Assembly: GCA_032718475.1 (NCBI GenBank)
Contig: JAUCBJ010007943.1
Span: 61,046 to 125,045 of the forward strand
From: Nemertoderma westbladi
Lineage: Eukaryota; Animalia; Xenacoelomorpha
DNA: 64,000 bases
Reading direction: 5' to 3'
Shown here: piece by piece, positions 1-64,000 of the stretch
How positions within the stretch are numbered: the first letter of the stretch is position 1
Layout: the number at the start of each line of letters is the position of its first letter
The notes under the pieces: generated by a model
What the model saw: only the letters and a program-made list of their open reading frames with translations
Told to the model about the DNA's origin: nothing
Databases searched by the model: none
Translations under genes and position numbers: made by a program

Positions 1-1505
1 CCTACATTTGTTGTATGCCACCAGGGATGATAGGGTTTCTTGTCCTAGGAGAAGGTACAGGGTATTGTTGGATACGTAATTTTTGACACCTAATATTGAT
101 CTCATAGCCTTTCGAAAAAAGACTTCAAAATCGTTGGTGATAGCATCTGTGTAATTTGCTGTTCCATATAGGATTGATGGGGTGCAAATGGTTTTCCATA
201 TGGTCTTCGTAACTATCAGGGGCACATCAGAAGTTGATAACCCCCGGTTCTTTAATCGCGCCACATTCCACCAGCACCTTTTGACGAAGTTGTCTTTTAG
301 GCTGTCCTGAGTTAACGGGAAGGGCAGTCCTAGGTATCGACAACTATTTACGTGTTCTAGGGTAGTGTGACCAACTTTCAGGGTTTGTTTAGTGGTTGTC
401 TTTGTTGTTGGTGAGCAGATAACATAATGGGATTTTGTTGGGTTCGCTTTTAGGCCATGTGCAGAGAAGTAGGTAGTACAGACTGTTGTTAACTTCTGTA
501 GATCGCTCTTTAGGTTTACTAGAAGCAGTATGTCATCTGCATACCCAAGTATAGGGTAGGAGTGCTTGTTGATGTGTATACCTAATCCTAATGATTCTAT
601 GTTGACGAATAATTCTTTTAGATAAAAATTAAAGAGCCAGGCAGATAATACCCCCCCTTGTCTTACGCCTTTGGATAGTTTGATTGATTGTGTGTATAAA
701 CGTCGTCCTGTTCTTACATAAGCTGTAGATTTTTTGTAGAGTGATTCGAGTAGTTGTAACCAGGGTTTATCGATATTTGTTTCCCTAAGCTTACTAAAGA
801 GAGATTTGTGGTTTACGCAGTCGAAGGCCGCAGATAAGTCTATTGAGAGCACGTGGACGTCTGAGCCACCTGCATTAAAACGCTTAATTAGTTTATTGGC
901 TACCATGTAGGGGATTTCTCCATTGATTCCTTTCTTGTATGCCATTTGGAGATGGCTAGTTGCCTCTCGAGTGAATTCGCTCAGAACTAGAATTTCCGAC
1001 AGCTTGACGAAGATTGATGAGATTGAAATTCCTCTGTAATTTGTTGTATCGTTTTTCTTTCGAGAAGCATTCTTGAGGTGTGGTAGTAAGAGACTCGCAC
1101 ATAGGTTGTCCGGAAAGACTCCACAATGGGTCATGCTGTTGAAAAGGAAAGCAATATATTTACACATAGTATTTGATGATGCATTAATTAGGTGCTCTGT
1201 TGTTATATTAGCAAAATCGGACGCCTTTCCCTTATTAAGTGATTCTATTGCAGTCTTTATGTCTTGGATTGTAAAGAGTTTGGCATTGAAGAGCTCACTA
1301 GTTGGACTACTTTCTAGGTTTTCCCCGTCGACTTGAGTTTCGTCGTTGGTGGTTTGTTGGTGGCTATTTTGATCACTACTGTCTGTCTCAAAGAAATCTT
1401 TATAGTGGGTATAGAGTTTATTCGCATTCGCTTCTGTGATGGTAGTATGATTGGTTTCCTCACGTTTGAGTTTGTTCCAGAATTTGTCTGTGTCGTTTGC
1501 ACATG
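1..1505 (-). CDS. LINE ORF2 reverse transcriptase domain (partial, runs off the window start)
   Basis: Manual translation: NYRGISI (~1020-1042), LSIDLSAAFDCVNH (~809-849), KGVRQGGVLSAWLFNFYL (~619-672), LGYADD (~532-549). Absent from the ORF track, presumably because no stop falls inside the window. Confidence 0.9.
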
Positions 1506-1506
1506 T

Positions 1507-2970
1507 TTAGGCGAGACTCAAAATATGTTCATGGTATGCTCTATGTGCTATTTTGGCTATTATACGACCCTCTTGTAGTCTCTGAAGGGAGGCGTCTTTC
1601 AACGTTAAGTTGTTGTTGGAAGTTCGTTTAATTTTTATCATTTCTAGAGATTTCAGTGATATAGTAGACCGAGTTGGGAGTGTCTTGCCATTGTTTCCAT
1701 GGTTCTTCCAGCGTTTCAATTTTTTGGGTATTATGGACGGGATGTGGTGTTTGGCAGATTGTAGCATTGTATGGTTAATCTTTTTAACCATCTCTTCTGG
1801 TAGCAATTTGTTTGTTGAGTACGAAACACCATCATCGTTAAGCAAGATTTTGCTAAAGCTCAGTAGCTCGTCATTAACAGATTTTCTATAGGCTTCTTTC
1901 TGTTCTGTTGTTGCTTCTTTAAATAGAAAGAAGCGAGGTCTAGTATTCCTCCACGCCGGTTTGTTTTGTAATTTTTGTTTGTGCTCCATTTGAGGAATAT
2001 TGAAGTTGCAGGAGACAGGTGTATGATCAGAAATGTTATCATCGTTTTGTTGGAAGATATGGCGTTCTTCTAAACAATTAGTAATGTTTTCTGAGGATAT
2101 TATATGATCTATTAGAGAGCTTCTTATTGTGATTCCTGTTCTTGATTTGAAAAAATAGGTTGCATTTCCGCCTGTTGTTTTGGAGTGTGTGCTTGAAAAG
2201 GCTTGTAATTTATAGGGGCGGACAATTTGTGTGTGAAAAATTGTTCCAAAAGTAGATCTTTTATTTTCTTCATTATGGTCTTCGTTGTGGGTTATATCAC
2301 CATTTATGTCTCCGGCTATGATTATTTCATTTCCATTTTGTATTGAATCATCAATTATTGATGTAAGCTTTCCGCATTCCTCTAAATAGTTGGTTCGTGA
2401 GTAGTTTGATTTATTATCAAAGGGCATATATGTTCCTATGATAGTGATATTGCAGTGGAAGTGATCATCAATTGTCATCGCAATCAGTCGGTCAGAGGTA
2501 GTGGTAACAGATGAACAGTATGTGCAGATATCATCTTTAATTAGGAAGGCTAGACCACCTTCTCCACGTACTCGTTTTTTATTTGACTTCATTCCTTCGG
2601 CTACAGAAAAGGTATAACAGGTGTAGCCGGCTGGTAGGTTTTTTTTGTTAAAGTTGAACTGAGCTTCTCTACAGCTGAGCCAGTGCTCTTGTAGTACTTG
2701 TAGTACCAGAATATGTGGGTCTTCATTTTGTAGGAGGGAGTAAATGTACTTTTTATTTCTTGTGTAGCCTTGGCAGTTAAATGTTATGATGTTCAAACCT
2801 AATGGGTTTGTATGAAAGTTTCTATCACGGTCAGAGTTTACTTTTGCTTCAGTATTACATGTGGTTGCCGGAGGTATAAAGATGCTTGCTTTGTTTGTTT
2901 TAAAAATACCGATTGTAGTACCTTGTGTGGGACCGTTCTTTCCGATAGTTCCCAGAGTTGATGAAACCAT
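1507..2970 (-). CDS. LINE ORF2 apurinic-type endonuclease domain, frameshifted relative to RT
   Basis: IITFNCQG, LQEHWL, GEGGLAFLI, GTYMP, IIAGDING, LIDHII, ISDHTPV motifs. Small VLQ duplication; the frame changes before RT. Confidence 0.92.
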   Translation of the reverse strand: MVSSTLGTIGKNGPTQGTTIGIFKTNKASIFIPPATTCNTEAKVNSDRDRNFHTNPLGLNIITFNCQGYTRNKKYIYSLLQNEDPHILVLQVLQEHWLSCREAQFNFNKKNLPAGYTCYTFSVAEGMKSNKKRVRGEGGLAFLIKDDICTYCSSVTTTSDRLIAMTIDDHFHCNITIIGTYMPFDNKSNYSRTNYLEECGKLTSIIDDSIQNGNEIIIAGDINGDITHNEDHNEENKRSTFGTIFHTQIVRPYKLQAFSSTHSKTTGGNATYFFKSRTGITIRSSLIDHIISSENITNCLEERHIFQQNDDNISDHTPVSCNFNIPQMEHKQKLQNKPAWRNTRPRFFLFKEATTEQKEAYRKSVNDELLSFSKILLNDDGVSYSTNKLLPEEMVKKINHTMLQSAKHHIPSIIPKKLKRWKNHGNNGKTLPTRSTISLKSLEMIKIKRTSNNNLTLKDASLQRLQEGRIIAKIAHRAYHEHILSLA

Positions 2971-3114
2971 TGTTCATTGTTTGTTGCTCATCGGAAGCAT
3001 TAATATTTATTTCTCGTTGGGTTCTGTTCCCATCTTTCCAGGCTGGTTGTTTGTCTCTGTGGTCATATTGGCTTCCATCGCAATAATAGTTCCGGGAGTT
3101 TTGTTTGTTGTTGT

Positions 3115-5975
3115 TCAGCAGGTTACCCCTGTGTCCCCTATAATTGTGTGATGTATATCTGTAGTTGTCTGTTGGTTTGTTTCGTGATTCTCTGTATCCA
3201 TAGTTGTCTGTTGGTTTCCACGATTGACATTGTGATTAGTTGCTCCAAGCATATGATTGTCTTTGGTAGTTTTTGTGGTTGGTTCCCTCATGATTATCTT
3301 TAAGGTCATGTTCGTTGTTACTATACGGGTTATGAGTTGTAGTTTGTCGGTTTCTGTCTTGTCTATTTCTATGGTAATTGCATGTTGTTGGGTTGTCTCC
3401 AGGCCACATATGGTTGTTTATAAAGATGTGGTAGTCAGCTGCTTGCACTGTTATTATGGCTTCTTTGATTTCTCCTTTATTGCCTCTAACCCAAACGTGG
3501 ACCGGATATATTCCAGTTTGTTTGTAACAAAATTGAGAGAGGCTGACCGATCCTGTATTTTTTGGTAAACCTGACACTAGTATTGTTTGCACTTGTTCAT
3601 TATTTTTCAAGTCTGTTTTCTTTTTAGTTACTTCTGGGTTTGTAGTCGGAATGTGTTCTTTTTTATTGCTCTTCTCTATGTTTTGTAGGATTACATTTTG
3701 TCTCTCAAGTAGCATTGCTATTTTGGAATCGTGATCCAGATTACTGAATAAGTTGCTAATTGGTATTGCTGTTTCTTTTGTTGTTTGTTGTTTAGGGCTA
3801 GGCCTCCCATTTGAAAGATGTACATATGTCCAGGCATTTGGATTATATGTCACTTCCTCCAGCGTTCTTGGTCTGACTACAGTTGGTTTCGATTCTGAAA
3901 TGTGTCCATTGTAGACAAGGTTTGCAGTATCAATGTCGACTTCAAGAAGTTCCTTTTCTGGAGTTTCAATCTGATCCCATGTTTGAAAGGTATCATCACT
4001 TTCGGAGGCTGGGCAACTCGCCCCGTTGCTATCAGTCGGGGTCGGGGTGGGAGTAGAATTATCACTATCATAGTCATCTGAGATGCTTTGGGACTCATCC
4101 TGCGATTCATCGCTTTCTTGGATTGAGGTTTCAGTATTATTAATATTTGTCAGTTGGTTTTTCTGTTTGCGCTTCCGTTTTTTCTCCTTTTTTGTTCGCC
4201 TCTTTGCTGCTTTATTTTGTTGTTTTGTTCCGGATGCTACTGATTTCTGCAGGTCATTTATTTCTAGGGTCATATTTGTGATTGAGTTCTGTAGCAGGTG
4301 AATGGTTTCGATTGCAGCATTATGAGCTCCAGAAAGGGATTTCACCTCAAGCTGTAGATTTGCAACAAGGTCTGTCAGTTGAAGTATGCTGAAACAATCC
4401 ATTGTATCTAAATTTACACGCTTTTTAAACGATTGAGAGATGGTATTATTCTCTATAGCGAGAGCAAACTCAGCCACATCTGTGGATAATTCTTCCATGG
4501 AACGTCTATTGACCGCGGTTATACTAAGACTGGGATTATTTCCTAAAATGTAGAGTTTTATGTGGTCTAGCAGAATTTTTTGCAATCTATTTAGTGTTCC
4601 AGATACCAAGGGAATCAATGTCTTAATGAATATGTCTTTGGGGTTATTTATTAGTTTCTCAGCACGTATTATAGACATTATTTCTTCAGTTGTCGATGCA
4701 TTCATTAGTAGATTCAGGTTGTTCAAGTTAGGGTCTATTGAGAAGGTTGGTTCTTGTTGTGTTGCGGTTATTTCGATGCGACAGTCTTCTACAGATCTCT
4801 TGAACCATGCACGGATCTCTGGACTATTTTCATGGTCTTCTCTTACTGATGAAGATTTCTGAGCTAGGGCTAAGCCATAGAGACAAATGTATATCCCACA
4901 GTCATAACCGTTTTTTTGTCCCGGGTATTGTCTCGTGTTTTGCTTTGTGATCCATGGTGATTCTTGCAGATTATTAGGGTTTTTCACTTTATGTATGAGG
5001 TTGAATAAATTGGTTATTGTGGCAGCAATTGACGATGTTGGATTGTCGTCCATGGGATCTAGGGTATATACTGTACTATTTTTTTTGTTGGATCTGCTAC
5101 ATGAAGTGTGAAATGTTTATGTTCATCGTCGATGTCTGGTATGAGTATGATTGAGTTTTGCTGAGTCGTTGGATCCCAGGAACTTGTGATATGTCTAAGG
5201 GCAGCTGAAATATCCCACTCCTTTTGGTGTAGCTTTTTACTTAATTCAATGGGGATGGTTATTGTGTGTGAAAACTGTATCTCCAATATTCCAAAGAAAT
5301 ATTCTATTATATGGTCACTGATATATAATTCTTTATCCCCTCTAGTTGTGATTGTTTTCTCTCGTGAAGTAGGATCAGGTATTTTTATTAGGTGTATTTC
5401 TCTAGGTAGGGGGGGGATTAGGGTTCTAGGATTGGTTCTCTTTGGTTTTGTTATGGCTTTGACGATTTCAGCTGTTGGCGCATTCTGCGTTGATGATAGG
5501 TTTTTTGAAGAATCGGCAAAAAAGCCCATTGACTCCTCTATTTCAGATATGCTAATGTCGTTTAGAGTATCGCTGGTGGTAGAGAAGGTTACATTGATTT
5601 TGTTACTGTGTGTGTTGGATAAATTCTTTTTTTTTGACTTCTCTTTTGGTTCCAAAGTTGAGGTGTTTTGTTTTGTATGTTCATGTTTTTTTGGAGCGTT
5701 GGTTGATGACTTTAATTTTTTTTTTTTGTTGTATTTATACTGGTAGTGTCAGTTTGTGTGTTTATGGGGGGCATACTCGAACCCATCAGTCTGTTGTGAC
5801 CCGTATTTTCCTCCATTGCGAGAGAGTCAGGTTCGGTTTCTTCATTTGGCGTCATCTGATTCAGAGGGTCAGACATGTGACTGTCAGGTGGGGTAGGCGA
5901 AGGGCTGCCTCCAGCCAGGCGCTGGTGCGGGAGTGGTTGGGGTTCGTGTTTTGGTGAGTGCTGTACTGGCGCCAT
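3115..5975 (-). pseudogene. LINE ORF1 (Ulp1/C48 protease + coiled coil + RRM-like domain) broken by frameshifts
   Basis: Pieces 5712-6002, 5059-5655, 3236-5053 and 3115-3309. Protease motifs HFTLHVAD...QY/LDPM...QKNGYDCGIYIC. Heptad region LTDLVANLQLEVKSL. RRM-like TILVSGLP...IITV...MWPG. Breaks at the T-run near 5720 and at ~5060. Confidence 0.8.
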
Positions 5976-6648
5976 GTCGTCAGGCCGTGATGCGCAGTTC
6001 ACACAGTTATCGCGCCGCTCGCGGTCCGGTATATACTCCTTTCCGCTATGCAGGCAGTTTGCAGTCCGCAGTCTGTTTGGCGGATGGGTTTAGGCAGTCT
6101 GTATGTGTGTCTTTCACACACTATTATATACAGGATAAATTCCCCAACTTCCTCTAAGTCACAATTATTTTAGTTAAAAGTTTACTGTTATATTTATACT
6201 CAATAGTTTCTTTTAGAGAAGGCCACAAAATGTATAAATGTTTTGAGTCGGCATTATGTTCTAGTGAATAATTATAATTATGTTCTGAAAATAATATAAA
6301 TTTGGTGGGCAATATAACATAAATTAACATCATTATACTAGGCCTATATCATATTGAGGTTCCTATTTTTATAAATCTTATTATCATTAATCTTATTAAT
6401 CTTATTATAAATCAAATGTTATATTTTATGAGTTGGTTGGCAACAGCGGTATTCCTATCCAATATATCTATTTTTTAGCTATTCATACTTAAACTAAATG
6501 TTCCAGAACATCGTGTATTTATTAAATAGAATAAATGGCCTTCAGCGAAGGAGAGTTCTTGCAATCTTTGAACGCCTATATTTCAGCTGTTTCTCAACGA
6601 AATTCAGATAATGTTACATATTTCTAATCCTTGCAAGGCAAGCTTTCT

Positions 6649-7833
6649 TGTTCGCGCTTTTGAAGACCTTTAGCAGTTTAACCTGCCAAAATTTATATGT
6701 CTTTTAGTTAATTAACACACCTTTAGCATACGACAATATTTTATGCTAATAAACAAAACATTAGCCGAAGCCAGCCCATGCGCGATCATTCACCCGATGG
6801 ATCTACACCCGGGAGGCTGAATTCGGATGCTTAGATTTTATTATTGCAGTGTAAGGTTGCAGTGTAAGCCTACTGTATTATTCGATTGATCGCTAATATG
6901 TAATTTCTGACAGATATTATTAACTTTCGGGAAATATTAACAGTTCCTTTAGGACGTGGCGCTCTATCTATTTAAACAGAGCTAGGACTTATACTAAACG
7001 CAACGATAAGGCTTATGATTAAAGTATAAGTCGCATTCTTTAGGAAATGCTTTGTTACCAGTCACATCACACTCACAATCATGCACACTATTCTGCCGAC
7101 CGTCAGTATATTTGATCACACATAAAGAGATCAGTAATTGACTCATGTAGGGTCTGCTAAATAACATTAGATTTAATACACACCACATTAATATAAATCG
7201 CAATTGTTATGTATAGCCGGTCTCTCTAACCTGTAGTGTATCAAGAAAATTGGGAAATTTGGGGGATTTATCCGTATTATCCAAAGAGCAATATTTCCAT
7301 CAACAAATAGGTACAATTAATAACTGACGGTAAATAACAGTACAAACAATATGATTAGTGCAGTTAAATTAAGTGAGGTAACACCGCCGGTAACAGTTAT
7401 ACTTTCTATAATCTAAGCAGTTTTTGCTAGAGTTGTTCCAAAAGCCGGTGTTATGGCGAAAAATGGGAACACAACAACAGAAACATGTGACTACTGCTCT
7501 ATACGAAGATACCAACTCCCTTATTCCACGAAGCTCCCGTTCAACACAGAGGATGAGCATAGAGATAGGAAATTCAGTTCAGTAGCGCTGGGATAGGTCG
7601 AAATCAACGCCTACGCAAATTCTATTGGCCGACACGAACAGCAAGGCTAAGGCAACCTCTCTAAGCTAGTTGGCCGATTAAACTGAGCCCAGATATCTCC
7701 GTACAGCACATCAGCCAATAAGCTGGTAGCTTGCACTATTTTAGTTATAAATCCCTTTGAGAGTATTCTAGCGACTGGGGGGGAACTGGCCAGCAAAGGC
7801 AAACGTATCAGTTATCCCACAAAAGCTTTTACA
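6649..7833 (-). repeat. 3' LTR
   Basis: Matches 16881-18065 at offset 10232. I found only two differences (6731/16963 and 7586/17818), both C/T at CpG. Confidence 0.96.
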
Positions 7834-7841
7834 CCGCTCCC
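7834..7841 (-). other. Polypurine tract (GGGAGCGG)
   Basis: Short purine-rich run directly abutting the 3' LTR on the minus strand. Confidence 0.65.
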
Positions 7842-7911
7842 AGAAAATGGGATTTAAGTCTATAAAATATACAAAATCACAGTTTCTAAAATATAAAAAT
7901 ACTCTAAACAG

Positions 7912-9234
7912 TTAGTCTTTCTTGCGCGGACGGCGTTTACGCAGTTTTTTAAAGCTAGCAAGAGTCCTTTTCTCTTTGGGGCGAGCCACTTTACGAGGAG
8001 GGCTATAACTCCTGGGTGAAGGGTGCAATATGATTGCATCAGAAGGTATGGGATTGCGATCGGTATATCCGCCGGTCGAAGTACCGGGTTGATTGACATC
8101 AACGTCCGGGGAGAGGGGTCTAACGGCTTTGAGAGCTCGTTTCAAGACAGCCGCTCTTACGGGTCCTTTACGAGTGGTCTGAACGAGGGCCGTGGGTGGA
8201 CCATAGGCAGTTAGAAACTTCCTTGGTTTAATGGTTCTTTCCAACTCGCGTTCGCGGGCTCGGTATTCGTAAGGCCGTCGATATACTTCCTGTAACTCAG
8301 GGTGTGAGTTAACAAACAATTCTCCATAGTCCGGATCCTGACGGATATGATTGATTAAGTTATAGGAATGAAGGTCGCTAGGATTAACACTCCTGAGAAA
8401 TTTGCGTACGAATTTGGTTGAAATACATTCTCCGACGCGCTTCAGTAGCTCGTAACTTGATATGCGTGATTTCTGTTCAACCGAAGCGAATAGATAAGGA
8501 TGTAACGCATAAACTCCTTCGTAAGCGCGTCCGGGATAATAGCGATGGCGCGAATCACAATATAAATCAGTGTTCGCTTCCCAAGCTCTGATGTAACGTA
8601 GTGTGATCATTTCATCTACGCTTTCCAAATCGTGATTAAAAGGGCAATCGAAACTGGCATGTCCCTTTAGTTGACAATGGTGACATTGAGTCATAAATTG
8701 AGGGCAAACCGCAAAAATGTGCAAATTATTAAATCTGCAATACGCGCAATAAATTTCCATCGCCGGTTGTTCGTGGAAATAGGAACAGCGGACGTTTGTG
8801 TCCATGGGCGTAACATGGTCTCTCGATGCGCATAACCGACAACGTTGCCGAGAAACATAGTTGGCATGGCGATAATCGTACTCAGTGAGACACTGTGGAC
8901 CTTGATACCATTCTAGGATGTAATCGTTGTCGCTGTTCCGGGCGCGATAGGCTGAATCTCCTCAGATTCTAGGCATATTGGTTCATCTTCCCAGTCTATT
9001 ACGAATTAAGAAGTCCATATACGTACCATTACGATGCGTATAGCGAGCGGTTAATTTTCGATAGTCCAATTCACGCGTAAGTTGCTCTTGGGACATCGGC
9101 GGTTCGATATAATGACCATCGTCCTCCGTAATAGTCGGATCGGCTTCACCGCGTATCAAGCTATCCACAAACGCTTGTAAAGGTAGAGTATATCACTCTC
9201 TAATACGAAGGTCATCTTCTATCAATTCCGTCAT
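7912..9234 (-). CDS. Accessory Cys/His zinc-knuckle ORF in the env position, with three in-frame TGA codons (open part 7912-8805, 297 aa)
   Basis: One frame from ATG 9234 to stop 7912 with TGA at 9193-95, 8983-85 and 8962-64. Motifs CRLCASRDH, CAYCRFNNLHIFAVC and CHHCQLKGHASFDC; basic tail KKLRKRRPRKKD. Confidence 0.7.
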
Positions 9235-10855
9235 ATCTGCTATCTGAGTTTATTAATATTAATATGAGTTAATATTTAGGCAAGCGGGCGTCGCTGCCTA
9301 CTAGGCTTTGCCCCCGGACAGTGGGTTTCTCAGCGCCGATGTACCGTTGTCGCGGTGTTTACGCCAACATGTAGCAACAGCACGACAACGATAACCGGCA
9401 CAAGTCCCACCACTGTCCGTCCCAAAAGCTTGAATCCACTTGAGGTTATCTCGGTAGAGTTAGGGCTACTTTACAATTGCGATTATCTACTGTAAACACA
9501 CTTTAGTAGTAACATTCACCTATAAACGCACAAATTCCATACAATCATTACTTACTACACACATGCATGCCATTTGTCCGTTAGTCAGTGTCATCCAGAA
9601 TGTCACGTTATTACTATGTATCCTTGGATACTAATAGTGCGCTGTGTATACTCTTATGCTACGCAATGGGTTAAGCTTTTATTGTTCCTTTAACTTGCTT
9701 CTAATTCTAGCGTGGGTGTTGCCATGGTGACATTATGGAAAACTAGCGGTAGAATTAGGGTAATTCTCATGCATACAGATCTGGGATGTTATTTAATAGT
9801 AATTCTTTAATTGTCAATATCCTCTTTATGCATGATTTTATAAATTTTATCGGCTATTGACTATATGTTGGAGATTCTCGCACTCTAGTACACTCAATAT
9901 GAATCTCCGCTCCCATGATCTATTAATTACTAGAATTTTGGGAATGTTATAAATTGCACAAATGACAATTTATGAAATTCATTTGAATATGAATTTAAAT
10001 TTATTCCCGTGAATTTTATTATTTGATGTTAAAATTGACACAATTTGATTCCAGAGCAGGTCTGGGGACATAGGATCCTTAATTCTATGAAATTTGTCTT
10101 TTAAGAGTATCGGTAAGTGCTACGATATCTTAATCGACTAGAATTGTTAACGGATTTGAATTTTACAGATTTTAATAAATATTAAATTAATATTTAGGAT
10201 GGGCACCGATTTATTCCAGAACTTGTCTGGGGACGTTAACCACTGATTCTAGAATTTGTCTTTCAAGTATATCGGTGGGTGCCACGATATCTTAATCGAC
10301 TAGAATTACAGATGGTCAAAAGGTTTAACAGCTTTATTTGCGTTTTACGCTACTGTTAGAGGGACATCACGCTACTATATGTATTATTTGTTATAAGGTA
10401 GAAGAGCAATATCGCACGAAGCAATGTCAGTGTGAAGAGGCAAGTCGTTTCCAAGGTCTACCCAGAGCTTGGTTTAGCCGAGACTCGAGGATCTGAACTT
10501 TGCATTCCTAATACTCTGCCTACCAATAATACTTAAATATAGTAGTGGCTTTTTTGTACTTTAATAAGTACTGACATGTCATCTTACTATAGTCTCGCAT
10601 TTATAATATAATACGGACAGTAAGGAAAGAGAAAAATAATTATTTCTTGCCGTCGCACTAAATATATTATAAGTAATTAAGTACGTAATAAACACTAATA
10701 TATTGCACTAATTTACTAAATAATCGCTAAAATAACATTCTACTAAATAAAATTAAAGAAAACGATTATAATAAAATTACGTAATAATACATACATAAAT
10801 ATAAAATAAAAAACAAATATAAAATGATATAGTCACACACCCACTCCATATGTTA

Positions 10856-13800
10856 TTATGTTATGGAGTCCCTAGATATTTGTCGGATTAGGGAAGTGGT
10901 CGTAGGAAGAGTATCTTGCCTTCCATAGTTTCCGGACAGTTTTTGGTCTCTTTCCAGTAAACATAAACGACCAGCTGGGTGATTGGGTTGTCGTGTTACT
11001 TTCTCCGCTCCCTTGGCCTGTCTAATCTCAGCCGGGTTAAGGTGGGGAGGCCATTCATCTTCTTCTTTACTTAGGGAGTCGGGTCCACCTAACCAGCCGG
11101 GAGTATCTATCCGTTCTTGAGGAGTCGCTCCTCTGGAAGCGATGTCGGCTAGATTAATCATCTCGGGGAGATGTCTCCATTGATCTTCATTGGAGTTAAT
11201 ATCGTCATTATCTGAGGAGTATGGTGTTCCCTCAGTTAGTTCGTCCACTTCACTGCTCTCCACTTCCCAACCATTTATCTGGCATATTCTTTCTGGTGGT
11301 AGTCTCTCTTCGAGAGTTCTGCGGGAAGGGCCAGTAAAGTACCAACCTACTCTAGTTCTTACCGCATAGGTTTGTAGTGGCTGCGGTTGAGCAGGTCGTT
11401 TTTCCAATGTCTCGAGCGCCTCGTGCGCGTTTTGGCCGATAAGTATTTGCACTCCAGGATAATCCGTCTGGAATCGAGGTATTTTAAGTTGTTGGATGCT
11501 CTTGTCCTCGTTCCAGTTATAAGGCTCTACTTGGGTATTAGCGAAGTTCTTTATAGCTACCATTTTTACTGACCTTATACTTTGTTCTCCTAATTTATCC
11601 TGTGGGGTGGACAACGCACCTACATAGTAATCTGCCGTTATGGTAGATTTCCAAACCTGTATAACTCCTGACATATTCAACTTAGTTCGGAATTTGGGTT
11701 GTCCAGCAAAGATGTCTTCGGCTAGTTCTTGATCGATGAATGTTCCTGTACTGCCGGAGTCAAGGAGGGCATTCACTATGTAACTTTTGTTAGGACCCTG
11801 AACTCTTACCTGCACTACAGGAAATTCTCTGATTCCTACGTTGGAAGTTGAAGGTTTCCAGGATGGTTGTCTGTCAAAGTTAGTTGGGGAGAACTCATTG
11901 TCGGTGTCCTTTTCGTAAGTAAGTGCTCGATACACTGCGGTATTTATTAGGTAACAGGATTCGTTGGCGTCGGAGAATTCGTCCGTATAGAATCCTTCCC
12001 ACTCAGAACTTTGGTCAGTGTCGTTCACATCACTGAATTGGACATGTGATTTGGGCTCACTTACCTGACTCGGGCTGTTTCGTTCGAATTCACTTTGTAA
12101 CAAGATGTGATGTTTCGCACCGCACTTTGCACACTTTATGTCGGAGTAACAGGTTCGCCGCTGGTGTCCGCGTCTGAGGCAATTATAGCATAACCGCTTG
12201 TCCCACACAACTGTACGTCTGTCTACAAGGGATTTCTTTAGGAATTCCGCACACGCACTCAAACGGTGGGGCCCGTCGCACAGCGCACAGTTGGGTTTAA
12301 TGTTACTCACCTTATTTTGGGTGACGTTATGCACTCTAGTTCTTTCTTCGGGCTTTCTTCCGTGTACTCTGTTAGGAAACTGAAGAGGAGTCTTAGCAAC
12401 CTGTTCTCTCCTGTCATGGGTTCGAGCTTTAGATTTACTTACGTCCTTTGAGGTCTTGTTAACATAGTAAAATTTCTCGGTGTCTTTCCCGCTGTCTTCT
12501 TCTTGAGAAGCTTGGCTTTCGCCGTCATCAGTATAACACACCGGTGTTACTCTTCTCCTAGAAACGGGTTTCTCACTTACCTTATTTTCCGGTGTTTTCT
12601 CTCTGGATTGCTTTAGGAGTTGTAATTTCACCTCGCCATCCAAGAATGACACGAGATCAGCCATGGTAGGGTCTCGTTGTTGTTGTTCCATCGTATATAA
12701 CACCTTCTTGTCCCAGCGTGTACCTACTCCACCCTTGGGCAAAGTAGATGCTAAGGCTCCTACAACCATAGAATTCTGGTATTCATGAGACTTACCTAAC
12801 CAATCTAGTTGTCTACAGATCTCCTGAATCTCATCGGAAAACTCTATAATCCCGCTGCTAAGAAACTTTCGGGGGGCCATTAATTTCGCATATAAATACC
12901 TAGCTATGTTATTCCTATTACCATACCTGATGTTTAGTGTATCCCAAACTTGTCTTAATCCATCTGGATGTCCAATAAATTTTAACGCCATTGACTTGGG
13001 AGGTCCTTCCAAGCACTCGATGAGGAATCTAAGTTTCTCTCCGTTGGATAACACAGAGTTCTGTATGTTATCTTTATAATATTCATTAAAAGGTAACCAT
13101 TTCATCTCATCTCCATTGAACTTGACTATCTCTCCAACTTTTACCGCTTGACGGGCTTCGGTTCTAGCCATTTGACGCGTAAAACTTTCTTGGGCCATCG
13201 TGTTATTGAATATCGAGTTATCGGTATATAAATTTCTCGGATTATTATCAGGTCTATTGGGAATGTCATTAACAACAGGCGTATAATCACCCTTAATAGG
13301 GTTTGCTATAGGAGTTTCTACTTCACTAGCAGTATAGATGCGTGTAGGCTCCACACCTTGCGCATGTAATACTTCAGACCTAACAGGCTGACACACTGTT
13401 ACAGGGGTTATTGGTATTCCCTTTTGTAGGTTGACTAATTTGTCGCATTCTAGTGCGATACTTTGCTGCACTTTTTGCAACTCTAACCTACTTTCCCTTA
13501 CTGTTCCCTTGAGCTGCTGAACAGTCTCTTCCATTTCCCGGACTTGCTGAGAGGAGCACAAACAGTGTTCCCTCAGCTGCTCGAGCAGGAGACCCATCTC
13601 CCGTCGTCCCTCAGCTACCCACTCAACCGCCGAAGCGGGAGTCGCCAACGTAGTAGCGGGCGAGCGAGAGACGACGGGCGATAAATTCTTGATCTCTCGC
13701 TCGGCGTCCAGGACGGGTTCGGACTCGGGAACAGTCCTACTGGGCACAGGTAGTTTAGTACTGTACAAAGGGAATTTATAGGCAGTTTCTGGGAGCACAG

Positions 13801-14722
13801 GTGTCTCTATCACCGAAGGGGTGATTTCAAGAACAGGCCTAATTATTTCAGGCTCATCTACTACAGTAGGGAGTCTTTCTACTGTAATAATTTGGTCTGT
13901 GGGTTCTGTACTACCTAAGTCTGTGCTAGCTAGTTGCCTTCTCCCAGCTGGGGGCAGATTAGGCAATTTCTGACGGTGAGGCATTCTTCTACGTCTGTTG
14001 GAACGAGATCTATTTCCTCCGCCTTCAGGATCAGTGGTATCGCCTTCATCAGGTGACGTAACGCTTGCGTCCTTCTTCTGAGGTTTCTCTGCCGTCGCTT
14101 CGCCTTCCACTTGAGAAAAGACGGCGTCTGTTGATTCTCCTTGGGTCATGTGCTCGGTTAGCAGAGCTTTCCATTGAGTCGCTGCTTGGACTTTAAGACT
14201 CACACGCCAGAACAAAGTCTTTACGGCGACCCGCAACGACGTATCTTGGCTTATCCTTGAGACTTTCTCATAGGCTGAAAGAATTAGTCTGATCCACAGA
14301 ACTCGTTCGCGAACTTGATAAAGCAGCTCTTCCTGCTCCCGAGGTCCGTAAGGCCGCTGAAACAGCTGCTCCTCCAATCGCCGCAGAGAACTGAAGAATC
14401 TCTGTGCATATTCTGCTACCGACCCCTTCCACATAGCCGAATCCCTAGTGTTCCATACCACTCCCATCCTGTATAAGTCCTCCCAGCCAGCTTTCGATAA
14501 GTTAAACGGGAGTCCGGGTCCGGGGAAATTCCATTGCGTCTCGACAATAGACTTCAGTTCCTCCTTCGTGTATCCCGCATAACTATCCTTGGTCGATCGC
14601 TCACTTTTCGCCCAATCCATCTGGTGCTCCTCCACCGCAATCAATACCCTTTTGAGTACGGCTACAGGAAGGATGAGAAGGGGATCCGAACTATCTGACA
14701 GTGCCCGTTTTGTGTCAGACAT
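10856..14722 (-). CDS. BEL/Pao Gag-aspartic protease polyprotein with RT and integrase deleted in frame (1288 aa)
   Basis: DUF1759-like KFNGDEMKWLPF...EKLRFLIECLEG; three knuckles CALCDGPHRLSAC, CYNCLRRGHQRRTC, CAKCGAKH; protease ALLDSGSTGTFI...ILIGQN...RTRVGW; RNase H tail QWRHLPEMINLADIASRG..WLGGP. No YVDD-type RT or DDE integrase motifs. Confidence 0.93.
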   Translation of the reverse strand: MSDTKRALSDSSDPLLILPVAVLKRVLIAVEEHQMDWAKSERSTKDSYAGYTKEELKSIVETQWNFPGPGLPFNLSKAGWEDLYRMGVVWNTRDSAMWKGSVAEYAQRFFSSLRRLEEQLFQRPYGPREQEELLYQVRERVLWIRLILSAYEKVSRISQDTSLRVAVKTLFWRVSLKVQAATQWKALLTEHMTQGESTDAVFSQVEGEATAEKPQKKDASVTSPDEGDTTDPEGGGNRSRSNRRRRMPHRQKLPNLPPAGRRQLASTDLGSTEPTDQIITVERLPTVVDEPEIIRPVLEITPSVIETPVLPETAYKFPLYSTKLPVPSRTVPESEPVLDAEREIKNLSPVVSRSPATTLATPASAVEWVAEGRREMGLLLEQLREHCLCSSQQVREMEETVQQLKGTVRESRLELQKVQQSIALECDKLVNLQKGIPITPVTVCQPVRSEVLHAQGVEPTRIYTASEVETPIANPIKGDYTPVVNDIPNRPDNNPRNLYTDNSIFNNTMAQESFTRQMARTEARQAVKVGEIVKFNGDEMKWLPFNEYYKDNIQNSVLSNGEKLRFLIECLEGPPKSMALKFIGHPDGLRQVWDTLNIRYGNRNNIARYLYAKLMAPRKFLSSGIIEFSDEIQEICRQLDWLGKSHEYQNSMVVGALASTLPKGGVGTRWDKKVLYTMEQQQRDPTMADLVSFLDGEVKLQLLKQSREKTPENKVSEKPVSRRRVTPVCYTDDGESQASQEEDSGKDTEKFYYVNKTSKDVSKSKARTHDRREQVAKTPLQFPNRVHGRKPEERTRVHNVTQNKVSNIKPNCALCDGPHRLSACAEFLKKSLVDRRTVVWDKRLCYNCLRRGHQRRTCYSDIKCAKCGAKHHILLQSEFERNSPSQVSEPKSHVQFSDVNDTDQSSEWEGFYTDEFSDANESCYLINTAVYRALTYEKDTDNEFSPTNFDRQPSWKPSTSNVGIREFPVVQVRVQGPNKSYIVNALLDSGSTGTFIDQELAEDIFAGQPKFRTKLNMSGVIQVWKSTITADYYVGALSTPQDKLGEQSIRSVKMVAIKNFANTQVEPYNWNEDKSIQQLKIPRFQTDYPGVQILIGQNAHEALETLEKRPAQPQPLQTYAVRTRVGWYFTGPSRRTLEERLPPERICQINGWEVESSEVDELTEGTPYSSDNDDINSNEDQWRHLPEMINLADIASRGATPQERIDTPGWLGGPDSLSKEEDEWPPHLNPAEIRQAKGAEKVTRQPNHPAGRLCLLERDQKLSGNYGRQDTLPTTTSLIRQISRDSIT

Positions 14723-16054
14723 GTTTGATTGTACAGTTGAATGCCTACTGCTATATTACAGTCAAAGCAAGTCTAGTAATTCAGTATCACTGTTAGCCTA
14801 GTACCGGTAATTAATTACAATATATTAGAATACCGGTATACACTTATAGTATATATAAGTATTGTAAACTAGGTTTGTCACAGAGTACCGGTATATAATT
14901 TTAGCACAAATATATATAAATATATAATAGGCCTATCGTGAATACCGGTATACAGCTTACACTGATAGTATATATAAGTATAATTATGGACTAGAATTAA
15001 TTACAGAGTACCGGTATGATTTCAGCTCAAATTTATAGAAATAAATATAATAAGCCTATGGTAAGTACCGGTATGTCAATTATTTTAGAATAATTGAATT
15101 TCTGAATATTTTAGGGTTACTTGGTTACTTTAACTTACTTTATTACCGTTATTTAAGCAGTAGTCCAACTGATATTGAGACCTAGTTGTTGTATGGCAGG
15201 CCTACTATTTATAAATCGTTTGAGTTGATTTATAATATTTATATACCCGTTTAAAATGGGTTTTTGTCAATATTTGAAATAAATGTTATTATTTCTGGGG
15301 GAGTCACTACACAGAAGCTGAACGCCTCTCAGTGAAGTGCTATTTATTTGACACTCAAACTGATAATTCTAATTTACCTAAGTTACTTAATACTACAAAT
15401 TACTTACGATACGGGTGAGATTAATTCTCTAATTAAACACAACAAAATATTACGTACGAAATTTTTAGGGTAATTTTACAGGAAGTCTACAAACCAGCCT
15501 AACAAAGGGTTAGATTTCTGGTTATTACAACGGACAGGGTACTACGGTATTTGAAATAATAAGTAGTAGTAAATATACTGTACTGTCCAGATAGGAAAAT
15601 ACCACCGCCTGATGACCTATAACCGTATCGCTATAGGTACTACGTTATGTATCACGGATTGTTCCTACCCAGAAGTTAATAGAGCTAACGAATGTGCCTA
15701 TCAACCACTTTACAACACAAATCTACTGCCTACACACTAATTACTTCGGAAAGCACTGTACACTAAACCCTAAATTAGGTACAAGTACCGGTATAACAAA
15801 TAATCAGTAGTTAAATATACTTGAACAGTTAAAAGAACCACGGCATCTGCTGGAGTGACCGAAGCACAAAATCTCCAGTCTTTACCTACGCCGAGCAGCC
15901 CTGATGTAGTACCGGGGTTAGTTTAACTATAACGGTATGTATAACAAGCACAATTACTGTAGGAATAAACTTGGGGACATGAATGTTGCGAATAATCGCA
16001 TAAACTCTGAATAATAAATATTACGCTACCCGTACAGAATACTCAAACAAAATA

Positions 16055-16590
16055 AAAGCCAAACGCTGGCAGACTACCACCAAGCCTAAATAAACTACCG
16101 TACGTGTAGATTCTGAAATAGTTAGTTAGCATGCGTTCTAACACGGTAGTACGACTTATTCTTTAAGAGGGGATTGACCTTACCGCTATGGCTGCCCCAA
16201 CTTACTAATGGAGCTTTATCAGACAAACTCTACACACGCAGCAATCTCTTCAGACCTAATAATAGCTAGACAACAATCCAGCCTACAAAATATCTGAGTA
16301 ATAACTATTACGGTACCTGAACAGACCACACAAACAAACACAGGCCAAAACGCTGGCAGACTACGATCAAGCCTAAATAAACTACAGTATATGCAGATTC
16401 TGAAATAGTTAGTTAGTATGCGTTCTAACACGGTAGTACGACTTATTCTTTAAGAGGGGATTGACCTTGCAGAATATGGCTGCCCCAACTTACTAACGGC
16501 ACTTTATCAGACAAACTCTACACACGCCGTAATCTCTCCAAACTCAACAACAGTCAGACAGCAGCTCAGCCTACAATTATCTGAACAATC
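16055..16590. repeat. ~290-bp diverged tandem duplication in the retrotransposon 5' leader
   Basis: aaacgctggcagactac...ggctgccccaacttactaa...agacaaactctacacacgc occurs at ~16061 and ~16348. Confidence 0.85.
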
Positions 16591-16869
16591 TGAGCAGGGT
16601 CACACGCCTTCTGCTCAATATTAGCCTACTAGTAAATAAAACCGACAGAAATAAGTAAACTATACAAAAGAATGAGGGGTGATCAATCCCTATTCCCCTG
16701 GCAGCCTACAATATACAATAGATCACAATCGAAATAATACTAAATGTACTTGTACAGCAGTACCGGTACCGGTGATGACAGTTAGGCCTACTGACCTACA
16801 GAAGTACCGGTTCAGTTTTACCGGTCACTACGGTATTTTGCAACCTTATTGCTTACTGCAATAAGATCG

Positions 16870-16880
16870 ATAACTGTTAC
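16870..16880 (-). other. Atypical primer-binding site GTAACAGTTAT, complementary to LTR 17622-17632
   Basis: Directly abuts the 5' LTR; no TGG (tRNA-CCA complement); perfect 11-nt inverted match inside the LTR. Confidence 0.7.
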
Positions 16881-18065
16881 TGTTCGCGCTTTTGAAGACC
16901 TTTAGCAGTTTAACCTGCCAAAATTTATATGTCTTTTAGTTAATTAACACACCTTTAGCATATGACAATATTTTATGCTAATAAACAAAACATTAGCCGA
17001 AGCCAGCCCATGCGCGATCATTCACCCGATGGATCTACACCCGGGAGGCTGAATTCGGATGCTTAGATTTTATTATTGCAGTGTAAGGTTGCAGTGTAAG
17101 CCTACTGTATTATTCGATTGATCGCTAATATGTAATTTCTGACAGATATTATTAACTTTCGGGAAATATTAACAGTTCCTTTAGGACGTGGCGCTCTATC
17201 TATTTAAACAGAGCTAGGACTTATACTAAACGCAACGATAAGGCTTATGATTAAAGTATAAGTCGCATTCTTTAGGAAATGCTTTGTTACCAGTCACATC
17301 ACACTCACAATCATGCACACTATTCTGCCGACCGTCAGTATATTTGATCACACATAAAGAGATCAGTAATTGACTCATGTAGGGTCTGCTAAATAACATT
17401 AGATTTAATACACACCACATTAATATAAATCGCAATTGTTATGTATAGCCGGTCTCTCTAACCTGTAGTGTATCAAGAAAATTGGGAAATTTGGGGGATT
17501 TATCCGTATTATCCAAAGAGCAATATTTCCATCAACAAATAGGTACAATTAATAACTGACGGTAAATAACAGTACAAACAATATGATTAGTGCAGTTAAA
17601 TTAAGTGAGGTAACACCGCCGGTAACAGTTATACTTTCTATAATCTAAGCAGTTTTTGCTAGAGTTGTTCCAAAAGCCGGTGTTATGGCGAAAAATGGGA
17701 ACACAACAACAGAAACATGTGACTACTGCTCTATACGAAGATACCAACTCCCTTATTCCACGAAGCTCCCGTTCAACACAGAGGATGAGCATAGAGATAG
17801 GAAATTCAGTTCAGTAGTGCTGGGATAGGTCGAAATCAACGCCTACGCAAATTCTATTGGCCGACACGAACAGCAAGGCTAAGGCAACCTCTCTAAGCTA
17901 GTTGGCCGATTAAACTGAGCCCAGATATCTCCGTACAGCACATCAGCCAATAAGCTGGTAGCTTGCACTATTTTAGTTATAAATCCCTTTGAGAGTATTC
18001 TAGCGACTGGGGGGGAACTGGCCAGCAAAGGCAAACGTATCAGTTATCCCACAAAAGCTTTTACA
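16881..18065 (-). repeat. 5' LTR
   Basis: 1185-bp copy upstream of gag on the minus strand; AATAAA on the minus strand near 17070. Confidence 0.96.
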
Positions 18066-18399
18066 TTTCTCTTGACATGAAAAAAATTACGACTAATGTG
18101 AAAAATGGCCACGATACGGAGGATGTTACTGTATTTCGCAAAATACAGTTTTTTAAAACGCTTATTAAAAAAATTTAAAGGCGAAATCGAAAATTCCGGC
18201 TCTATGGGGTCAACGACGGTGAGTGGAACTATAGTTGTGTTTCAAATTTCAAGCAATATGATAAAGATTTGTAGAAAAATCTTAACCTTAAAACGGTTAA
18301 TTTATGTGTCTTATAATATCTGACAGGCCGTACAAAATATCAGTCAGTCTAAATAAAAAAAATATATATAATAGACTGATATATAAAATATCAGTCTAC

Positions 18400-18860
18400 A
18401 GTAGCGCGGCGTATGACCGACCCACTGGTGTGGGAGACTGAATTCTATGGCAGAGAGAGGGGTAGGCTACTTTGTATTATTCGATTTATCTCTATTATAT
18501 AATCTCCAAAAACTGTTTATTTTCAGGACAATACCAACAGTTCCTCTAGATGGTGCGCTTTAAATACCACGCAGAGTTATGACTTATACTAATTACAACG
18601 GATGGTCATGAAATAACGCAAATGTTTACATTCTTTAGGAATGTATTATTAATCGTTCGCACTCATGTAACTGACAATAGTGCTGAAATATGCTCATTTG
18701 CCGACTGTCTCTAACTTTACTCACATATAAGGATAAATTTAACTCATGTACGTTGGGGGTTATGAAATAGCATTAATTCATACAGACCACTATAATTTGA
18801 GCCAATCAATTGTTACTAATGTTCCCCTCTGCTTACCTCAACAATGAAGAAAGTCAAGGG
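18400..18860 (-). mobile_element. Old diverged fragment of a related LTR
   Basis: Collinear matches to the LTR: gggag(a/g)ctgaattc, tgtattattcgatt, aacagttcct, gacttatactaa, cattctttaggaa, actcatgta. Confidence 0.75.
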
Positions 18861-20269
18861 AGTTATCGATTTTCATATGGTAGCTAGTGTTTAAAAATGG
18901 TCCTGTTTTGGACTATTGATATATATTCTGGATCATATTTTGATTACATGGAAAATGTTTGTACTGTACATGTAATATTTTTGTACATGTAATTATAGTT
19001 AGTGCTATTGACCTTCGTTTATTGTTTTGCTGTTAATTCGAGATGGGATTTGAATCCCATCGGATTACTGATTAATTCCCATCATCAAGATGGTAATACT
19101 ATATAATGAAACAGTGGTCCGCGGGAGTGGGAATGGACTGTTGGTTGGTGGGATGTGACTGCCTGAAAAATTAAAACAAACATAACTTCCAGACTTCCAT
19201 ATTTTTACTTTCAAAACAAAACATCCAAAACATTTCAATGCTGAAGTACTGTTCAAGTCTCATGGGGGTGTACGGTTGATAAATATGGGCATTGGGGGGT
19301 CTGAGTTGCTGGTAGAATAGGCCCTATCTATAGTCCTCGCGATTATGGCAGTTTAGGTTACTCAATAAACATATAAATCAGAACGAGTTAATCTAATGGA
19401 ACGATGCCTTTCGTGGCGTAAGCATACTTAAATTATTAGGCCTAATATTTATGAGGAGTAAGGGACTTTACTTTCAGACTGTAGAATAATCAGAACGCGA
19501 TGATTGCTGTTTATACAGTACGCAGTAAAACCTGTTGTGTGACAGCAGACAGGTCTGCAGGTTAATGTACCGGTAGCCCGGTACCGTATTGAATTGTGGA
19601 GATCAGAGATTGCCATTACATGCATTACATCCTGCAGTCCCAGAGTCCTGATTGCAGGATTGACGACCGTGTATCCAGTACAGCAGTATCACTGTGTCAC
19701 GTTACTACATACTTCAAGTTCAGCTAAGTTGACACATACAGACATAGGGGAGGGCCTAAATTACATTAATATCTATCAGTCTATCTGTCTATGGCTGTAT
19801 GCAGTATGGGACTCACTACACCTACCTATCCACTATCCAGTCCGGTTCCTGGCTTAATTTGACATTATGCTGTTATGTCAAATTTGACATTTTGCTTTTC
19901 AAATTTGACATTTCATGCTAAATTTGACATGGAAAAAGAGAAAAAGTGCTTTGGGAGTTCAATTATTTAATTGGGCATCTGAATTTTTATGTATGTAGAC
20001 ATTAATTTGCCATTTGAACATTTTCACCAGGGGTAATTGAAATTCACCAAGAATTTTTTGAAATAATTACGTTTTAAATTCTGCAAGATTCAAATTTGAC
20101 GACATTCCAAATTTGACATTTAATATTATACCAGTAGTATAAATATATAAGACGATTTGATGTTGAAGGTTTATTATTAAATCTGTTTAATGGATCCAAC
20201 ATCAATTTTAATTATTATAGCTTTATATTTTAAACTGGACAACTGATCAAATGAAAAATGGGATATTTA

Positions 20270-20445
20270 ATTACGGATTCCTTCTGGAAAGGAGCAGGTT
20301 ACAAAGGCACATTATTTTAACCAAAACAATAAACTAAACACAATAGAACAGATTACAGTTTTTATTTTTGAGAGTAATCAACTGTTAATTGTGTCCAATT
20401 TCCCCTGGCTGCCTGGAGAGGGATGCAATTTTATTCCGTCCAGCC
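20270..20445. repeat. Dispersed repeat family (copies also at ~30900-31035 and ~36200-36248), probably retroposon-derived
   Basis: Shared ggaaagg(g)a(g/a)caggtta...taaccaaaac in all three copies; the first two continue to tcccc...ggagagggatg. Confidence 0.6.
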
Positions 20446-20875
20446 CCCCCCCCCCCCCCCCCCCCCCCTAAGTAAATAACAGTTTAATAACAGTAACAAT
20501 AACAAAATATAACAATAACAGTAACCTAATTTAACTTGATAAATAACAGTTCAGTTCACCATTCTTAGCTTACCATAGTTTAATTATATATGGCATTATT
20601 ATTTCTAAAGGAAAGGGCAGGGGGGGGGGGGGGGGCGTGGGGTGAGGGGTCAATTAACCAATTATAGGCCTAGGCCTATAAATTTTATATTGCGGCCAGA
20701 CAGAGCCAAACATAGGCTGATAGGTTAAGGTTGAAAGCTGGCTGCATAGAAATCATGGAAATGACATTTAATAACTAACTCGCAATCTTTAATCGCAATC
20801 TTTAAAAATAAACAAGAATCTGTAAATTATTTAAAGAACACAAATCATTGTTATATTATATCTACAGATCTACAT

Positions 20876-23362
20876 TAGGGTGGTCCTTATTTTGAAAGGT
20901 TGGAATTTATCATCTCTGACCCCCTCAAATGTTTCCATTTCGTCAAAAAATATGACATGCGAAATTTTAAGCATGTACATCAAATATTAGAGGTAGCTCA
21001 AACACACTGAAGTTGAGTGTCTGGTCACCGATTGATCGTGCACGAAGAATATAATAGAGTTTGCTGATATGAAGGCTTCTTTTGTCGTACAGAGTTAATT
21101 TTAGGCTTATTTGAACCGCAGTCATCGATTTAGTGGGTGTAGTGTAGAGTAGATACCTTCAAAACAAGTGCTAAGCTAGTAGTTCTTGAGATATCACACA
21201 AAAGCTTAAGCCCGGCACAACTCATCAATCGATCATTCAATTGATTATGCCAAGGACATATTGAAATATTCGCATTTACATTTTGTAGGTCTACCTCCCT
21301 GCATCTTATTTCAGTTAATCTCGATTTTAGCATTGTCTAACCATTCAAAGCTATGTTTAATAAAAAAAAATTCATCACAACCCCATGGGAAATGCTTGCA
21401 CAAACATCACTAATTTGTGCCTAAGCGCCATTTGGTACGATATCAATAATTGGCCACAAAACTTAACTTTTGGTTAATTATATCTAGGAACTGTTCGTTT
21501 AATTTGATTTTTACTGATTTTAAGTGCAGAACCCAAAAATTGCATCTGATTTGTATTTTAAAATGATATGGTGCATGATATACAACACAACAATACTATA
21601 CTGTACTTCAAAGCATTTTAAGATACGGATTGATAGATGCAGAGATATGTACATCCAGTGACCAAAAGAGAACTAATATATGGGAAGAAGCTTTGCACAT
21701 ATGTATTATACATAATTAGGCAATGCTGATTCCAAATCTGATTTCAGATTTGCCTTACCACACACATCAAGTTTTTTCACAATTGCCACTTTGAGTTCAA
21801 AAACTTATTGCAAACGACTGTGATGAGTGGCGTAGATTCAAATAAGAATCAAATATGCTCAAAATCAATCCAAAACATTGAATGGAGCTTTGTTTATATG
21901 AATTATATTATATATTTTTAAACAATGCTGATTCCTAATCTGCTTTCATATTTGCCAAACTGCCATAGGATATCAAGTTGTTTTTTACAATTGCCAATTT
22001 AAGTTCAAATTACTTATCGCAAACAATTATTATGAGTGAAAGTAGATTCAATAAGAATAAAATACACCCCCAAATCAATCTACAACATATGCTATGGTAA
22101 ATCTGATAGCAGATTCACCATATAGATTGCATTGTTTAATATATAACAAAGCTCTTTTTCATGTTTTATATTGATTTGGAGCATATTTGATTATTATTGA
22201 ATCTACTTCACTCATCACAGTTGTTCGCGAGAAGTAATTTGAACTCAAATTGGCAATTGTGAAAAAACTTGATATGATATGGCAGCATGGCAAATCTGAA
22301 AGCAGATTTAGAATCAGCATTGTTTTCATTATATATAATTCATATAAACAAAGCTCCTTTCAATGTTTTAGATTGATTTTGAGCATATTTGATTCTCATT
22401 TGAATCTACATCACTCATCTTTGCGATAAGTTTTTTGAATTCAAATTGGCAATTGTGAGAAAACTTTATGGGGTAAGGCAAATCTGAAATCAGATTTGGA
22501 ATCAGCATTGTCTAATTTTGTATAATGCATATGTTCATAGCTTCTTCCCATATAGTACTCTTATGGTCGCTGGATGCACATATCTCTGTATCTATCAATC
22601 CTTTTAATATGCTTTGAAGTACAGTATGGTATTGTTGTATATCATGCACTATATCATTTTAAAATTCAAATCAGATGAGATTTTTGGATTCTGCACCTTA
22701 AAATCAGTCAAAATCAAATTAAACGAACAGTTCCTAGATATAATTAACCAAAAGTTAAGTTTTGTGGCCAATTATTGATATCGTACCAAATGGCGCTTAG
22801 ACACAAATGATGCTTGTGCAAGCATTTCCCATGGGGTTGTGATAAATTTTTTTTACTAAACATAGCTTTGAATGGTTAGACAATGCTAAAATCGAGATTA
22901 ACTGAAATAAGATGCAGGGAGGTAGACCTACAAAATGTTAATGCCAATATTTCAATACATCCTAGGTGCAATCAATTGAATGATCGATTGATGAGTTGTG
23001 CCGGGCTTAAGCTTTTCTGTGATATCTCAAGAACTACTAGCTTAGCACTTGTTTTGAAGATATCTACACCCACTAAATCGATGATTGCGGTTCAAATAAT
23101 AATATAATATAATAATAATAATATAAATTAACTCTGTACAACAAATAGAAGCCTTCATATCAGCAAACTCCATTATATTCTGCGCGCGCGATTAAATGGT
23201 GTCCAAACGCTCAACTTCAGGGTGTTTGAGCTACCTCTAAATATATATCATTTGTGCTCAAATTTTACTCAAGGTGTTTTTTTATCAGAAGAAAGGACTT
23301 GGGGGGTTCAGAGGAGAATTTCCACAACTTTTAAATTTTACATTGAAATAAGGACCACCCTA
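20876..23362. mobile_element. Non-autonomous hAT (hATm-like) foldback element with ~1.2-kb inverted arms
   Basis: Termini TAGGGTGGTCCTTATTT / AAATAAGGACCACCCTA; 8-bp TSD ATCTACAT (20868-75, 23363-70); mirrored ORFs 21130-21333(-) and 22883-23107(+). Confidence 0.92.
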
Positions 23363-23762
23363 ATCTACATGCAATTTCGGAACTCAATATCAATACAATT
23401 TATGAACCACAAAAGATTAGGATAGGACTAGCTGACTAGTGCAATATAATATATATTGGAATGGCTGAATGGTTTGAAATGAATGATTCAGAACAGACTA
23501 TTCATCAGTTTCAGGCTCCTCTTCTATCAGTCTATGGTACCTATTGCTCATATCTTGTTGGATTTGGAAGTTCAAATCGACTAGTTCTTGTTTTTTTTGG
23601 ACAATTTAAGGAGTTCTGAGTATTCTACGAAATCAGACTGCCAATTAGACAAAATATCTATCAATTTTTCTCACAGTTGCTCCGCAGTTAATTTTGCAAT
23701 TGCTTCTGTTTTTACCCGGTCGCTACACATGGGATAGGCAGGCATATGTAGCATTTCCATCG

Positions 23763-24015
23763 GGGTTTGACTAAATACGCCACCGACAACCACCGACACC
23801 TTTCGCATACCACCGACAACCACCGACAACAAAAGACACAAACCGACACAAACCGACAGGTAAGATCGCAAACCGACAGTATACCGACAACTTCGGTAAT
23901 GTTAGTAAACTATTTCAGTACATGATTATACAATTTTTATTTCCAGTCCAAATATTTATAACAAAGTATATTGTCCACTGTCGGCCTGTTGTCGGTGGTG
24001 TAATTAGTCGAACTG
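23763..24015. mobile_element. MITE with diverged ~28-bp TIRs and internal ACCGACA repeats
   Basis: gggtttgactaaatacgccaccgacaac versus the reverse complement of gttgtcggtggtgtaattagtcgaactg; TSD not resolved. Confidence 0.65.
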
Positions 24016-25432
24016 ATTGAGCCGAGTAAGTAGGCTTATGTAAGTATGTATATGCACAATATTGGCTGTATGTATGTACATATTGACATTGGCCCTAGCA
24101 CCTAGCTGATAGCAGGACAGGCCATTAGAGATTGTAATAGGCTTCCAGTAATGATTGGAACCTAGATATTGTCTGCATGCTGGTGCCACCCATACCAGGG
24201 CAATAGATTTGTCTGCATGGTCACTCAGGGTAATAGTTTGATGGGCAGGTCCGTTTAAAGCCAGCTTGCTGGCCTTCTAGTTGAGTTGATGTAAAGGACA
24301 AGGCTAATTAATAATACATGGCAATAATAATAAGATCAATTTGTATTCAATTTATTTTAGTTAGATTACCCATAGCCTCGTTTAACATTGCTGCCTAGTT
24401 GAATTAATCTGCCGCCCAACCTCAACAGCCACGCCGAGTAAAGCCAGGAAATCAGGAATGCTTATAAATTTAATCAAAAGTCTAAATAAAACAAAATATA
24501 AAAGCAGAAGCAATATTCCATTCCAATATTGGATTCCAATCCAACGCAAACAAACAGACAAAGAGGTTTAAAGCAAGAATGACTTTCATCAACCAAACAA
24601 ACTGCTTCCCGTCTAACTGTGTAATGTAATGTAATACACAGTCGTCTAAGCTACTAAGCATACAAATCACAACCACAATTATTAGTGTGATGTCGATGTG
24701 TGAAATGTTATCCTATTTGCAAACCTGGGAAACGGCCCTAAAGAGAGGTTTATTCTGCTAAGACCAGAAGACAGTAAGAAGAGTAGGCTAACAGGAAATA
24801 CAAATATGTAATAATAATAATATAATTTTTTTAGATAGTTTTTCTAATTAATTATTATTTACTTTTAATTTTTATGAATTGCTTTGATAACATAATACAC
24901 TACCCAGAGGTACACAATAATTAATTAATCTATAAAGTCGTAAAATGAAATTAACTCAGGATTGATTTTATTTTACAACACTTTTAGTGACAACTGACAA
25001 GAGTCATTTATTAGAATCGTATGTTAAAATCAACACCAGGAATTGCGCCATAATATTACAGTATTATATGTACACAAACACAATATAGCACGAATCGGCA
25101 CTCAGTCAGCCAGTGCCAATGAAGAATAGCCATTGCAATCATAATATGATTGATTGACAGGTTCCACTTGACAGATTTCACAGGGAACTAAATAACTCCT
25201 ATACCCCGATTCGGGGTATACCTAATTTTTTCCGCTGCCTGGAGATTTTCTAGTAGAACACCAATTCGGGGTATAGCTTTCTACTGAAAATCTCCAATCG
25301 GTGTCACTATTTTCCACTATAACACCGATTCTGGGTATAGAGCTGTACCCCAATTCGGGGTATTTTCCCTTACTGGATTAGGCCCTAGTCTGCTAGTCTA
25401 TGGTCTATCTATCTACCTACAGATATACTGAT

Positions 25433-26315
25433 TAGTGTTAGACCGGAGCTCCGGCTCCGGTCCGGATCCGGCCCGGAAAATGGTGCTCCGGTTCCGGTCC
25501 GGCTCCGGCTAAAATATGACCGGAGGACCGGAGCTCCAGTATAAAACTGTAAAATACAGACAGAGACACACAATGCACAGATGTACAATGCACAATCAGT
25601 TGTCCACAGTCACAGTCATCTAGTCTAGTCCATCATAGTAAAGCTACACTGCCTACTGCTGTACTGGCCTACCAGGTGCAAAGGCTGAGGCTACAAAGAC
25701 AGGCCAGTCCACTGTCAGTACACTAGTACCTACAGTACTGTACTACCTACTCACTCTCTGACTCTGTCTTGCCTGTCTGCCTGTCGCTGTCACTAGCCTA
25801 GTACAGTAGTATTAGTACTAGTACCTATACCTCCTGCTGTCCTGACCTCTACCTGTCTACATCTACAGACTGACAGATCTACTGGCAGACTGAGTTGATG
25901 CTATCAACCATTCTTCTATTGCATCTTTGATCTGTTGTTTTGTTAGATTTCCTGATTTAATATGTACGTACAGACGTAATAAAACTACCCGACTAGGTAC
26001 CGTCAGACCGTAATGTACTGGTTTATGAGTATAAAGTATAAACAAAGTCAGAAAGTGGAGAAGTTGGCACACTAAATGTAGCTGTGTAGTCAGGTAGTGG
26101 ACTAACTGCAACATGCCAGGTCGTATTATAGTACAGTCTGACAGTGCAGCGCAGCAGTGGTACCGGTACCTTTAGGTCATACAGTCATACCAGGCCTCAA
26201 TATATATTTTTTAATTTTACTTACCCGGTCCGGCTCCGGTTCCGGCTCCGGTACTTTTGGAATTTACCCGGTCCGGTTCCGGCTCCGGCAAAAATCTGGC
26301 TCCGGTCTAACGCTA
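25433..26315. mobile_element. hAT-type MITE
   Basis: TIR TAGTGTTAGACCGGAGC / GCTCCGGTCTAACGCTA; 8-bp TSD ATACTGAT; subterminal CCGGNT repeats. Confidence 0.9.
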
Positions 26316-26399
26316 ATACTGATATATGTATGCTATGGCTATCTGGCTATAGGCAGATAGGCCTACCTCTACGCAAAAGATATACAGATATACTGATAT

Positions 26400-26620
26400 A
26401 GGCCTACCCCGTCTGCCCGTCCCCCGTCTGGTCTGGTAGTTCCCGAAAGCAGGAAAGGCACGCTTGCTTGCCTGGCCGGCTGGCCCTATACAATGGAATA
26501 TTGACAAAAAGCGCGCCACACGGCTGCACGGGTTCTGGTAAAACGAAAAGCGCGCCAGCCGGCATCCCTAACATTCAATGCGCGCCAACCATTCACCATG
26601 CAGCCATGAAATTTTGAAAT
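26400..26620 (+). promoter_or_regulatory. Candidate promoter of the FUBP-family gene, with three GCGCGCCA (E2F-like) motifs
   Basis: CpG-rich patch ~400 bp upstream of the first coding exon; GCGCGCCA at 26511, 26550 and 26580. Confidence 0.45.
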
Positions 26621-26973
26621 TATTACTGTCAGACTGTATTATATTCCCCTACCGTTACTGTGTACTGCAGTACTGCCTGACTGCAGGACTGCCCTAGGCT
26701 GAGAAGACTGAGGAGTGTTCTCAGCCTAGGCTGAGATGACAATGACTGGGGTCTGGTCTGGGGGTGGGGAGTCATTTCAAGAGCTGAAGAGGGACTTATC
26801 TCAGCCTTGTACACCGGCCTGCCGGCTGACCTGTAATACTATAACAGTCAGACAGTAACAGTACTGCAGTACGAGTACAGGAGTAGGCCTACAATTACAG
26901 ACAGCAGAATTAATACCAGAATACAGCAATATCAGAATATTAGTAACCTAACCGGTAATTTTGTAATTATATA

Positions 26974-27036
26974 ATGAAAAGTGATTTAAAAGTCGAAAAT
27001 CTTGGAGATGAAAATCGAGCAAATGGTGAAGTACCG
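26974..27036 (+). CDS. FUBP1: FUBP-family coding exon 1 (putative)
   Basis: ATG...[21 protein letters not shown]|gtaagt, phase 0. Exon 2 has an alternative ATG at 28014. Confidence 0.6.
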
Positions 27037-30000
27037 GTAAGTAAATCTTTAAATAGCTGAATACAGGACAGCAGGAATAGAATAGGCCTACAGGCTGACA
27101 GGTGACAGAAAAACTTAATTTAACTTAATTTAAGAAAATTTAATTCAAAAATATGAAATAAGGCACAGCACCCAAATAGAAAATACATATAATAAAGCAC
27201 ATATTTTAAATACAGTTAGGAACACTGGTCACTTTCTGGCTGAAGCTCAGCCAAAAATTGTCCACATATTTACAGCCAGAAAGTGTCCGTGCAGCCACTA
27301 TTTGTCCTTCACAGGCTGCGATTATATTTCCGGACATATTTTGGCTGTAACTCCACTAGTACCCAAAGCAGAAGCTGGGCACATTTTTATTTTTAATATT
27401 ATGATAGTTATCCCAACGATGAGATTCTAATTCTCAAATTAATTTATACAGAATTTTATGGCGATTCTAATGGCATAATTTTTAGAATGCCAATGTTAAA
27501 ATTTCACTGCCGGTTTTCAAATGAAATTTAGCATTGTTTTCTATGGAGAAATTTCACTCTGAGAGCGTTTTCCGCGGACACATTCTGGCTGTAAATTGGA
27601 CATATTGTGACCAGTGTTCCTGACTGAAATAGCTGAATAGCGCAGACGTGTTATTTGGGTGTATGATAATGGAGGTCAGTCGGAAAGCAAAGCTTGTAGG
27701 AAACTGACCTACAGCGCTACAGGCTGACAGTGATGAAACAAAACACCTGTTTATTTATTTATTTATATATGACAGGGCACGGTAGCCTGGCAGCGTCAGT
27801 GTGTCAGTGCTTGGTACTCGTAGCTATACGTACGTAACCATTACTGGTACGGGTACCTACTGCATTACTGCATTAACAACAGGCCGAGGCCCGACGCCTA
27901 ATTTACCCCTACCCTATTCTGTATTCATAGCTGCATAGGCCTGCCAACCTGTAGGCCTAGGTGAGTTCGATTATTTGAAATTGCCTTAACCGAATATAAA
28001 ATATTTGTAGGTCATGAATTCTGCACCTCCAACATCAAATGATTCTACCGAGCCCGTTGCCCCAGTTACTGCCACACATACTATTACTGGTAATGTTGTA
28101 ACAGTTGGAGTAAAGAGGCCTGCCGAAGGTACTGGAGATGGGCCTGCAGTGAAGAAAATAAATATAACAAGTAAGTGAATCTCCTTGGTTTGTTTTGGTT
28201 CCAATAAAGGAATGATATGTGCTAAGTTAGAATGTAGGAGCTTCCTGGAATGATTGTATCGTTTTAGAATTTTAGATACAGTAGACTGTTAGATAACCTT
28301 CAACCATAGTATATAGCCTTGTAGTTATTATTTATATGTGTTTCCAAATAATCTTTAATCATTGGTTGGTAATTTCACCACGTTCTTATGTTTCATATGT
28401 ATTTTCAACATATTTCTTGTATTTTTTTTAGGACAACGGGTTGGTGTGTTGTACGTCAGAGAAATATAGGCGTAATAGGCCTAGCCCCCTTGGGAAGTAA
28501 CGCTTGTGTAGATTAAATTTTGTATGCATTACTTTTTTATGAAATACAATTATCATAATTGTAATGTGTAAAGTTTACCTTTCCTTTTGTTACTTCATCT
28601 GTTTAGTTTAAACTCGGTGTAATATATACAAACACTATATTTTATTGCCCACTGACTTACCTTGTAATTGTTTGTTTTAGTTCCCCCTGGACATGTGACC
28701 GAGGTATTCCCGGTTCCAAATGATGTTGTCGGATTTGTTATCGGTAAGGCCGGAGCCGGAGCAAAAAAGATTACGGCGGAGACCGGTTGCAGACTCCAGG
28801 TGGATCAATCATCCAATCCCGGAGGAGAGTACAAGAATTGTATTCTAGTTGGCGCCCCAGAACAGTTAGCGTGAGTGTAAATGATCTGTAGAACAATCTG
28901 TTGTATTTTGTTACGTTAGATTAGGTGACAAACATATTTAATTACTAATTCTAATTTATCGTATTTACTTACAGGTATATACTTCATTACACATATGCAA
29001 TGGTTTATGTTTTGAACCGAATATGTTATTATTTGTTTCTGCTCACAAAATAACTATAATTTAATATTCAGTGCGATTTTTTATTTTGTATATCACATTT
29101 TAATTGGGGTTTAAGGCTTTCTCCACGAATTTTCTCATTTTAATTTCACGCCAGCAATGGAAAGTAATGACTGAGATTATCGAAATTGTTTATTATCTAC
29201 AAAATATGATCGAATCTGAAATTATATTCCTGATTCCTGAATAACTACCACTACTTGGTCGAGCGAGCTCGGACATACACTTTCGGTTGCGGGTTTCAAC
29301 CGTTGTATTAATTGTTTAATAAGAAAGACACAATGATACTGACAATAATTTATATATTATGTAATGTAATAATGAGAATGAGACGCAATAGTGGAGCCTA
29401 GTTGAATGGAACATAATTAATTGCTTAACGAACTTCCGGAATTTATCACACTGGCTGCACTGGCTTTTTGTGTTGAAAAACTTGACCTACTAAACTTAAC
29501 AAAAAAAAAAGTTAAAACGAAATTAAATATATTAATTTTCGGTTTCGCTTTTCCCGTTCGAACCGCTATAATATTTTGCGGGATACCCTGTATAATTAAA
29601 TAATAATTTTTTCTCTTTTTTCCCGTTTTTTTGCTCTATTGTTAATGTTCACAATTGATATATTGACGTGTAAAATCTGTATCTCTGTCACACACAAGTT
29701 TGTAGTAACTTTCATCATACATTTATTATCCATATCCAGAGTAGTACCAACATTGCATAACATTTAATTTCTATTCACTGAGTCGGAGATATACCGAATA
29801 TATATCTTATATATACCGTATATATATCTTATATATACCGTAAATATATCGTATATATACCGTATATATATCGTATATATATCGTATATATACCGTATAT
29901 ATATCGTATATATACCGTATATATATCGTATATATATCGTATATATATATCGTATATATACCGTATATATATCGTATATATAGGTTTGATTTAGGGGTGT

Positions 30001-33000
30001 GCCGGATATCCGGCCGGATTTTGAGAAAAAAATCCGGTTCCGGCTCCGGCTGGATTTCCATTTCAACGAATTGTTAACAAAATTTACAATTAATATAAAT
30101 GTTCAAAAAAAACATAAAAATAAATGTTCTTTCAATTTCACACAAACTTAAATATAAGCAAATACAATGGAATACAATACAATTTTTTTGCTAGTTTGTA
30201 TCATCTCCATTATTCATATTTTGAATTATGATAAAGTCTACAGCAGAGCTATAATTTTATGACTATCTACAATCGACATGCTGAGCTGACTGACTACTTT
30301 TTTTGCCAAGAATATTTGTATTTGGTTGGGATCAGCCTCACTAACACTTAATTAATTAGTACAGGTATGCCCAGCCCATATACTAATTATAACTAGCCAA
30401 TAATTATTATGTTGTCCCAGCGCACAAGCGTTGATGTTAGTCAGATCTAGGTAGGTTTGTTATAAAATGAGATTAAGCTTACCACCGTGAATGACCAGAC
30501 CAGTTTATGTAATCGACGGCCAATTTAGAAACTCTAGTAAATACAATTTAACTCAGAGAGTATAAAACAACTACAGAGATTATTACTTCGTTTTATTTTT
30601 CAATTTGCACTTTATTTAATTTCATTTTCATATTTTACATTTTTACATTTTACAACATCTAACCAATTAGCAAATATCAAAGCGGCGTAGGTTATGGTGC
30701 AAATTCCTATGGTGATATATAACAAAAATCCGGCTTTGGTCTGAATTCCGGCCGGATTTTTTTACAAATCTGGCTCCGGTTCCGGCCTGGCCGGTTTGAA
30801 AAAGGTAAATCCGGCACATCCCTAGTTTAATTTAACTGAAACGGGTGTGGGGACTGGACACAAATCCCATCTCGGCTAATTTATATTTCGTCTAATTATT
30901 AATTACGGAAAGGGAGCAGGTTATATGTGCCAGTATTTCTAACCAAAACTAAATTAAATACAACAGATTATAGTTATATTTTTGGGAATAATCATCTGTT
31001 ATTATCATCAATTTTCCCCAGGAGAGGGATGAATTTCCCACTATTTGCCATAACAATAATATGAAGTGCGAATATATACGAAATCTCTATAAACACTTAA
31101 AGGCGTAAATAGATAATCACAACCTCATGAAGATGGATAGGTTATACAAAACAATTAATTATTATGTTTCGTACCGGTATCGGTATACAGTATGTATGTA
31201 TATGATATAGTATCGCCCACCAATCTATATACATAAATACAAATTTGAGATATACATACATACATACATACATGGCATATTTTTCTTGTATCTTATTTAT
31301 ATACGAAACCGCTACCTTTACGTGCCCCGTGTCAGCGCAATTTTTATTGTTGTTTTAGCAATTTTTGGTAATATTATGTAATTAATTCTCCATGTTTTTT
31401 TTTATTTCTTGTTATTTTATGGCCTGTTCTTCACTTCTTATGGATTAATTTGGTAGGCCGTTTTTAAATTAATCACTGATTTACGCATGTGTTGTGTGTG
31501 TGTAGTGTGAGTTCTATAATGAATTATGTTAAATATGATATTAATTATATATTACCCTATACGGCTTCTATTGAATAGGTCAATAATGAAAACTATAAAG
31601 GCCCATTTATACTCGGCCGTATGGGGATTGTATGGTAAGAAATTGTGATATTTGTCCGTACAGCAGTCATCAGGCGGCCGTACGGTTTGTTTGGTATCAG
31701 GTTTTGCCGTACGGCAATAATAGACCATACGGCCGTAAAAAAACTTTAGATTCCATACGGCACCGTACGGCCATATGGTGAGGCCGTACGTTGACCTCAC
31801 GGCCGCCGTACGACGTTGACCTCACGCCCCCCGTACGACGTTGACCTCACGGCTGTCGTACGTCCGAGTATAAATGGAGCTTTAGTCAATCGAGACTGAA
31901 TTTAATGTTGACGTTTTTCTCCCATTTTCCCATTCGGTTATCTATCATAGCCCTACTCAAACTTTTAGTATTTTTAATACCAATATTGGATAATAACATG
32001 TTCCAAATATGGTTGGCCGATGATCTTATTAAAATATACCGTGTTAACGGGTATCGAAATATTGTGTGTCTATAATTTATGTACATTTTTTATTTTATAA
32101 GTTTATATAATATTTTTAATATATAATATATATATATAATATTTTTTATTTTAATATTTTTTTCACAAGTACATCCTCCCTCTGTTTGTGATATACTGTT
32201 GCAGTTTTGCAGATCTTAGTGTATCTAATACATTTTTCTATTTAGTTTTTAGTATCCAAATAGCAACATTTCCATTTTGCGCATCTGAAGGCTACAAGCT
32301 ACCTCGGAGATTAATGATATTGTTTCCTCAGTATTGTTTTTGTTCCCTATATATAGATTAGCGCGATCGGCCATAGCCCAGGTTATTGGCCGGGCCACAC
32401 AAGGGGCGCCTATGACTATAGAGATTTTAATTCCTGCTACTAAAGTTGGTCTTGTAATTGGCGGCCAAGGAGCTACAATTAAAAACATAAAACAAACGTC
32501 GGGTAAGTTTATTCAGTTGGCTACGGATGGTCTCAGCAACTCTGCATGCAGATATCTGCTATGCCATAAAGACTTATGTATTTATTTATGATTTTATTTA
32601 GTTAAAATTTTTCCATTGGTTATAAATAATTATTTTTTTGTATCTGAGTGCTTATTTATTAACAAAATAGTTATTTAAGTGGGTTAGGTGTGAGGGTGAG
32701 GTATATATTTTCATCTGTAATCTTTTTTTTATAGTGATTGCAATTAATTGGTATTCTAAAAATTGCGATACAGGTGTTAAATATATAGGTGCACATTGTA
32801 CCTGGTGCTGGTACAACAATGTTTTTAAGGTTAAGTTCTGAATTTTTTACTTTTTTTTAACTGACATAGTCATTTGTCAAGTTATCCTTTTATAAACTGC
32901 ATGTGATTAGATAATCATTTAATTAGTATTAATTATTGTATATTTAGGCTACTTATAAAATTATTAGTAAGATAACTAGTAAAAAAATTCCTTTATAAAT

Positions 33001-36000
33001 TTGACGTTATATAAATCTCTCAATGATTTTCACATTTCTATATTAATTAATATGATATTATTTTTTTGTAAATAATATATAATATACATAATCAGGTCTA
33101 TGTATTTTGTACAATTTCTCATTTTTAATAAATGTTCATTATGCATTTTTTATGAGCTATTTATTTTTTCACGATGATGGGTGCATCATTAAGTAGCTAT
33201 AAGGTAAAGGTTACCTAAAGAAGTGGCTATTTTGACAATTTGACCAATATTAACAAACGCCAATGTTTATATCTATACTTCGGTTTGTTTCAATATGTAC
33301 ATCACGGTGTGTAATGTAAAGTAGCATTCTATCCCAATGTAGGATTAATAACCGAGCGAAGAGAGGAATGGAAAGGAGACGAGTTTGCATTCTCGAAAAG
33401 TGCTTTTTTTAAAAAATATTGTTACCGTGTTAAATTAACATGTTTTATTAATAAATTAAATTAATATAATCGATAAATTAATTTAACATCCAATGGTATT
33501 GATGTGATGATTATGACTCGTACAATTATATAAGTTATACTTTATACTGTTCGTGTATTATTATTTCAACCATTAATGTTATACATTGCGTGACAGAGTT
33601 TAGTAGCATACACAAATTGGAAAAATAGCATATCAAACCAAATAGATCTAATCGATTAGAGTTTTGTGTGTGCATCGCATGATAGTTCAACGTTTTCTTT
33701 TCATTTTGACATAGTTCATTTAAATATTTGTTTTGAAATAAATTTAATATCAGAATTTATGAAACATTCGACAGCTGTTATGCAGTAATATGTTGGGGTG
33801 TTTATAAATTATGCCACAAATTATTACAACAGCAGCCCCATTTCCTTCCCGTAATGTTTGGTATACAAAACATCGATCCTGTTATACCTGCGGATAACTA
33901 TATTTGATTCCAGATCGAGTTAACCGAGTTATAAAGTTTGTCCGTAGCACATTTATGAATCTATCCAGTTGCTGTCCGAGATTACTTTTCAGAAGATTCA
34001 ATAATTATATCCACCCACACAACAACCCACAGGTGAATAATACCAAACCATTTTACATATTGATGATATTTATTTAGGTGCGCAAATATTCCTGCAACAG
34101 TCGCCAACAGATGTACCAGGTGCGGATAAACCTCTGAGGATTACTGGCGACCCAGAAGCTGTTCAAATCGCCCAAAATATGGTCGTCGATATATTACAGT
34201 TAGTAGAAATAATATGTTATCTTCTTATTAATTGGTTATATTGTCCTCAACTAAAATAGAATACTGGACTATATTATATTCTAGCCAAACTTGAGTATTT
34301 TATCCAGTAATCCAAGTTTAATAGTTGATACTGGAACTTGAGTGATTAAAATATTAATGATAATTCTGCAAACCCTGTTGTAGATGTAGACCAGTACTAT
34401 ATAATTAAATACATTGGAGTCGAGCTGATAATGCTTGGGGCGAGGTTTGTGGCAGAGCTATTCTATATGTGATCGACGATTATTTTTCGCCGTGTTGTTG
34501 GTTTTGGGTGTGCTTGTAGTGTTTGTATGTCGGCAATATTCGATATCGGGGTTAACCCAGCACACGCCTATGTGTCAAATCATATGTCATATGTGACAGC
34601 CAATCACTGGGAAAGTGTATGGCTGAGCGTGATATCTGGGGGCGCTATAATGCTGGGCCCGCCGGAACTTCGCCGTGTGGACCAGCCTGCGCACAATCTT
34701 TTGCTGGCGGAGTGGCTGTCTCATGGAGTGAATAAGAATGGTGGACAGCCCATGACTTTATTGAGACGCCTCTTAAAGGATCTTGAAGATGAAGATGATC
34801 TAGCAAATGTGTTAGGGAGTTGTTGAGGCGCAATTTTTCGACAAGCCGCACAGCATTCTTAATATATGTGTAATATATATGCAGCTGCAATGCAGCATGC
34901 CGATAATAGTAGTTGTAGGGGAAGTAAAGAACGTGGTTGGGTAGTTACGAAGTGTTTAGCCTTTGGAGTTAGTGGGAGCCTCCCTGCAGTCATAGTGCAG
35001 GTAACGTACTCGTCGAACTGCCAATTGGTAAATTATGAATTGAACACAGTTGGTGTTGCTTACCTTGTAACGGTAAATCGCTAATCGCATTGAAAATTAG
35101 GTTTGTGAATGTGAGGCGTATATTATCTACATGGGTATAGTGATTGTCAAACAGCACAAAGTACAATAATTATTTTATTTTTATATTATTATTTCACACG
35201 ATAGTAAAATATGAAGGTAGTGAGTGTAATTGTTTTAGATAAAAAGTTAAAATTAATAGATGCCATAATTTGCAATAAAATTGTGAGTTAAAATATTTTA
35301 CGTAAGTACACATAAAGTTAAATGTTATATTATTGTCGTAAAATAAATGAAAGGAATATTCGAATACCGTACCATAATTGTAATAAATTGTAACATATTA
35401 TATAATTATCGTAAAAAATTGATTTGGAGTCGCACTAAGTTTAAATAAGTAAGTTTAATGAATAAAATATTGTCATTCGTTAGTTGTCGCACAAAATAAC
35501 AAATAAATTAACACAACAGTAACAGATAAATAAGTAAATATATCTATTTCCAAGTTAAGTGTCAGACTAAAATATACTATGATTACTTAAATGATAACAG
35601 TTAGTGGGAGGTCGCACTAAATATAATTAGTTAATTTATATTAAATTAATTAATTAATTTAGATCCCGTAAGTGATATGCCAGGCGTAGTGGTGTTGTCA
35701 TCTGTGGCATCATGGTGGAAATTGTAATGCCAAACGGCGATGTTGTTTTGTGAGGTGGCGTATATTTGATTAAAATTAGGCTTTAATTATAAATGAATTG
35801 TTGTGGGGAGGGTGACGGCGAATTAAATAAATGTTATAGTACATTATGATAATGCTCTCCATAGTGAAAAATATCAACCGCCCCTATTGGGGCTCGAACT
35901 CGGTACCTAGGTTTCAAACTTCCGGTTATCATCAGCCGAGTGTGTGTCCTAAGACCACTGAGCTACCAGGGCGGTAGAAGATTTATTCACTTTGGAGTGG

Positions 36001-39000
36001 GCTATCATATATAGGCCTTTTACAGTCACTCATAGGAAAGTACAACGTTATTCCCGTGCTCTGCCAGAAATGGCAGTTAGGCTTTTGAAGCCTTGTTAAG
36101 CAGACCATTTAACGGGTGTAAACGCTACGCCGACAACCGACAGCCAACAACCAACGCCGACAACCATTATTAAAGCTAATTATTGTTAATGAATTATTAA
36201 TTGAGGGAAAGGAACAGGTTACAGTGGAAGGTTATTCTAACCAAAACAACATTCTTAAAAATGCAGCTGCAATGCAGCATGCCGATCCTAGTAGTAGTCG
36301 GCGTAGCGTTTACACCCCCATTTAACCTATCTTTGATGCTGGTGCACGTTACATCTTTGGTAACTTTCGGTAACCTGTGTCTGTACTCACGGTATTATAG
36401 GCCTCTGTCGTTTCTAATGTTTGAATTTGGAACTGTCAGTCAGTCAGTTACATTATTTCTTACCGGTATAACCTGGTCTATAAGGGTCGTACCAGAAAAA
36501 TACCTATATCGTAATTGCCTATTCCACTCACCTTTACCAAAATCTGGTCCCGCCTACTGACCGCAGGAAATCCTGCCCTTGTCTGCTTTGCTTTATGCCT
36601 ATTATTGCAGTCTGCTGAACTGAACAGTTTAAGAACTACCGGTAGGCTACCGTTTCATTCTGTCTGATTGTTACATCACATCTCCATGATATATCGATAT
36701 ACAACGATGTTGTCTAGACGACTTATTCTCAAGCAGTTTCGCCCTGTTGGTAACCGTAGATTCTACTCGACAACGCAGCCCAGAAGTTCCGCCCATCCGA
36801 CAACCAAACTCTTTATAAACAACGAATTCCTGGAGTCCAAAACCACCAAATGGATCGACGTGCACAACCCCGCGACGAACGAGGTGGTGACCCGGGTCCC
36901 GGAATCCACCCAATCCGAGATGGAAGCTGCCACCAACGCAGCCGTCGAGGCCTTCAAGGACTGGTCCCAGACCACCGTACTGACACGTCAGCAGATAATG
37001 TTCGGATTCCAGGCCCTCATCAAAGAGAACATGAAGAGTCTAGCGGAACTTATAACGTTAGAGCAGGGTAAAACTCTAGTAGACGCGGAAGGGGATGTTG
37101 CTAGAGGATTGCAGGTTGTCGAGCATTGCTGCAGTGTTACAAGTCTCCAGCTAGGGGAATCTATGCAGGGGATCAGTCGAGATATGGACTGCCATACCTA
37201 CCGGTACCCGTTGGGGGTGGTTGCAGGGATCACCCCGTTCAACTTCCCCGCTATGATCCCGTTGTGGATGTTCCCGATGGCCGCCGTCTGCGGCAACACC
37301 GTGGTTATGAAGCCATCGGAGAGAGACCCGGGCGCCTGCATGCTATTGGTTGATTTGGCGCGTAGGGCGGGTTTACCTCCAGGGGTGGTTAACGTAATAC
37401 ACGGCGCCCACGCCGCGGTTGATTACATCTGCGACGCGCCGGCGATTCGCGCCATCTCGTTCGTGGGTTCGGACACGGCGGGCCGCTACATCTACGAGCG
37501 AGGCAGCCGCAACGGGAAGCGAGTTCAGTCTAATATGGGCGCCAAGAACCACGGGGTTGTGATGCCGGACGCGAACAAGGAGAGCACGTTGAACCAGTTG
37601 GTGGGGGCGGCGTTCGGGGCAGCGGGACAGCGGTGCATGGCCTTGAGTACGGCGATATTCGTCGGGGAGTCCAAGGATTGGATACCGGAGTTGGTGGAGC
37701 GCGCCAAGAAGCTGAAAGTGTCCGCGGGTAATGAACCGGACGCGGATCTGGGTCCGGTTATCTCGCCGGCTGCTAAGGAACGCGTGTGTGGGTTGGTGCA
37801 GACCGGGGTGGATGAGGGTGCCGATCTGTTGTTGGACGGGCGGGGTGTTACCGTGCCGGGGTACCCCGAGGGTAACTTCGTGGGTCCCACCGTGCTGAAT
37901 AAAGTGAAACCTGGGATGAAATGTTACAAAGAGGAGATATTCGGACCTGTGTTGGTTAGTTTGGAGGTTGACACATTGGACGAAGCTATCGATATAGTAA
38001 ACGCTAATCGTTATGGTAACGGGACCGCGATCTTTACCCGCAATGGTGCCACGGCTAGGAAGTACACCCACAGCGTGGATGTGGGTCAGGTAGGGGTTAA
38101 TGTGCCCATCCCGGTCCCATTGCCTATGTTCTCGTTCACGGGATCGAGGGATTCCTTCGTTGGGGATACCAACTTCTACGGTAAACAAGGTATCGCGTTC
38201 TACACCCAGACTAAAACCGCCATACAGGTGTGGAAGGAGGAGGACGCTACTGTAACGCGACCAGCCACTTCTATGCCCGTTATGAAGTAGTTCGTTAGTT
38301 ATATAGAATAGGAACTACCGAATTAAACGCCTCGCGTTTCTTCTCACTAATTCCATCGATCGTTGTCAGCTTGTCACCAACAGCGCGCTAACTGTAGTAG
38401 ATTATGTTGCTCGCCAATTAAGGAAATCTATGTTTAGAGTAGAAAGTTATTTATTAATTAATTATATTTGATTCTGTGTATAGTGTTGTAATTAACTGTT
38501 ATTTGTTTTGAAGTTTCCAATTGTCGCATTTTCTATTTGCGTCAGTTTTGTGCTACGATGTGATTGACCTTGCCCTTATTACATTGGAATTTGAGATTCA
38601 TTATAGTCATTGTTTTATTGTTTGATAATGACCCCCTCCCACCCCCACCCCGCTTCTTGGCTCATTGTACCATATGGTACTTTTTGTTGTTGTACTTTCT
38701 TGTTTGTTTCTTGGAAGTCAACATTTTGAAATTCTTACTGCACCAAAAAGCGAATAAGTAGAAAAAAAGTGTAAGATACATTTTGGGTGGACTATATTGA
38801 ATTGTAATATTTAAAAAAAAGTTATTTTTGACGCCCCTTAAGCAGCCAAATTTACATTTTTGACTTAAAATGCAACTCATTTGTTATGCTTTATTTTCAG
38901 AAGTTGTAACCTGTTTTTTTGGAATCAGCATGGCCGATTACGTGAAAAAATTCGAGCAGAATTTCAGGAAATCACCGCGCTATTTTTCAAAATAATTTTC

Positions 39001-42000
39001 AAATTAAAAAAAACGCACTGTTTTTTTTCGTAAAAAATGTTATAAGATGGACAATTTATTGCAAAAAACTGCTCGAATTTTATTATTGCGCACTCTAGTA
39101 GCTTTAATTTGATACCAAAAACTTACAAATTGGTTGATGAATGGCGGAGGAGTAGTGTTTTAAAAATGAAAAATACCATTACGTGATTATTGCCTTTAAA
39201 GTTTGAACCTTCCCGCGCAAAAATTGTCTGTTAATATGTGAGAATGTCTGTCAATAATATAGCAACACAAAACCATGCTAAGATTATTGCTATGGGGTTT
39301 TCGTGGTCGCTGATTTCATTTCTGAGGTCAGAGTTTAATGACACCAGGTTAATCTGTTTGTCTGTCTGTCGGTCTTTCTGACAACCGACAATCTGTCCGT
39401 CAAATATAAGAAAAGGGCACACCATCTAGCTAAAATTATAGTTCTAGGGGGTTTTCCTGGCCGCAGAATTCATTTCGAGTGTCAGATTTAATCATTTGAT
39501 GGCTTCCAAATTGTCTGTTTGGCTGTTGGTTATATTTTGACGGACAGACTGACTGGCATGCAGACAGAAACGACGAGGCAAAATTTGAATAATGACATAA
39601 GAAATGAAGTCACCGACCCCGAAAACCCATATAGGGAATTTTTTAGAAATATAGTGTGCTTTTTATTGACGGACAGACATACTGACAGACAGACCGACAT
39701 TAAAACGACAGACAGCCATATCTCGAGAAGTAAGACAGATTTGGCTAAACGGTTTTCATATTTGGAATCTTGATAAAAATCTGCTCTAGATGAAAAAAAA
39801 AATTTGAAAAAAAAATTGAAAACCAGTCCCCCCCCCCCCCCCCCCCCCCCCTTATTCTCCTTACTCCCCCTTATTTCTCCCTCCTCCTCCGTGGGTGAGC
39901 CAGGATTTTTATTTTTGATTTCATTCTTTAGCTACAAACGGTTAAAAACGGTGTCTCCGCCAATATTACACCAGTTACAGCGCAGTTATTTTTCAATCTT
40001 ATTATAGTGATTTGTTGATACTAGTAAAAAGCTGATTGGATCGTGCAAGGGTTCCAAATATGTAAAAATATTTGAATTTGGTTTAAATTTGGAAATAGCT
40101 GAGATATGGGCATTCGAATGTGGCATGTATTTGCTTAAGGCGTCCTTTATAACAATATACAGACAAACGGATAAAACCGATTTTGCCAGTACTGCCGTTG
40201 TTTGGCAATACACCCTATCTCAAAATTTTCAAAAAAAATTTTATTTGACCAATTGGGGTAACTTGACACGCTCTTTTCAATGAAACTAAGAAAAGTGGGG
40301 TGTTCCTTTCACGAAATCGGACTTTTTCAATCTTAAAACACCCCATGGCAGCATCTTAAATCAACAGCTGCGAGGCAAAACACCCCATAGCTAAATTCGA
40401 CCATATAGGGTGCTTTGCCTTGTTAACTCTGTCGACCAAATAACCCTATCCTTGAGTTAGGGTTTTTTGCCTTGCGCTTTACTTTTAAGCCAATCAATTA
40501 GTTAAGGAATTGACCAATCAGAAGTAATATCCTTTGTCATTTAATATTTATTTACACTACTTAAAGGTAACTCTGTCTGGCGGGTAATTAATTTTAGTTA
40601 TTTTAATTTGACCTGGCGCAAATTAATTTACCCTATCTAGTTATATTGATTTTTGTTCGGAATTTACTCTTTATTACAACCAACAATGTACTAACAGTCT
40701 TGTAAGTTTTAAGGGGAAATGGAGTTTGACAATAATGACGAGGAAGAGAATCTGGATACGTTTTTTGGATTTGTTATTATATCAGAAGGAGAAATAGGAA
40801 CTGGGACAGATGGAGTAGTTGGACGCCGGGCCTGGGATGGGTGATGTAGTGTTAGGTACTGGGGAAACGGAGGGTGAAGAAGATGGAGCTCTTGTTGGAA
40901 CTGGGGAAGGTGGAATGGTTGTTGGAACTGGGGAAGGTGGAATGGTTGCTGGAGCTAGGGGAGGTGGAATGGTTGCTGGAACTGGGGAAGGTGGAATGGT
41001 TGTTGGAACTGGGGAAGGTGGAATGGTTGTTGGAACTGGGGAAGGTGGAATGGTTGTTGAAACTGGGGAAGGTGGAATGGTTGCTTGAACTGGGGAAGGT
41101 GGAATGGTTGTTGGAACTGGGGAGTGGAATGGTTGCTGGAACTGGGGAAGGTGGAGTGGTTGTTGGAACTGGGGAAGGTGGAATGGTTGTTGGAACTGGG
41201 GAAGGTGGAGTGGTTGTTGGAACTGGGGATGGTGGAATGGTTGCTGGAACTGGGGAAGGTGGAATGGTTGTTGGAACTGGAGAAGGTGGAATGGTTGTTG
41301 GAACTGGGGAAGGTGGAGTGGTTGTTGGAACTGGGGAAGGTGGAATGGTTGTTGGAACTGGGGAAGGTGGAATGGTTGTTGGAACTGGGTTAGGTGGAAT
41401 GGTTGTTGAAACTGGGGAAGGTGGAATGGTTGCTTGAACTGGGGAAGGTGGAACGGTTGCTGGAACTGGGGAAGGTGGAATGATTGCTGGAACTGGGGAA
41501 GGTGGAGTGGTTGTTGGAACTGGGGAAGGTGGAATGGTTGTTGGAACTGGGGAAGGTGGAGTGGTTGTTGGAACTGGGGATGGTGGAATGGTTGCTGGAA
41601 CTGGGGAAGGTGGATGGTTGTTGGAACTGGGGAAGGTGAAATGATTGTTGGAACTGGGGAAGGTGGAATGGTTGTTGGAACTGGGGATGGTGGAATGGTT
41701 GTTGGAACTGGGGATGGTGGAATGGTTGTTGGAACTGGGGAAGGTGGAGTGGTTGTTGGAACTGGGGAAGGTGGAATGGTTGTTGGAACTGGGGAAGGTG
41801 GAGATGTGGTTGGAACGGGGGAAGGTGGAGTGGTTGTTGGAACTGGGGAAGGTGGAGATGGGGTTGGAACTGGGGGAGATGGAATTGTTGTTGGAACTGG
41901 GGAAGGTGGAATGGTTGTTGGAACTGGGGAAGGATGATATGTGTTTGGAACGATGGAAGGTGGAGTGGTTGTTGGAACTGGGGAAGGTGGAGATGTGGTT

Positions 42001-45000
42001 GGAACTGGGGAAGGTGGAGATGTGGTTGGCACTGGGGGAGGTGGAGATGTGGTTGGAACTGGGGATGGTGGAGATGTGGTTGGAACTGGGGATGGTGGTT
42101 AAATTAATACCTTTACTTTTTGTATTTATTTGGGAAGGAATTAATTTTACTCACCTCATCATTCATCATTTTGACTTCTTGTTGACATGGCAATACACCC
42201 CAATTCCAGCATAGCAAGCTCTAAACTAATAATACGTGAAACAAAATGCTCTACAAAACATGCTGGCAGAACAAAAAATCACTGATTTTATACTAGTTTC
42301 TTTGAAACCAGAACCTGGTTAAACACCCTATCTCCAACAACTCAGCTTACATTGAATGGCAAAACACCCTATAATTTTATTTCATCACTTTAATCCCTTT
42401 TTCGTCATCTCTCACCATCTATTCTATGTAAAAAATCTAAGTTAGCCTGTTAAGTTCCCTTAGGACCCAATATCAGCGATTTCTCACAATGTCTTCAATG
42501 TTGAATTAGGGGAAAGTAATGTTTTATTTAACTGTAATTAATGTAATAAAATAATTTTTCCGTTGCAGAAGATCGGATGTAGATCAGACGGCCAACAACG
42601 CGAAGAGTTCCAAACAGACTCCCAGAGCCGGGGGTAGCCAGGTCTTTCCTTATGGTGCTGGAGCTGCAGGTCACGGTCTAGAGGTCAGTGGACATCACTT
42701 TATCAGTGGATACAGTGAATATCAGTTATTTTCATCAGTGGATACCGCAAACAGAAATTTCTAGACCGCTCACATAACTTTATAGCCCGCGGACTCAACT
42801 TTGTAGTCCACCCACACTACTTTATACTCCGCTCACGCAACTTTATAGTCTTCACACGCTACAATAATCTTGTAATTGTCTATTAGCCAATCAGAAGCGA
42901 GTATTTTAGGTGACCGACCACAGAAATGGAGAAAGCTCATCTAATTAGCTTTCAGTTATGTTATAGTATCCATTGCAATACTGCAGTGTATTTTAAACAT
43001 ATTAAACATAAAGGGTTTCTAATCCGACTACCCATATTGGCTACACTTAAATTACGTAACGCAAGCGAGGAGGCCAGGGTGTCCAACTTGTCGTGACAGT
43101 TTGTGATATACAGAGATTATAAATTCAGCAAATTAATCATGTATAACTATTTGTTTATATGTTAATTTATTTGCTTCAGGTTTTATAACCGTATATCACC
43201 TTCTGGGACAGGCGATAATCTGTTTATCATGTATATTCGACCTTATTGCGCTGATAAATTTTGTGAGCTACTTTTGTATCTTTCACGTTTGGGGAAACGC
43301 AGAGCCCACTGAAACAAACACACCCTTGCAATCCCCCCCAACCCCCCTCCCTCCCCAGTTGTCCGAACATTAAAAAATATTGTAGAGAGAAAGGTTCAAT
43401 TTCATTTAATATTAAGTCAGAACAAGCAATTATTACTTTTAGACCTAGATAACTAAATTATAATTGATGGCAATTGTTGCTCTTTTCGTGTTTTGACTGT
43501 CTTTGATGTTTAGCAAGTGTTGCTGTCTGTCACCGGAAGCATCTGCAAATCTCTTTCTATTATTGGGTTTGCTGAAACTCCTCTTATGACGAATTTAGGC
43601 ACTGCAGTAATAATACTGTACTGTAGTACAGCCAGTGTGTGAGCATTTTTTGTGATAAAACTCAAAATAATAATTTTAATAAAAAAACTCAAAACTCAAA
43701 AAAATATAAAAAGAAAAAATGAATAAACCCATAAAAACTCTAATCAATATTCATTTAAAAGGGTTAAGAAATTTCACTTAAAAATATTTCATTTTAATTT
43801 ACTAGCTATGTTAAAATAAAAAAAACTAGCAGTTCTAGAACATTAAATTTTTTATTGTATTTATGTTCTAGAATAGTATATAATACTTTTATTTTATATT
43901 GTTCTGCAACTCCTCAATGTTTCCATTTTATCAATGATAATATATGATTTATAAATGTAGTGCTATACGGAACTCTAACTGAAAAGTTGATAAATTGAAG
44001 AGTTGAAGAAAGTTGAAGAGTTGAAAAATTTTCAAAAATCGTTCTCACAGGCTATACTACAGTATAGTGCGGACTTCAATATTAGCTCGTGGTTGACAAC
44101 TGTTATATTCCTAATTAGCCACAAAAGTAAAGTTGTTAAATCAGTTGGGAATGTATATATAAATTCTTTCAACTTTGGGAAGACTGTGCAAAAAATAATG
44201 TCAAAACACAACAATAAATGTGTAAGTTCTCGAATTTTGTGTTAGGAGTGTTAATATAGTAGTTACATTGGGTATTTTGGCTTTAGCTGGGTGATATACA
44301 GTTATATCACCCTATTGTTTAGCCAAACAGATTTGAGAATAAGCGAGAATACATGATAAACAAACGTTTCTTAATTTCTTTTCAGTTTCCCATTCCTAAG
44401 TTTGCCGTTGGTATGGTAATTGGTTCTCGCGGAGAAACTATTAAAAGACTACAGGAAGATTTCGGTTGTTCAGTTCAGTTTACAGAAACCCCGGACCATG
44501 TCCCAGACAAAGTCTGTATTGTTAGGTGAGTTCTTAGATATTCTAACAGAACACCGCAATTAACTATGCTCACTCCATCTAACATAACCCCACATGAACT
44601 ATGCTCACTCCATTTAACATAACCCCATATGAATTATGCTCACTCCATTTATCATAACCCCGCCACATGAACTATGCTCACTCCATCGAACATAACCCCA
44701 CATGAACTATGCTCACTCCATCTAACATAACCCCACATGAACTATGCTCACTCCATCTAACATAACCCCACATGAACTATGCTCACTCCATCTAACATAA
44801 CCCCACATGAACTATGCTCACTCCATCGAATATAAGCCCACATAAACTATGCCCACTCCATCGAACATACCCTCACATGAACTATGCTCACTCCATTTTA
44901 CATAACCCCATATGAACTATGCTCACTCCATTTAACATAACCCCATATGAACTATGCCCACTCCATCGAACATACCCTCACATGAACTATGCTCACTCCA

Positions 45001-48000
45001 TTTAACATAACCCCACATGAACTATGCCCACTCCATCTAACATAACCCCATATGAACTATGCTCACTCCATCGAACATAAACCCACCCCACATCTATATG
45101 TGCACTATTATATTACAGGGGTCCACACATGCCCAAGATCAACGAGGTTGCTAACATTGTCCGCTCCCTGGTCGACCAAGCACACGAGAAAGACAAAGCA
45201 AAGTTGGGACAAAGCCAAACTGGTGTGGGAACTGGTGGATCGAGGCCTAGTGGGTCGTCTACTGGTCTGCCAGTTGCATTCCTTCCTCTACCCGCAGCTC
45301 GTACCGGTCTTGTTATTGGTAAAGGTTCGTTGGTATATAAATAAACTTTAAGTCACTGGTACTTATATTTACCGGACCGTTTATAATTATTGGAACTTAA
45401 TTGACACTTTGTGGTGGTTTATGTTACCGTAAGTAAATCACTAATTGTTGGTAAGTGGTACATTTTTCTGTGACACAAATAGTTGGTGTAATATTAGTAT
45501 ATTTTTCGTTATAGGTGGCGACACAATAAAACGTATTAACAGAGACACCGGGGCATTCGTTGAGTGTGAGAACAACGCGGTAGCCCCACCTGGACACAGA
45601 CTGTTTAAAATCGTTGGGAGACCCGATCAGATAGAGCATGCGTGTCGGTATGTTGGGTGGGATAAACTACACCGATAGTAGGTTCATTACGTATAGGCTA
45701 TCTGTGACCATGGATAATACCATAGCTCTACTCCTTTACAACTACTCCGGAAATATTTAAAAACAATCTTTAACTCACTCTTTATATTTAGGAAACATTT
45801 AAATCATTCATATAATTATCATAGAAAGTCTATATTTCGTGTAAAGTTTTTAAATTCCTCGGAAAAAAACGTAGAGTTAATTAGTTTGAAATCATTATGT
45901 AAATATTCCTTTTGTTTAGGATAATGCGGGAGATTGCCCAAGTCCCTCACCCCCCGGGCCCCCCTGGTCCCCCTGCCCCCTTCTCTACGGGCGGCCCCCC
46001 GGCCCCGCCCGCAATCAACGCAGCCTACCCCCCATCCGCGCCCCCACACCCGTTCGGAGCGCCCCCTCCCGGTAAGTTGATATATTACTAGTTTTTCTAC
46101 AATTTATTGGCATCTTGGGAGAATGAGTGGGCTGTATATTATTATAATTATAGTTGGGCGCACTTTAGCAAAGTTGGCAGACTTCCAACCTGGAGGTCAC
46201 CAGTTCGATCCCACCTGGACGTAATTATGACTTTGTATTTACGTAATAGTTAAGTTGATGATAATTACCAAAGGTTGTGCGGTGAATGTATTTTATACAT
46301 TTGTATACTTTATAGTACGGCTATTATTATTAATTACCTTTAATAGGTTGTTAATGGAAACAAATTTCCATAAAAACCTTCCCTTAGTCATATAAACGTA
46401 AAATTATTGTCAGTTTCCGGTATTGATTCTATTGTGTGTTATTTAGTTGTAAACTTATCGTATTATTTTCCCTAGGCATTCACCTGGCGCCCATCCAGTA
46501 TCCCCCACCGGGAGCGCCCCCACACTCCCACAGCGGCCCCCCTCCGGGCCACTTTACTCCCATGGGGGCCCCGCCCACGCTTCTGGTGACCACGATCCCC
46601 CGCCCCCAACCGCCGCCCGAGATCAAAGTTCCCGAGCAGTGGCACCCCCCTACTGCGGTGTACCACGCCCTCCCCCAGCCCAGCGCGGCGGCCCCCCTGG
46701 GCAGCTACTCCCAACCGCCCCCTGGGTTTGCCGCAGCCCCCGCGCCCCAACCGGCCCCCGTATCGGCTCCCTCGGTCGTCTCAGTGCCGCACCCCCGTCC
46801 GCCCCCCGTGGCCCCCGCCGCGGTGCCCCCCGCCGCCCCCACAGCCGCCCCCAAGGAGGACCAGAAGGGTGTGGAATACGCCGCCCAGTGGGCCAAGTAC
46901 TACCGGGAGCAGGCGAACAAAGCGGAGGATGAGTCCCGTAAGAACCTGAGTCGAGGACAGCCGGACTACTCGTCGGCCTGGAGCGAGTACTACAGACAGC
47001 AGGCGGCCAAGGCTGAGGAGGAGGCGAGGAAGTACGAGGCGAGTAAGGTCGCGGCCCTGCAGACCTCCCATATGGGGGTGCCGGCCCCGACCTCGGTGCC
47101 AGGGCAACCGGACTACACAATGGCCTGGGTGGAGTACTTTATGCAGCAGGTGAGGCTTTCCGTCTATACCTTTATTTTTGTTTTCATGTTGACTTTATTA
47201 TGCCATCATATTGGTATCATAGCTGCTATGGAATCGAGTTCAATTGAACCAGAGCGTGATGTCGTATTGGCCCTCGTGTAACTTTGATATTTACGGACAC
47301 GAACAATGTGTGAAGAGACGTGGGGCGTGGGATGTTGACGTTTCGTGACAATTTGTGACGAAAAGGAGAGAGTGCTGGGGGGGGGGGGGGGGGGGGGGTT
47401 ATTAAAAGTGTTGGGGAGGGGGATTTATTAAAAATATATTTAATACTAAAATAATTACTCCGATTGTTTTAAAACATTAATTGTGTCTCTGGTTATATTT
47501 GTTGCACTCACTCTTTTTTTTTATATATTTATTGTCGTTTATAGGCGAATAAAGCGGAGGATGAGGCTCGCAAAGCTAAGGCCGAGGGCCGATCGGCCGA
47601 ATTTGCTGAACAATGGGCCGTCTATTACAGGAAGCAAGCAGATAGCGCAGCAGTCAGTGCAGGAGGTCAGTATGGTAGTTATAGTCATATCATAGATAGT
47701 TATGATAGCTATATATGCTGCATATGGTGTATAGTGTAGCTATATGTGTTATGATAGCTACACTGACTGATAGTTGTTGGACAACACGATGGTTGTCCAT
47801 AAACGTGGTCTTCCACCTTTGGGAGTCCATTGCTGTGCCATTGCTCATGTACCAGCTGAAGTTCAATATCGGTGCCATGAATCTTACTGACATGGACAAC
47901 ATGGACATCTTCTACCGCAAAACTCTGCGTGGCCTAATTCATCTCGGACCATATGTGAATAACTCCACTTTGCACAAATTATCTGGATGCAGCCCATTAT

Positions 48001-51000
48001 CCATGGTGGCACTGCGTTTCTGTGTTGGAACTCTGCTACGTACCCTAAATTGCCCCAGTCAGTCTCTCCAGCTGGGGTTCAGGTTGGCACTGTGTAGTAA
48101 TCTACATCGTTATACTCATTATAAGGGCATTTCCTCTGGCTACCGAACTGCAGTTTCCTTGTATGCCCTACCACGCCCCTTTTCTATTACAACATTTTAT
48201 TACTCAACGTCATCTGTTGTGTCACGGATTAGCACGAGTAATCCGACAGAGCGGGATAGAATTTCCGCTAACTTTATAAGCACTGTCTTCAACACAAGTG
48301 CTTTGAGTCTTGAGCAGAAACGCTCTCTCATACTAGAATACTTCAACGTAATTTAACGAGTATGAGTTCTGCCAATATACGTACTCTATGAGTTAGCTCA
48401 CCTCTACTGTTGCGGTCGGCTGATGGGCACGCACTGTTCATAAGTATGCTCCCTCCCATTACCCATTCCCAGTTGCTCGAACTAGAGCCTCTCCCCCTCT
48501 CTCTTTGTCTGGTGCTTTTACTATATATATATGCATTTTATTCTAGCCATGGTGCTATTTTACTTAATTTTAACTAATATAATACCGGTTCGCCCGGGCG
48601 TTGTGTTGAATGAATGAATGAATACATAGCTGGCTATCAGTCAGTGTAGGTCAGTGCGGTAGTTATAGTAGCTGGCTATCAGTCAGTGTAGGTCAGTGCG
48701 GTAGTTATAGTAGCTGGCTATCAGTCAGTGTAGGTCAGTGCGGTAGTTATAGTAGCTGGCTATCAGTCAGTGTAGGTCAGTGCGGTAGTTATAGTAGCTG
48801 GCTATCAGTCAGTGTAGGTCAGTGCGGTAGTTATAGTAGCTGGCTATCAGTCAGTGTAGGTCAGTGCGGTAGTTATAGTAGCTGGCTATCAGTCAGTGCG
48901 GTAGTTATAGTAGCTGGCTATCAGTCAGTGTAGGTCAGTGCGGTAGTTATAGTAGCTGGCTATCAGTCAGTGCGGTAGTTATAGTAGCTGGCTATCAGTC
49001 AGTGTAGGTCAGTGCGGTAGTTATAGTAGCTGGCTATCAGTCAGTGCGGTAGTTATAGTAGCTGGCTATCAGTCAGTGTAGGTCAGTGCGGTAGTTATAG
49101 TAGCTGGCTATCAGTCAGTGCGGTAGTTATAGTAGCTGGCTATCAGTCAGTGTAGGTCAGTGCGGTAGTTATAGTAGCTGGCTATCAGTCAGTGCGGTAG
49201 TTATAGTAGCTGGCTATCAGTCAGTGTAGGTCAGTGCGGTAGTTATAGTAGCTGGCTATCAGTCAGTGCGGTAGTTATAGTAGCTGGCTATCAGTCAGTG
49301 TAGGTCAGTGCGGTAGTTATAGTAGCTGGCTATCAGTCAGTGTAGGTCAGTGTGGTAGTTATAGTAGCTGGCTATCAGTCAGTGTAGGTCAGTGCGGTAG
49401 TTATAGTAGCTGGCTATCAGTCAGTGTAGGTCAGTGCGGTAGTTATAGTAGCTGGCTATCAGTCAGTGTAGGTCAGTGCGGTAGTTATAGTAGCTGGCTA
49501 TCAGTCAGTGCGGTAGTTATAGTAGCTGGCTATCAGTCAGTGTAGGTCAGTGCGGTAGTTATAGTAGCTGGCTATCAGTCAGTGCGGTAGTTATAGTAGC
49601 TGGCTATCAGTCAGTGTAGGTCAGTGCGGTAGTTATAGTAGCTGGCTATCAGTCAGTGCGGTAGTTATAGTAGCTGGCTATCAGTCAGTGTAGGTCAGTG
49701 CGGTAGTTATAGTAGCTGGCTATCAGTCCGTGTAGTAGGTTAGTGCGGTAGTTATAGTAGCTGGCTATCAGTCAGTGCGGTAGTTATAGTAGCTGGCTAT
49801 CAGTCAGTGTAGGTCAGTGCGGTAGTTATAGTAGCTGGCTATCAGTCAGTGTAGGTCAGTGCGGTAGTTATAGTAGCTGGCTATCAGTCCGTGTAGGTCA
49901 GTGCGGTAGTTATAGTAGCTGGCTATCAGTCAGTGCGGTAGTTATAGTAGCTGGCTATCAGTCAGTACGGTAGTTATAGTAGCTGGCTATCAGTCCGTGT
50001 AGGTCAGTGCGGTAGTTATAGTAGCTGGCTATCAGTCAGTGTAGGTCAGTGCGGTAGTTATAGTAGCTGGCTATCAGTCAGTGTAGGTCAGTGCGGTAGT
50101 TATAGTAGCTGGCTATCAGTCAGTGTAGGTCAGTGCGGTAGTTATAGTAGCTGGCTATCTGTCAGTGCGGTAGTTATAGTAGCTGGCTATCAGTCAGTGT
50201 AGGTCAGTGCGGTAGTATAGTAGCTGGCTATCAGTCAGTGTAGGTCAGTGCGGTAGTTATAGTAGCTGGCTATCAGTCAGTGCGGTAGTTATAGTAGCTG
50301 GTTATCAGTCAGTGTAGGTCAGTGCGGTAGTTATAGTAGCTGGCTATCAGTCAGTGTAGGTCAGTGCGGTAGTTATAGTAGCTGGCTATCAGTCAGTGCG
50401 GTAGTTATAGTAGCTGGCTATCAGTCAGTGTAGGTCAGTGCGGTAGTTATAGTAGCTGGCTATCAGTCAGTGTAGGTCAGTGCGGTAGTTATAGTAGCTG
50501 GCTATCAGTCAGTGCGGTAGTTATAGTAGCTGGCTATCAGTCAGTGTAGGTCAGTGCGGTAGTTATAGTAGCTGGCTATCGACGTAGCTGGCTATCAGTC
50601 CGTGTAGTAGGTTAGTGCGGTAGTTATAGTAGCTGGCTATCAGTCAGTGCGGTAGTTATAGTAGCTGGCTATCAGTCAGTGTAGGTCAGTGCGGTAGTTA
50701 TAGTAGCTGGCTATCAGTCAGTGCGGTAGTTATAGTAGCTGGCTATCAGTCAGTGTAGGTCAGTGCGGTAGTTATAGTAGCTGGCTATTAGTCCGTGTAG
50801 TAGGTTAGTGCGGTAGTTATAGTAGCTGGCTATCAGTCAGTGCGGTAGTTATAGTAGCTGGCGATCAGTCAGTGTAGGTCAGTGCGGTAGTTATAGTAGC
50901 TGGCTATCAGTCCGTGTAGGTCAGTGCGGTAGTTATAGTAGCTGGCTATCAGTCAGTGTAGGTCAGTGCGGTAGTTATAGTAGCTGGCTATCAGTCCGTG

Positions 51001-54000
51001 TAGGTCAGTGCGGTAGTTATAGTAGCTGGCTATCAGTCAGTGTAGGTCAGTACGGTAGTTATAGTAGCTGGCTATCAGTCCGTGTAGGTCAGTGCGGTAG
51101 TTATAGTAGCTGGCTATCAGTCAGTGCGGTAGTTATAGTAGCTGGCTATCAGTCAGTGTAGGTCAGTGCGGTAGTTATAGTAGCTGGCTATCAGTCAGTG
51201 CGGTAGTTATAGTAGCTGGCTATCAGTCAGTGCGGTAGTTATAGTAGCTGGCTATCAGTCAGTGCGGTAGTTATAGTAGCTGGCTATCAGTCAGTGTAGG
51301 TCAGTGCGGTAGTTATAGTAGCTGGCTATCAGTCAGTGCGGTAGTTATAGTAGCTGGCTATCAGTCAGTACGGTAGTTATAGTAGCTGGCTATCAGTCAG
51401 TGTAGGTCAGTGCGGTAGTTATAGTAGCTGGCTATCAGTCCGTGTAGGTCAGTGCGGTAGTTATAGTAGCTGGCTATCAGTCCGTGTAGGTCAGTGCGGT
51501 AGTTATAGTAGCTGGCTATCAGTCAGTGTAGGTCAGTGGGGTAGTTATAGTAGCTGGCTATCAGTCCGTGTAGGTCAGTGCGGTAGTTATAGTAGCTGGC
51601 TATCAGTCAGTGCGGTAGTTATAGTAGCTGGCTATCAGTCAGTGTAGGTCAGTGCGGTAGTTATAGTAGCTGGCTATCAGTCCGTGTAGGTCAGTGCGGT
51701 AGTTATAGTAGCTGGCTATCAGTCAGTGCGGTAGTTATAGTAGCTGGCTATCAGTCAGTGTAGGTCAGTGCGGTAGTTATAGTAACTGGCTATCTGTCCG
51801 TGTAGTCAGTGCGGTAGTTATAGTAGCTGGCTATCAGTCAGTGTAGTAGGTCAGTGCGGTAGTTATAGTAGCTGGCTATCAGTCAGTGTAGGTCAGTGTG
51901 GTAGTTATAGTAGCTGGCTATCAGTCAGTGTAGGTCAGTGCGGTAGTTATAGTAGCTGGCTATCAGTCCGTGTAGTAGGTCAGTGCGGTAGTTATAGTAG
52001 CTGGCTATCAGTCAGTGTAGGTCAGTGCGGTAGTTATAGTAGCTGGCTATCAGTCAGTGTAGGTCAGTGTGGTAGTTATAGTAGCTGGCTATCAGTCCGT
52101 GTAGTAGGTCAGTGCGGTAGTTATAGTAGCTGGCTATCAGTCAGTGTAGGTCAGTGTGGTAGTTATAGTATCTGGCTATCAGTCAGTGTAGGTCAGTGCG
52201 GTAGTTATAGTAGCTGGCTATCAGTCAGTGTAGGTCAGTGTGGTAGTTATAGTAGCTGGCTATCAGTCCGTGTAGTAGGTCAGTGCGGTAGTTATAGTAG
52301 CTGGCTATCAGTCCGTGTAGGTCAGTGCGGTAGTTATAGTAGCTGGCTATCAGTCAGTGCGGTAGTTATAGTAGCTGGCTATCAGTCAGTGTAGGTCAGT
52401 GCGGTAGTTATAGTAGCTGGCTATCAGTCAGTGTAGGTCAGTGCGGTAGTTATAGTAGCTGGCTATCAGTCCATGTAGGTCAGTGTGGTAGTTATAGTAG
52501 CTGGCTATCAGTCAGTGCGGTAGTTATAGTAGCTGGCTATCAGTCAGTGTAGGTCAGCGCGGTAGTTATAGTAGCTGGCTATCAGTCCGTGTAAGTCAGT
52601 GCGGTAGTTAAAGTAGCTGGCTATCAGTCCGTGTAGGTCAGTGTGGTAGTTATAGTAGCTGGCTATCAGTCAGTGCGGTAGTTATAATAGCTGGCTATCA
52701 GTCAGTACGGTAGTTATAGTAGCTGGCTATCAGTCAGTGTAGGTCAGTGCGGTAGTTATAGTAGCTGGCTATCAGTCAGTGTAGGTCAGCGCGGTAGTTA
52801 TAGTAGCTGGCTATCAGTCAGTGTAGGTCAGTGCGGTAGTTATAGTAGCTGGCTATCAGTCAGTGTAGGTCAGTGCGGTAGTTATAGTAGCTGGCTATCA
52901 GTCAGTGTAGTTCAGTGCGGTAGTTATAGTAGCTGGCTATCAGTCAGTGTAGGTCAGTGCGGTAGTTATAGTAGCTGGCTATCAGTCAGTGCGGTAGTTA
53001 TAGTAGCTGGCTATCAGTCAGTGCGGTAGTTATAGTAGCTGGTTATCAGTCAGTACGGTAGTTATAGTAGCTGGCTATCAGTCCGTGTAGTAGGTTAGTG
53101 CGGTAGTTATAGTAGCTGGCTATCAGTCAGTGCGGTAGTTATAGTAGCTGGCTATCAGTCAGTGTAGGTCAGTGCGGTAGTTATAGTATCTGGCTATCAG
53201 TCAGTGCGGTAGTTATAGTAGCTGGCTATCAGTCAGTGTAGGTCAGTGCGGTAGTTATAGTAGCTGGCTATCAGTCAGTGCGGTAGTTATAGTAGCTGGC
53301 TATCAGTCAGTGTAGGTCAGTGCGGTAGTTATAGTAGCTGGCTATGAGTCAGTGCGGTAGTTATAGTACCTGGCTATCAGTCAGTGTAGGTCAGTGCGGT
53401 AGTTATAGTAGCTGGCTATCAGTCAGTGCGGTAGTTATAGTAGCTGGCTATCAGTCAGTGTAGGTCAGTACGGTAGTTATAGTAGCTGGCTATCAGTCAG
53501 TGTAGGTCAGTACGGTAGTTATAGTAGCTGGCTATCAGTCAGTGTAGGTCAGTGCGGTAGTTATAGTAGCTGGCTATCAGTCCGTGTAGGTCAGTGCGGT
53601 AGTTATAGTAGCTGGCTATCAGTCAGTGCGGTAGTTATAGTAGCTGGCTATCAGTCAGTGTAGGTCAGTGCGGTAGTTATAGTAGCTGGCTATCAGTCCG
53701 TGTAGGTCAGTTCGGTAGTTATAGTAGCTGGCTATCAGTCAGTGCGGTAGTTATAGTAGCTGGCTATCAGTCAGTGTAGGTCAGTGCGGTAGTTATAGTA
53801 GCTGGCTATCAGTCCGTGTAGGTCAGTGCGGTAGTTATAGTAGCTGGCTATCAGTCAGTGTAGTAGGTCAGTGCGGTAGTTATAGTAGCTGGCTATCAGT
53901 CAGTGTAGGTCAGTGTGGTAGTTATAGTAGCTGGCTATCAGTCAGTGTAGGTCAGTGCGGTAGTTATAGTAGCTGGCTATCAGTCCGTGTAGTAGGTCAG

Positions 54001-57000
54001 TGCGGTAGTTATAGTAGCTGGCTATCAGTCTGTGTAGGTCAGTGTGGTAGTTATAGTAGCTGGCTATCAGTCAGTGTAGGTCAGTGCGGTAGTTATAGTA
54101 GCTGGCTATCAGTCCGTGTAGGTCAGTGCGGTAGTTATAGTAGCTGGCTATCAGTCAGTGCGGTAGTTATAGTAGCTGGTTATCAGTCAGTACGGTAGTT
54201 ATAGTAGCTGGCTATCAGTCCGTGTAGTAGGTTAGTGCGGTAGTTATAGTAGCTGGCTATCAGTCAGTGCGGTAGTTATAGTAGCTGGCTATCAGTCAGT
54301 GTAGGTCAGTGCGGTAGTTATAGTAGCTGGCTATCAGTCAGTGCGGTAGTTATAGTAGCTGGCTATCAGTCAGTGTAGGTCAGTGCGGTAGTTATAGTAG
54401 CTGGCTATCAGTCAGTGCGGTAGTTATAGTAGCTGGCTATCAGTCAGTGTAGGTCAGTGCGGTAGTTATAGTAGCTGGCTATGAGTCAGTGCGGTAGTTA
54501 TAGTACCTGGCTATCAGTCAGTGTAGGTCAGTGCGGTAGTTATAGTAGCTGGCTATCAGTCAGTGCGGTAGTTATAGTAGCTGGCTATCAGTCAGTGTAG
54601 GTCAGTACGGTAGTTATAGTAGCTGGCTATCAGTCAGTGTAGGTCAGTACGGTAGTTATAGTAGCTGGCTATCAGTCAGTGTAGGTCAGTGCGGTAGTTA
54701 TAGTAGCTGGCTATCAGTCCGTGTAGGTCAGTGCGGTAGTTATAGTAGCTGGCTATCAGTCAGTGCGGTAGTTATAGTAGCTGGCTATCAGTCAGTGTAG
54801 GTCAGTGCGGTAGTTATAGTAGCTGGCTATCAGTCCGTGTAGGTCAGTTCGGTAGTTATAGTAGCTGGCTATCAGTCAGTGCGGTAGTTATAGTAGCTGG
54901 CTATCAGTCAGTGTAGGTCAGTGCGGTAGTTATAGTAGCTGGCTATCAGTCCGTGTAGGTCAGTGCGGTAGTTATAGTAGCTGGCTATCAGTCAGTGTAG
55001 TAGGTCAGTGCGGTAGTTATAGTAGCTGGCTATCAGTCAGTGTAGGTCAGTGTGGTAGTTATAGTAGCTGGCTATCAGTCAGTGTAGGTCAGTGCGGTAG
55101 TTATAGTAGCTGGCTATCAGTCCGTGTAGTAGGTCAGTGCGGTAGTTATAGTAGCTGGCTATCAGTCAGTGTAGGTCAGTGTGGTAGTTATAGTAGCTGG
55201 CTATCAGTCAGTGTAGGTCAGTGCGGTAGTTATAGTAGCTGGCTATCAGTCCGTGTAGGTCAGTGCGGTAGTTATAGTAGCTGGCTATCAGTCAGTGCGG
55301 TAGTTATAGTAGCTGGCTATCAGTCCGTGTAGGTCAGTGCGGTAGTTATAGTAGCTGGCTATCAGTCAGTGTAGTAGGTCAGTGCGGTAGTTATAGTAGC
55401 TGGCTATCAGTCAGTGTAGGTCAGTGTGGTAGTTATAGTAGCTGGCTATCAGTCAGTGTAGTAGGTCAGTGCGGTAGTTATAGTAGCTGGCTATCAGTCA
55501 GTGCGGTAGTTACAGTAGCTGGCTATCAGTCAGTGTAGGTCAGTGCGGTAGTTATAGTAGCTGGCTATCAGTCCGTGTAGGTCAGTGCGGTAGTTATAGT
55601 AGCTGGCTATCAGTCAGTGTAGTAGGTCAGTGCGGTAGTTATAGTAGCTGGCTATCAGTCAGTGTAGGTCAGTGTGGTAGTTATAGTAGCTGGCTATCAG
55701 TCAGTGTAGGTCAGTGCGGTAGTTATAGTAGCTGGCTATCAGTCAGTACGGTAGTTATAGTAGCTGGCTATCAGTCAGTGTAGGTCAGTGCGGTAGTTAT
55801 AGTAGCTGGCTATCAGTCAGTGCGGTAGTTATAGTAGCTGGCTTTCAGTCAGTGTAGGTCAGTGCGGTAGTTATAGTAGCTGGCTATCAGTCAGTGTAGG
55901 TCAGTGCGGTAGTTATAGTAGCTGGCTATCAGTCAGTACGGTAGTTATAGTAGCTGGCTATCAGTCAGTGTAGGTCAATGCGGTAGTTATAGTAGCTGGC
56001 TATCATATCAGTCAGTGTAGGTCAGTGCGGTAGTTATAGTAGCTGGCTATCAGTCAGTGTAGGTCAGTGCGGTAGTTATAGTAGCTGGCTATCAGTCAGT
56101 GTAGGTCAGTGCGGTAGTTATAGTAGCTGGCTATCAGTCAGTGTAGGTCAGTGCGGTAGTTATAGTAGCTGGCTATCAGTCCGTGTAGGTCAGTGCGGTA
56201 GTTATAGTAGCTGGCTATCAGTCAGTGTAGTAGGTCAGCGCGCTAGTTATAGTAGCTGGCTTTCAGTCAGTGTAGGTCAGTGCGGTAGTTATAGTAGCTG
56301 GCTATCAGTCAGTGTAGGTCAGTGCGGTAGTTATAGTAGCTGGCTATCAGTCAGTGTAGGTCAGTGCGGTAGTTATAGTAGCTGGCTATCAGTCCGTGTA
56401 GGTCAGTGCGGTAGTTATAGTAGCTGGCTATCAGTCAGTGTAGGTCAGTGCGGTAGTTATAGTAGCTGGCTATCAGTCCGTGTAGGTCAGTGCGGTAGTT
56501 ATAGTAGCTGGCTATCAGTCAGTGCGGTAGTTATAGTAGCTGGCTATCAGTCCGTGTAGGTCAGTGCGGTAGTTATAGTAGCTGGCTATCAGTCAGTGTA
56601 GTAGGTCAGTGCGGTAGTTATAGTAGCTGGCTATCAGTCAGTGTAGGTCAGTGTGGTAGTTATAGTAGCTGGCTATCAGTCAGTGTAGTAGGTCAGTGCG
56701 GTAGTTATAGTAGCTGGCTATCAGTCAGTGCGGTAGTTACAGTAGCTGGCTATCAGTCAGTGTAGGTCAGTGCGGTAGTTATAGTAGCTGGCTATCAGTC
56801 CGTGTAGGTCAGTGCGGTAGTTATAGTAGCTGGCTATCAGTCAGTGTAGTAGGTCAGTGCGGTAGTTATAGTAGCTGGCTATCAGTCAGTGTAGGTCAGT
56901 GTGGTAGTTATAGTAGCTGGCTATCAGTCAGTGTAGGTCAGTGCGGTAGTTATAGTAGCTGGCTATCAGTCAGTACGGTAGTTATAGTAGCTGGCTATCA

Positions 57001-60000
57001 GTCAGTGTAGGTCAGTGCGGTAGTTATAGTAGCTGGCTATCAGTCAGTGCGGTAGTTATAGTAGCTGGCTTTCAGTCAGTGTAGGTCAGTGCGGTAGTTA
57101 TAGTAGCTGGCTATCAGTCAGTGTAGGTCAGTGCGGTAGTTATAGTAGCTGGCTATCAGTCAGTACGGTAGTTATAGTAGCTGGCTATCAGTCAGTGTAG
57201 GTCAATGCGGTAGTTATAGTAGCTGGCTATCATATCAGTCAGTGTAGGTCAGTGCGGTAGTTATAGTAGCTGGCTATCAGTCAGTGTAGGTCAGTGCGGT
57301 AGTTATAGTAGCTGGCTATCAGTCAGTGTAGGTCAGTGCGGTAGTTATAGTAGCTGGCTATCAGTCAGTGTAGGTCAGTGCGGTAGTTATAGTAGCTGGC
57401 TATCAGTCCGTGTAGGTCAGTGCGGTAGTTATAGTAGCTGGCTATCAGTCAGTGTAGTAGGTCAGCGCGCTAGTTATAGTAGCTGGCTTTCAGTCAGTGT
57501 AGGTCAGTGCGGTAGTTATAGTAGCTGGCTATCAGTCAGTGTAGGTCAGTGCGGTAGTTATAGTAGCTGGCTATCAGTCAGTGTAGGTCAGTGCGGTAGT
57601 TATAGTAGCTGGCTATCAGTCCGTGTAGGTCAGTGCGGTAGTTATAGTAGCTGGCTATCAGTCAGTGCGCTAGTTATAGTAGCTGGCTTTCAGTCAGTGT
57701 AGGTCAGTGCGGTAGTTATAGTATGCTGGCTATCAGTCAGTACGGTAGTTATAGTAGCTGGCTATCAGTCAGTGTAGGTCAGCGCGGTAGTTATAGTAGC
57801 TGGCTATCAGTCAGTGTAGGTCAGTGCGGTAGTTATAGTAGCTGGCTATCAGTCAGTGTAGGTCAGTACGGTAGTTATAGTAGCTGGCTATCAGTCAGTG
57901 CAGTAGTTATAGTAGCTGGCTATCAGTCAGTGTAGGTCAGTGCGGTAGTTATAGTAGCTGGCTATCAGTCAGTGTAGGTCAGCGCGGTAGTTATAGTAGC
58001 TGGCTATCAGTCAGTGTAGGTCAGTGCGGTAGTTATAGTAGCTGGCTATCAGTCAGTGTAGGTCAGTGCGGTAGTTATAGTAGCTGGCTATCAGTCAGTG
58101 TAGGTCAGTGCGGTAGTTATAGTAGCTGGCTATCAGTCAGTGTAGGTCAGTGCGGTAGTTATAGTAGCTGGCTATCAGTCAGTACGGTAGTTATAGTAGC
58201 TGGCTATCAGTCAGTACGGTAGTTATAGTAGCTGGCTATCAGTCAGTGTAGGTCAGTGCGGTAGTTATAGTAGCTGGCTATCAGTCAGTGCGGTAGTTAT
58301 AGTAGCTGGCTATCAGTCAGTACGGTAGTTATAGTAGCTGGCTATCAGTCAGTGTAGGTCAGTGCGGTAGTTATAGTAGCTGGCTATCAGTCAGTGTAGG
58401 TCAGTGCGGTAGTTATAGTAGCTGGCTATCAGTCAGTGTAGGTCAGTGCGGTAGTTATAGTAGCTGGCTATCAGTCAGTACGGTAGTTATAGTAGCTGGC
58501 TATCAGTCAGTGCGGTAGTTATAGTAGCTGGCTATCAGTCAGTGTAGGTCAGTGCGGTAGTTATAGTAGCTGGCTATCAGTCAGTGTAGGTCAGTGCGGT
58601 AGTTATAGTAGCTGGCTATCAGTCAGTGCGGTAGTTATAGTAGCTGGCTATCAGTCAGTACGGTAGTTATAGTAGCTGGCTATCAGTCAGTGTAGGTCAG
58701 TGCGGTAGTTATAGTAGCTGGCTATCAGTCAGTGTAGGTCAGTGCGGTAGTTATAGTAGCTGGCTATCAGTCAGTGTAGGTCAGTGCGGTAGTTATAGTA
58801 GCTGGCTATCAGTCAGTGTAGGTCAGTGCGGTAGTTATAGTAGCTGGCTATCAGTCAGTGTAGGTCAGTGCGGTAGTTATAGTAGCTGGCTATCAGTCAG
58901 TGTAGGTCAGTGCGGTAGTTATAGTAGCTGGCTATCAGTCAGTGTAGGTCAGTGCGGTAGTTATAGTAGCTGGCTATCAGTCAGTACGGTAGTTATAGTA
59001 GCTGGCTATCAGTCAGTGCGGTAGTTATAGTAGCTGGCTATCAGTCAGTGTAGGTCAGTGCGGTAGTTATAGTAGCTGGCTATCAGTCAGTGTAGGTCAG
59101 TGCGGTAGTTATAGTAGCTGGCTATCAGTCAGTGTAGGTCAGTGCGGTAGTTATAGTAGCTGGCTATCAGTCAGTACGGTAGTTATAGTAGCTGGCTATC
59201 AGTCAGTGTAGGTCAGTGCGGTAGTTATAGTAGCTGGCTATCAGTCAGTGTAGGTCAGTGCGGTAGTTATAGTAGCTGGCTATCAGTCAGTGCGGTAGTT
59301 ATAGTAGCTGGCTATCAGTCAGTGCGGTAGTTATAGTAGCTGGCTGGCTATCAGTCAGTGCGGTAGTTATAGTAGCTGGCTATCAGTCAGTGTAGGTCAG
59401 TGCGGTAGTTATAGTAGCTGGCTATCAGTCAGTACGGTAGTTATAGTAGCTGGCTGGCTATCAGTCAGTGCGGTAGTTATAGTAGCTGGCTATCAGTCAG
59501 TGTAGGTCAGTGCGGTAGTTATAGTAGCTGGCTATCAGTCAGTACGGTAGTTATAGTAGCTGGCTATCAGTCAGTACGGTAGTTATAGTAGCTGGCTATC
59601 AGTCAGTGTAGGTCAGTGCGGTAGTTATAGTAGGTGGCTATCAGTCAGTGTAGGTCAGTGCGGTAGTTATATTAGCTGGCTATCAGCCAGTGTAGGTCAG
59701 TGCGGTAGTTATAATACTACTACTACTAGGATCGGCATGCTGCATTGCAGCTGCATTTTTAAGAATGCTGTGCCGGCTTGTCAACAAAATTGCACCGCCA
59801 CAACTCCCTATCACCCATGACATTTGCTAGATCATCCGCATCTTTAAGGCCAGTGTCCTTTAAGATGCGTCTCAAGAAAGTCATGGGCTGTCCACCATGC
59901 TTATTCACTCCATGAGGCTGCCAAAGTACAAGATTATGCACTGGCTGGTCCTCACGGCGAAAGCAATGTCCTGCAAAGCGGAGGCGATTTTGTTCTAGTG

Positions 60001-63000
60001 TCAAGCTTGGGGGAACCAATGAGACACCTCCAATGTTATATAGTGTCTGGTTGGAGATGTGTGCATTGTACTTGACACAATGTACCCGGCGTAGCATTCT
60101 TGTGAATGTGCCATCCAGAGATTTGGTGTCCTCAGCAGTTAGAGCCCAGCATGGACTCCCGTAGAGGAGTACTGGAACTACTGCTGCTCTAAATAATCGG
60201 ACCTTAAGTTTCCGATTAATTCTAGGTGACTTCCAAATCCTGGAAAGCCTATTCAAGGCTGCCCATGCCTTTCCCTTACGTATTCGAAGGTCCTCACCTG
60301 ACTTTCGGATCCATGATCCCAGGTAACAGAAGTCGTCCACATGCTCAAGCATACCATCCTTTGAGCTTATGCTCATCCGATCAGAGACTTGCTGAGGACT
60401 TTCAAAGTTAACTGTCAGAATTCTGGTCTTTCTGGAGTTATTAAAAAGACCAACACTAGAAGCAGCATGTTCTAATGAGCTGAGGAGCCGCTGGGCTCCC
60501 TCTAATGATTCTGAGAGTACTCCTAAGTCATCAGCAAAGTCTAGATCAGTTAGGTACTTGGCAGGATTTCCTCGACTTCTGGAGCCAGTAGGTGGAGTTA
60601 TCATCACCCCATCATCATTATGATGATCTAAGGACATGCGTAGAACATAGTCAACCACAATAATGAACAAGAATGGTGCAAGTGTGTCTCCTTGGAGGAC
60701 GCCCCATAACACTTCAAATGGTTCTGTGTCACCGTCAACAGTAGACACAAATGTTGTCGAACCATCGTATACTGATCTGATTGCTGCAATAATTTCATCA
60801 GGAATTCCATATAATGAAAGTATGCTGAACATACGTGAGCGAGATACTGAATCAAAGGCCTTGAAGAAGTCAACAAAGATAACAGCCAGATGTCTGTCTT
60901 TCTTTTTTGATAACTCTTCAATTATCCTTCTAAGTGCCAAAATGGGCTCCATGGTCCCACGACCTTTACGGAACCCATTCTGATTTCCACGTAGCAGTCT
61001 CTCAATGGGATCCCTGATGCGATGTAATATAATTCTATTGTATAGTTTTGCAGCAATCGAGATCAATGAGATTCCCCGAAAAGAACCATAGAGTGTTAGG
61101 TTGCCCTTCTTGGGAACTGGCACCAACTTATTTGTTTTCATTTCTTGTGGGACTCTTGTTGTACGGTACATGTCTACTATGATGGGATAGATGAGCTTTA
61201 AACACTCAGGTATTTTAAAGACCTCAGGGGGAACACCATCTACTCCACTGGCACGATTGGTCTTAATGCTCTTTGCAGCAGCATTCACTTCTGCAAAGGA
61301 GATATCGCCAATGGGAATATCTGGGTATAGTAGTTATAGTAGCTGGCTATCAGTCAGTGTAGGTCAGTGCGGTAGTTATAGTAGATGGCTATTAGTCAGT
61401 GCGGTAGTTATAGTAGCTGGCTATCAGTCAGTGTAGGTCAGTGTGGTAGTTATAGTAGCTGGCTATCAGTCAGTGTAGGTCAGTGCGGTAGTTATAGTAG
61501 CTGGCTATCAGTCAGTGCGGTAGTTATAGTAGCTGGCTATCAGTCAGTGTAGGTCAGTACGGTAGTTATAGTAGCTGGCTATCAGTCCGTGTAGGTCAGT
61601 GCGGTAGTTATAGTAGCTGGCTATCAGTCAGTACGGTAGTTATAGTAGCTGGCTATCAGTCAGTACGGTAGTTATAGTAGCTGGCTATCAGTCAGTGTAG
61701 GTCAGTACGGTAGTTATAGTAGCTGGCTATCAGTCCGTGTAGGTCAGTGCGGTAGTTATAGTAGCTGGCTATCAGTCAGTACGGTAGTTATAGTAGCTGG
61801 CTATCAGTCAGTACGGTAGTTATAGTAGCTGGCTATCAGTCAGTGTAGGTCAGTGCGGTAGTTATAGTAGCTGGCTATCAGCCAGTGTAGGTCAGTGCGG
61901 TAGTTATAGTAGCTGGCTATCAGTCAGTGCGGTAGTTATAGTAGCTGGCTATCAGTCCGTGTAGGTCAGTGCGGTAGTTATAGTAGCTGGCTATCAGTCA
62001 GTGTAGGTCAGTGTGGTAGTTATAGTAGCTGGCTATCAGTCAGTGTAGGTCAGTGTGGTAGTTATAGTAGCTGGCTATCAGTCCGTGTAGGTCAGTGCGG
62101 TAGTTATAGTAGCTGGCTATCAGTCAGTACGGTAGTTATAGTAGCTGGCTATCAGTCAGTACGGTAGTTATAGTAGCTGGCTATCAGCCAGTGTAGGTCT
62201 GTGCGGTAGTTATAGTAGCTGGCTATCAGTCAGTGCGGTAGTTATAGTAGCTGGCTATCAGTCAGTGTAGGTCAGTGTGGTAGTTATAGTAGCTGGCTAT
62301 CAGTCAGTACGGTAGTTATAGTAGCTGGCTATCAGTCAGTGTAGGTCAGTGCGGTAGTTATAGTAGCTGGCTATCAGTCAGTGCGGCAGTTATAGTAGCT
62401 GGCTATCAGTCAGTGTAGTAGGTCAGTGCGGTAGTTATAGTAGCTGGCTATCAGTCAGTGCGGTAGTTATAGTAGCTGGCTATCAGTCAGTGTAGGTCAG
62501 TGTGGTAGTTATAGTAGCTGGCTATCAGTCAGTGTAGTAGGTCAGTGCGGTAGTTATAGTAGCTGGCTATCAGTCAGTGTAGGTCAGTGTGGTAGTTATA
62601 GTAGCTGGCTATCAGTCAGTGTAGGTCAGTGTGGTAGTTATAGTAGCTGGCTATCAGTCAGTGTAGTAGGTCAGTGCGGTAGTTATAGTAGCTGGCTATC
62701 AGTCAGTGTAGGTCAGTGTGGTAGTTATAGTAGCTGGCTATCAGTCAGTGTAGGTCAGTGCGGTAGTTATAGTAGCTGGCTATCAGTCAGTGCGGTAGTT
62801 ATAGTAGCTGGCTATCAGTCAGTGTAGTAGGTCAGTGCGGTAGTTATAGTAGCTGGCTATCAGTCAGTGCGGTAGTTATAGTAGCTGGCTATCAGTCAGT
62901 GTAGGTCAGTGTGGTAGTTATAGTAGCTGGCTATCAGTCAGTGTAGTAGGTCAGTGCGGTAGTTATAGTAGCTGGCTATCAGTCAGTGTAGGTCAGTGTG

Positions 63001-63914
63001 GTAGTTATAGTAGCTGGCTATCAGTCAGTGTAGGTCAGTGTGGTAGTTATAGTAGCTGGCTATCAGTCAGTGTAGTAGGTCAGTGCGGTAGTTATAGTAG
63101 CTGGCTATCAGTCAGTGTAGGTCAGTGTGGTAGTTATAGTAGCTGGCTATCAGTCAGTGCGGTAGTTATAGTAGCTGGCTATCAGTCAGTGTAGTAGGTC
63201 AGTGCGGTAGTTATAGTAGCTGGCTATCAGTCAGTGTAGTAGGTCAGTGCGGTAGTTATAGTAGCTGGCTATCAGTCAGTACGGTAGTTATAGTAGCTGG
63301 CTATCAGTCAGTGTAGGTCAGTGTGGTAGTTATAGTAGCTGGCTATCAATCAGTGTAGGTCAGTGCGGTAGTTATAGTAGCTGGCTATCAGTCAGTACGG
63401 TAGTTATAGTAGCTGGCTATCAGTCAGTGTAGTAGGTCAGTGCGGTAGTTATAGTAGCTGGCTATCAGTCAGTGCGGTAGTTATAGTAGCTGGCTATCAT
63501 TGTAGGTGTAAAATTATTACCCTAAATGTAAGTTGCCATCGTAAATTCAAAATCAATGCAATTTTGAATTTTCAAACGTTATTTTTAATACTTATTGTTA
63601 ATTTTTTTATTTTTTTAACTTATTTTTAACTTAATTGTATTTGAGTTGTTTTACGTCCCCCAGGAGCCGGTGGCAATGTCTCCAAGGAGCACCCCCCTAC
63701 GATGGCCCCCCAGCCGGTGCCAGCCCCCGCTGCCCCCCAGCCAGTGAGCGCCCCCGCCCCCCAGCAAGGGGGGCAACGGGACTTCAGCGCCGAGTGGGCG
63801 GACTACTTCGAGAAGCTCCGTAAACTCGGTGTAAACCCCGGCTCGATGGCCCCCGGCGGCGCAGCCGGCGCACTGGCGGGGCACAGCGGTCCCGCCCCCG
63901 TCAAATGGCCCTGA
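26974..63914 (+). CDS. FUBP1: Far upstream element-binding protein family (FUBP1/KHSRP/Drosophila PSI-like) KH RNA-binding protein; 13 coding exons, about 823 aa
   Basis: Exons 26974-27036, 28011-28170, 28681-28870, 32357-32502, 34078-34198, 42569-42683, 44386-44525, 45119-45324, 45515-45647, 45920-46071, 46476-47149, 47545-47665, 63664-63914. All junctions are GT-AG and phase-compatible (2472 nt). NLS-like GVKRPAE..PAVKK, four KH domains, Pro-rich linker, five DYxxxWxEYY-type motifs. The symbol denotes the family, not one-to-one orthology. Confidence 0.9.
27213..27626. mobile_element. MITE with 20-bp TIR, superfamily unclear
   Basis: CAGTTAGGAACACTGGTCAC / GTGACCAGTGTTCCTGACTG, flanked by AAATA on both sides. 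Confidence 0.75.
28011..28170 (+). CDS. FUBP1: FUBP-family exon 2 (bipartite NLS-like)
   Basis: ttgtag|VMNSAPP...[21 protein letters not shown]|gtaagt. Confidence 0.8.
28681..28870 (+). CDS. FUBP1: FUBP-family exon 3 (KH1)
   Basis: [18 protein letters not shown]...GCRLQV...[10 protein letters not shown]|gtgagt. Confidence 0.92.
29790..29982. repeat. Low-complexity (TATATATAYCG)n-type minisatellite
   Basis: Direct tandem TA-rich units punctuated by CCG/TCG. Confidence 0.9.
29992..30824. mobile_element. hAT-type MITE
   Basis: TIR TAGGGGTGTGCCGGAT / ATCCGGCACATCCCTA; near-perfect 8-bp TSD GTTTGATT/GTTTAATT. Confidence 0.85.
31599..31881. mobile_element. PIF/Harbinger-like MITE
   Basis: TIR AGGCCCATTTATACTCGG / CCGAGTATAAATGGAGCT with TWA flanks; internal CCGTACG repeats. 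Confidence 0.75.
32357..32502 (+). CDS. FUBP1: FUBP-family exon 4 (KH1 end, KH2 start)
   Basis: [10 protein letters not shown]...[24 protein letters not shown]|gtaagt. Confidence 0.92.
34078..34198 (+). CDS. FUBP1: FUBP-family exon 5 (KH2 end)
   Basis: [40 protein letters not shown]; the [12 protein letters not shown] string is characteristic of FUBP proteins. Confidence 0.92.
34665..34917 (+). mobile_element. Degraded 3' end of the RTE family also seen at 59714-61329
   Basis: [28 protein letters not shown], then atgcagctgcaatgcagcatgccgat and a tagtag tail. Confidence 0.88.
35867..35975 (-). ncRNA. tRNA-like Pol III unit (SINE-like) with an embedded minimal type I hammerhead ribozyme
   Basis: Minus strand: ACCGCCCTGG TAGCTCAGTGG (A box)...ACTCGG CTGATGA TAAC CGGAA GTTT GAAAC CTAG GTA CCGAGT TCGAGCC (B box)...GGGGCGGT, then a T5 terminator. 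Confidence 0.75.
36114..36317. mobile_element. Mutator-like MITE (204 bp) containing retroposon 3' ends
   Basis: 21-bp perfect TIR GGGTGTAAACGCTACGCCGAC; 9-bp TSD CCATTTAAC (36105-13, 36318-26); RTE tail at ~36250-36297. Confidence 0.85.
36707..38290 (+). CDS. ALDH6A1: Methylmalonate-semialdehyde dehydrogenase [acylating], mitochondrial; intronless, nested in FUBP intron 5
   Basis: 527-aa intact ORF from ATG 36707 (alternative ATG 36686). Presequence [21 protein letters not shown]; [42 protein letters not shown] (catalytic Cys), [21 protein letters not shown]. Confidence 0.97.
38838..40359. mobile_element. Probable non-autonomous DNA element with TTAA termini (Kolobok/Crypton-like)
   Basis: Ends TTAAGCAGCC... 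/ ...GGCAGCATCTTAA; internal inverted ggggttttc/gaaaacccc motifs and GACA repeats; no coding capacity. Confidence 0.4.
40850..42098. repeat. 27-bp G-rich minisatellite (GGAACTGGGGAAGGTGGAATGGTTGTT)n
   Basis: About 45 tandem units with indels; produces spurious PSPVPTTIP / LELGKVEW ORFs. Confidence 0.95.
42569..42683 (+). CDS. FUBP1: FUBP-family exon 6 (KH2-KH3 linker)
   Basis: ttgcag|..[10 protein letters not shown]...[10 protein letters not shown]|gtcagt; phases 2 and 0 match the neighbours. Confidence 0.8.
44386..44525 (+). CDS. FUBP1: FUBP-family exon 7 (KH3)
   Basis: [32 protein letters not shown]...KVCIV|gtgagt. Confidence 0.92.
44562..45082. repeat. 35-bp minisatellite (GAACTATGCTCACTCCATCTAACATAACCCCACAT)n
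   Basis: About 15 tandem copies filling most of intron 7. Confidence 0.95.
45119..45324 (+). CDS. FUBP1: FUBP-family exon 8 (KH3 end, KH4 start)
   Basis: [18 protein letters not shown]...[13 protein letters not shown]|gttcgt. Confidence 0.9.
45515..45647 (+). CDS. FUBP1: FUBP-family exon 9 (KH4)
   Basis: [16 protein letters not shown]...[16 protein letters not shown]|gtatgt. Confidence 0.92.
45920..46071 (+). CDS. FUBP1: FUBP-family exon 10 (Pro-rich)
   Basis: tttag|[18 protein letters not shown]...GAPPP|gtaagt. Confidence 0.88.
46155..46222 (+). mobile_element. Degenerate tRNA-derived (SINE head-like) sequence
   Basis: B box GTTCGATCC, anticodon-like loop CTTCCAA and a weak A box; the cloverleaf is not intact. 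Confidence 0.4.
46476..47149 (+). CDS. FUBP1: FUBP-family exon 11 (Pro-rich region + three tyrosine motifs)
   Basis: [45 protein letters not shown]|gtgagg. Confidence 0.92.
47545..47665 (+). CDS. FUBP1: FUBP-family exon 12 (fourth tyrosine motif)
   Basis: ttatag|[32 protein letters not shown]|gtcagt. Confidence 0.88.
47780..48623 (+). mobile_element. 5'-truncated LINE 3' end with (TGAA)n tail
   Basis: Post-RT region [12 protein letters not shown]...[12 protein letters not shown] resembles the post-RT part of the LINE at the window start; stop at 48356, then a 3' UTR and (TGAA)4. Confidence 0.75.
59714..61329 (-). mobile_element. Young 5'-truncated RTE-clade retrotransposon inserted in the satellite
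   Basis: Intact RT ORF, very short 3' UTR, (TAG)n tail, probable 9-bp TSD GTAGTTATA (59705-13, 61330-38). Confidence 0.93.
59759..61288 (-). CDS. RTE reverse transcriptase (no endonuclease; 5'-truncated)
   Basis: [52 protein letters not shown]. The listed start is an internal GTG; the frame stays open to the truncation point. Confidence 0.93.
   Translation of the reverse strand: MNAAAKSIKTNRASGVDGVPPEVFKIPECLKLIYPIIVDMYRTTRVPQEMKTNKLVPVPKKGNLTLYGSFRGISLISIAAKLYNRIILHRIRDPIERLLRGNQNGFRKGRGTMEPILALRRIIEELSKKKDRHLAVIFVDFFKAFDSVSRSRMFSILSLYGIPDEIIAAIRSVYDGSTTFVSTVDGDTEPFEVLWGVLQGDTLAPFLFIIVVDYVLRMSLDHHNDDGVMITPPTGSRSRGNPAKYLTDLDFADDLGVLSESLEGAQRLLSSLEHAASSVGLFNNSRKTRILTVNFESPQQVSDRMSISSKDGMLEHVDDFCYLGSWIRKSGEDLRIRKGKAWAALNRLSRIWKSPRINRKLKVRLFRAAVVPVLLYGSPCWALTAEDTKSLDGTFTRMLRRVHCVKYNAHISNQTLYNIGGVSLVPPSLTLEQNRLRFAGHCFRREDQPVHNLVLWQPHGVNKHGGQPMTFLRRILKDTGLKDADDLANVMGDRELWRCNFVDKPAQHS
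63664..63914 (+). CDS. FUBP1: FUBP-family last coding exon (fifth tyrosine motif)
   Basis: ccccag|[17 protein letters not shown]...[15 protein letters not shown]...VKWP*; phase 1 matches the exon 12 donor. Confidence 0.88.
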
Positions 63915-64000
63915 TCCTCACCGCTTACAGTGCAATGTAAGTAACTAAACCTCAATAATAACGTCTAGGTGCGGGTCAAATTTGTTAACATTAGGTAAAA

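Follow-up and report, generated by a model that had tools for sequence, protein, structure and literature searches.

The window, by which we mean the whole 64,000-nt stretch of DNA analysed, carries an LTR element that spans 18065-6649 on the minus strand. Its 5' LTR (16881..18065, minus strand; 1185 bases, TG...CA) and its 3' LTR (6649..7833, minus strand; likewise 1185 bases) align free of gaps and differ at two positions only, 16963 and 17818 (2/1185). The 5-base target-site duplication AGAAA is present both upstream (18066..18070, minus strand) and downstream (6644..6648, minus strand), and a purine-rich tract, GGGAGCGG, lies immediately 5' of the 3' LTR as a candidate PPT (7834..7841, minus strand). 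Together, the two LTR differences, the AGAAA duplication and the purine-rich tract point to a recent insertion. Thousands of contigs with many variants align to the LTR in two DNA runs, and the family is thus abundant (high-copy). Adjoining the 3' end of the element are minus-strand ORFs (1507-5748) with a Ulp1-type protease match at 3236-5116 and an endonuclease domain at 1507-2973, which probably constitute a LINE-like element.

The element has a 2.1-kb leader, within which a two-copy tandem repeat with a 287-base unit occupies 16006..16589 (no strand assigned), and two ORFs. ORF1 (10859..14755, minus strand; 1299 aa stop to stop) encodes, in this order, a DUF1759 gag domain (E 1.7e-13), cysteine-histidine knuckles and an aspartic protease motif, DSGS, the latter two read from the translation, and, near its end, an RNase H remnant of about 50 aa. 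This remnant (11048..11197, minus strand) corresponds to the C-terminal part of a BEL/Pao RNase H and is 47% identical to a Pao-type polyprotein across 49 aa. The scanned ORFs of the element yielded no RT or integrase family, and both were also absent from the 20 best tblastn rows that reach the remnant part of ORF1, all of which were gag-protease or RNase H remnant. ORF2 (7912..8961, minus strand; 349 aa) follows the RNase H remnant, precedes the 3' LTR and combines cysteine/histidine clusters in its N-terminal half with a basic tail; searches against Pfam and NCBIfam returned no family for it, just weak zinc-knuckle look-alikes.

All hits of a first protein search with the element's protein (5/5) carried PF05380, the Pao family, together with PF03564, and PF05380 was found in 10/20 scanned hits of a second search (the first 11 and 9 long ones of 150). 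The searched sets held no close protein relative, the best reaching about 30% identity. The pol-bearing relatives are of Pao type and not Ty3/gypsy chromoviruses, which places the element outside the Tf1/sushi group. Judged by its sequence, the element is a non-autonomous BEL/Pao derivative, and the membership claimed for it in the first-pass annotation is supported by the DUF1759 domain, the PF05380-bearing relatives and the RNase H remnant. It resembles the Belpaoviridae in its 1.2-kb LTRs, DUF1759 gag, protease, Pao-type RNase H remnant and purine tract. For members of that family, whose replication is described as poorly understood, the ICTV profile gives an 18-nt tRNA-Arg/Gly site and a host tRNA as primer (PMC8742986). 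This 18-nt tRNA-type site, an ICTV criterion, is absent from the element, which we file as a BEL/Pao variant on protein evidence all the same.

What stands in the place of a tRNA site is an 11-base stretch, GTAACAGTTAT (16870..16880, minus strand), which follows the 5' LTR flush and lacks TGG; the nearest TGG 3' of the 5' LTR lies 341 bases downstream. Its exact complement, the putative self-primer ATAACTGTTAC, is located within the LTR at 17622..17632 (minus strand), 752 bases from the primer-binding position, and is followed by C. A second copy is present in the 3' LTR at 7390..7400 (minus strand), and beyond 17632-17622 and 7400-7390 the window holds no further complement of GTAACAGTTAT. 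The match is exactly 11 bases and ends there on both sides. A flush match of 11 arose in 13/20000 dinucleotide shuffles of the LTR (6.5e-4) and, with a spacer of 0-5 allowed, a match of 11 arose in 41/20000; among internal 11-mers, 4/9036 have a complement in the LTR, at three separate places including the primer site itself. Sequence comparison thus bears out the first-pass annotation as to the flush site, its exact LTR complement and the missing TGG, and the chance of 3e-4 that it gave for the match compares with 6.5e-4 from the shuffles. In our main reading, to which we give a probability of roughly three in four, the element's own RNA, and not a tRNA, likely serves as the primer of its minus-strand DNA synthesis; the shuffles and, as set out below, the insertion variants, the leader-LTR duplex and other BEL/Pao loci support such a self-priming signature in place of the tRNA site.

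A host RNA could also be the primer, either a tRNA half or another small RNA, the LTR match then being secondary. Half-tRNA priming is known in some Copia lineages, according to the accessible passages of PMC6317226, and by our own reading the 11-mer closes with seven letters that resemble an anticodon loop with GTT. Yet no tRNA-like match was found in 14700-18100 and no tRNA gene in the window, and a fixed host RNA leaves unexplained the matching change at the LTR site that is described below; we regard host-RNA priming as very unlikely. One Rfam match, with an E value of 0.97, was taken as chance.

The composition of the 11-mer calls for some caution. It is a near-palindrome, TAAC-N-GTTA, and the two sites are also 8/11 identical as direct repeats. 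The palindrome is built on CNGTTA, a motif enriched in the LTR (seven occurrences; 5.9 per kb versus 2.5 per kb in the flank), which lowers the weight of the 11-base match. This enrichment and the self-complementary core would be expected if both sites derived from a single near-palindromic motif for protein binding, TAACNGTTA, which in our view presumably resembles Myb or Ovo sites; the complementarity would then be a by-product and some other primer would be used. Against this, the full 9-base palindrome has a single occurrence in the LTR and another in the leader, and 21.9 kb of flank contain two; moreover, a protein motif leaves unexplained why a tRNA site is absent, why the 11-mer is flush with the LTR and why 13/37 related loci have non-palindromic complements (see below). 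The insertion variants, which disrupt the palindrome in complementary fashion at each of the two sites, also speak against a shared protein-binding motif, and we consider it improbable.

These variants came from DNA runs. A primer-site variant, GTAACAGTTTAT (sense strand), was present in contigs of 4/4 runs examined, and made up 22-63% of the depth in X3, X4 and X5; a second version of it appeared in the loose end of an X4 contig. Self-priming predicted a matching extra base at the LTR site before it was looked for. When contigs of the same runs were aligned to 17575-17685, one diverged X1 contig (depth 515) was found whose alignment stops at 17630 and whose loose end continues with the exact complementary extra base; what was read of this contig is the loose end beyond 17630. 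This LTR-site variant amounts to less than 1% of the summed depth and is listed for X1 only, and the two variants lie on separate contigs and are unphased. None of the contigs listed for X3, X4 and X5 had the LTR-site insertion; depth over 17640-17750 is about tenfold below that of U5, and diverged copies may be missing from the alignment there. In X3, high-depth contigs (about 7600) show no difference over 17580-17655, a single contig (depth 152) departs from the LTR at 17626, inside the 11-mer, and the rows listed contain no substitution in 17575-17685. Covariation of the primer site with its LTR complement, an expectation raised in the first-pass annotation, thus holds as far as a matching insertion at both sites, with unphased variants and a single contig on the LTR side.

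Two further features of these contigs were recorded. At 17608-17609 and 17626, several contigs share the downstream LTR and differ upstream, as related families or recombinants with a different U3 would. One X1 contig joins the LTR's 3' end to the plus strand of the LTR from 17622, that is, from the 11-mer, onward; it may have arisen by copying of a 5'-extended primer, by homology-driven insertion or as a chimera in the library, or may be a normal junction that was misaligned, and it was not counted as evidence.

The leader next to the primer site (16839..16869, minus strand) is predicted to form either a hairpin or, alternatively, two arms that pair with the LTR. The predicted 12-bp hairpin (16869-16841) has a stability of -13.2 kcal/mol, equalled by 5/9018 internal 29-mers. 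The arms 16864-16855 and 16848-16839 are complementary to an LTR segment at 17073..17093 (minus strand), with which they would form two perfect 10-bp helices (-24.6 kcal/mol); 20 bp were reached in 0/5000 shuffles and a single 10 in 181/5000. The segment lies within a 13-base tandem duplication of the LTR, through which both helices share a TTGCA core, so that they are not fully independent. A different version of the LTR, seen in loose ends of 24, 10 and 4 contigs in X1, X3 and X4, respectively, keeps a 14-base pairing with the first leader arm when aligned by hand. The LTR contains a single AATAAA (17069..17074, minus strand), which the same segment touches; it is a candidate poly(A) signal in which position 17070 differs in many copies. 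One may speculate that this poly(A) signal is masked by the leader-LTR duplex, in the 5' LTR alone, with the local hairpin as the competing fold. A second flanking duplex, between the LTR end 16889-16884 and a 6-base partner at 17012..17017 (minus strand), is a weak candidate at only 6 bp. Pairing of the sequence upstream of the 11-mer with the leader was equalled in 34/2000 shuffles, a weak hint.

In global folds, the 11-mer is predicted to pair with the primer site at 0.93-1.0 for an RNA ending at or before 16800, at about 0 when the RNA is folded to 16700 or 16500 and at 0.05 if the RNA starts at 17700; such folds cannot model pseudoknots, and the full arrangement proposed here is one. Competing partners of the 11-mer in these folds are 17293-17286, 17558-17552 and 16776-16762. 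The LTR contains TATA-like motifs at 17735 and 17642 and the initiator-like TCAGTT at 17918 and 17559; thus, two core-promoter-like motifs would place the transcript start upstream of the 11-mer and two (17642 and 17559) downstream of it. The competing partners and the downstream promoter-like motifs would both suit a pairing that is real and serves RNA structure (in dimerisation, in packaging or in the control of polyadenylation or translation), or a primer supplied by the 3' LTR copy of a second packaged RNA, and a near-palindrome could also pair between two RNAs. However, the element moved recently, as its 2/1185 LTR differences indicate, and did so with no other primer site, and priming from a 3' LTR copy would still be self-priming. 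We judge this alternative very unlikely.

Other BEL/Pao loci provided evidence on self-priming from outside the window. We fetched 79 metagenome loci with an alignment of 25 full-length relatives; the 39/79 with sequence upstream of gag were scanned, and two (L004 and L013) were dropped as duplicates, leaving 37, in which most LTR ends are inferred and not defined by two copies. The rules for donor, acceptor and spacer were set after cases had been seen by eye, and the shuffles were run under the same rules. Among the five loci with both LTR ends defined, a spliced complement was found in 2/2 without TGGTCC and in 0/3 with TGGTCC; we take these TGGTCC sites to be tRNA-like. In the former two, L015 (L015:55-73 with 6570/6646) and L020 (L020:2772-2787 with 2401/2550), complements of 15 and 12 bases, respectively, run across the GTAAG...AG junction of a predicted intron in the LTR, a result obtained in 0/200 shuffles for each. 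In the latter three (L018, L022 and L046), the TGGTCC site is present and no junction-spanning match was detected.

The open scan of the 37 loci gave a similar picture. Junction-spanning LTR complements of 10-15 bases were found in 13/37 loci versus 1.97 expected, and in 0/6 of the loci with TGGTCC. Contiguous complements were found in 7/37 versus 3.98 expected and are thus not clearly above chance. Apart from L015 and L020, post-LTR bases that pair only with the exon-exon junction of an LTR intron were seen in L028, L003, L005, L006, L012, L054, L055, L064 and L070. Ten of the 13 spliced complements end in AC and two in AT; the next base is C in 10, and in seven the inferred LTR end adjoins without a spacer. 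The 11-mer of the window likewise ends in AC (TAC), is followed by C and is flush with the LTR; a splice-assembled extension of it was looked for in the element and not found. Contiguous self-complements of 11-12 bases that end in AC are carried by L017 (L017:123-133/273-283), L026 (L026:96-107/284-295) and L001 (about 752-762/914-924). L005, with a spliced complement, and L017, with a contiguous one, are sister rows at 100/100, so that both forms occur within one branch.

In the pol tree, one strongly supported side holds the six TGGTCC loci and a single unlabelled row; the self-complementary loci are distributed over the remaining branches. The protein from the window, which offers only gag-protease and the remnant, forms a long branch that is provisionally placed beside the TGGTCC clade and not inside it (90/94, unstarred); this placement outside the self-complementary clades gives no support for nesting among them. 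Where the first-pass annotation had inferred an independent origin of self-priming in BEL/Pao from this one element, the signature itself is supported, but it is not special to the element and is spread over several BEL/Pao branches. The leader-LTR duplex has a narrower distribution: a duplex of at least 11 bases was found in just 2/13 related loci (three of them with coordinates off by a few bases), and is thus not general. A search with the leader pattern, the primer site being left free, gave 0 stretches in the metagenome contigs; one short locus came from the viral collection.

The related loci also bear on the transcript start. In L015 and L020, a TATA-like box was seen by eye some 140 bases 5' of the predicted splice donor, which would make the primer internal to the RNA there. 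By the same logic, a start exactly at 17632 is probably not required in the element, and an upstream start would be compatible with self-priming. We propose a model whereby the transcript would start at or upstream of 17632 and its segment 17632-17622 would anneal to 16880-16870 in a folded-back RNA, while pairing of the leader arms with 17093-17073 would produce a 'pretzel' like that of Tf1. If Tf1 is a guide, an autonomous relative might supply the RT whose RNase H then cuts after ...UAC, and the new 3' end might be extended into U5. Plus-strand synthesis would recopy the primer into the PBS, and the two sites would consequently be expected to change together.

A more general model is about evenly poised in our estimation. 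According to it, tRNA-independent self-priming would be the usual mode across much of the BEL/Pao tree; in many lineages, removal of an intron from the LTR by splicing would build a primer of 10-15 bases, and others, including this element, would carry it contiguously. The primer would be internal and freed by a cut after AC, and in this family of elements a leader-LTR switch would link priming with a masked 5' poly(A) signal. An internal primer, spliced in relatives, would extend beyond the Tf1 model and give exact, testable cut sites.

Several known systems are comparable. Self-priming is established for Tf1, in which the RNA folds back, is cut and is extended from the new end (passages of PMC7175516), and which requires duplexes beside the primer duplex in a 'pretzel' topology (excerpts of PMC10085805); in the sources seen in part, it has also been proposed for Tf1/sushi, Tcn1 and Copia TAR. 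With Tf1 and Tf2 of Schizosaccharomyces pombe, Tj1, Tosmo and the Tf1/sushi and Tcn1 groups of Ty3/gypsy, the element shares an 11-base perfect LTR complement directly after the 5' LTR, the lack of a tRNA site and an adjoining leader-LTR duplex, as far as the accessible text of PMC7175516, PMC10085805 and PMC4600332 describes them. Unlike these, it belongs to another superfamily, has 752 bases between the two sites, lacks its own RT and carries a putative primer that need not be the 5' end of the RNA. A resemblance of the 11-mer to the Tf1 primer was considered and dropped: in Tf1, ATAAC begins the PBS (passages of PMC11042837), whereas here it starts the putative primer, so the shared letters are no sign of homology. 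A text search of the literature found no paper with the motif.

For the plant Copia TAR elements (Houba and Osr-1), self-priming has been predicted from a complement of at least 10 bases within 0-5 bases of the LTR; the element has a complement of this kind, and in the available parts of PMC6317226 the Copia case is a prediction only. The fungal GalEa elements, with their Conserved Hairpin Site, are similar in having no tRNA site and a palindromic stretch and hairpin directly after the 5' LTR, but no LTR complement was found there (accessible portions of PMC5445492), whereas the element has an exact one. Bivalve TRIMs are described, in the partial source at hand, as having neither a tRNA site nor an LTR complement. 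In the literature searched, including passages of PMC554778, PMC3601003, PMC5443660, PMC3286476, PMC4580426 and PMC12440569, self-priming was not reported for BEL/Pao; such a report might exist in the primary Tf1 papers, in subscription journals, in supplements or in Repbase/GyDB entries. Since self-priming has already been predicted for Copia TAR (in the passages of PMC6317226), BEL/Pao would be the third superfamily and not the second. If our main reading is true, self-priming arose, or was retained, in each of the three LTR superfamilies. Control via tRNAs and their fragments would not reach such elements, and annotation tools that look for a tRNA site would miss or misannotate them.

Elsewhere in the window, an uninterrupted 540-aa ORF at 36668-38290 scores above the NCBIfam cut-off for methylmalonate-semialdehyde dehydrogenase; its GC content of about 51%, against 36% in the surroundings, would suit an intronless gene, a retrocopy or a transfer. 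At 20987-23240 lies a large fold-back element whose inverted arms are nested and which contains subrepeats of 196-202 bases, and satellite arrays (27, 35 and 42/32/74 bases), together with an RT fragment, are found at 40743-42150, 44559-45190, 48593-59000 and 59759-61333.

Follow-up and report, generated by a model that had tools for sequence, protein, structure and literature searches.

A 292-bp repeat in the genome of Nemertoderma westbladi carries a type I hammerhead motif between the A and B boxes of a tRNA-derived Pol III promoter. The copy described here lies in a stretch of 64,000 nucleotides (contig JAUCBJ010007943.1, positions 61,046 to 125,045 of the forward strand, assembly GCA_032718475.1), which we call the window and to which all coordinates refer. 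The element is best explained as a non-autonomous retroposon that is copied by TPRT from a long, uncut, rod-like RNA and whose hammerhead would cut in dimers only; to this chain, taken as a whole, we give a probability of about 0.45. As far as we searched, both the nested layout (hammerhead between the A and B boxes) and a predicted lock on the ribozyme are new: no natural hammerhead between A and B boxes was found in the full-text literature, which was mostly open-access, with Repbase and the invertebrate-retrozyme supplement of PMC7229834 outside its scope.

An earlier note on this DNA had described the locus as a hammerhead built into a 109-nt Pol III transcript and had proposed a tRNA-scaffolded SINE or retrozyme. 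On direct reading, all of its hammerhead, box, terminal-stem and U5 motifs are present at the minus-strand positions that it gave. The unit, however, is larger than had been thought, and the tRNA part is probably not folded as a tRNA.

Materials and Methods

Copies were assessed from contigs of five public runs of this organism (X1, X2, X3, X4 and X6), two of which, X2 and X3, come from one sample. X6, possibly an RNA run, also contains further repeats of this region and was left out of any judgement on expression. Summed contig depth is not a copy number, and variants are given as shares of that depth, unphased and within one species. Published systems were compared by the passages that describe them.

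Extent and genomic position of the element

The window copy occupies 35785-36076 on the minus strand, bounded by edges of contig depth and by a 9-bp flanking duplication, and no second copy was found within the 64 kb. Depth sets in at 35783-84 and ends at 36075 in four runs, and loose contig ends beyond 36075 are common to X4 and X6. The 9-bp direct repeat, at 35776-84 on the 3' side of the element and 36077-85 on the 5' side, is likely a target-site duplication, seen at the window copy alone. Near the ends, a search for terminal inverted repeats of at least 7 bp gave none. By folding, the 5' end of the copy forms a 6-bp hairpin (36061-36076, minus strand), and this end is probably about 22 nt short compared with other copies.

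The element lies within an intron of a plus-strand FUBP-like gene (28668-47278), as placed by KH-domain pieces at 28668, 32289, 34041, 44323 and 45445 and by a FUBP_C domain at 46427. Nested in the same intron is ALDH6A1 (36707-38290, plus strand), which is intact and intronless and is possibly a retrocopy; its closest relatives are molluscan, with 76-79% identity and none closer among 7,995 candidates scored. The ALDH6A1 start codon at 36707 is 732 bp from 35975, in agreement with the distance of about 730 bp noted before, and the element is antisense to both genes. Its position near ALDH6A1 and within the FUBP intron looks incidental; a role at ALDH6A1 has no support, this being one insertion among many.

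tRNA-derived frame

On the minus strand the sequence from 35972 to 35880 keeps the register of a tRNA exactly over positions 1-72, with the anticodon and variable arms replaced. Positions 1-7 correspond to 35972-66, so that seven bases precede U8 (35965); the T loop is at 35898-92, positions 66-72 are at 35886-80, and position 72 (35880) stands opposite position 1 (35972). The A box (tRNA positions 8-19) is at 35965-55, the B box is at 35899-91, and a run of five U follows at 35871-67. A combined A and B box pattern matched none of 200 shuffles but also missed the window itself, whose spacing or letters fall outside the pattern, so the two boxes rest on direct reading and on the tRNA register. 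ARAGORN called no tRNA at its default settings; with relaxed settings (-ps80, introns) it called 35878-35973 together with a second, probably spurious gene.

The element is very probably of tRNA origin. A folded tRNA scaffold, as had been proposed, is doubtful, because the T stem has only 2-3 pairs, an anticodon stem is absent, and the acceptor pair 2:71 is seemingly broken in about 73% of depth by a variant at 35881. A spliceable tRNA intron was considered and ruled out, there being no anticodon stem on either side. What stands of the earlier SINE or retrozyme proposal is a tRNA-derived, high-copy, retroposon-like repeat. Like tRNA-derived SINEs it has A and B boxes in a tRNA-derived frame, and it has interspersed copies with a target-site duplication, the latter from the window copy alone. 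Its 5' end, however, is not at the tRNA head, since this copy and many contigs reach about 100 nt further upstream. A few of the contigs listed end at 35974-35981, near the expected Pol III start, and the internal boxes, if used, would also give rise to a short Pol III transcript of some 105 nt. The loose ends are mixed and A+T-rich, with no clear tail among those listed. The element shares no sequence with the 3' end of the RTE element in the window; the end of the other LINE lies outside the window.

Hammerhead motif

The hammerhead occupies 35941-35898 (minus strand). Stem I has 6 bp (35941-36/35903-898), CUGAUGA is at 35935-29, helix II has three pairs (35927-25/35919-17) closed by U.U, and GAAA at 35915-12 leads into the palindrome of helix III at 35911-06; the cleavage triplet is GUA, with a predicted cut between 35904 and 35903. 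A type I descriptor (core and three helices) matches only here in the 64 kb, which together with the exact tRNA register bears out the placing of a hammerhead between the two boxes. On dinucleotide shuffles the same descriptor gave 0 matches in 300 in its strict form and 0.017 per shuffle when relaxed. A hammerhead pattern that takes account of sequence only and ignores pairing gave 7 matches vs 5.3 expected, no more than chance.

In both the descriptor and an alignment to Hammerhead_HH9 (RF02275), CUGANGA, GAAA and UH occur in type I order with stem I. The HH9 model aligned to a 126-nt stretch over all of its 77 positions, with 21.3 bits and E 0.0022, but this is far below its gathering score of 52, and the match was lost in scans of 292 and 1001 nt. 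Rfam gave no match at gathering score, and at E<=10 the 1001- and 292-nt scans returned no hammerhead and just two unrelated weak matches. The alignment puts the B box on the 3' strand of stem I and the HH9 bulge, so that one stretch fills both roles.

Helix III is short with a palindromic loop, as defined in PMC4209133. The helices are of canonical size, and while the motif is type I with a palindromic helix III, as had been claimed, it is not of the minimal type. Helix II is its weak part. The pair G10.1-C11.1 is described as highly conserved in hammerheads (PMC4209133), and here a 4-bp helix II with that pair is replaced by three pairs and U.U. Its pair probability is 0.05 or less in all monomer folds, and it is absent from the free dimer fold of the 44-nt motif. 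The weak helix II and the low Rfam score both speak against an active ribozyme.

Predicted folding of monomer and dimer

The predicted fold of the whole element contains a long rod, 36011-35968 against 35884-35843 (minus strand), which encloses the tRNA frame and includes the U5 run. The terminal stem (35975-68/35884-77, minus strand) and the U5 "terminator" are thus the inner part of a longer structure. A TATA-like stretch (36013-07) at the 5' arm of the rod varies among copies. Against 200 shuffles the whole element has the better fold in every case (z -2.91), and the 121-nt core alone is not better folded than shuffles (z -1.37). All 12 common alleles of other copies together gave -84.5 kcal/mol, against -79.3 kcal/mol without them, a value matched by 30 of 1000 random sets.

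Within the window copy a remnant of the D arm (35957-48, minus strand) is predicted to lock the ribozyme by pairing with 35911-35901, which covers helix III and the cut site. The lock has a probability of 0.97, stem I has 0.03, and the lock duplex of -12.0 kcal/mol was equalled by 43 of 5000 shuffles. Stem I prevails (0.90-0.93) in just 2 of 16 allele sets, both with all three common alleles (35900, 35939 and 35923); since these together undo the lock, it may not hold family-wide.

Rod-like RNAs generally gain energy as duplexes. The unconstrained fold of two copies lies below two monomers by 10 kcal/mol for the window copy and by 15 kcal/mol with common alleles, and it contains an 8-bp palindrome helix and stem I between the molecules. 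This is the scaffold of a double hammerhead, and the dimer state that the earlier note had expected is therefore the predicted minimum-energy state of two copies. By these predictions the cut site would be masked in the monomer by the D-arm remnant, and the dimer would hold a double-hammerhead scaffold.

Copies, ends and joints

Contigs aligning to 35765-36100 at 85% identity or more numbered 1368 in X2, 911 in X3, 714 in X4 and 80 in X1, and in all just 2 ran over the ends of this interval. The search for copies, boundaries and target-site duplications that had been suggested thus gave 1,368 contigs in one DNA run, edges at 35785-36076 and a 9-bp duplication, and the feature is almost certainly a high-copy dispersed repeat. 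Compared with the 109-nt unit, copies are longer by about 100 nt on the 5' side and by 20-85 nt on the 3' side.

Summed depth over 35849-35920 is five to ten times that of the 5' part. Many copies terminate at 35830-35849, where loose ends accumulate, as they do at 35784; their flanks are mixed and A+T-rich. At 35947, where there are also loose ends, agreement with the consensus is just 0.43-0.49, which suggests other heads without the roughly 10 bases after the A box. No step in depth is seen at the predicted cut site. Five of the 15 joints listed (30 in all) are inverted, and one falls exactly at the cut site (35837/35904), which with about 30 joints could be chance. No head-to-tail joint was seen among these 15 of the 30, nor in 11 rows of letters between joints, in contigs short enough to hide arrays.

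Other copies in contigs of X2, X4 and X6 extend about 20 nt beyond 36075 and beyond 35783. Both extensions carry a nearly identical motif of 12-13 nt, one base apart in length, and they differ outside it; candidates for the motif are a terminal redundancy, an old tandem linker, or insertion into another repeat.

The family core had no match in metagenomes, and the A box-hammerhead-B box layout had 22 loci there, with paired stems in 0 of 22. Among viral contigs none of the 120 loci listed (about 150 estimated) passed and the layout pattern was not found, and a scan of prokaryote genomes gave no match. These collections are poor in animal DNA, so the blanks say nothing on the range of the family.

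Variation among copies

At 12 positions other copies differ from the window copy in at least 30% of X2 depth. Two pairs among them are compensatory. The stem I pair 35939:35900 is U-A in the window copy; among other copies G makes up 91-97% at 35900 and C makes up 55-73% at 35939. The rod pair 35989:35865 is likewise U-A in the window copy; in the others G accounts for 94-99% at 35865, and the share of C at 35989 is 62-70% in three runs but 2% in X1. The alternatives at both pairs are therefore C-G or U.G, unphased. Two such pairs among 12 variants has P ~0.0002 (200,000 draws of the same type, 44 pairs fixed beforehand). Three common alleles (35992, 35844 and 36011) remove mismatches from the rod, and another of the 12, at 35881 (changed in about 73%), disrupts a rod pair that is also the 2:71 acceptor pair. 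Covariation had been suggested as a check on stems I and II: stem I has one compensatory pair (unphased), while neither helix II nor helix III has any.

These variants lead us to infer that stem I and the long rod enclosing the tRNA part are under selection. The compensatory rod pair joins the flanks and the rod swallows the U5 run, and hence the copied RNA is longer than the proposed Pol III transcript; the RNA under selection would start upstream of the tRNA and continue past U5. A 109-nt Pol III transcript cannot in any case template a 292-bp copy. The view of the unit as a transcript of 109 nt ending at U5 is accordingly not supported as it stands; the element has 292 bp, with the terminal stem and U5 enclosed in the rod and a compensatory pair joining the flanks.

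The 12 core bases are without common variants, as the proposal of a conserved core would have it, but this is expected by chance in 60% of cases (P 0.6), and core conservation was dropped as evidence. Variants of C3 make up at most 0.1% of depth in X2, X3 and X4, and 22% in X1, from one contig. The U5 run, 32 nt after the cut site, has no variant listed.

Proposed mode of spread

We propose that the element spreads as a non-autonomous retroposon through a borrowed, probably Penelope-type, reverse transcriptase. Its template RNA would start upstream of the tRNA part, from read-through or an upstream promoter, and would read through U5. In lone RNAs the D-arm remnant would cover the palindrome and the cut site, and such RNAs would survive for copying. 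Where two RNAs meet they would exchange strands to give a helix III of 8 bp and the two stems I, and a cut between 35904 and 35903 would separate the A and B boxes. In this way the ribozyme would act as a concentration-dependent processing step or self-limiting switch. Taken by itself, that the hammerhead cleaves seems to us a little more probable than that it does not.

A Penelope partner is suggested by the ragged ends, the inversions and the hammerhead itself, all of which match Penelope traits (PMC8557442, bioRxiv 10.64898/2026.07.22.740005), and we put the chance that such a partner supplies the reverse transcriptase at even. Varied 5' and 3' ends, the lack of a clear tail among the loose ends listed and inversion in 5 of the 15 joints listed fit traits given in PMC8557442. 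None of the 40 window ORFs scanned gave a Penelope or GIY-YIG match; two LINE-type reverse transcriptases are present.

Alternative explanations

The element may be a relic in which a tRNA became fused with a retrozyme or a Penelope terminal repeat and which spreads like a SINE, its RNA structure still mattering and its ribozyme dead. The weak helix II without G10.1-C11.1, the insignificance of core conservation and the absence of a depth step at the cut site are all in keeping with this, as is the report that 8 of 9 tested Xenopus retrozyme dimers did not cleave (bioRxiv 10.64898/2026.07.22.740005). A dead ribozyme, however, fits poorly with a double change that preserves pairing in stem I (unphased) and with core bases that are all intact, C3 variants being rare outside X1. 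On this evidence we regard a relic as not very likely.

A classical retrozyme of the Sm-alpha kind is unlikely. It would have tandem masters elsewhere, transcribed by Pol III, cut to units and circularised, with the window copy as offspring of a circle; copying from a circle would explain both the hammerhead in mid-copy and the copying of sequence upstream of an internal promoter. The length and A+T content of the element fit retrozymes (PMC7229834), solo retrozyme copies are common (bioRxiv 10.64898/2026.07.22.740005), and the recurrence of the 12-13 nt motif in loose ends past both element ends would suit old tandem units. The two end extensions, however, are unlike outside this motif, a U5 run with no variant listed follows the cut site by 32 nt, and the 15 of 30 joints listed include none head to tail, with the reservation that short contigs may hide arrays.

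A non-autonomous DNA transposon bearing a small ribozyme gene under Pol III (the 9-bp duplication would make it Mutator-like, the end hairpin Helitron-like) would copy upstream sequence easily, and an adjoining MITE also has 9-bp flanking repeats; the absence of a terminal inverted repeat of at least 7 bp near the ends, together with ragged ends, 3'-biased depth and inversions among copies, makes it very unlikely. Vault RNA genes have paired ends, like the element. That it is such a host gene, given the likeness of its A and B boxes and U5 to those of vault RNAs (PMC7904556 for the boxes), or that it regulates ALDH6A1 or FUBP, can hardly be entertained for a high-copy dispersed repeat with a flanking duplication, without an Rfam vault match and antisense to both genes, whose transcripts it thus cannot cut in cis; vault RNA itself was rejected by its high copy number and lack of an Rfam match, on comparison with PMC7904556 and PMC8704543.

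Comparison with known systems

The closest known system is the Sm-alpha element of Schistosoma. Sm-alpha, of tRNA-Gln origin (PMC2770079), does join Pol III boxes with a hammerhead, as had been stated: in the wording of a review it has a tRNA-derived Pol III promoter and then a hammerhead, and needs tandem copies (PMC6765202). Sm-alpha and Sj-alpha resemble the element in their tRNA-derived boxes, type I hammerhead and high copy number (PMC6765202). As far as that review describes it, however, the Sm-alpha hammerhead follows the promoter, whereas here it lies between the boxes with the B box within stem I; a cut in our element would split the promoter, and tandem copies were not seen in its short contigs. 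The element may work like a retrozyme or like Sm-alpha, with a layout that departs from that of the latter.

Metazoan non-LTR retrozymes are also about 300 bp long and low in G+C, with a type I hammerhead of canonical size and a palindromic helix III (PMC7229834); self-paired RNA, duplications of more than 4 bp and a proposed Penelope partner are further likenesses (PMC7229834; bioRxiv 10.64898/2026.07.22.740005). Retrozymes are defined by tandem units and circular RNA and are said to lack promoters (PMC7761336), whereas the window copy has A and B boxes and is single; tandem units of 150-450 bp were not seen, there being no head-to-tail arrangement among the listed half of the joints in these short contigs. 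Self-masking of the monomer, as predicted here, is ascribed in PMC7229834 to plant and not to most animal retrozymes.

Penelope pLTRs share with the element a type I hammerhead thought to act as a dimer, truncated and inverted 5' pieces, and short end extensions (PMC4209133, PMC8557442). Their minimal hammerheads have a helix II of 7-8 bp, in contrast to canonical helices here (I of 6 bp, II of 3-4 bp); moreover the element has a tRNA frame, and no link to a reverse transcriptase ORF was seen in the window. Helenus TRIMs, too, are short mobile repeats in whose middle lie Pol III boxes of tRNA origin, preceded by further sequence (PMC10886601). Animal Helenus, however, has 4-bp duplications, two LTRs with the boxes inside the LTR, a PBS and a PPT (PMC10886601), and our element has a 9-bp duplication and no second copy in the window. 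In that paper the word hammerhead stands in a reference title only.

Engineered tRNA-ribozyme chimeras place the ribozyme between the A and B boxes. They are made so that a ribozyme within a tRNA is transcribed by Pol III (PMC6257566), but they are artificial and cut other RNAs, whereas the element is natural and, by prediction, self-targeted. The family described here puts a hammerhead inside a Pol III promoter and lets one stretch double as B box and ribozyme stem. If it cuts, it would link tRNA SINEs with retrozymes and be a natural counterpart of the engineered molecules. It bears on two questions: what makes animal repeats retain hammerheads that on their own are hardly active, and by what means retrozymes, called promoterless, are transcribed.

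A further reading joins these points: a tRNA-embedded ribozyme gated by dimerisation, whose cut brakes copy number through promoter loss or whose ligation swaps halves. If true, each cut would destroy the promoter of any daughter copy and so be a built-in brake, and ligation would produce hybrids whose 5' and 3' halves come from different copies. Such recombination at the RNA level would explain a single 3' half with several different heads. We hold this joint reading, which is built on the predicted folds, to be quite unlikely.

Other elements in the window

Next to the element, at 36114-36317, is a MITE-like element with terminal inverted repeats of 24 bp and 9-bp flanking direct repeats (36105-13 and 36318-26). 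It is high-copy in the runs, as judged from the part compared (36114-36250), and contains a 53-bp piece that is 98% identical to the RTE 3' end at 59719-59771. At the start of the window (1-5748, minus strand) is a non-LTR retrotransposon with a Ulp1 protease domain in the first ORF region, its endonuclease and reverse transcriptase split by one in-frame stop. A BEL/Pao-like element at 6649-17237 has a DUF1759 ORF (10856-14755) flanked by identical direct repeats with a spacing of 10,232 bp. A large foldback occupies 20987-23240; its several nested inverted arms are 85-98% complementary, and it has internal repeats of about 195 bp. At 48600-63000 a long 42/32-bp tandem array is broken by the RTE-type element (59719-61433).

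What the first reader, a model, noticed from the sequence alone, without database searches (positions are those of the whole stretch)
47650..63499. 15-kb satellite appears to be the amplified exon 12 / intron 12 splice junction: hundreds of decoy 5' splice sites inside a U1-interacting splicing regulator gene
Seen: the real junction reads CAGTCAGTGCAGGAG|GTCAGTATGGTAGTTATAGT (47651-47685); the 45-bp satellite variant reads CAGTCAGTGTAGTAG GTCAGTGCGGTAGTTATAGT (4 mismatches in 35 nt), and TAC/TGT variants at the TAT position exist. The homology includes 15 coding nucleotides, so the array most simply arose in situ from the junction. Each 42/45-mer has TAG|GTCAGT, the same intronic hexamer as the true donor, in sense orientation, and the array fills most of the ~16-kb intron. 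Known: PSI represses P-element splicing by stabilising U1 snRNP on pseudo-5' splice sites; AG|GT is also the recursive-splicing motif. Inference: an autoregulatory U1 decoy/sponge, telescripting array or ratchet substrate; neutral expansion remains possible.
Basis: partly seen in the sequence, partly recalled or inferred. Interest (0 to 1): 0.8.

Follow-up and report, generated by a model that had tools for sequence, protein, structure and literature searches.

The report
Splice-donor "mirage" satellite in FUBP intron
A near-copy of the predicted end of one exon of an animal's FUBP/PSI-family gene, with its splice signal, is repeated about 336 times (13 kb) inside the next intron; this is likely a large, tolerated example of a repeat type already known from lancelet and human genes, not a purpose-built decoy.

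Summary
Predicted intron 12 (15,998 bp) of an FUBP/PSI-family gene holds 13.3 kb of 32/42/45-bp units. The 45-mer matches the exon 12/intron 12 junction at 31 of 35 bases, the best match in the non-array window. Corrections: only 219 of 336 units carry AG|GTCAGT; 95 are 32-mers without it; the array starts 941 bp after the homology and is split by a LINE.

The decoy reading is weakly supported. Donor positions vary as much as other positions (6 alleles/9 sites against 19/33). None of 230 TAG|GT sites looks like this gene's acceptors, and intron 12 has no AATAAA. Such arrays are a published kind: lancelet "mirages" and human F7, CBS and IFI6 repeats, where copies are silent or only the nearest are used. 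The scan's unchecked notes report the same thing, up to about 2,100 copies, in many unrelated genes of this genome and in other genomes.

Best reading: a junction-born minisatellite, pushed away by insertions and expanded neutrally, while splicing likely uses the first donor. Splicing and genome-wide spread of the unit could not be tested. New member of a known kind; interest 0.25.

The parts
26974..63914 (+). Host gene: FUBP/PSI/KSRP-family KH protein, 13 predicted coding exons, 823 aa
   Evidence: Open spliced frame, all 12 introns GT-AG; KH_1 in exons 3, 4, 7 and FUBP_C (PF09005) in exons 11 and 13
47545..47665 (+). Predicted exon 12, ending at the donor GAG|GTCAGT (phase 1)
   Evidence: 9 of 11 matches to the U1-pairing consensus; same hexamer at the intron 6 donor; no Pfam hit on this 40-aa exon alone
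47651..47685 (+). Junction segment homologous to the unit: 15 exonic plus 20 intronic bases, 31 of 35 identical to the 45-mer
47686..47775 (.). Scrambled low-complexity patch with local direct (13 nt) and inverted (11 nt) repeats, and an exact inverted 16-nt piece of the unit at 47758-47773
47817..48023 (+). Decayed LINE ORF2 C-terminal fragment in the 941-bp spacer between junction and array
   Evidence: 33% identity over 72 aa, E=4e-10 (pairwise), to the end of an RVT_1-bearing ORF at window 1-1398
48627..59713 (+). Array block 1 (11,087 bp) of 32/42/45-bp monomers, about 98.5-98.8% identical to each class's modal unit, with two large internal duplications (periods 1,227 and 1,137 bp)
59714..61329 (-). 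5'-truncated non-LTR retrotransposon inserted into the array: open 524-codon RT frame, TAG-repeat tail, 9-bp target duplication (59705-59713 and 61330-61338)
   Evidence: RVT_1 E=4e-27; ORF list; flanks; 3' end 98% identical to a copy at 36246-36298
61330..63499 (+). Array block 2 (2,170 bp); 50 of its 56 monomers are types shared with block 1
63664..63914 (+). Predicted exon 13 (last FUBP_C repeat and stop codon), preceded by a T/C-rich acceptor in unique sequence

Best explanation
The array is a 'mirage'-type minisatellite: a short piece spanning the predicted exon 12/intron 12 junction was likely duplicated in place, drifted, was likely pushed about 0.9 kb away by insertions and expanded to about 336 units, while splicing likely still uses the first donor and leaves the copies silent. 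Shown: the homology, the unit classes, the LINE inside the array with its target duplication, the LINE-like fragment in the spacer, and kilobase internal duplications. Inferred: (a) the 45-mer is the oldest form; the 42-mer lacks one TAG, and the 32-mer lacks the 10 bases between two GTCAGTG repeats that the junction itself contains, which removes the donor; (b) growth was by slippage and unequal exchange; (c) the first donor wins because it is transcribed about 1 kb earlier, is the only one at the end of a defined exon and pairs at least as well with U1, as in the 5'-to-3' scanning shown for human F7; (d) the array is tolerated because extra copies fell in the intron and rare use of a copy would give a transcript with an early stop.
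For: Homology 31/35, 0 of 5,000 shuffles. Inverted 16-nt piece of the unit about 90-110 nt after the donor; longest of 594 controls was 12. Donor sites not spared from change: 6 alleles on 9 sites against 19 on 33, p=0.79. 95 of 336 units lack the donor; 0 keep the real donor's +7/+8 bases. 0 of 2,434 GT sites in the array pair with U1 as well as the real donor. Other introns of this gene hold unrelated 11-, 21-, 27- and 35-bp arrays, so the genome makes minisatellites readily. Precedent: PMC1557585 (F7: only the most upstream site used, whatever the copy number), PMC3087553 and PMC3902484 (mirages do not disturb splicing). Unchecked scan notes report such arrays in many unrelated genes of this genome.
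Against: No transcript was seen, so silence of the copies is inferred. The copies are credible U1 sites: the modal copy (-7.5 kcal/mol, 180 copies) is stronger than 4 of the gene's 12 real donors, and 28 copies (-8.3) are within error of the real one (-8.5). The allele test is small (25 alleles) and copies are not independent. Only 1 of the 24 junctions of this gene is clearly a mirage, so the window alone does not show a general tendency. The array does not touch the junction, and about 10 bases of the 45-bp unit have no ungapped counterpart there. In IFI6 and CBS two pseudo-sites are used, and one unchecked note (e1-10614089) reports use of a variant copy in GALNS. No close orthologue was found to fix the direction of copying.
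Confidence: 0.8

Rival explanations
1. Born as a mirage but now functional: the roughly 220 pseudo-donors bind U1, helped by the gene's own protein, and slow or divert removal of intron 12. That would give intron retention or use of a copy; either keeps an in-frame stop and removes the last FUBP_C repeat, so the protein would limit its own level.
For: The host has KH domains and FUBP_C repeats. Drosophila PSI binds U1-70K through its AB motif and recruits U1 to a pseudo-5' site (PMC12167360, passages). Copies pair with U1 as well as several real donors. Any array donor would retain at least 984 nt with a stop at 47737. Functional intronic pseudo-donors and decoy exons exist (PMC13100119; PMC6097662).
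Against: No selection seen on the donor motif, and 28% of units lack it. The published functional cases are deeply conserved single elements, whereas this array is young and homogeneous (about 98.7% identity to modal units). In F7, adding or deleting copies did not change splicing. Unchecked notes place such arrays in genes unrelated to splicing.
Confidence: 0.08
2. Reverse direction: the unit is an older or mobile satellite that landed at this spot, and the exon's low-complexity end and present donor were recruited from one copy.
For: The last A/B-like repeat in exon 12 runs into a low-complexity tail where the homology lies. The inverted 16-nt piece matches the satellite form exactly, better than it matches the exon. 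The rest of the genome was not available.
Against: No other copy in about 50 kb of non-array window on either strand. Two 20-nt patterns found 0 matches in metagenome contigs, and the scan's index held no look-alike; both are weak tests. The same donor hexamer serves intron 6. Published mirages copy from gene to repeat.
Confidence: 0.08
3. The array is a recursive-splicing ladder or a telescripting array that helps to process a long intron.
For: About 230 TAG|GT junction-like motifs in sense orientation. Branch-point-like sequence was not excluded.
Against: Recursive sites are juxtaposed full 3' and 5' site motifs (PMC6110457, passages). The 20 nt before each TAG|GT are 30% G with 2-3 AG dinucleotides, against 5-20% G and 0-1 AG in the 12 real acceptors; 0 of 230 reach the weakest real acceptor. 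Intron 12 has 0 AATAAA and 1 ATTAAA. Without the array and its LINE the intron would be about 1.1 kb and need neither. Caveat: 333 of 2,112 YAG sites of any kind in the array do reach the weakest real acceptor's crude score.
Confidence: 0.02
4. The array is real, but its length is partly an assembly artefact.
For: Exact internal matches of 1,258 nt at period 1,227 and 841 nt at period 1,137.
Against: Dozens of distinct monomer types (42 left of the LINE, 13 right), an irregular order of classes, a cleanly inserted LINE with target duplication, and no N in the window. Recent unequal exchange gives the same duplications.
Confidence: 0.02

Closest known systems
Amphioxus 'mirage' minisatellites (Adh3, globins BflGb6/BflGb9, troponin C, PGBD5); PMC3087553 and PMC3902484, passages read
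   Same: Tandem copies of a unit spanning an exon-intron boundary, lying in the adjacent intron; many but not all units keep the splice signal; units diverge from the authentic boundary (81-100% identity in BflGb6; 31 of 35 here); kilobase turnover of units.
   Different: About 336 units against 2-7 in the globin and PGBD5 cases read; 13 kb; detached from the junction by 941 bp and split by a LINE; host is a splicing regulator in a different, unplaced invertebrate; normal splicing not verified here.
Human F7 IVS7 37-bp VNTR, with IFI6 (6-16), CBS IVS13, LMNB2 and PDGF minisatellites; PMC1557585, abstract, introduction and part 3 of 6 read
   Same: The donor is reiterated downstream in the intron in sense orientation; the copies are plausible U1 sites.
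   Different: There the first monomer is the junction itself, the array follows directly, and F7's pseudo-sites are identical to the donor (5-25 copies). Here the copies differ at -3, +7 and +8, 28% lack the donor, and the array starts about 1 kb away.
Drosophila PSI acting on P-element pseudo-5' splice sites; PMC12167360, passages
   Same: The host is of the same protein family (KH plus FUBP_C/AB-type repeats); pseudo-donors lie near a real donor.
   Different: The P-element pseudo-sites are a few sites in the exon upstream of the donor (recalled). Here they are hundreds of intronic copies 1-16 kb downstream, with no evidence of binding or regulation.
Decoy exons (SF3B1 intron 4, OGT, ARGLU1; PMC6097662, abstract and passages) and ultraconserved pseudo-5' sites (ENOX1/Enox; PMC13100119, abstract and passages)
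   Same: Unused splice signals inside a large intron, in some cases of a splicing-factor gene.
   Different: Those are deeply conserved and, for decoy exons, have acceptors bound by U2AF. This array is young, variable at the donor, and has no acceptor-like context at its TAG|GT sites.

Membership tests
Mirage minisatellite | Tandem repeat whose unit spans an exon-intron boundary of the host gene | tested here: met
   31 of 35 identity across 15 exonic and 20 intronic bases; 0 of 5,000 shuffles; the boundary itself is predicted
Mirage minisatellite | Extra copies lie in the adjacent intron, same orientation, many but not all with the splice signal | tested here: met
   Both blocks are in intron 12; 224 of 336 units keep AG|GT(C/T)AGT
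Mirage minisatellite | Normal splicing is undisturbed | not testable with these tools
   No transcript data could be laid on the locus; the frame across the predicted junction is open and brings in a FUBP_C repeat
Mirage minisatellite | Length varies between alleles | not testable with these tools
   One haplotype only; internal kilobase duplications show recent turnover
F7-type junction VNTR (strict sense) | First monomer is the junction, the array follows directly, and the donor is reiterated exactly | tested here: not met
   941-bp gap; 0 copies keep the -3 or +7/+8 bases of the real donor. Works like one, but is not filed as one.
Recursive splice sites (ratchet points) | A full 3' splice site motif juxtaposed to the donor | tested here: not met
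   0 of 230 TAG|GT sites reach the weakest of 12 real acceptors on a crude composition score; G-rich and AG-rich upstream
Decoy exon / functional pseudo-5' splice site | Splice signals under purifying selection or conserved across species | tested here: inconclusive
   Within the array the donor is not spared (p=0.79, low power); no close relative found to test conservation
Decoy exon / functional pseudo-5' splice site | Binds U1/U2AF and alters retention or splicing of the host intron | not testable with these tools
   Needs CLIP and splicing assays; predicted U1 pairing is in the range of real donors
FUBP/PSI/KSRP protein family (host) | KH domains followed by FUBP_C (A/B-type) repeats | tested here: met
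   KH_1 above cut-off in exons 3, 4, 7; PF09005 above cut-off in exon 11 (3 stretches) and exon 13
FUBP/PSI/KSRP protein family (host) | Binds U1-70K | not tested
   Known for Drosophila PSI (PMC12167360); inferred here from family only

The most novel reading that the evidence does not exclude
A neutrally born splice-junction satellite has been co-opted as a copy-number-tuned feedback switch. The FUBP/PSI protein holds U1 on about 220 pseudo-donors in its own last coding intron, raising retention or use of a copy, which gives an early stop and removes the last U1-70K-binding repeat. Array length would then set the level of a splicing regulator.
Probability: 0.07. Interest if true: 0.75.

Novelty: new member of a known kind. 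Interest (0 to 1): 0.25.

Why it matters
As most likely read, it is one more mirage, over ten times larger than the published cases I read. Its value is as a natural test of donor choice: one real donor against about 220 near-equal copies. Because it is detached and diverged, it also records how such an array ages: 45 to 42 to 32 bp, loss of the donor, and LINE insertions. The larger open question is why this genome apparently makes giant junction arrays in many genes (unchecked scan notes); that needs a genome-wide study rather than this locus alone. If the feedback reading were true, it would be a satellite-encoded, length-tuned autoregulation of a splicing factor, which my searches did not show in print.

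Tried and rejected
Whole genome: none is held, so the key test, whether the unit occurs elsewhere, could not be run. Sequencing runs for 45100-47780, kind RNA: none was listed, so no reads were laid; this is no evidence either way. Two 20-nt unit patterns in metagenome contigs: 0 matches each; weak, since the host may not be there. Orthologues of the exon 11 repeats: 15 weak, mostly vertebrate FUBP hits and 10 unnamed weak hits; none is close enough to fix the direction of copying. Homologue search with part of the spacer frame: none of 34 candidates scored; Pfam gave 0 hits; its LINE nature rests on one pairwise alignment. A weak M35 peptidase hit on a minus-strand spacer frame (E=5e-4, below cut-off) was set aside as chance. 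Placement of the organism: the nested ALDH6A1's best named hits are molluscs at 76-78%. A quick tree (careful search unfinished) of the query and 62 of 120 hits (the top 45 plus named ones) left it on a long branch in an unsupported, mainly mollusc/annelid/brachiopod cluster. RNA folding: the exon end can pair with the inverted piece and loop out the donor, but z=-0.79. The array's z=-3.08 was discounted because shuffles destroy periodicity. Other junctions: 1 of 24 is a clear mirage; the intron 2 acceptor (0 of 100 shuffles) and intron 10 donor (1 of 100) are short T/A-rich matches that I treat as chance. TAC/TGT variants as ancestral relics: not needed, since TGT is what CpG decay of TGCG would give (inference). 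Literature: one search returned 0 papers and nothing on giant junction arrays; one search returned 3 papers, 2 relevant. No supplements were read; the mirage alignments in PMC3087553 and PMC3902484 are in supplements that I did not open.

Full report
Host gene. The window holds a 13-exon gene on the + strand (26974-63914). A hand-built model gives 12 GT-AG introns and an open frame of 823 codons plus stop. Pfam finds KH_1 in exons 3, 4 and 7, and FUBP_C (PF09005) in exon 11 (3 stretches, E=5e-13) and exon 13; 2 of the 7 exon pieces scanned (exons 8 and 12) had no hit. It is therefore an FUBP/PSI/KSRP-family gene. Exon 12 is 47545-47665 and intron 12 is 15,998 bp. Seven in-frame GT sites lie before the read-through stop at 47737. 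By inspection GAG|GTCAGT is the only one close to the consensus, and intron 6 uses the same hexamer. The donor is predicted, not seen in RNA. The organism is an invertebrate animal that I could not place.

The array. Tandem Repeats Finder gives two blocks, 48627-59713 and 61330-63499, 13,257 bp in all, 83% of the intron. They split into 336 monomers: 201 of 42 bp, 95 of 32 bp, 30 of 45 bp and 10 others, each class about 98.5-98.8% identical to its modal unit. The 42-mer is the 45-mer without one TAG. The 32-mer lacks a further 10 bases between two GTCAGTG repeats and so has no AG|GT donor. Exact internal matches of 1,258 and 841 nt at periods 1,227 and 1,137 show recent block duplication. A 5'-truncated LINE (59714-61329, minus strand; RVT_1 E=4e-27; open 524-codon frame) sits inside the array with a 9-bp target duplication, and 50 of 56 monomers to its right are types also found to its left. 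The array therefore predates this insertion.

Homology to the junction. The 35-mer 47651-47685 matches 18 copies of the 45-mer with 4 mismatches. It is the top hit among 2,016 window-strand tests outside the array, and 0 of 5,000 shuffles reached its score. A second footprint lies at 47758-47773: an exact inverted 16-nt piece of the unit, where the longest match in 594 control windows was 12. It sits in a patch of short direct and inverted duplications. The 941-bp spacer includes a frame with 33% identity over 72 aa to the end of another LINE ORF in the window. I infer that the array once lay next to the junction and was pushed away by insertions. The direction, gene to satellite, is the simplest reading but is not proven: no close orthologue was found and the genome is not held.

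Are the copies functional? 219 of 336 monomers carry AG|GTCAGT. They are believable U1 sites: using the recalled U1 5' end, the modal copy scores -7.5 kcal/mol, better than 4 of the gene's 12 donors, and 28 copies score -8.3 against -8.5 for the real donor. None of 2,434 GT sites in the array reaches it. Against function: donor positions carry 6 distinct alleles on 9 sites against 19 on 33 elsewhere (231 42/45-mers; Fisher p=0.79; low power); 28% of units lack the donor; none has the real +7/+8 bases. As recursive sites the TAG|GT motifs fail: 0 of 230 reach the weakest real acceptor on a leave-one-out composition score, although 333 of 2,112 array YAGs of any kind do. Recursive sites need a juxtaposed 3' site motif (PMC6110457, passages). 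Intron 12 has no AATAAA and one ATTAAA (hexamers recalled), so telescripting has little to suppress. Use of any copy would retain at least 984 nt with a stop at 47737 and lose the exon 13 FUBP_C repeat. That makes leakage cheap to discard, and it is also what a feedback loop would use, so the feedback reading cannot be excluded.

What is known. PMC1557585 (abstract, introduction, part 3 of 6) lists human minisatellites whose first unit spans an exon-intron boundary: F7, IFI6, CBS, LMNB2 and PDGF. In F7 only the most upstream donor is used, even against stronger pseudo-sites and whatever the copy number; only perfect-consensus copies competed. In IFI6 and CBS two pseudo-sites are also used. PMC3087553 and PMC3902484 (passages) describe lancelet mirages that do not disturb splicing and are unstable in length. 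PMC2812944 (passages) reports tandem repeats at exon-intron boundaries in human duplicated genes. Functional pseudo-donors and decoy exons are known but deeply conserved (PMC13100119; PMC6097662). PSI's U1-70K link and pseudo-site action are stated in PMC12167360 (passages).

Earlier scan notes. I recorded my reading (neutral junction-born minisatellite, about 75%) before looking. The notes are unchecked AI reports. They describe donor or acceptor arrays in GALNS, a nuclear receptor, tensin, aconitase, mitoguardin, CUL3, a RhoGEF, RGM, BRSK, RBM25 and a carbonic anhydrase of this same genome, up to about 2,100 copies, mostly with RNA using the first site, and in at least 15 genomes. They gave me the term 'mirage', which I checked in the papers. 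I could not check their loci. If right, they make the splicing-regulator host a coincidence. Within this gene only 1 of 24 junctions is a clear case, while four other introns hold unrelated arrays.

Verdict. It meets the two testable features of a mirage, and it fails the strict F7 pattern (contiguous, exact) and the recursive-site test. Most likely it is a detached, ageing, neutrally expanded mirage whose copies are ignored (0.8). Co-option as an autoregulatory U1 decoy is possible but unsupported (about 0.07-0.08). New member of a known kind; interest 0.25.

Noticed in passing
window 36707-38290 (+): An intact, intronless 527-aa ALDH6A1/methylmalonate-semialdehyde dehydrogenase gene nested on the same strand inside intron 5 of the FUBP gene; likely a retrocopy (Aldedh E=3e-137; 70-79% identity to listed homologues).
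   Followed up: partly
window 46478-47664 and 63666-63911: The protein has about five A/B-type repeats: three Pfam stretches in exon 11, one in exon 13, and a similar W-x-x-Y-Y motif in exon 12 that Pfam missed. Silkworm PSI has two AB motifs (PMC12167360).
   Followed up: partly
window 44542-45086: A 35-bp minisatellite (15.5 copies) fills 545 of the 593 bases of intron 7; its unit holds branch-point-like CTAAC/CTCAC words (consensus recalled). It is not junction-derived.
   Followed up: partly
window 42684-42750: The other GTCAGT donor (intron 6) is followed by three degenerate TCAGTGGA-like repeats, perhaps an incipient duplication; not significant in the test run (14 of 100 shuffles).
   Followed up: partly
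window 40892-42098: A 27-bp G-rich minisatellite (45 copies) in intron 5 with strong GC skew (0.83).
   Followed up: no
window 34669-34918 and 36246-36298: Two more 3' pieces of the LINE family that is inserted in the array (77% and 98% identical), on the opposite strand, both in intron 5.
   Followed up: partly
window 6649-7833 and 16881-18065: A 1,185-bp direct repeat at 99.8% identity flanking about 9 kb that looks by eye like minus-strand coding sequence; possibly a young LTR retroelement. Not translated.
   Followed up: no
window 1 to about 5800 (-): A long non-LTR retrotransposon-like region; 1-1398 encodes an RVT_1 domain (E=1e-28).
   Followed up: partly
window 48570-48626 (-): A short GC-rich hairpin plus a GAAT microsatellite directly before the array; resembles a Helitron 3' end (recalled resemblance, untested).
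   Followed up: no
window 63935-63945: A consensus GTAAGT donor about 20 bases after the predicted stop codon, suggesting a 3' UTR intron that runs out of the window.
   Followed up: no
window 47651-47659 with 47761-47769: A perfect 9-bp inverted repeat pairs the exon 12 end with the intron in the centroid fold, looping out the donor; folding energy is not unusual (z=-0.79).
   Followed up: partly
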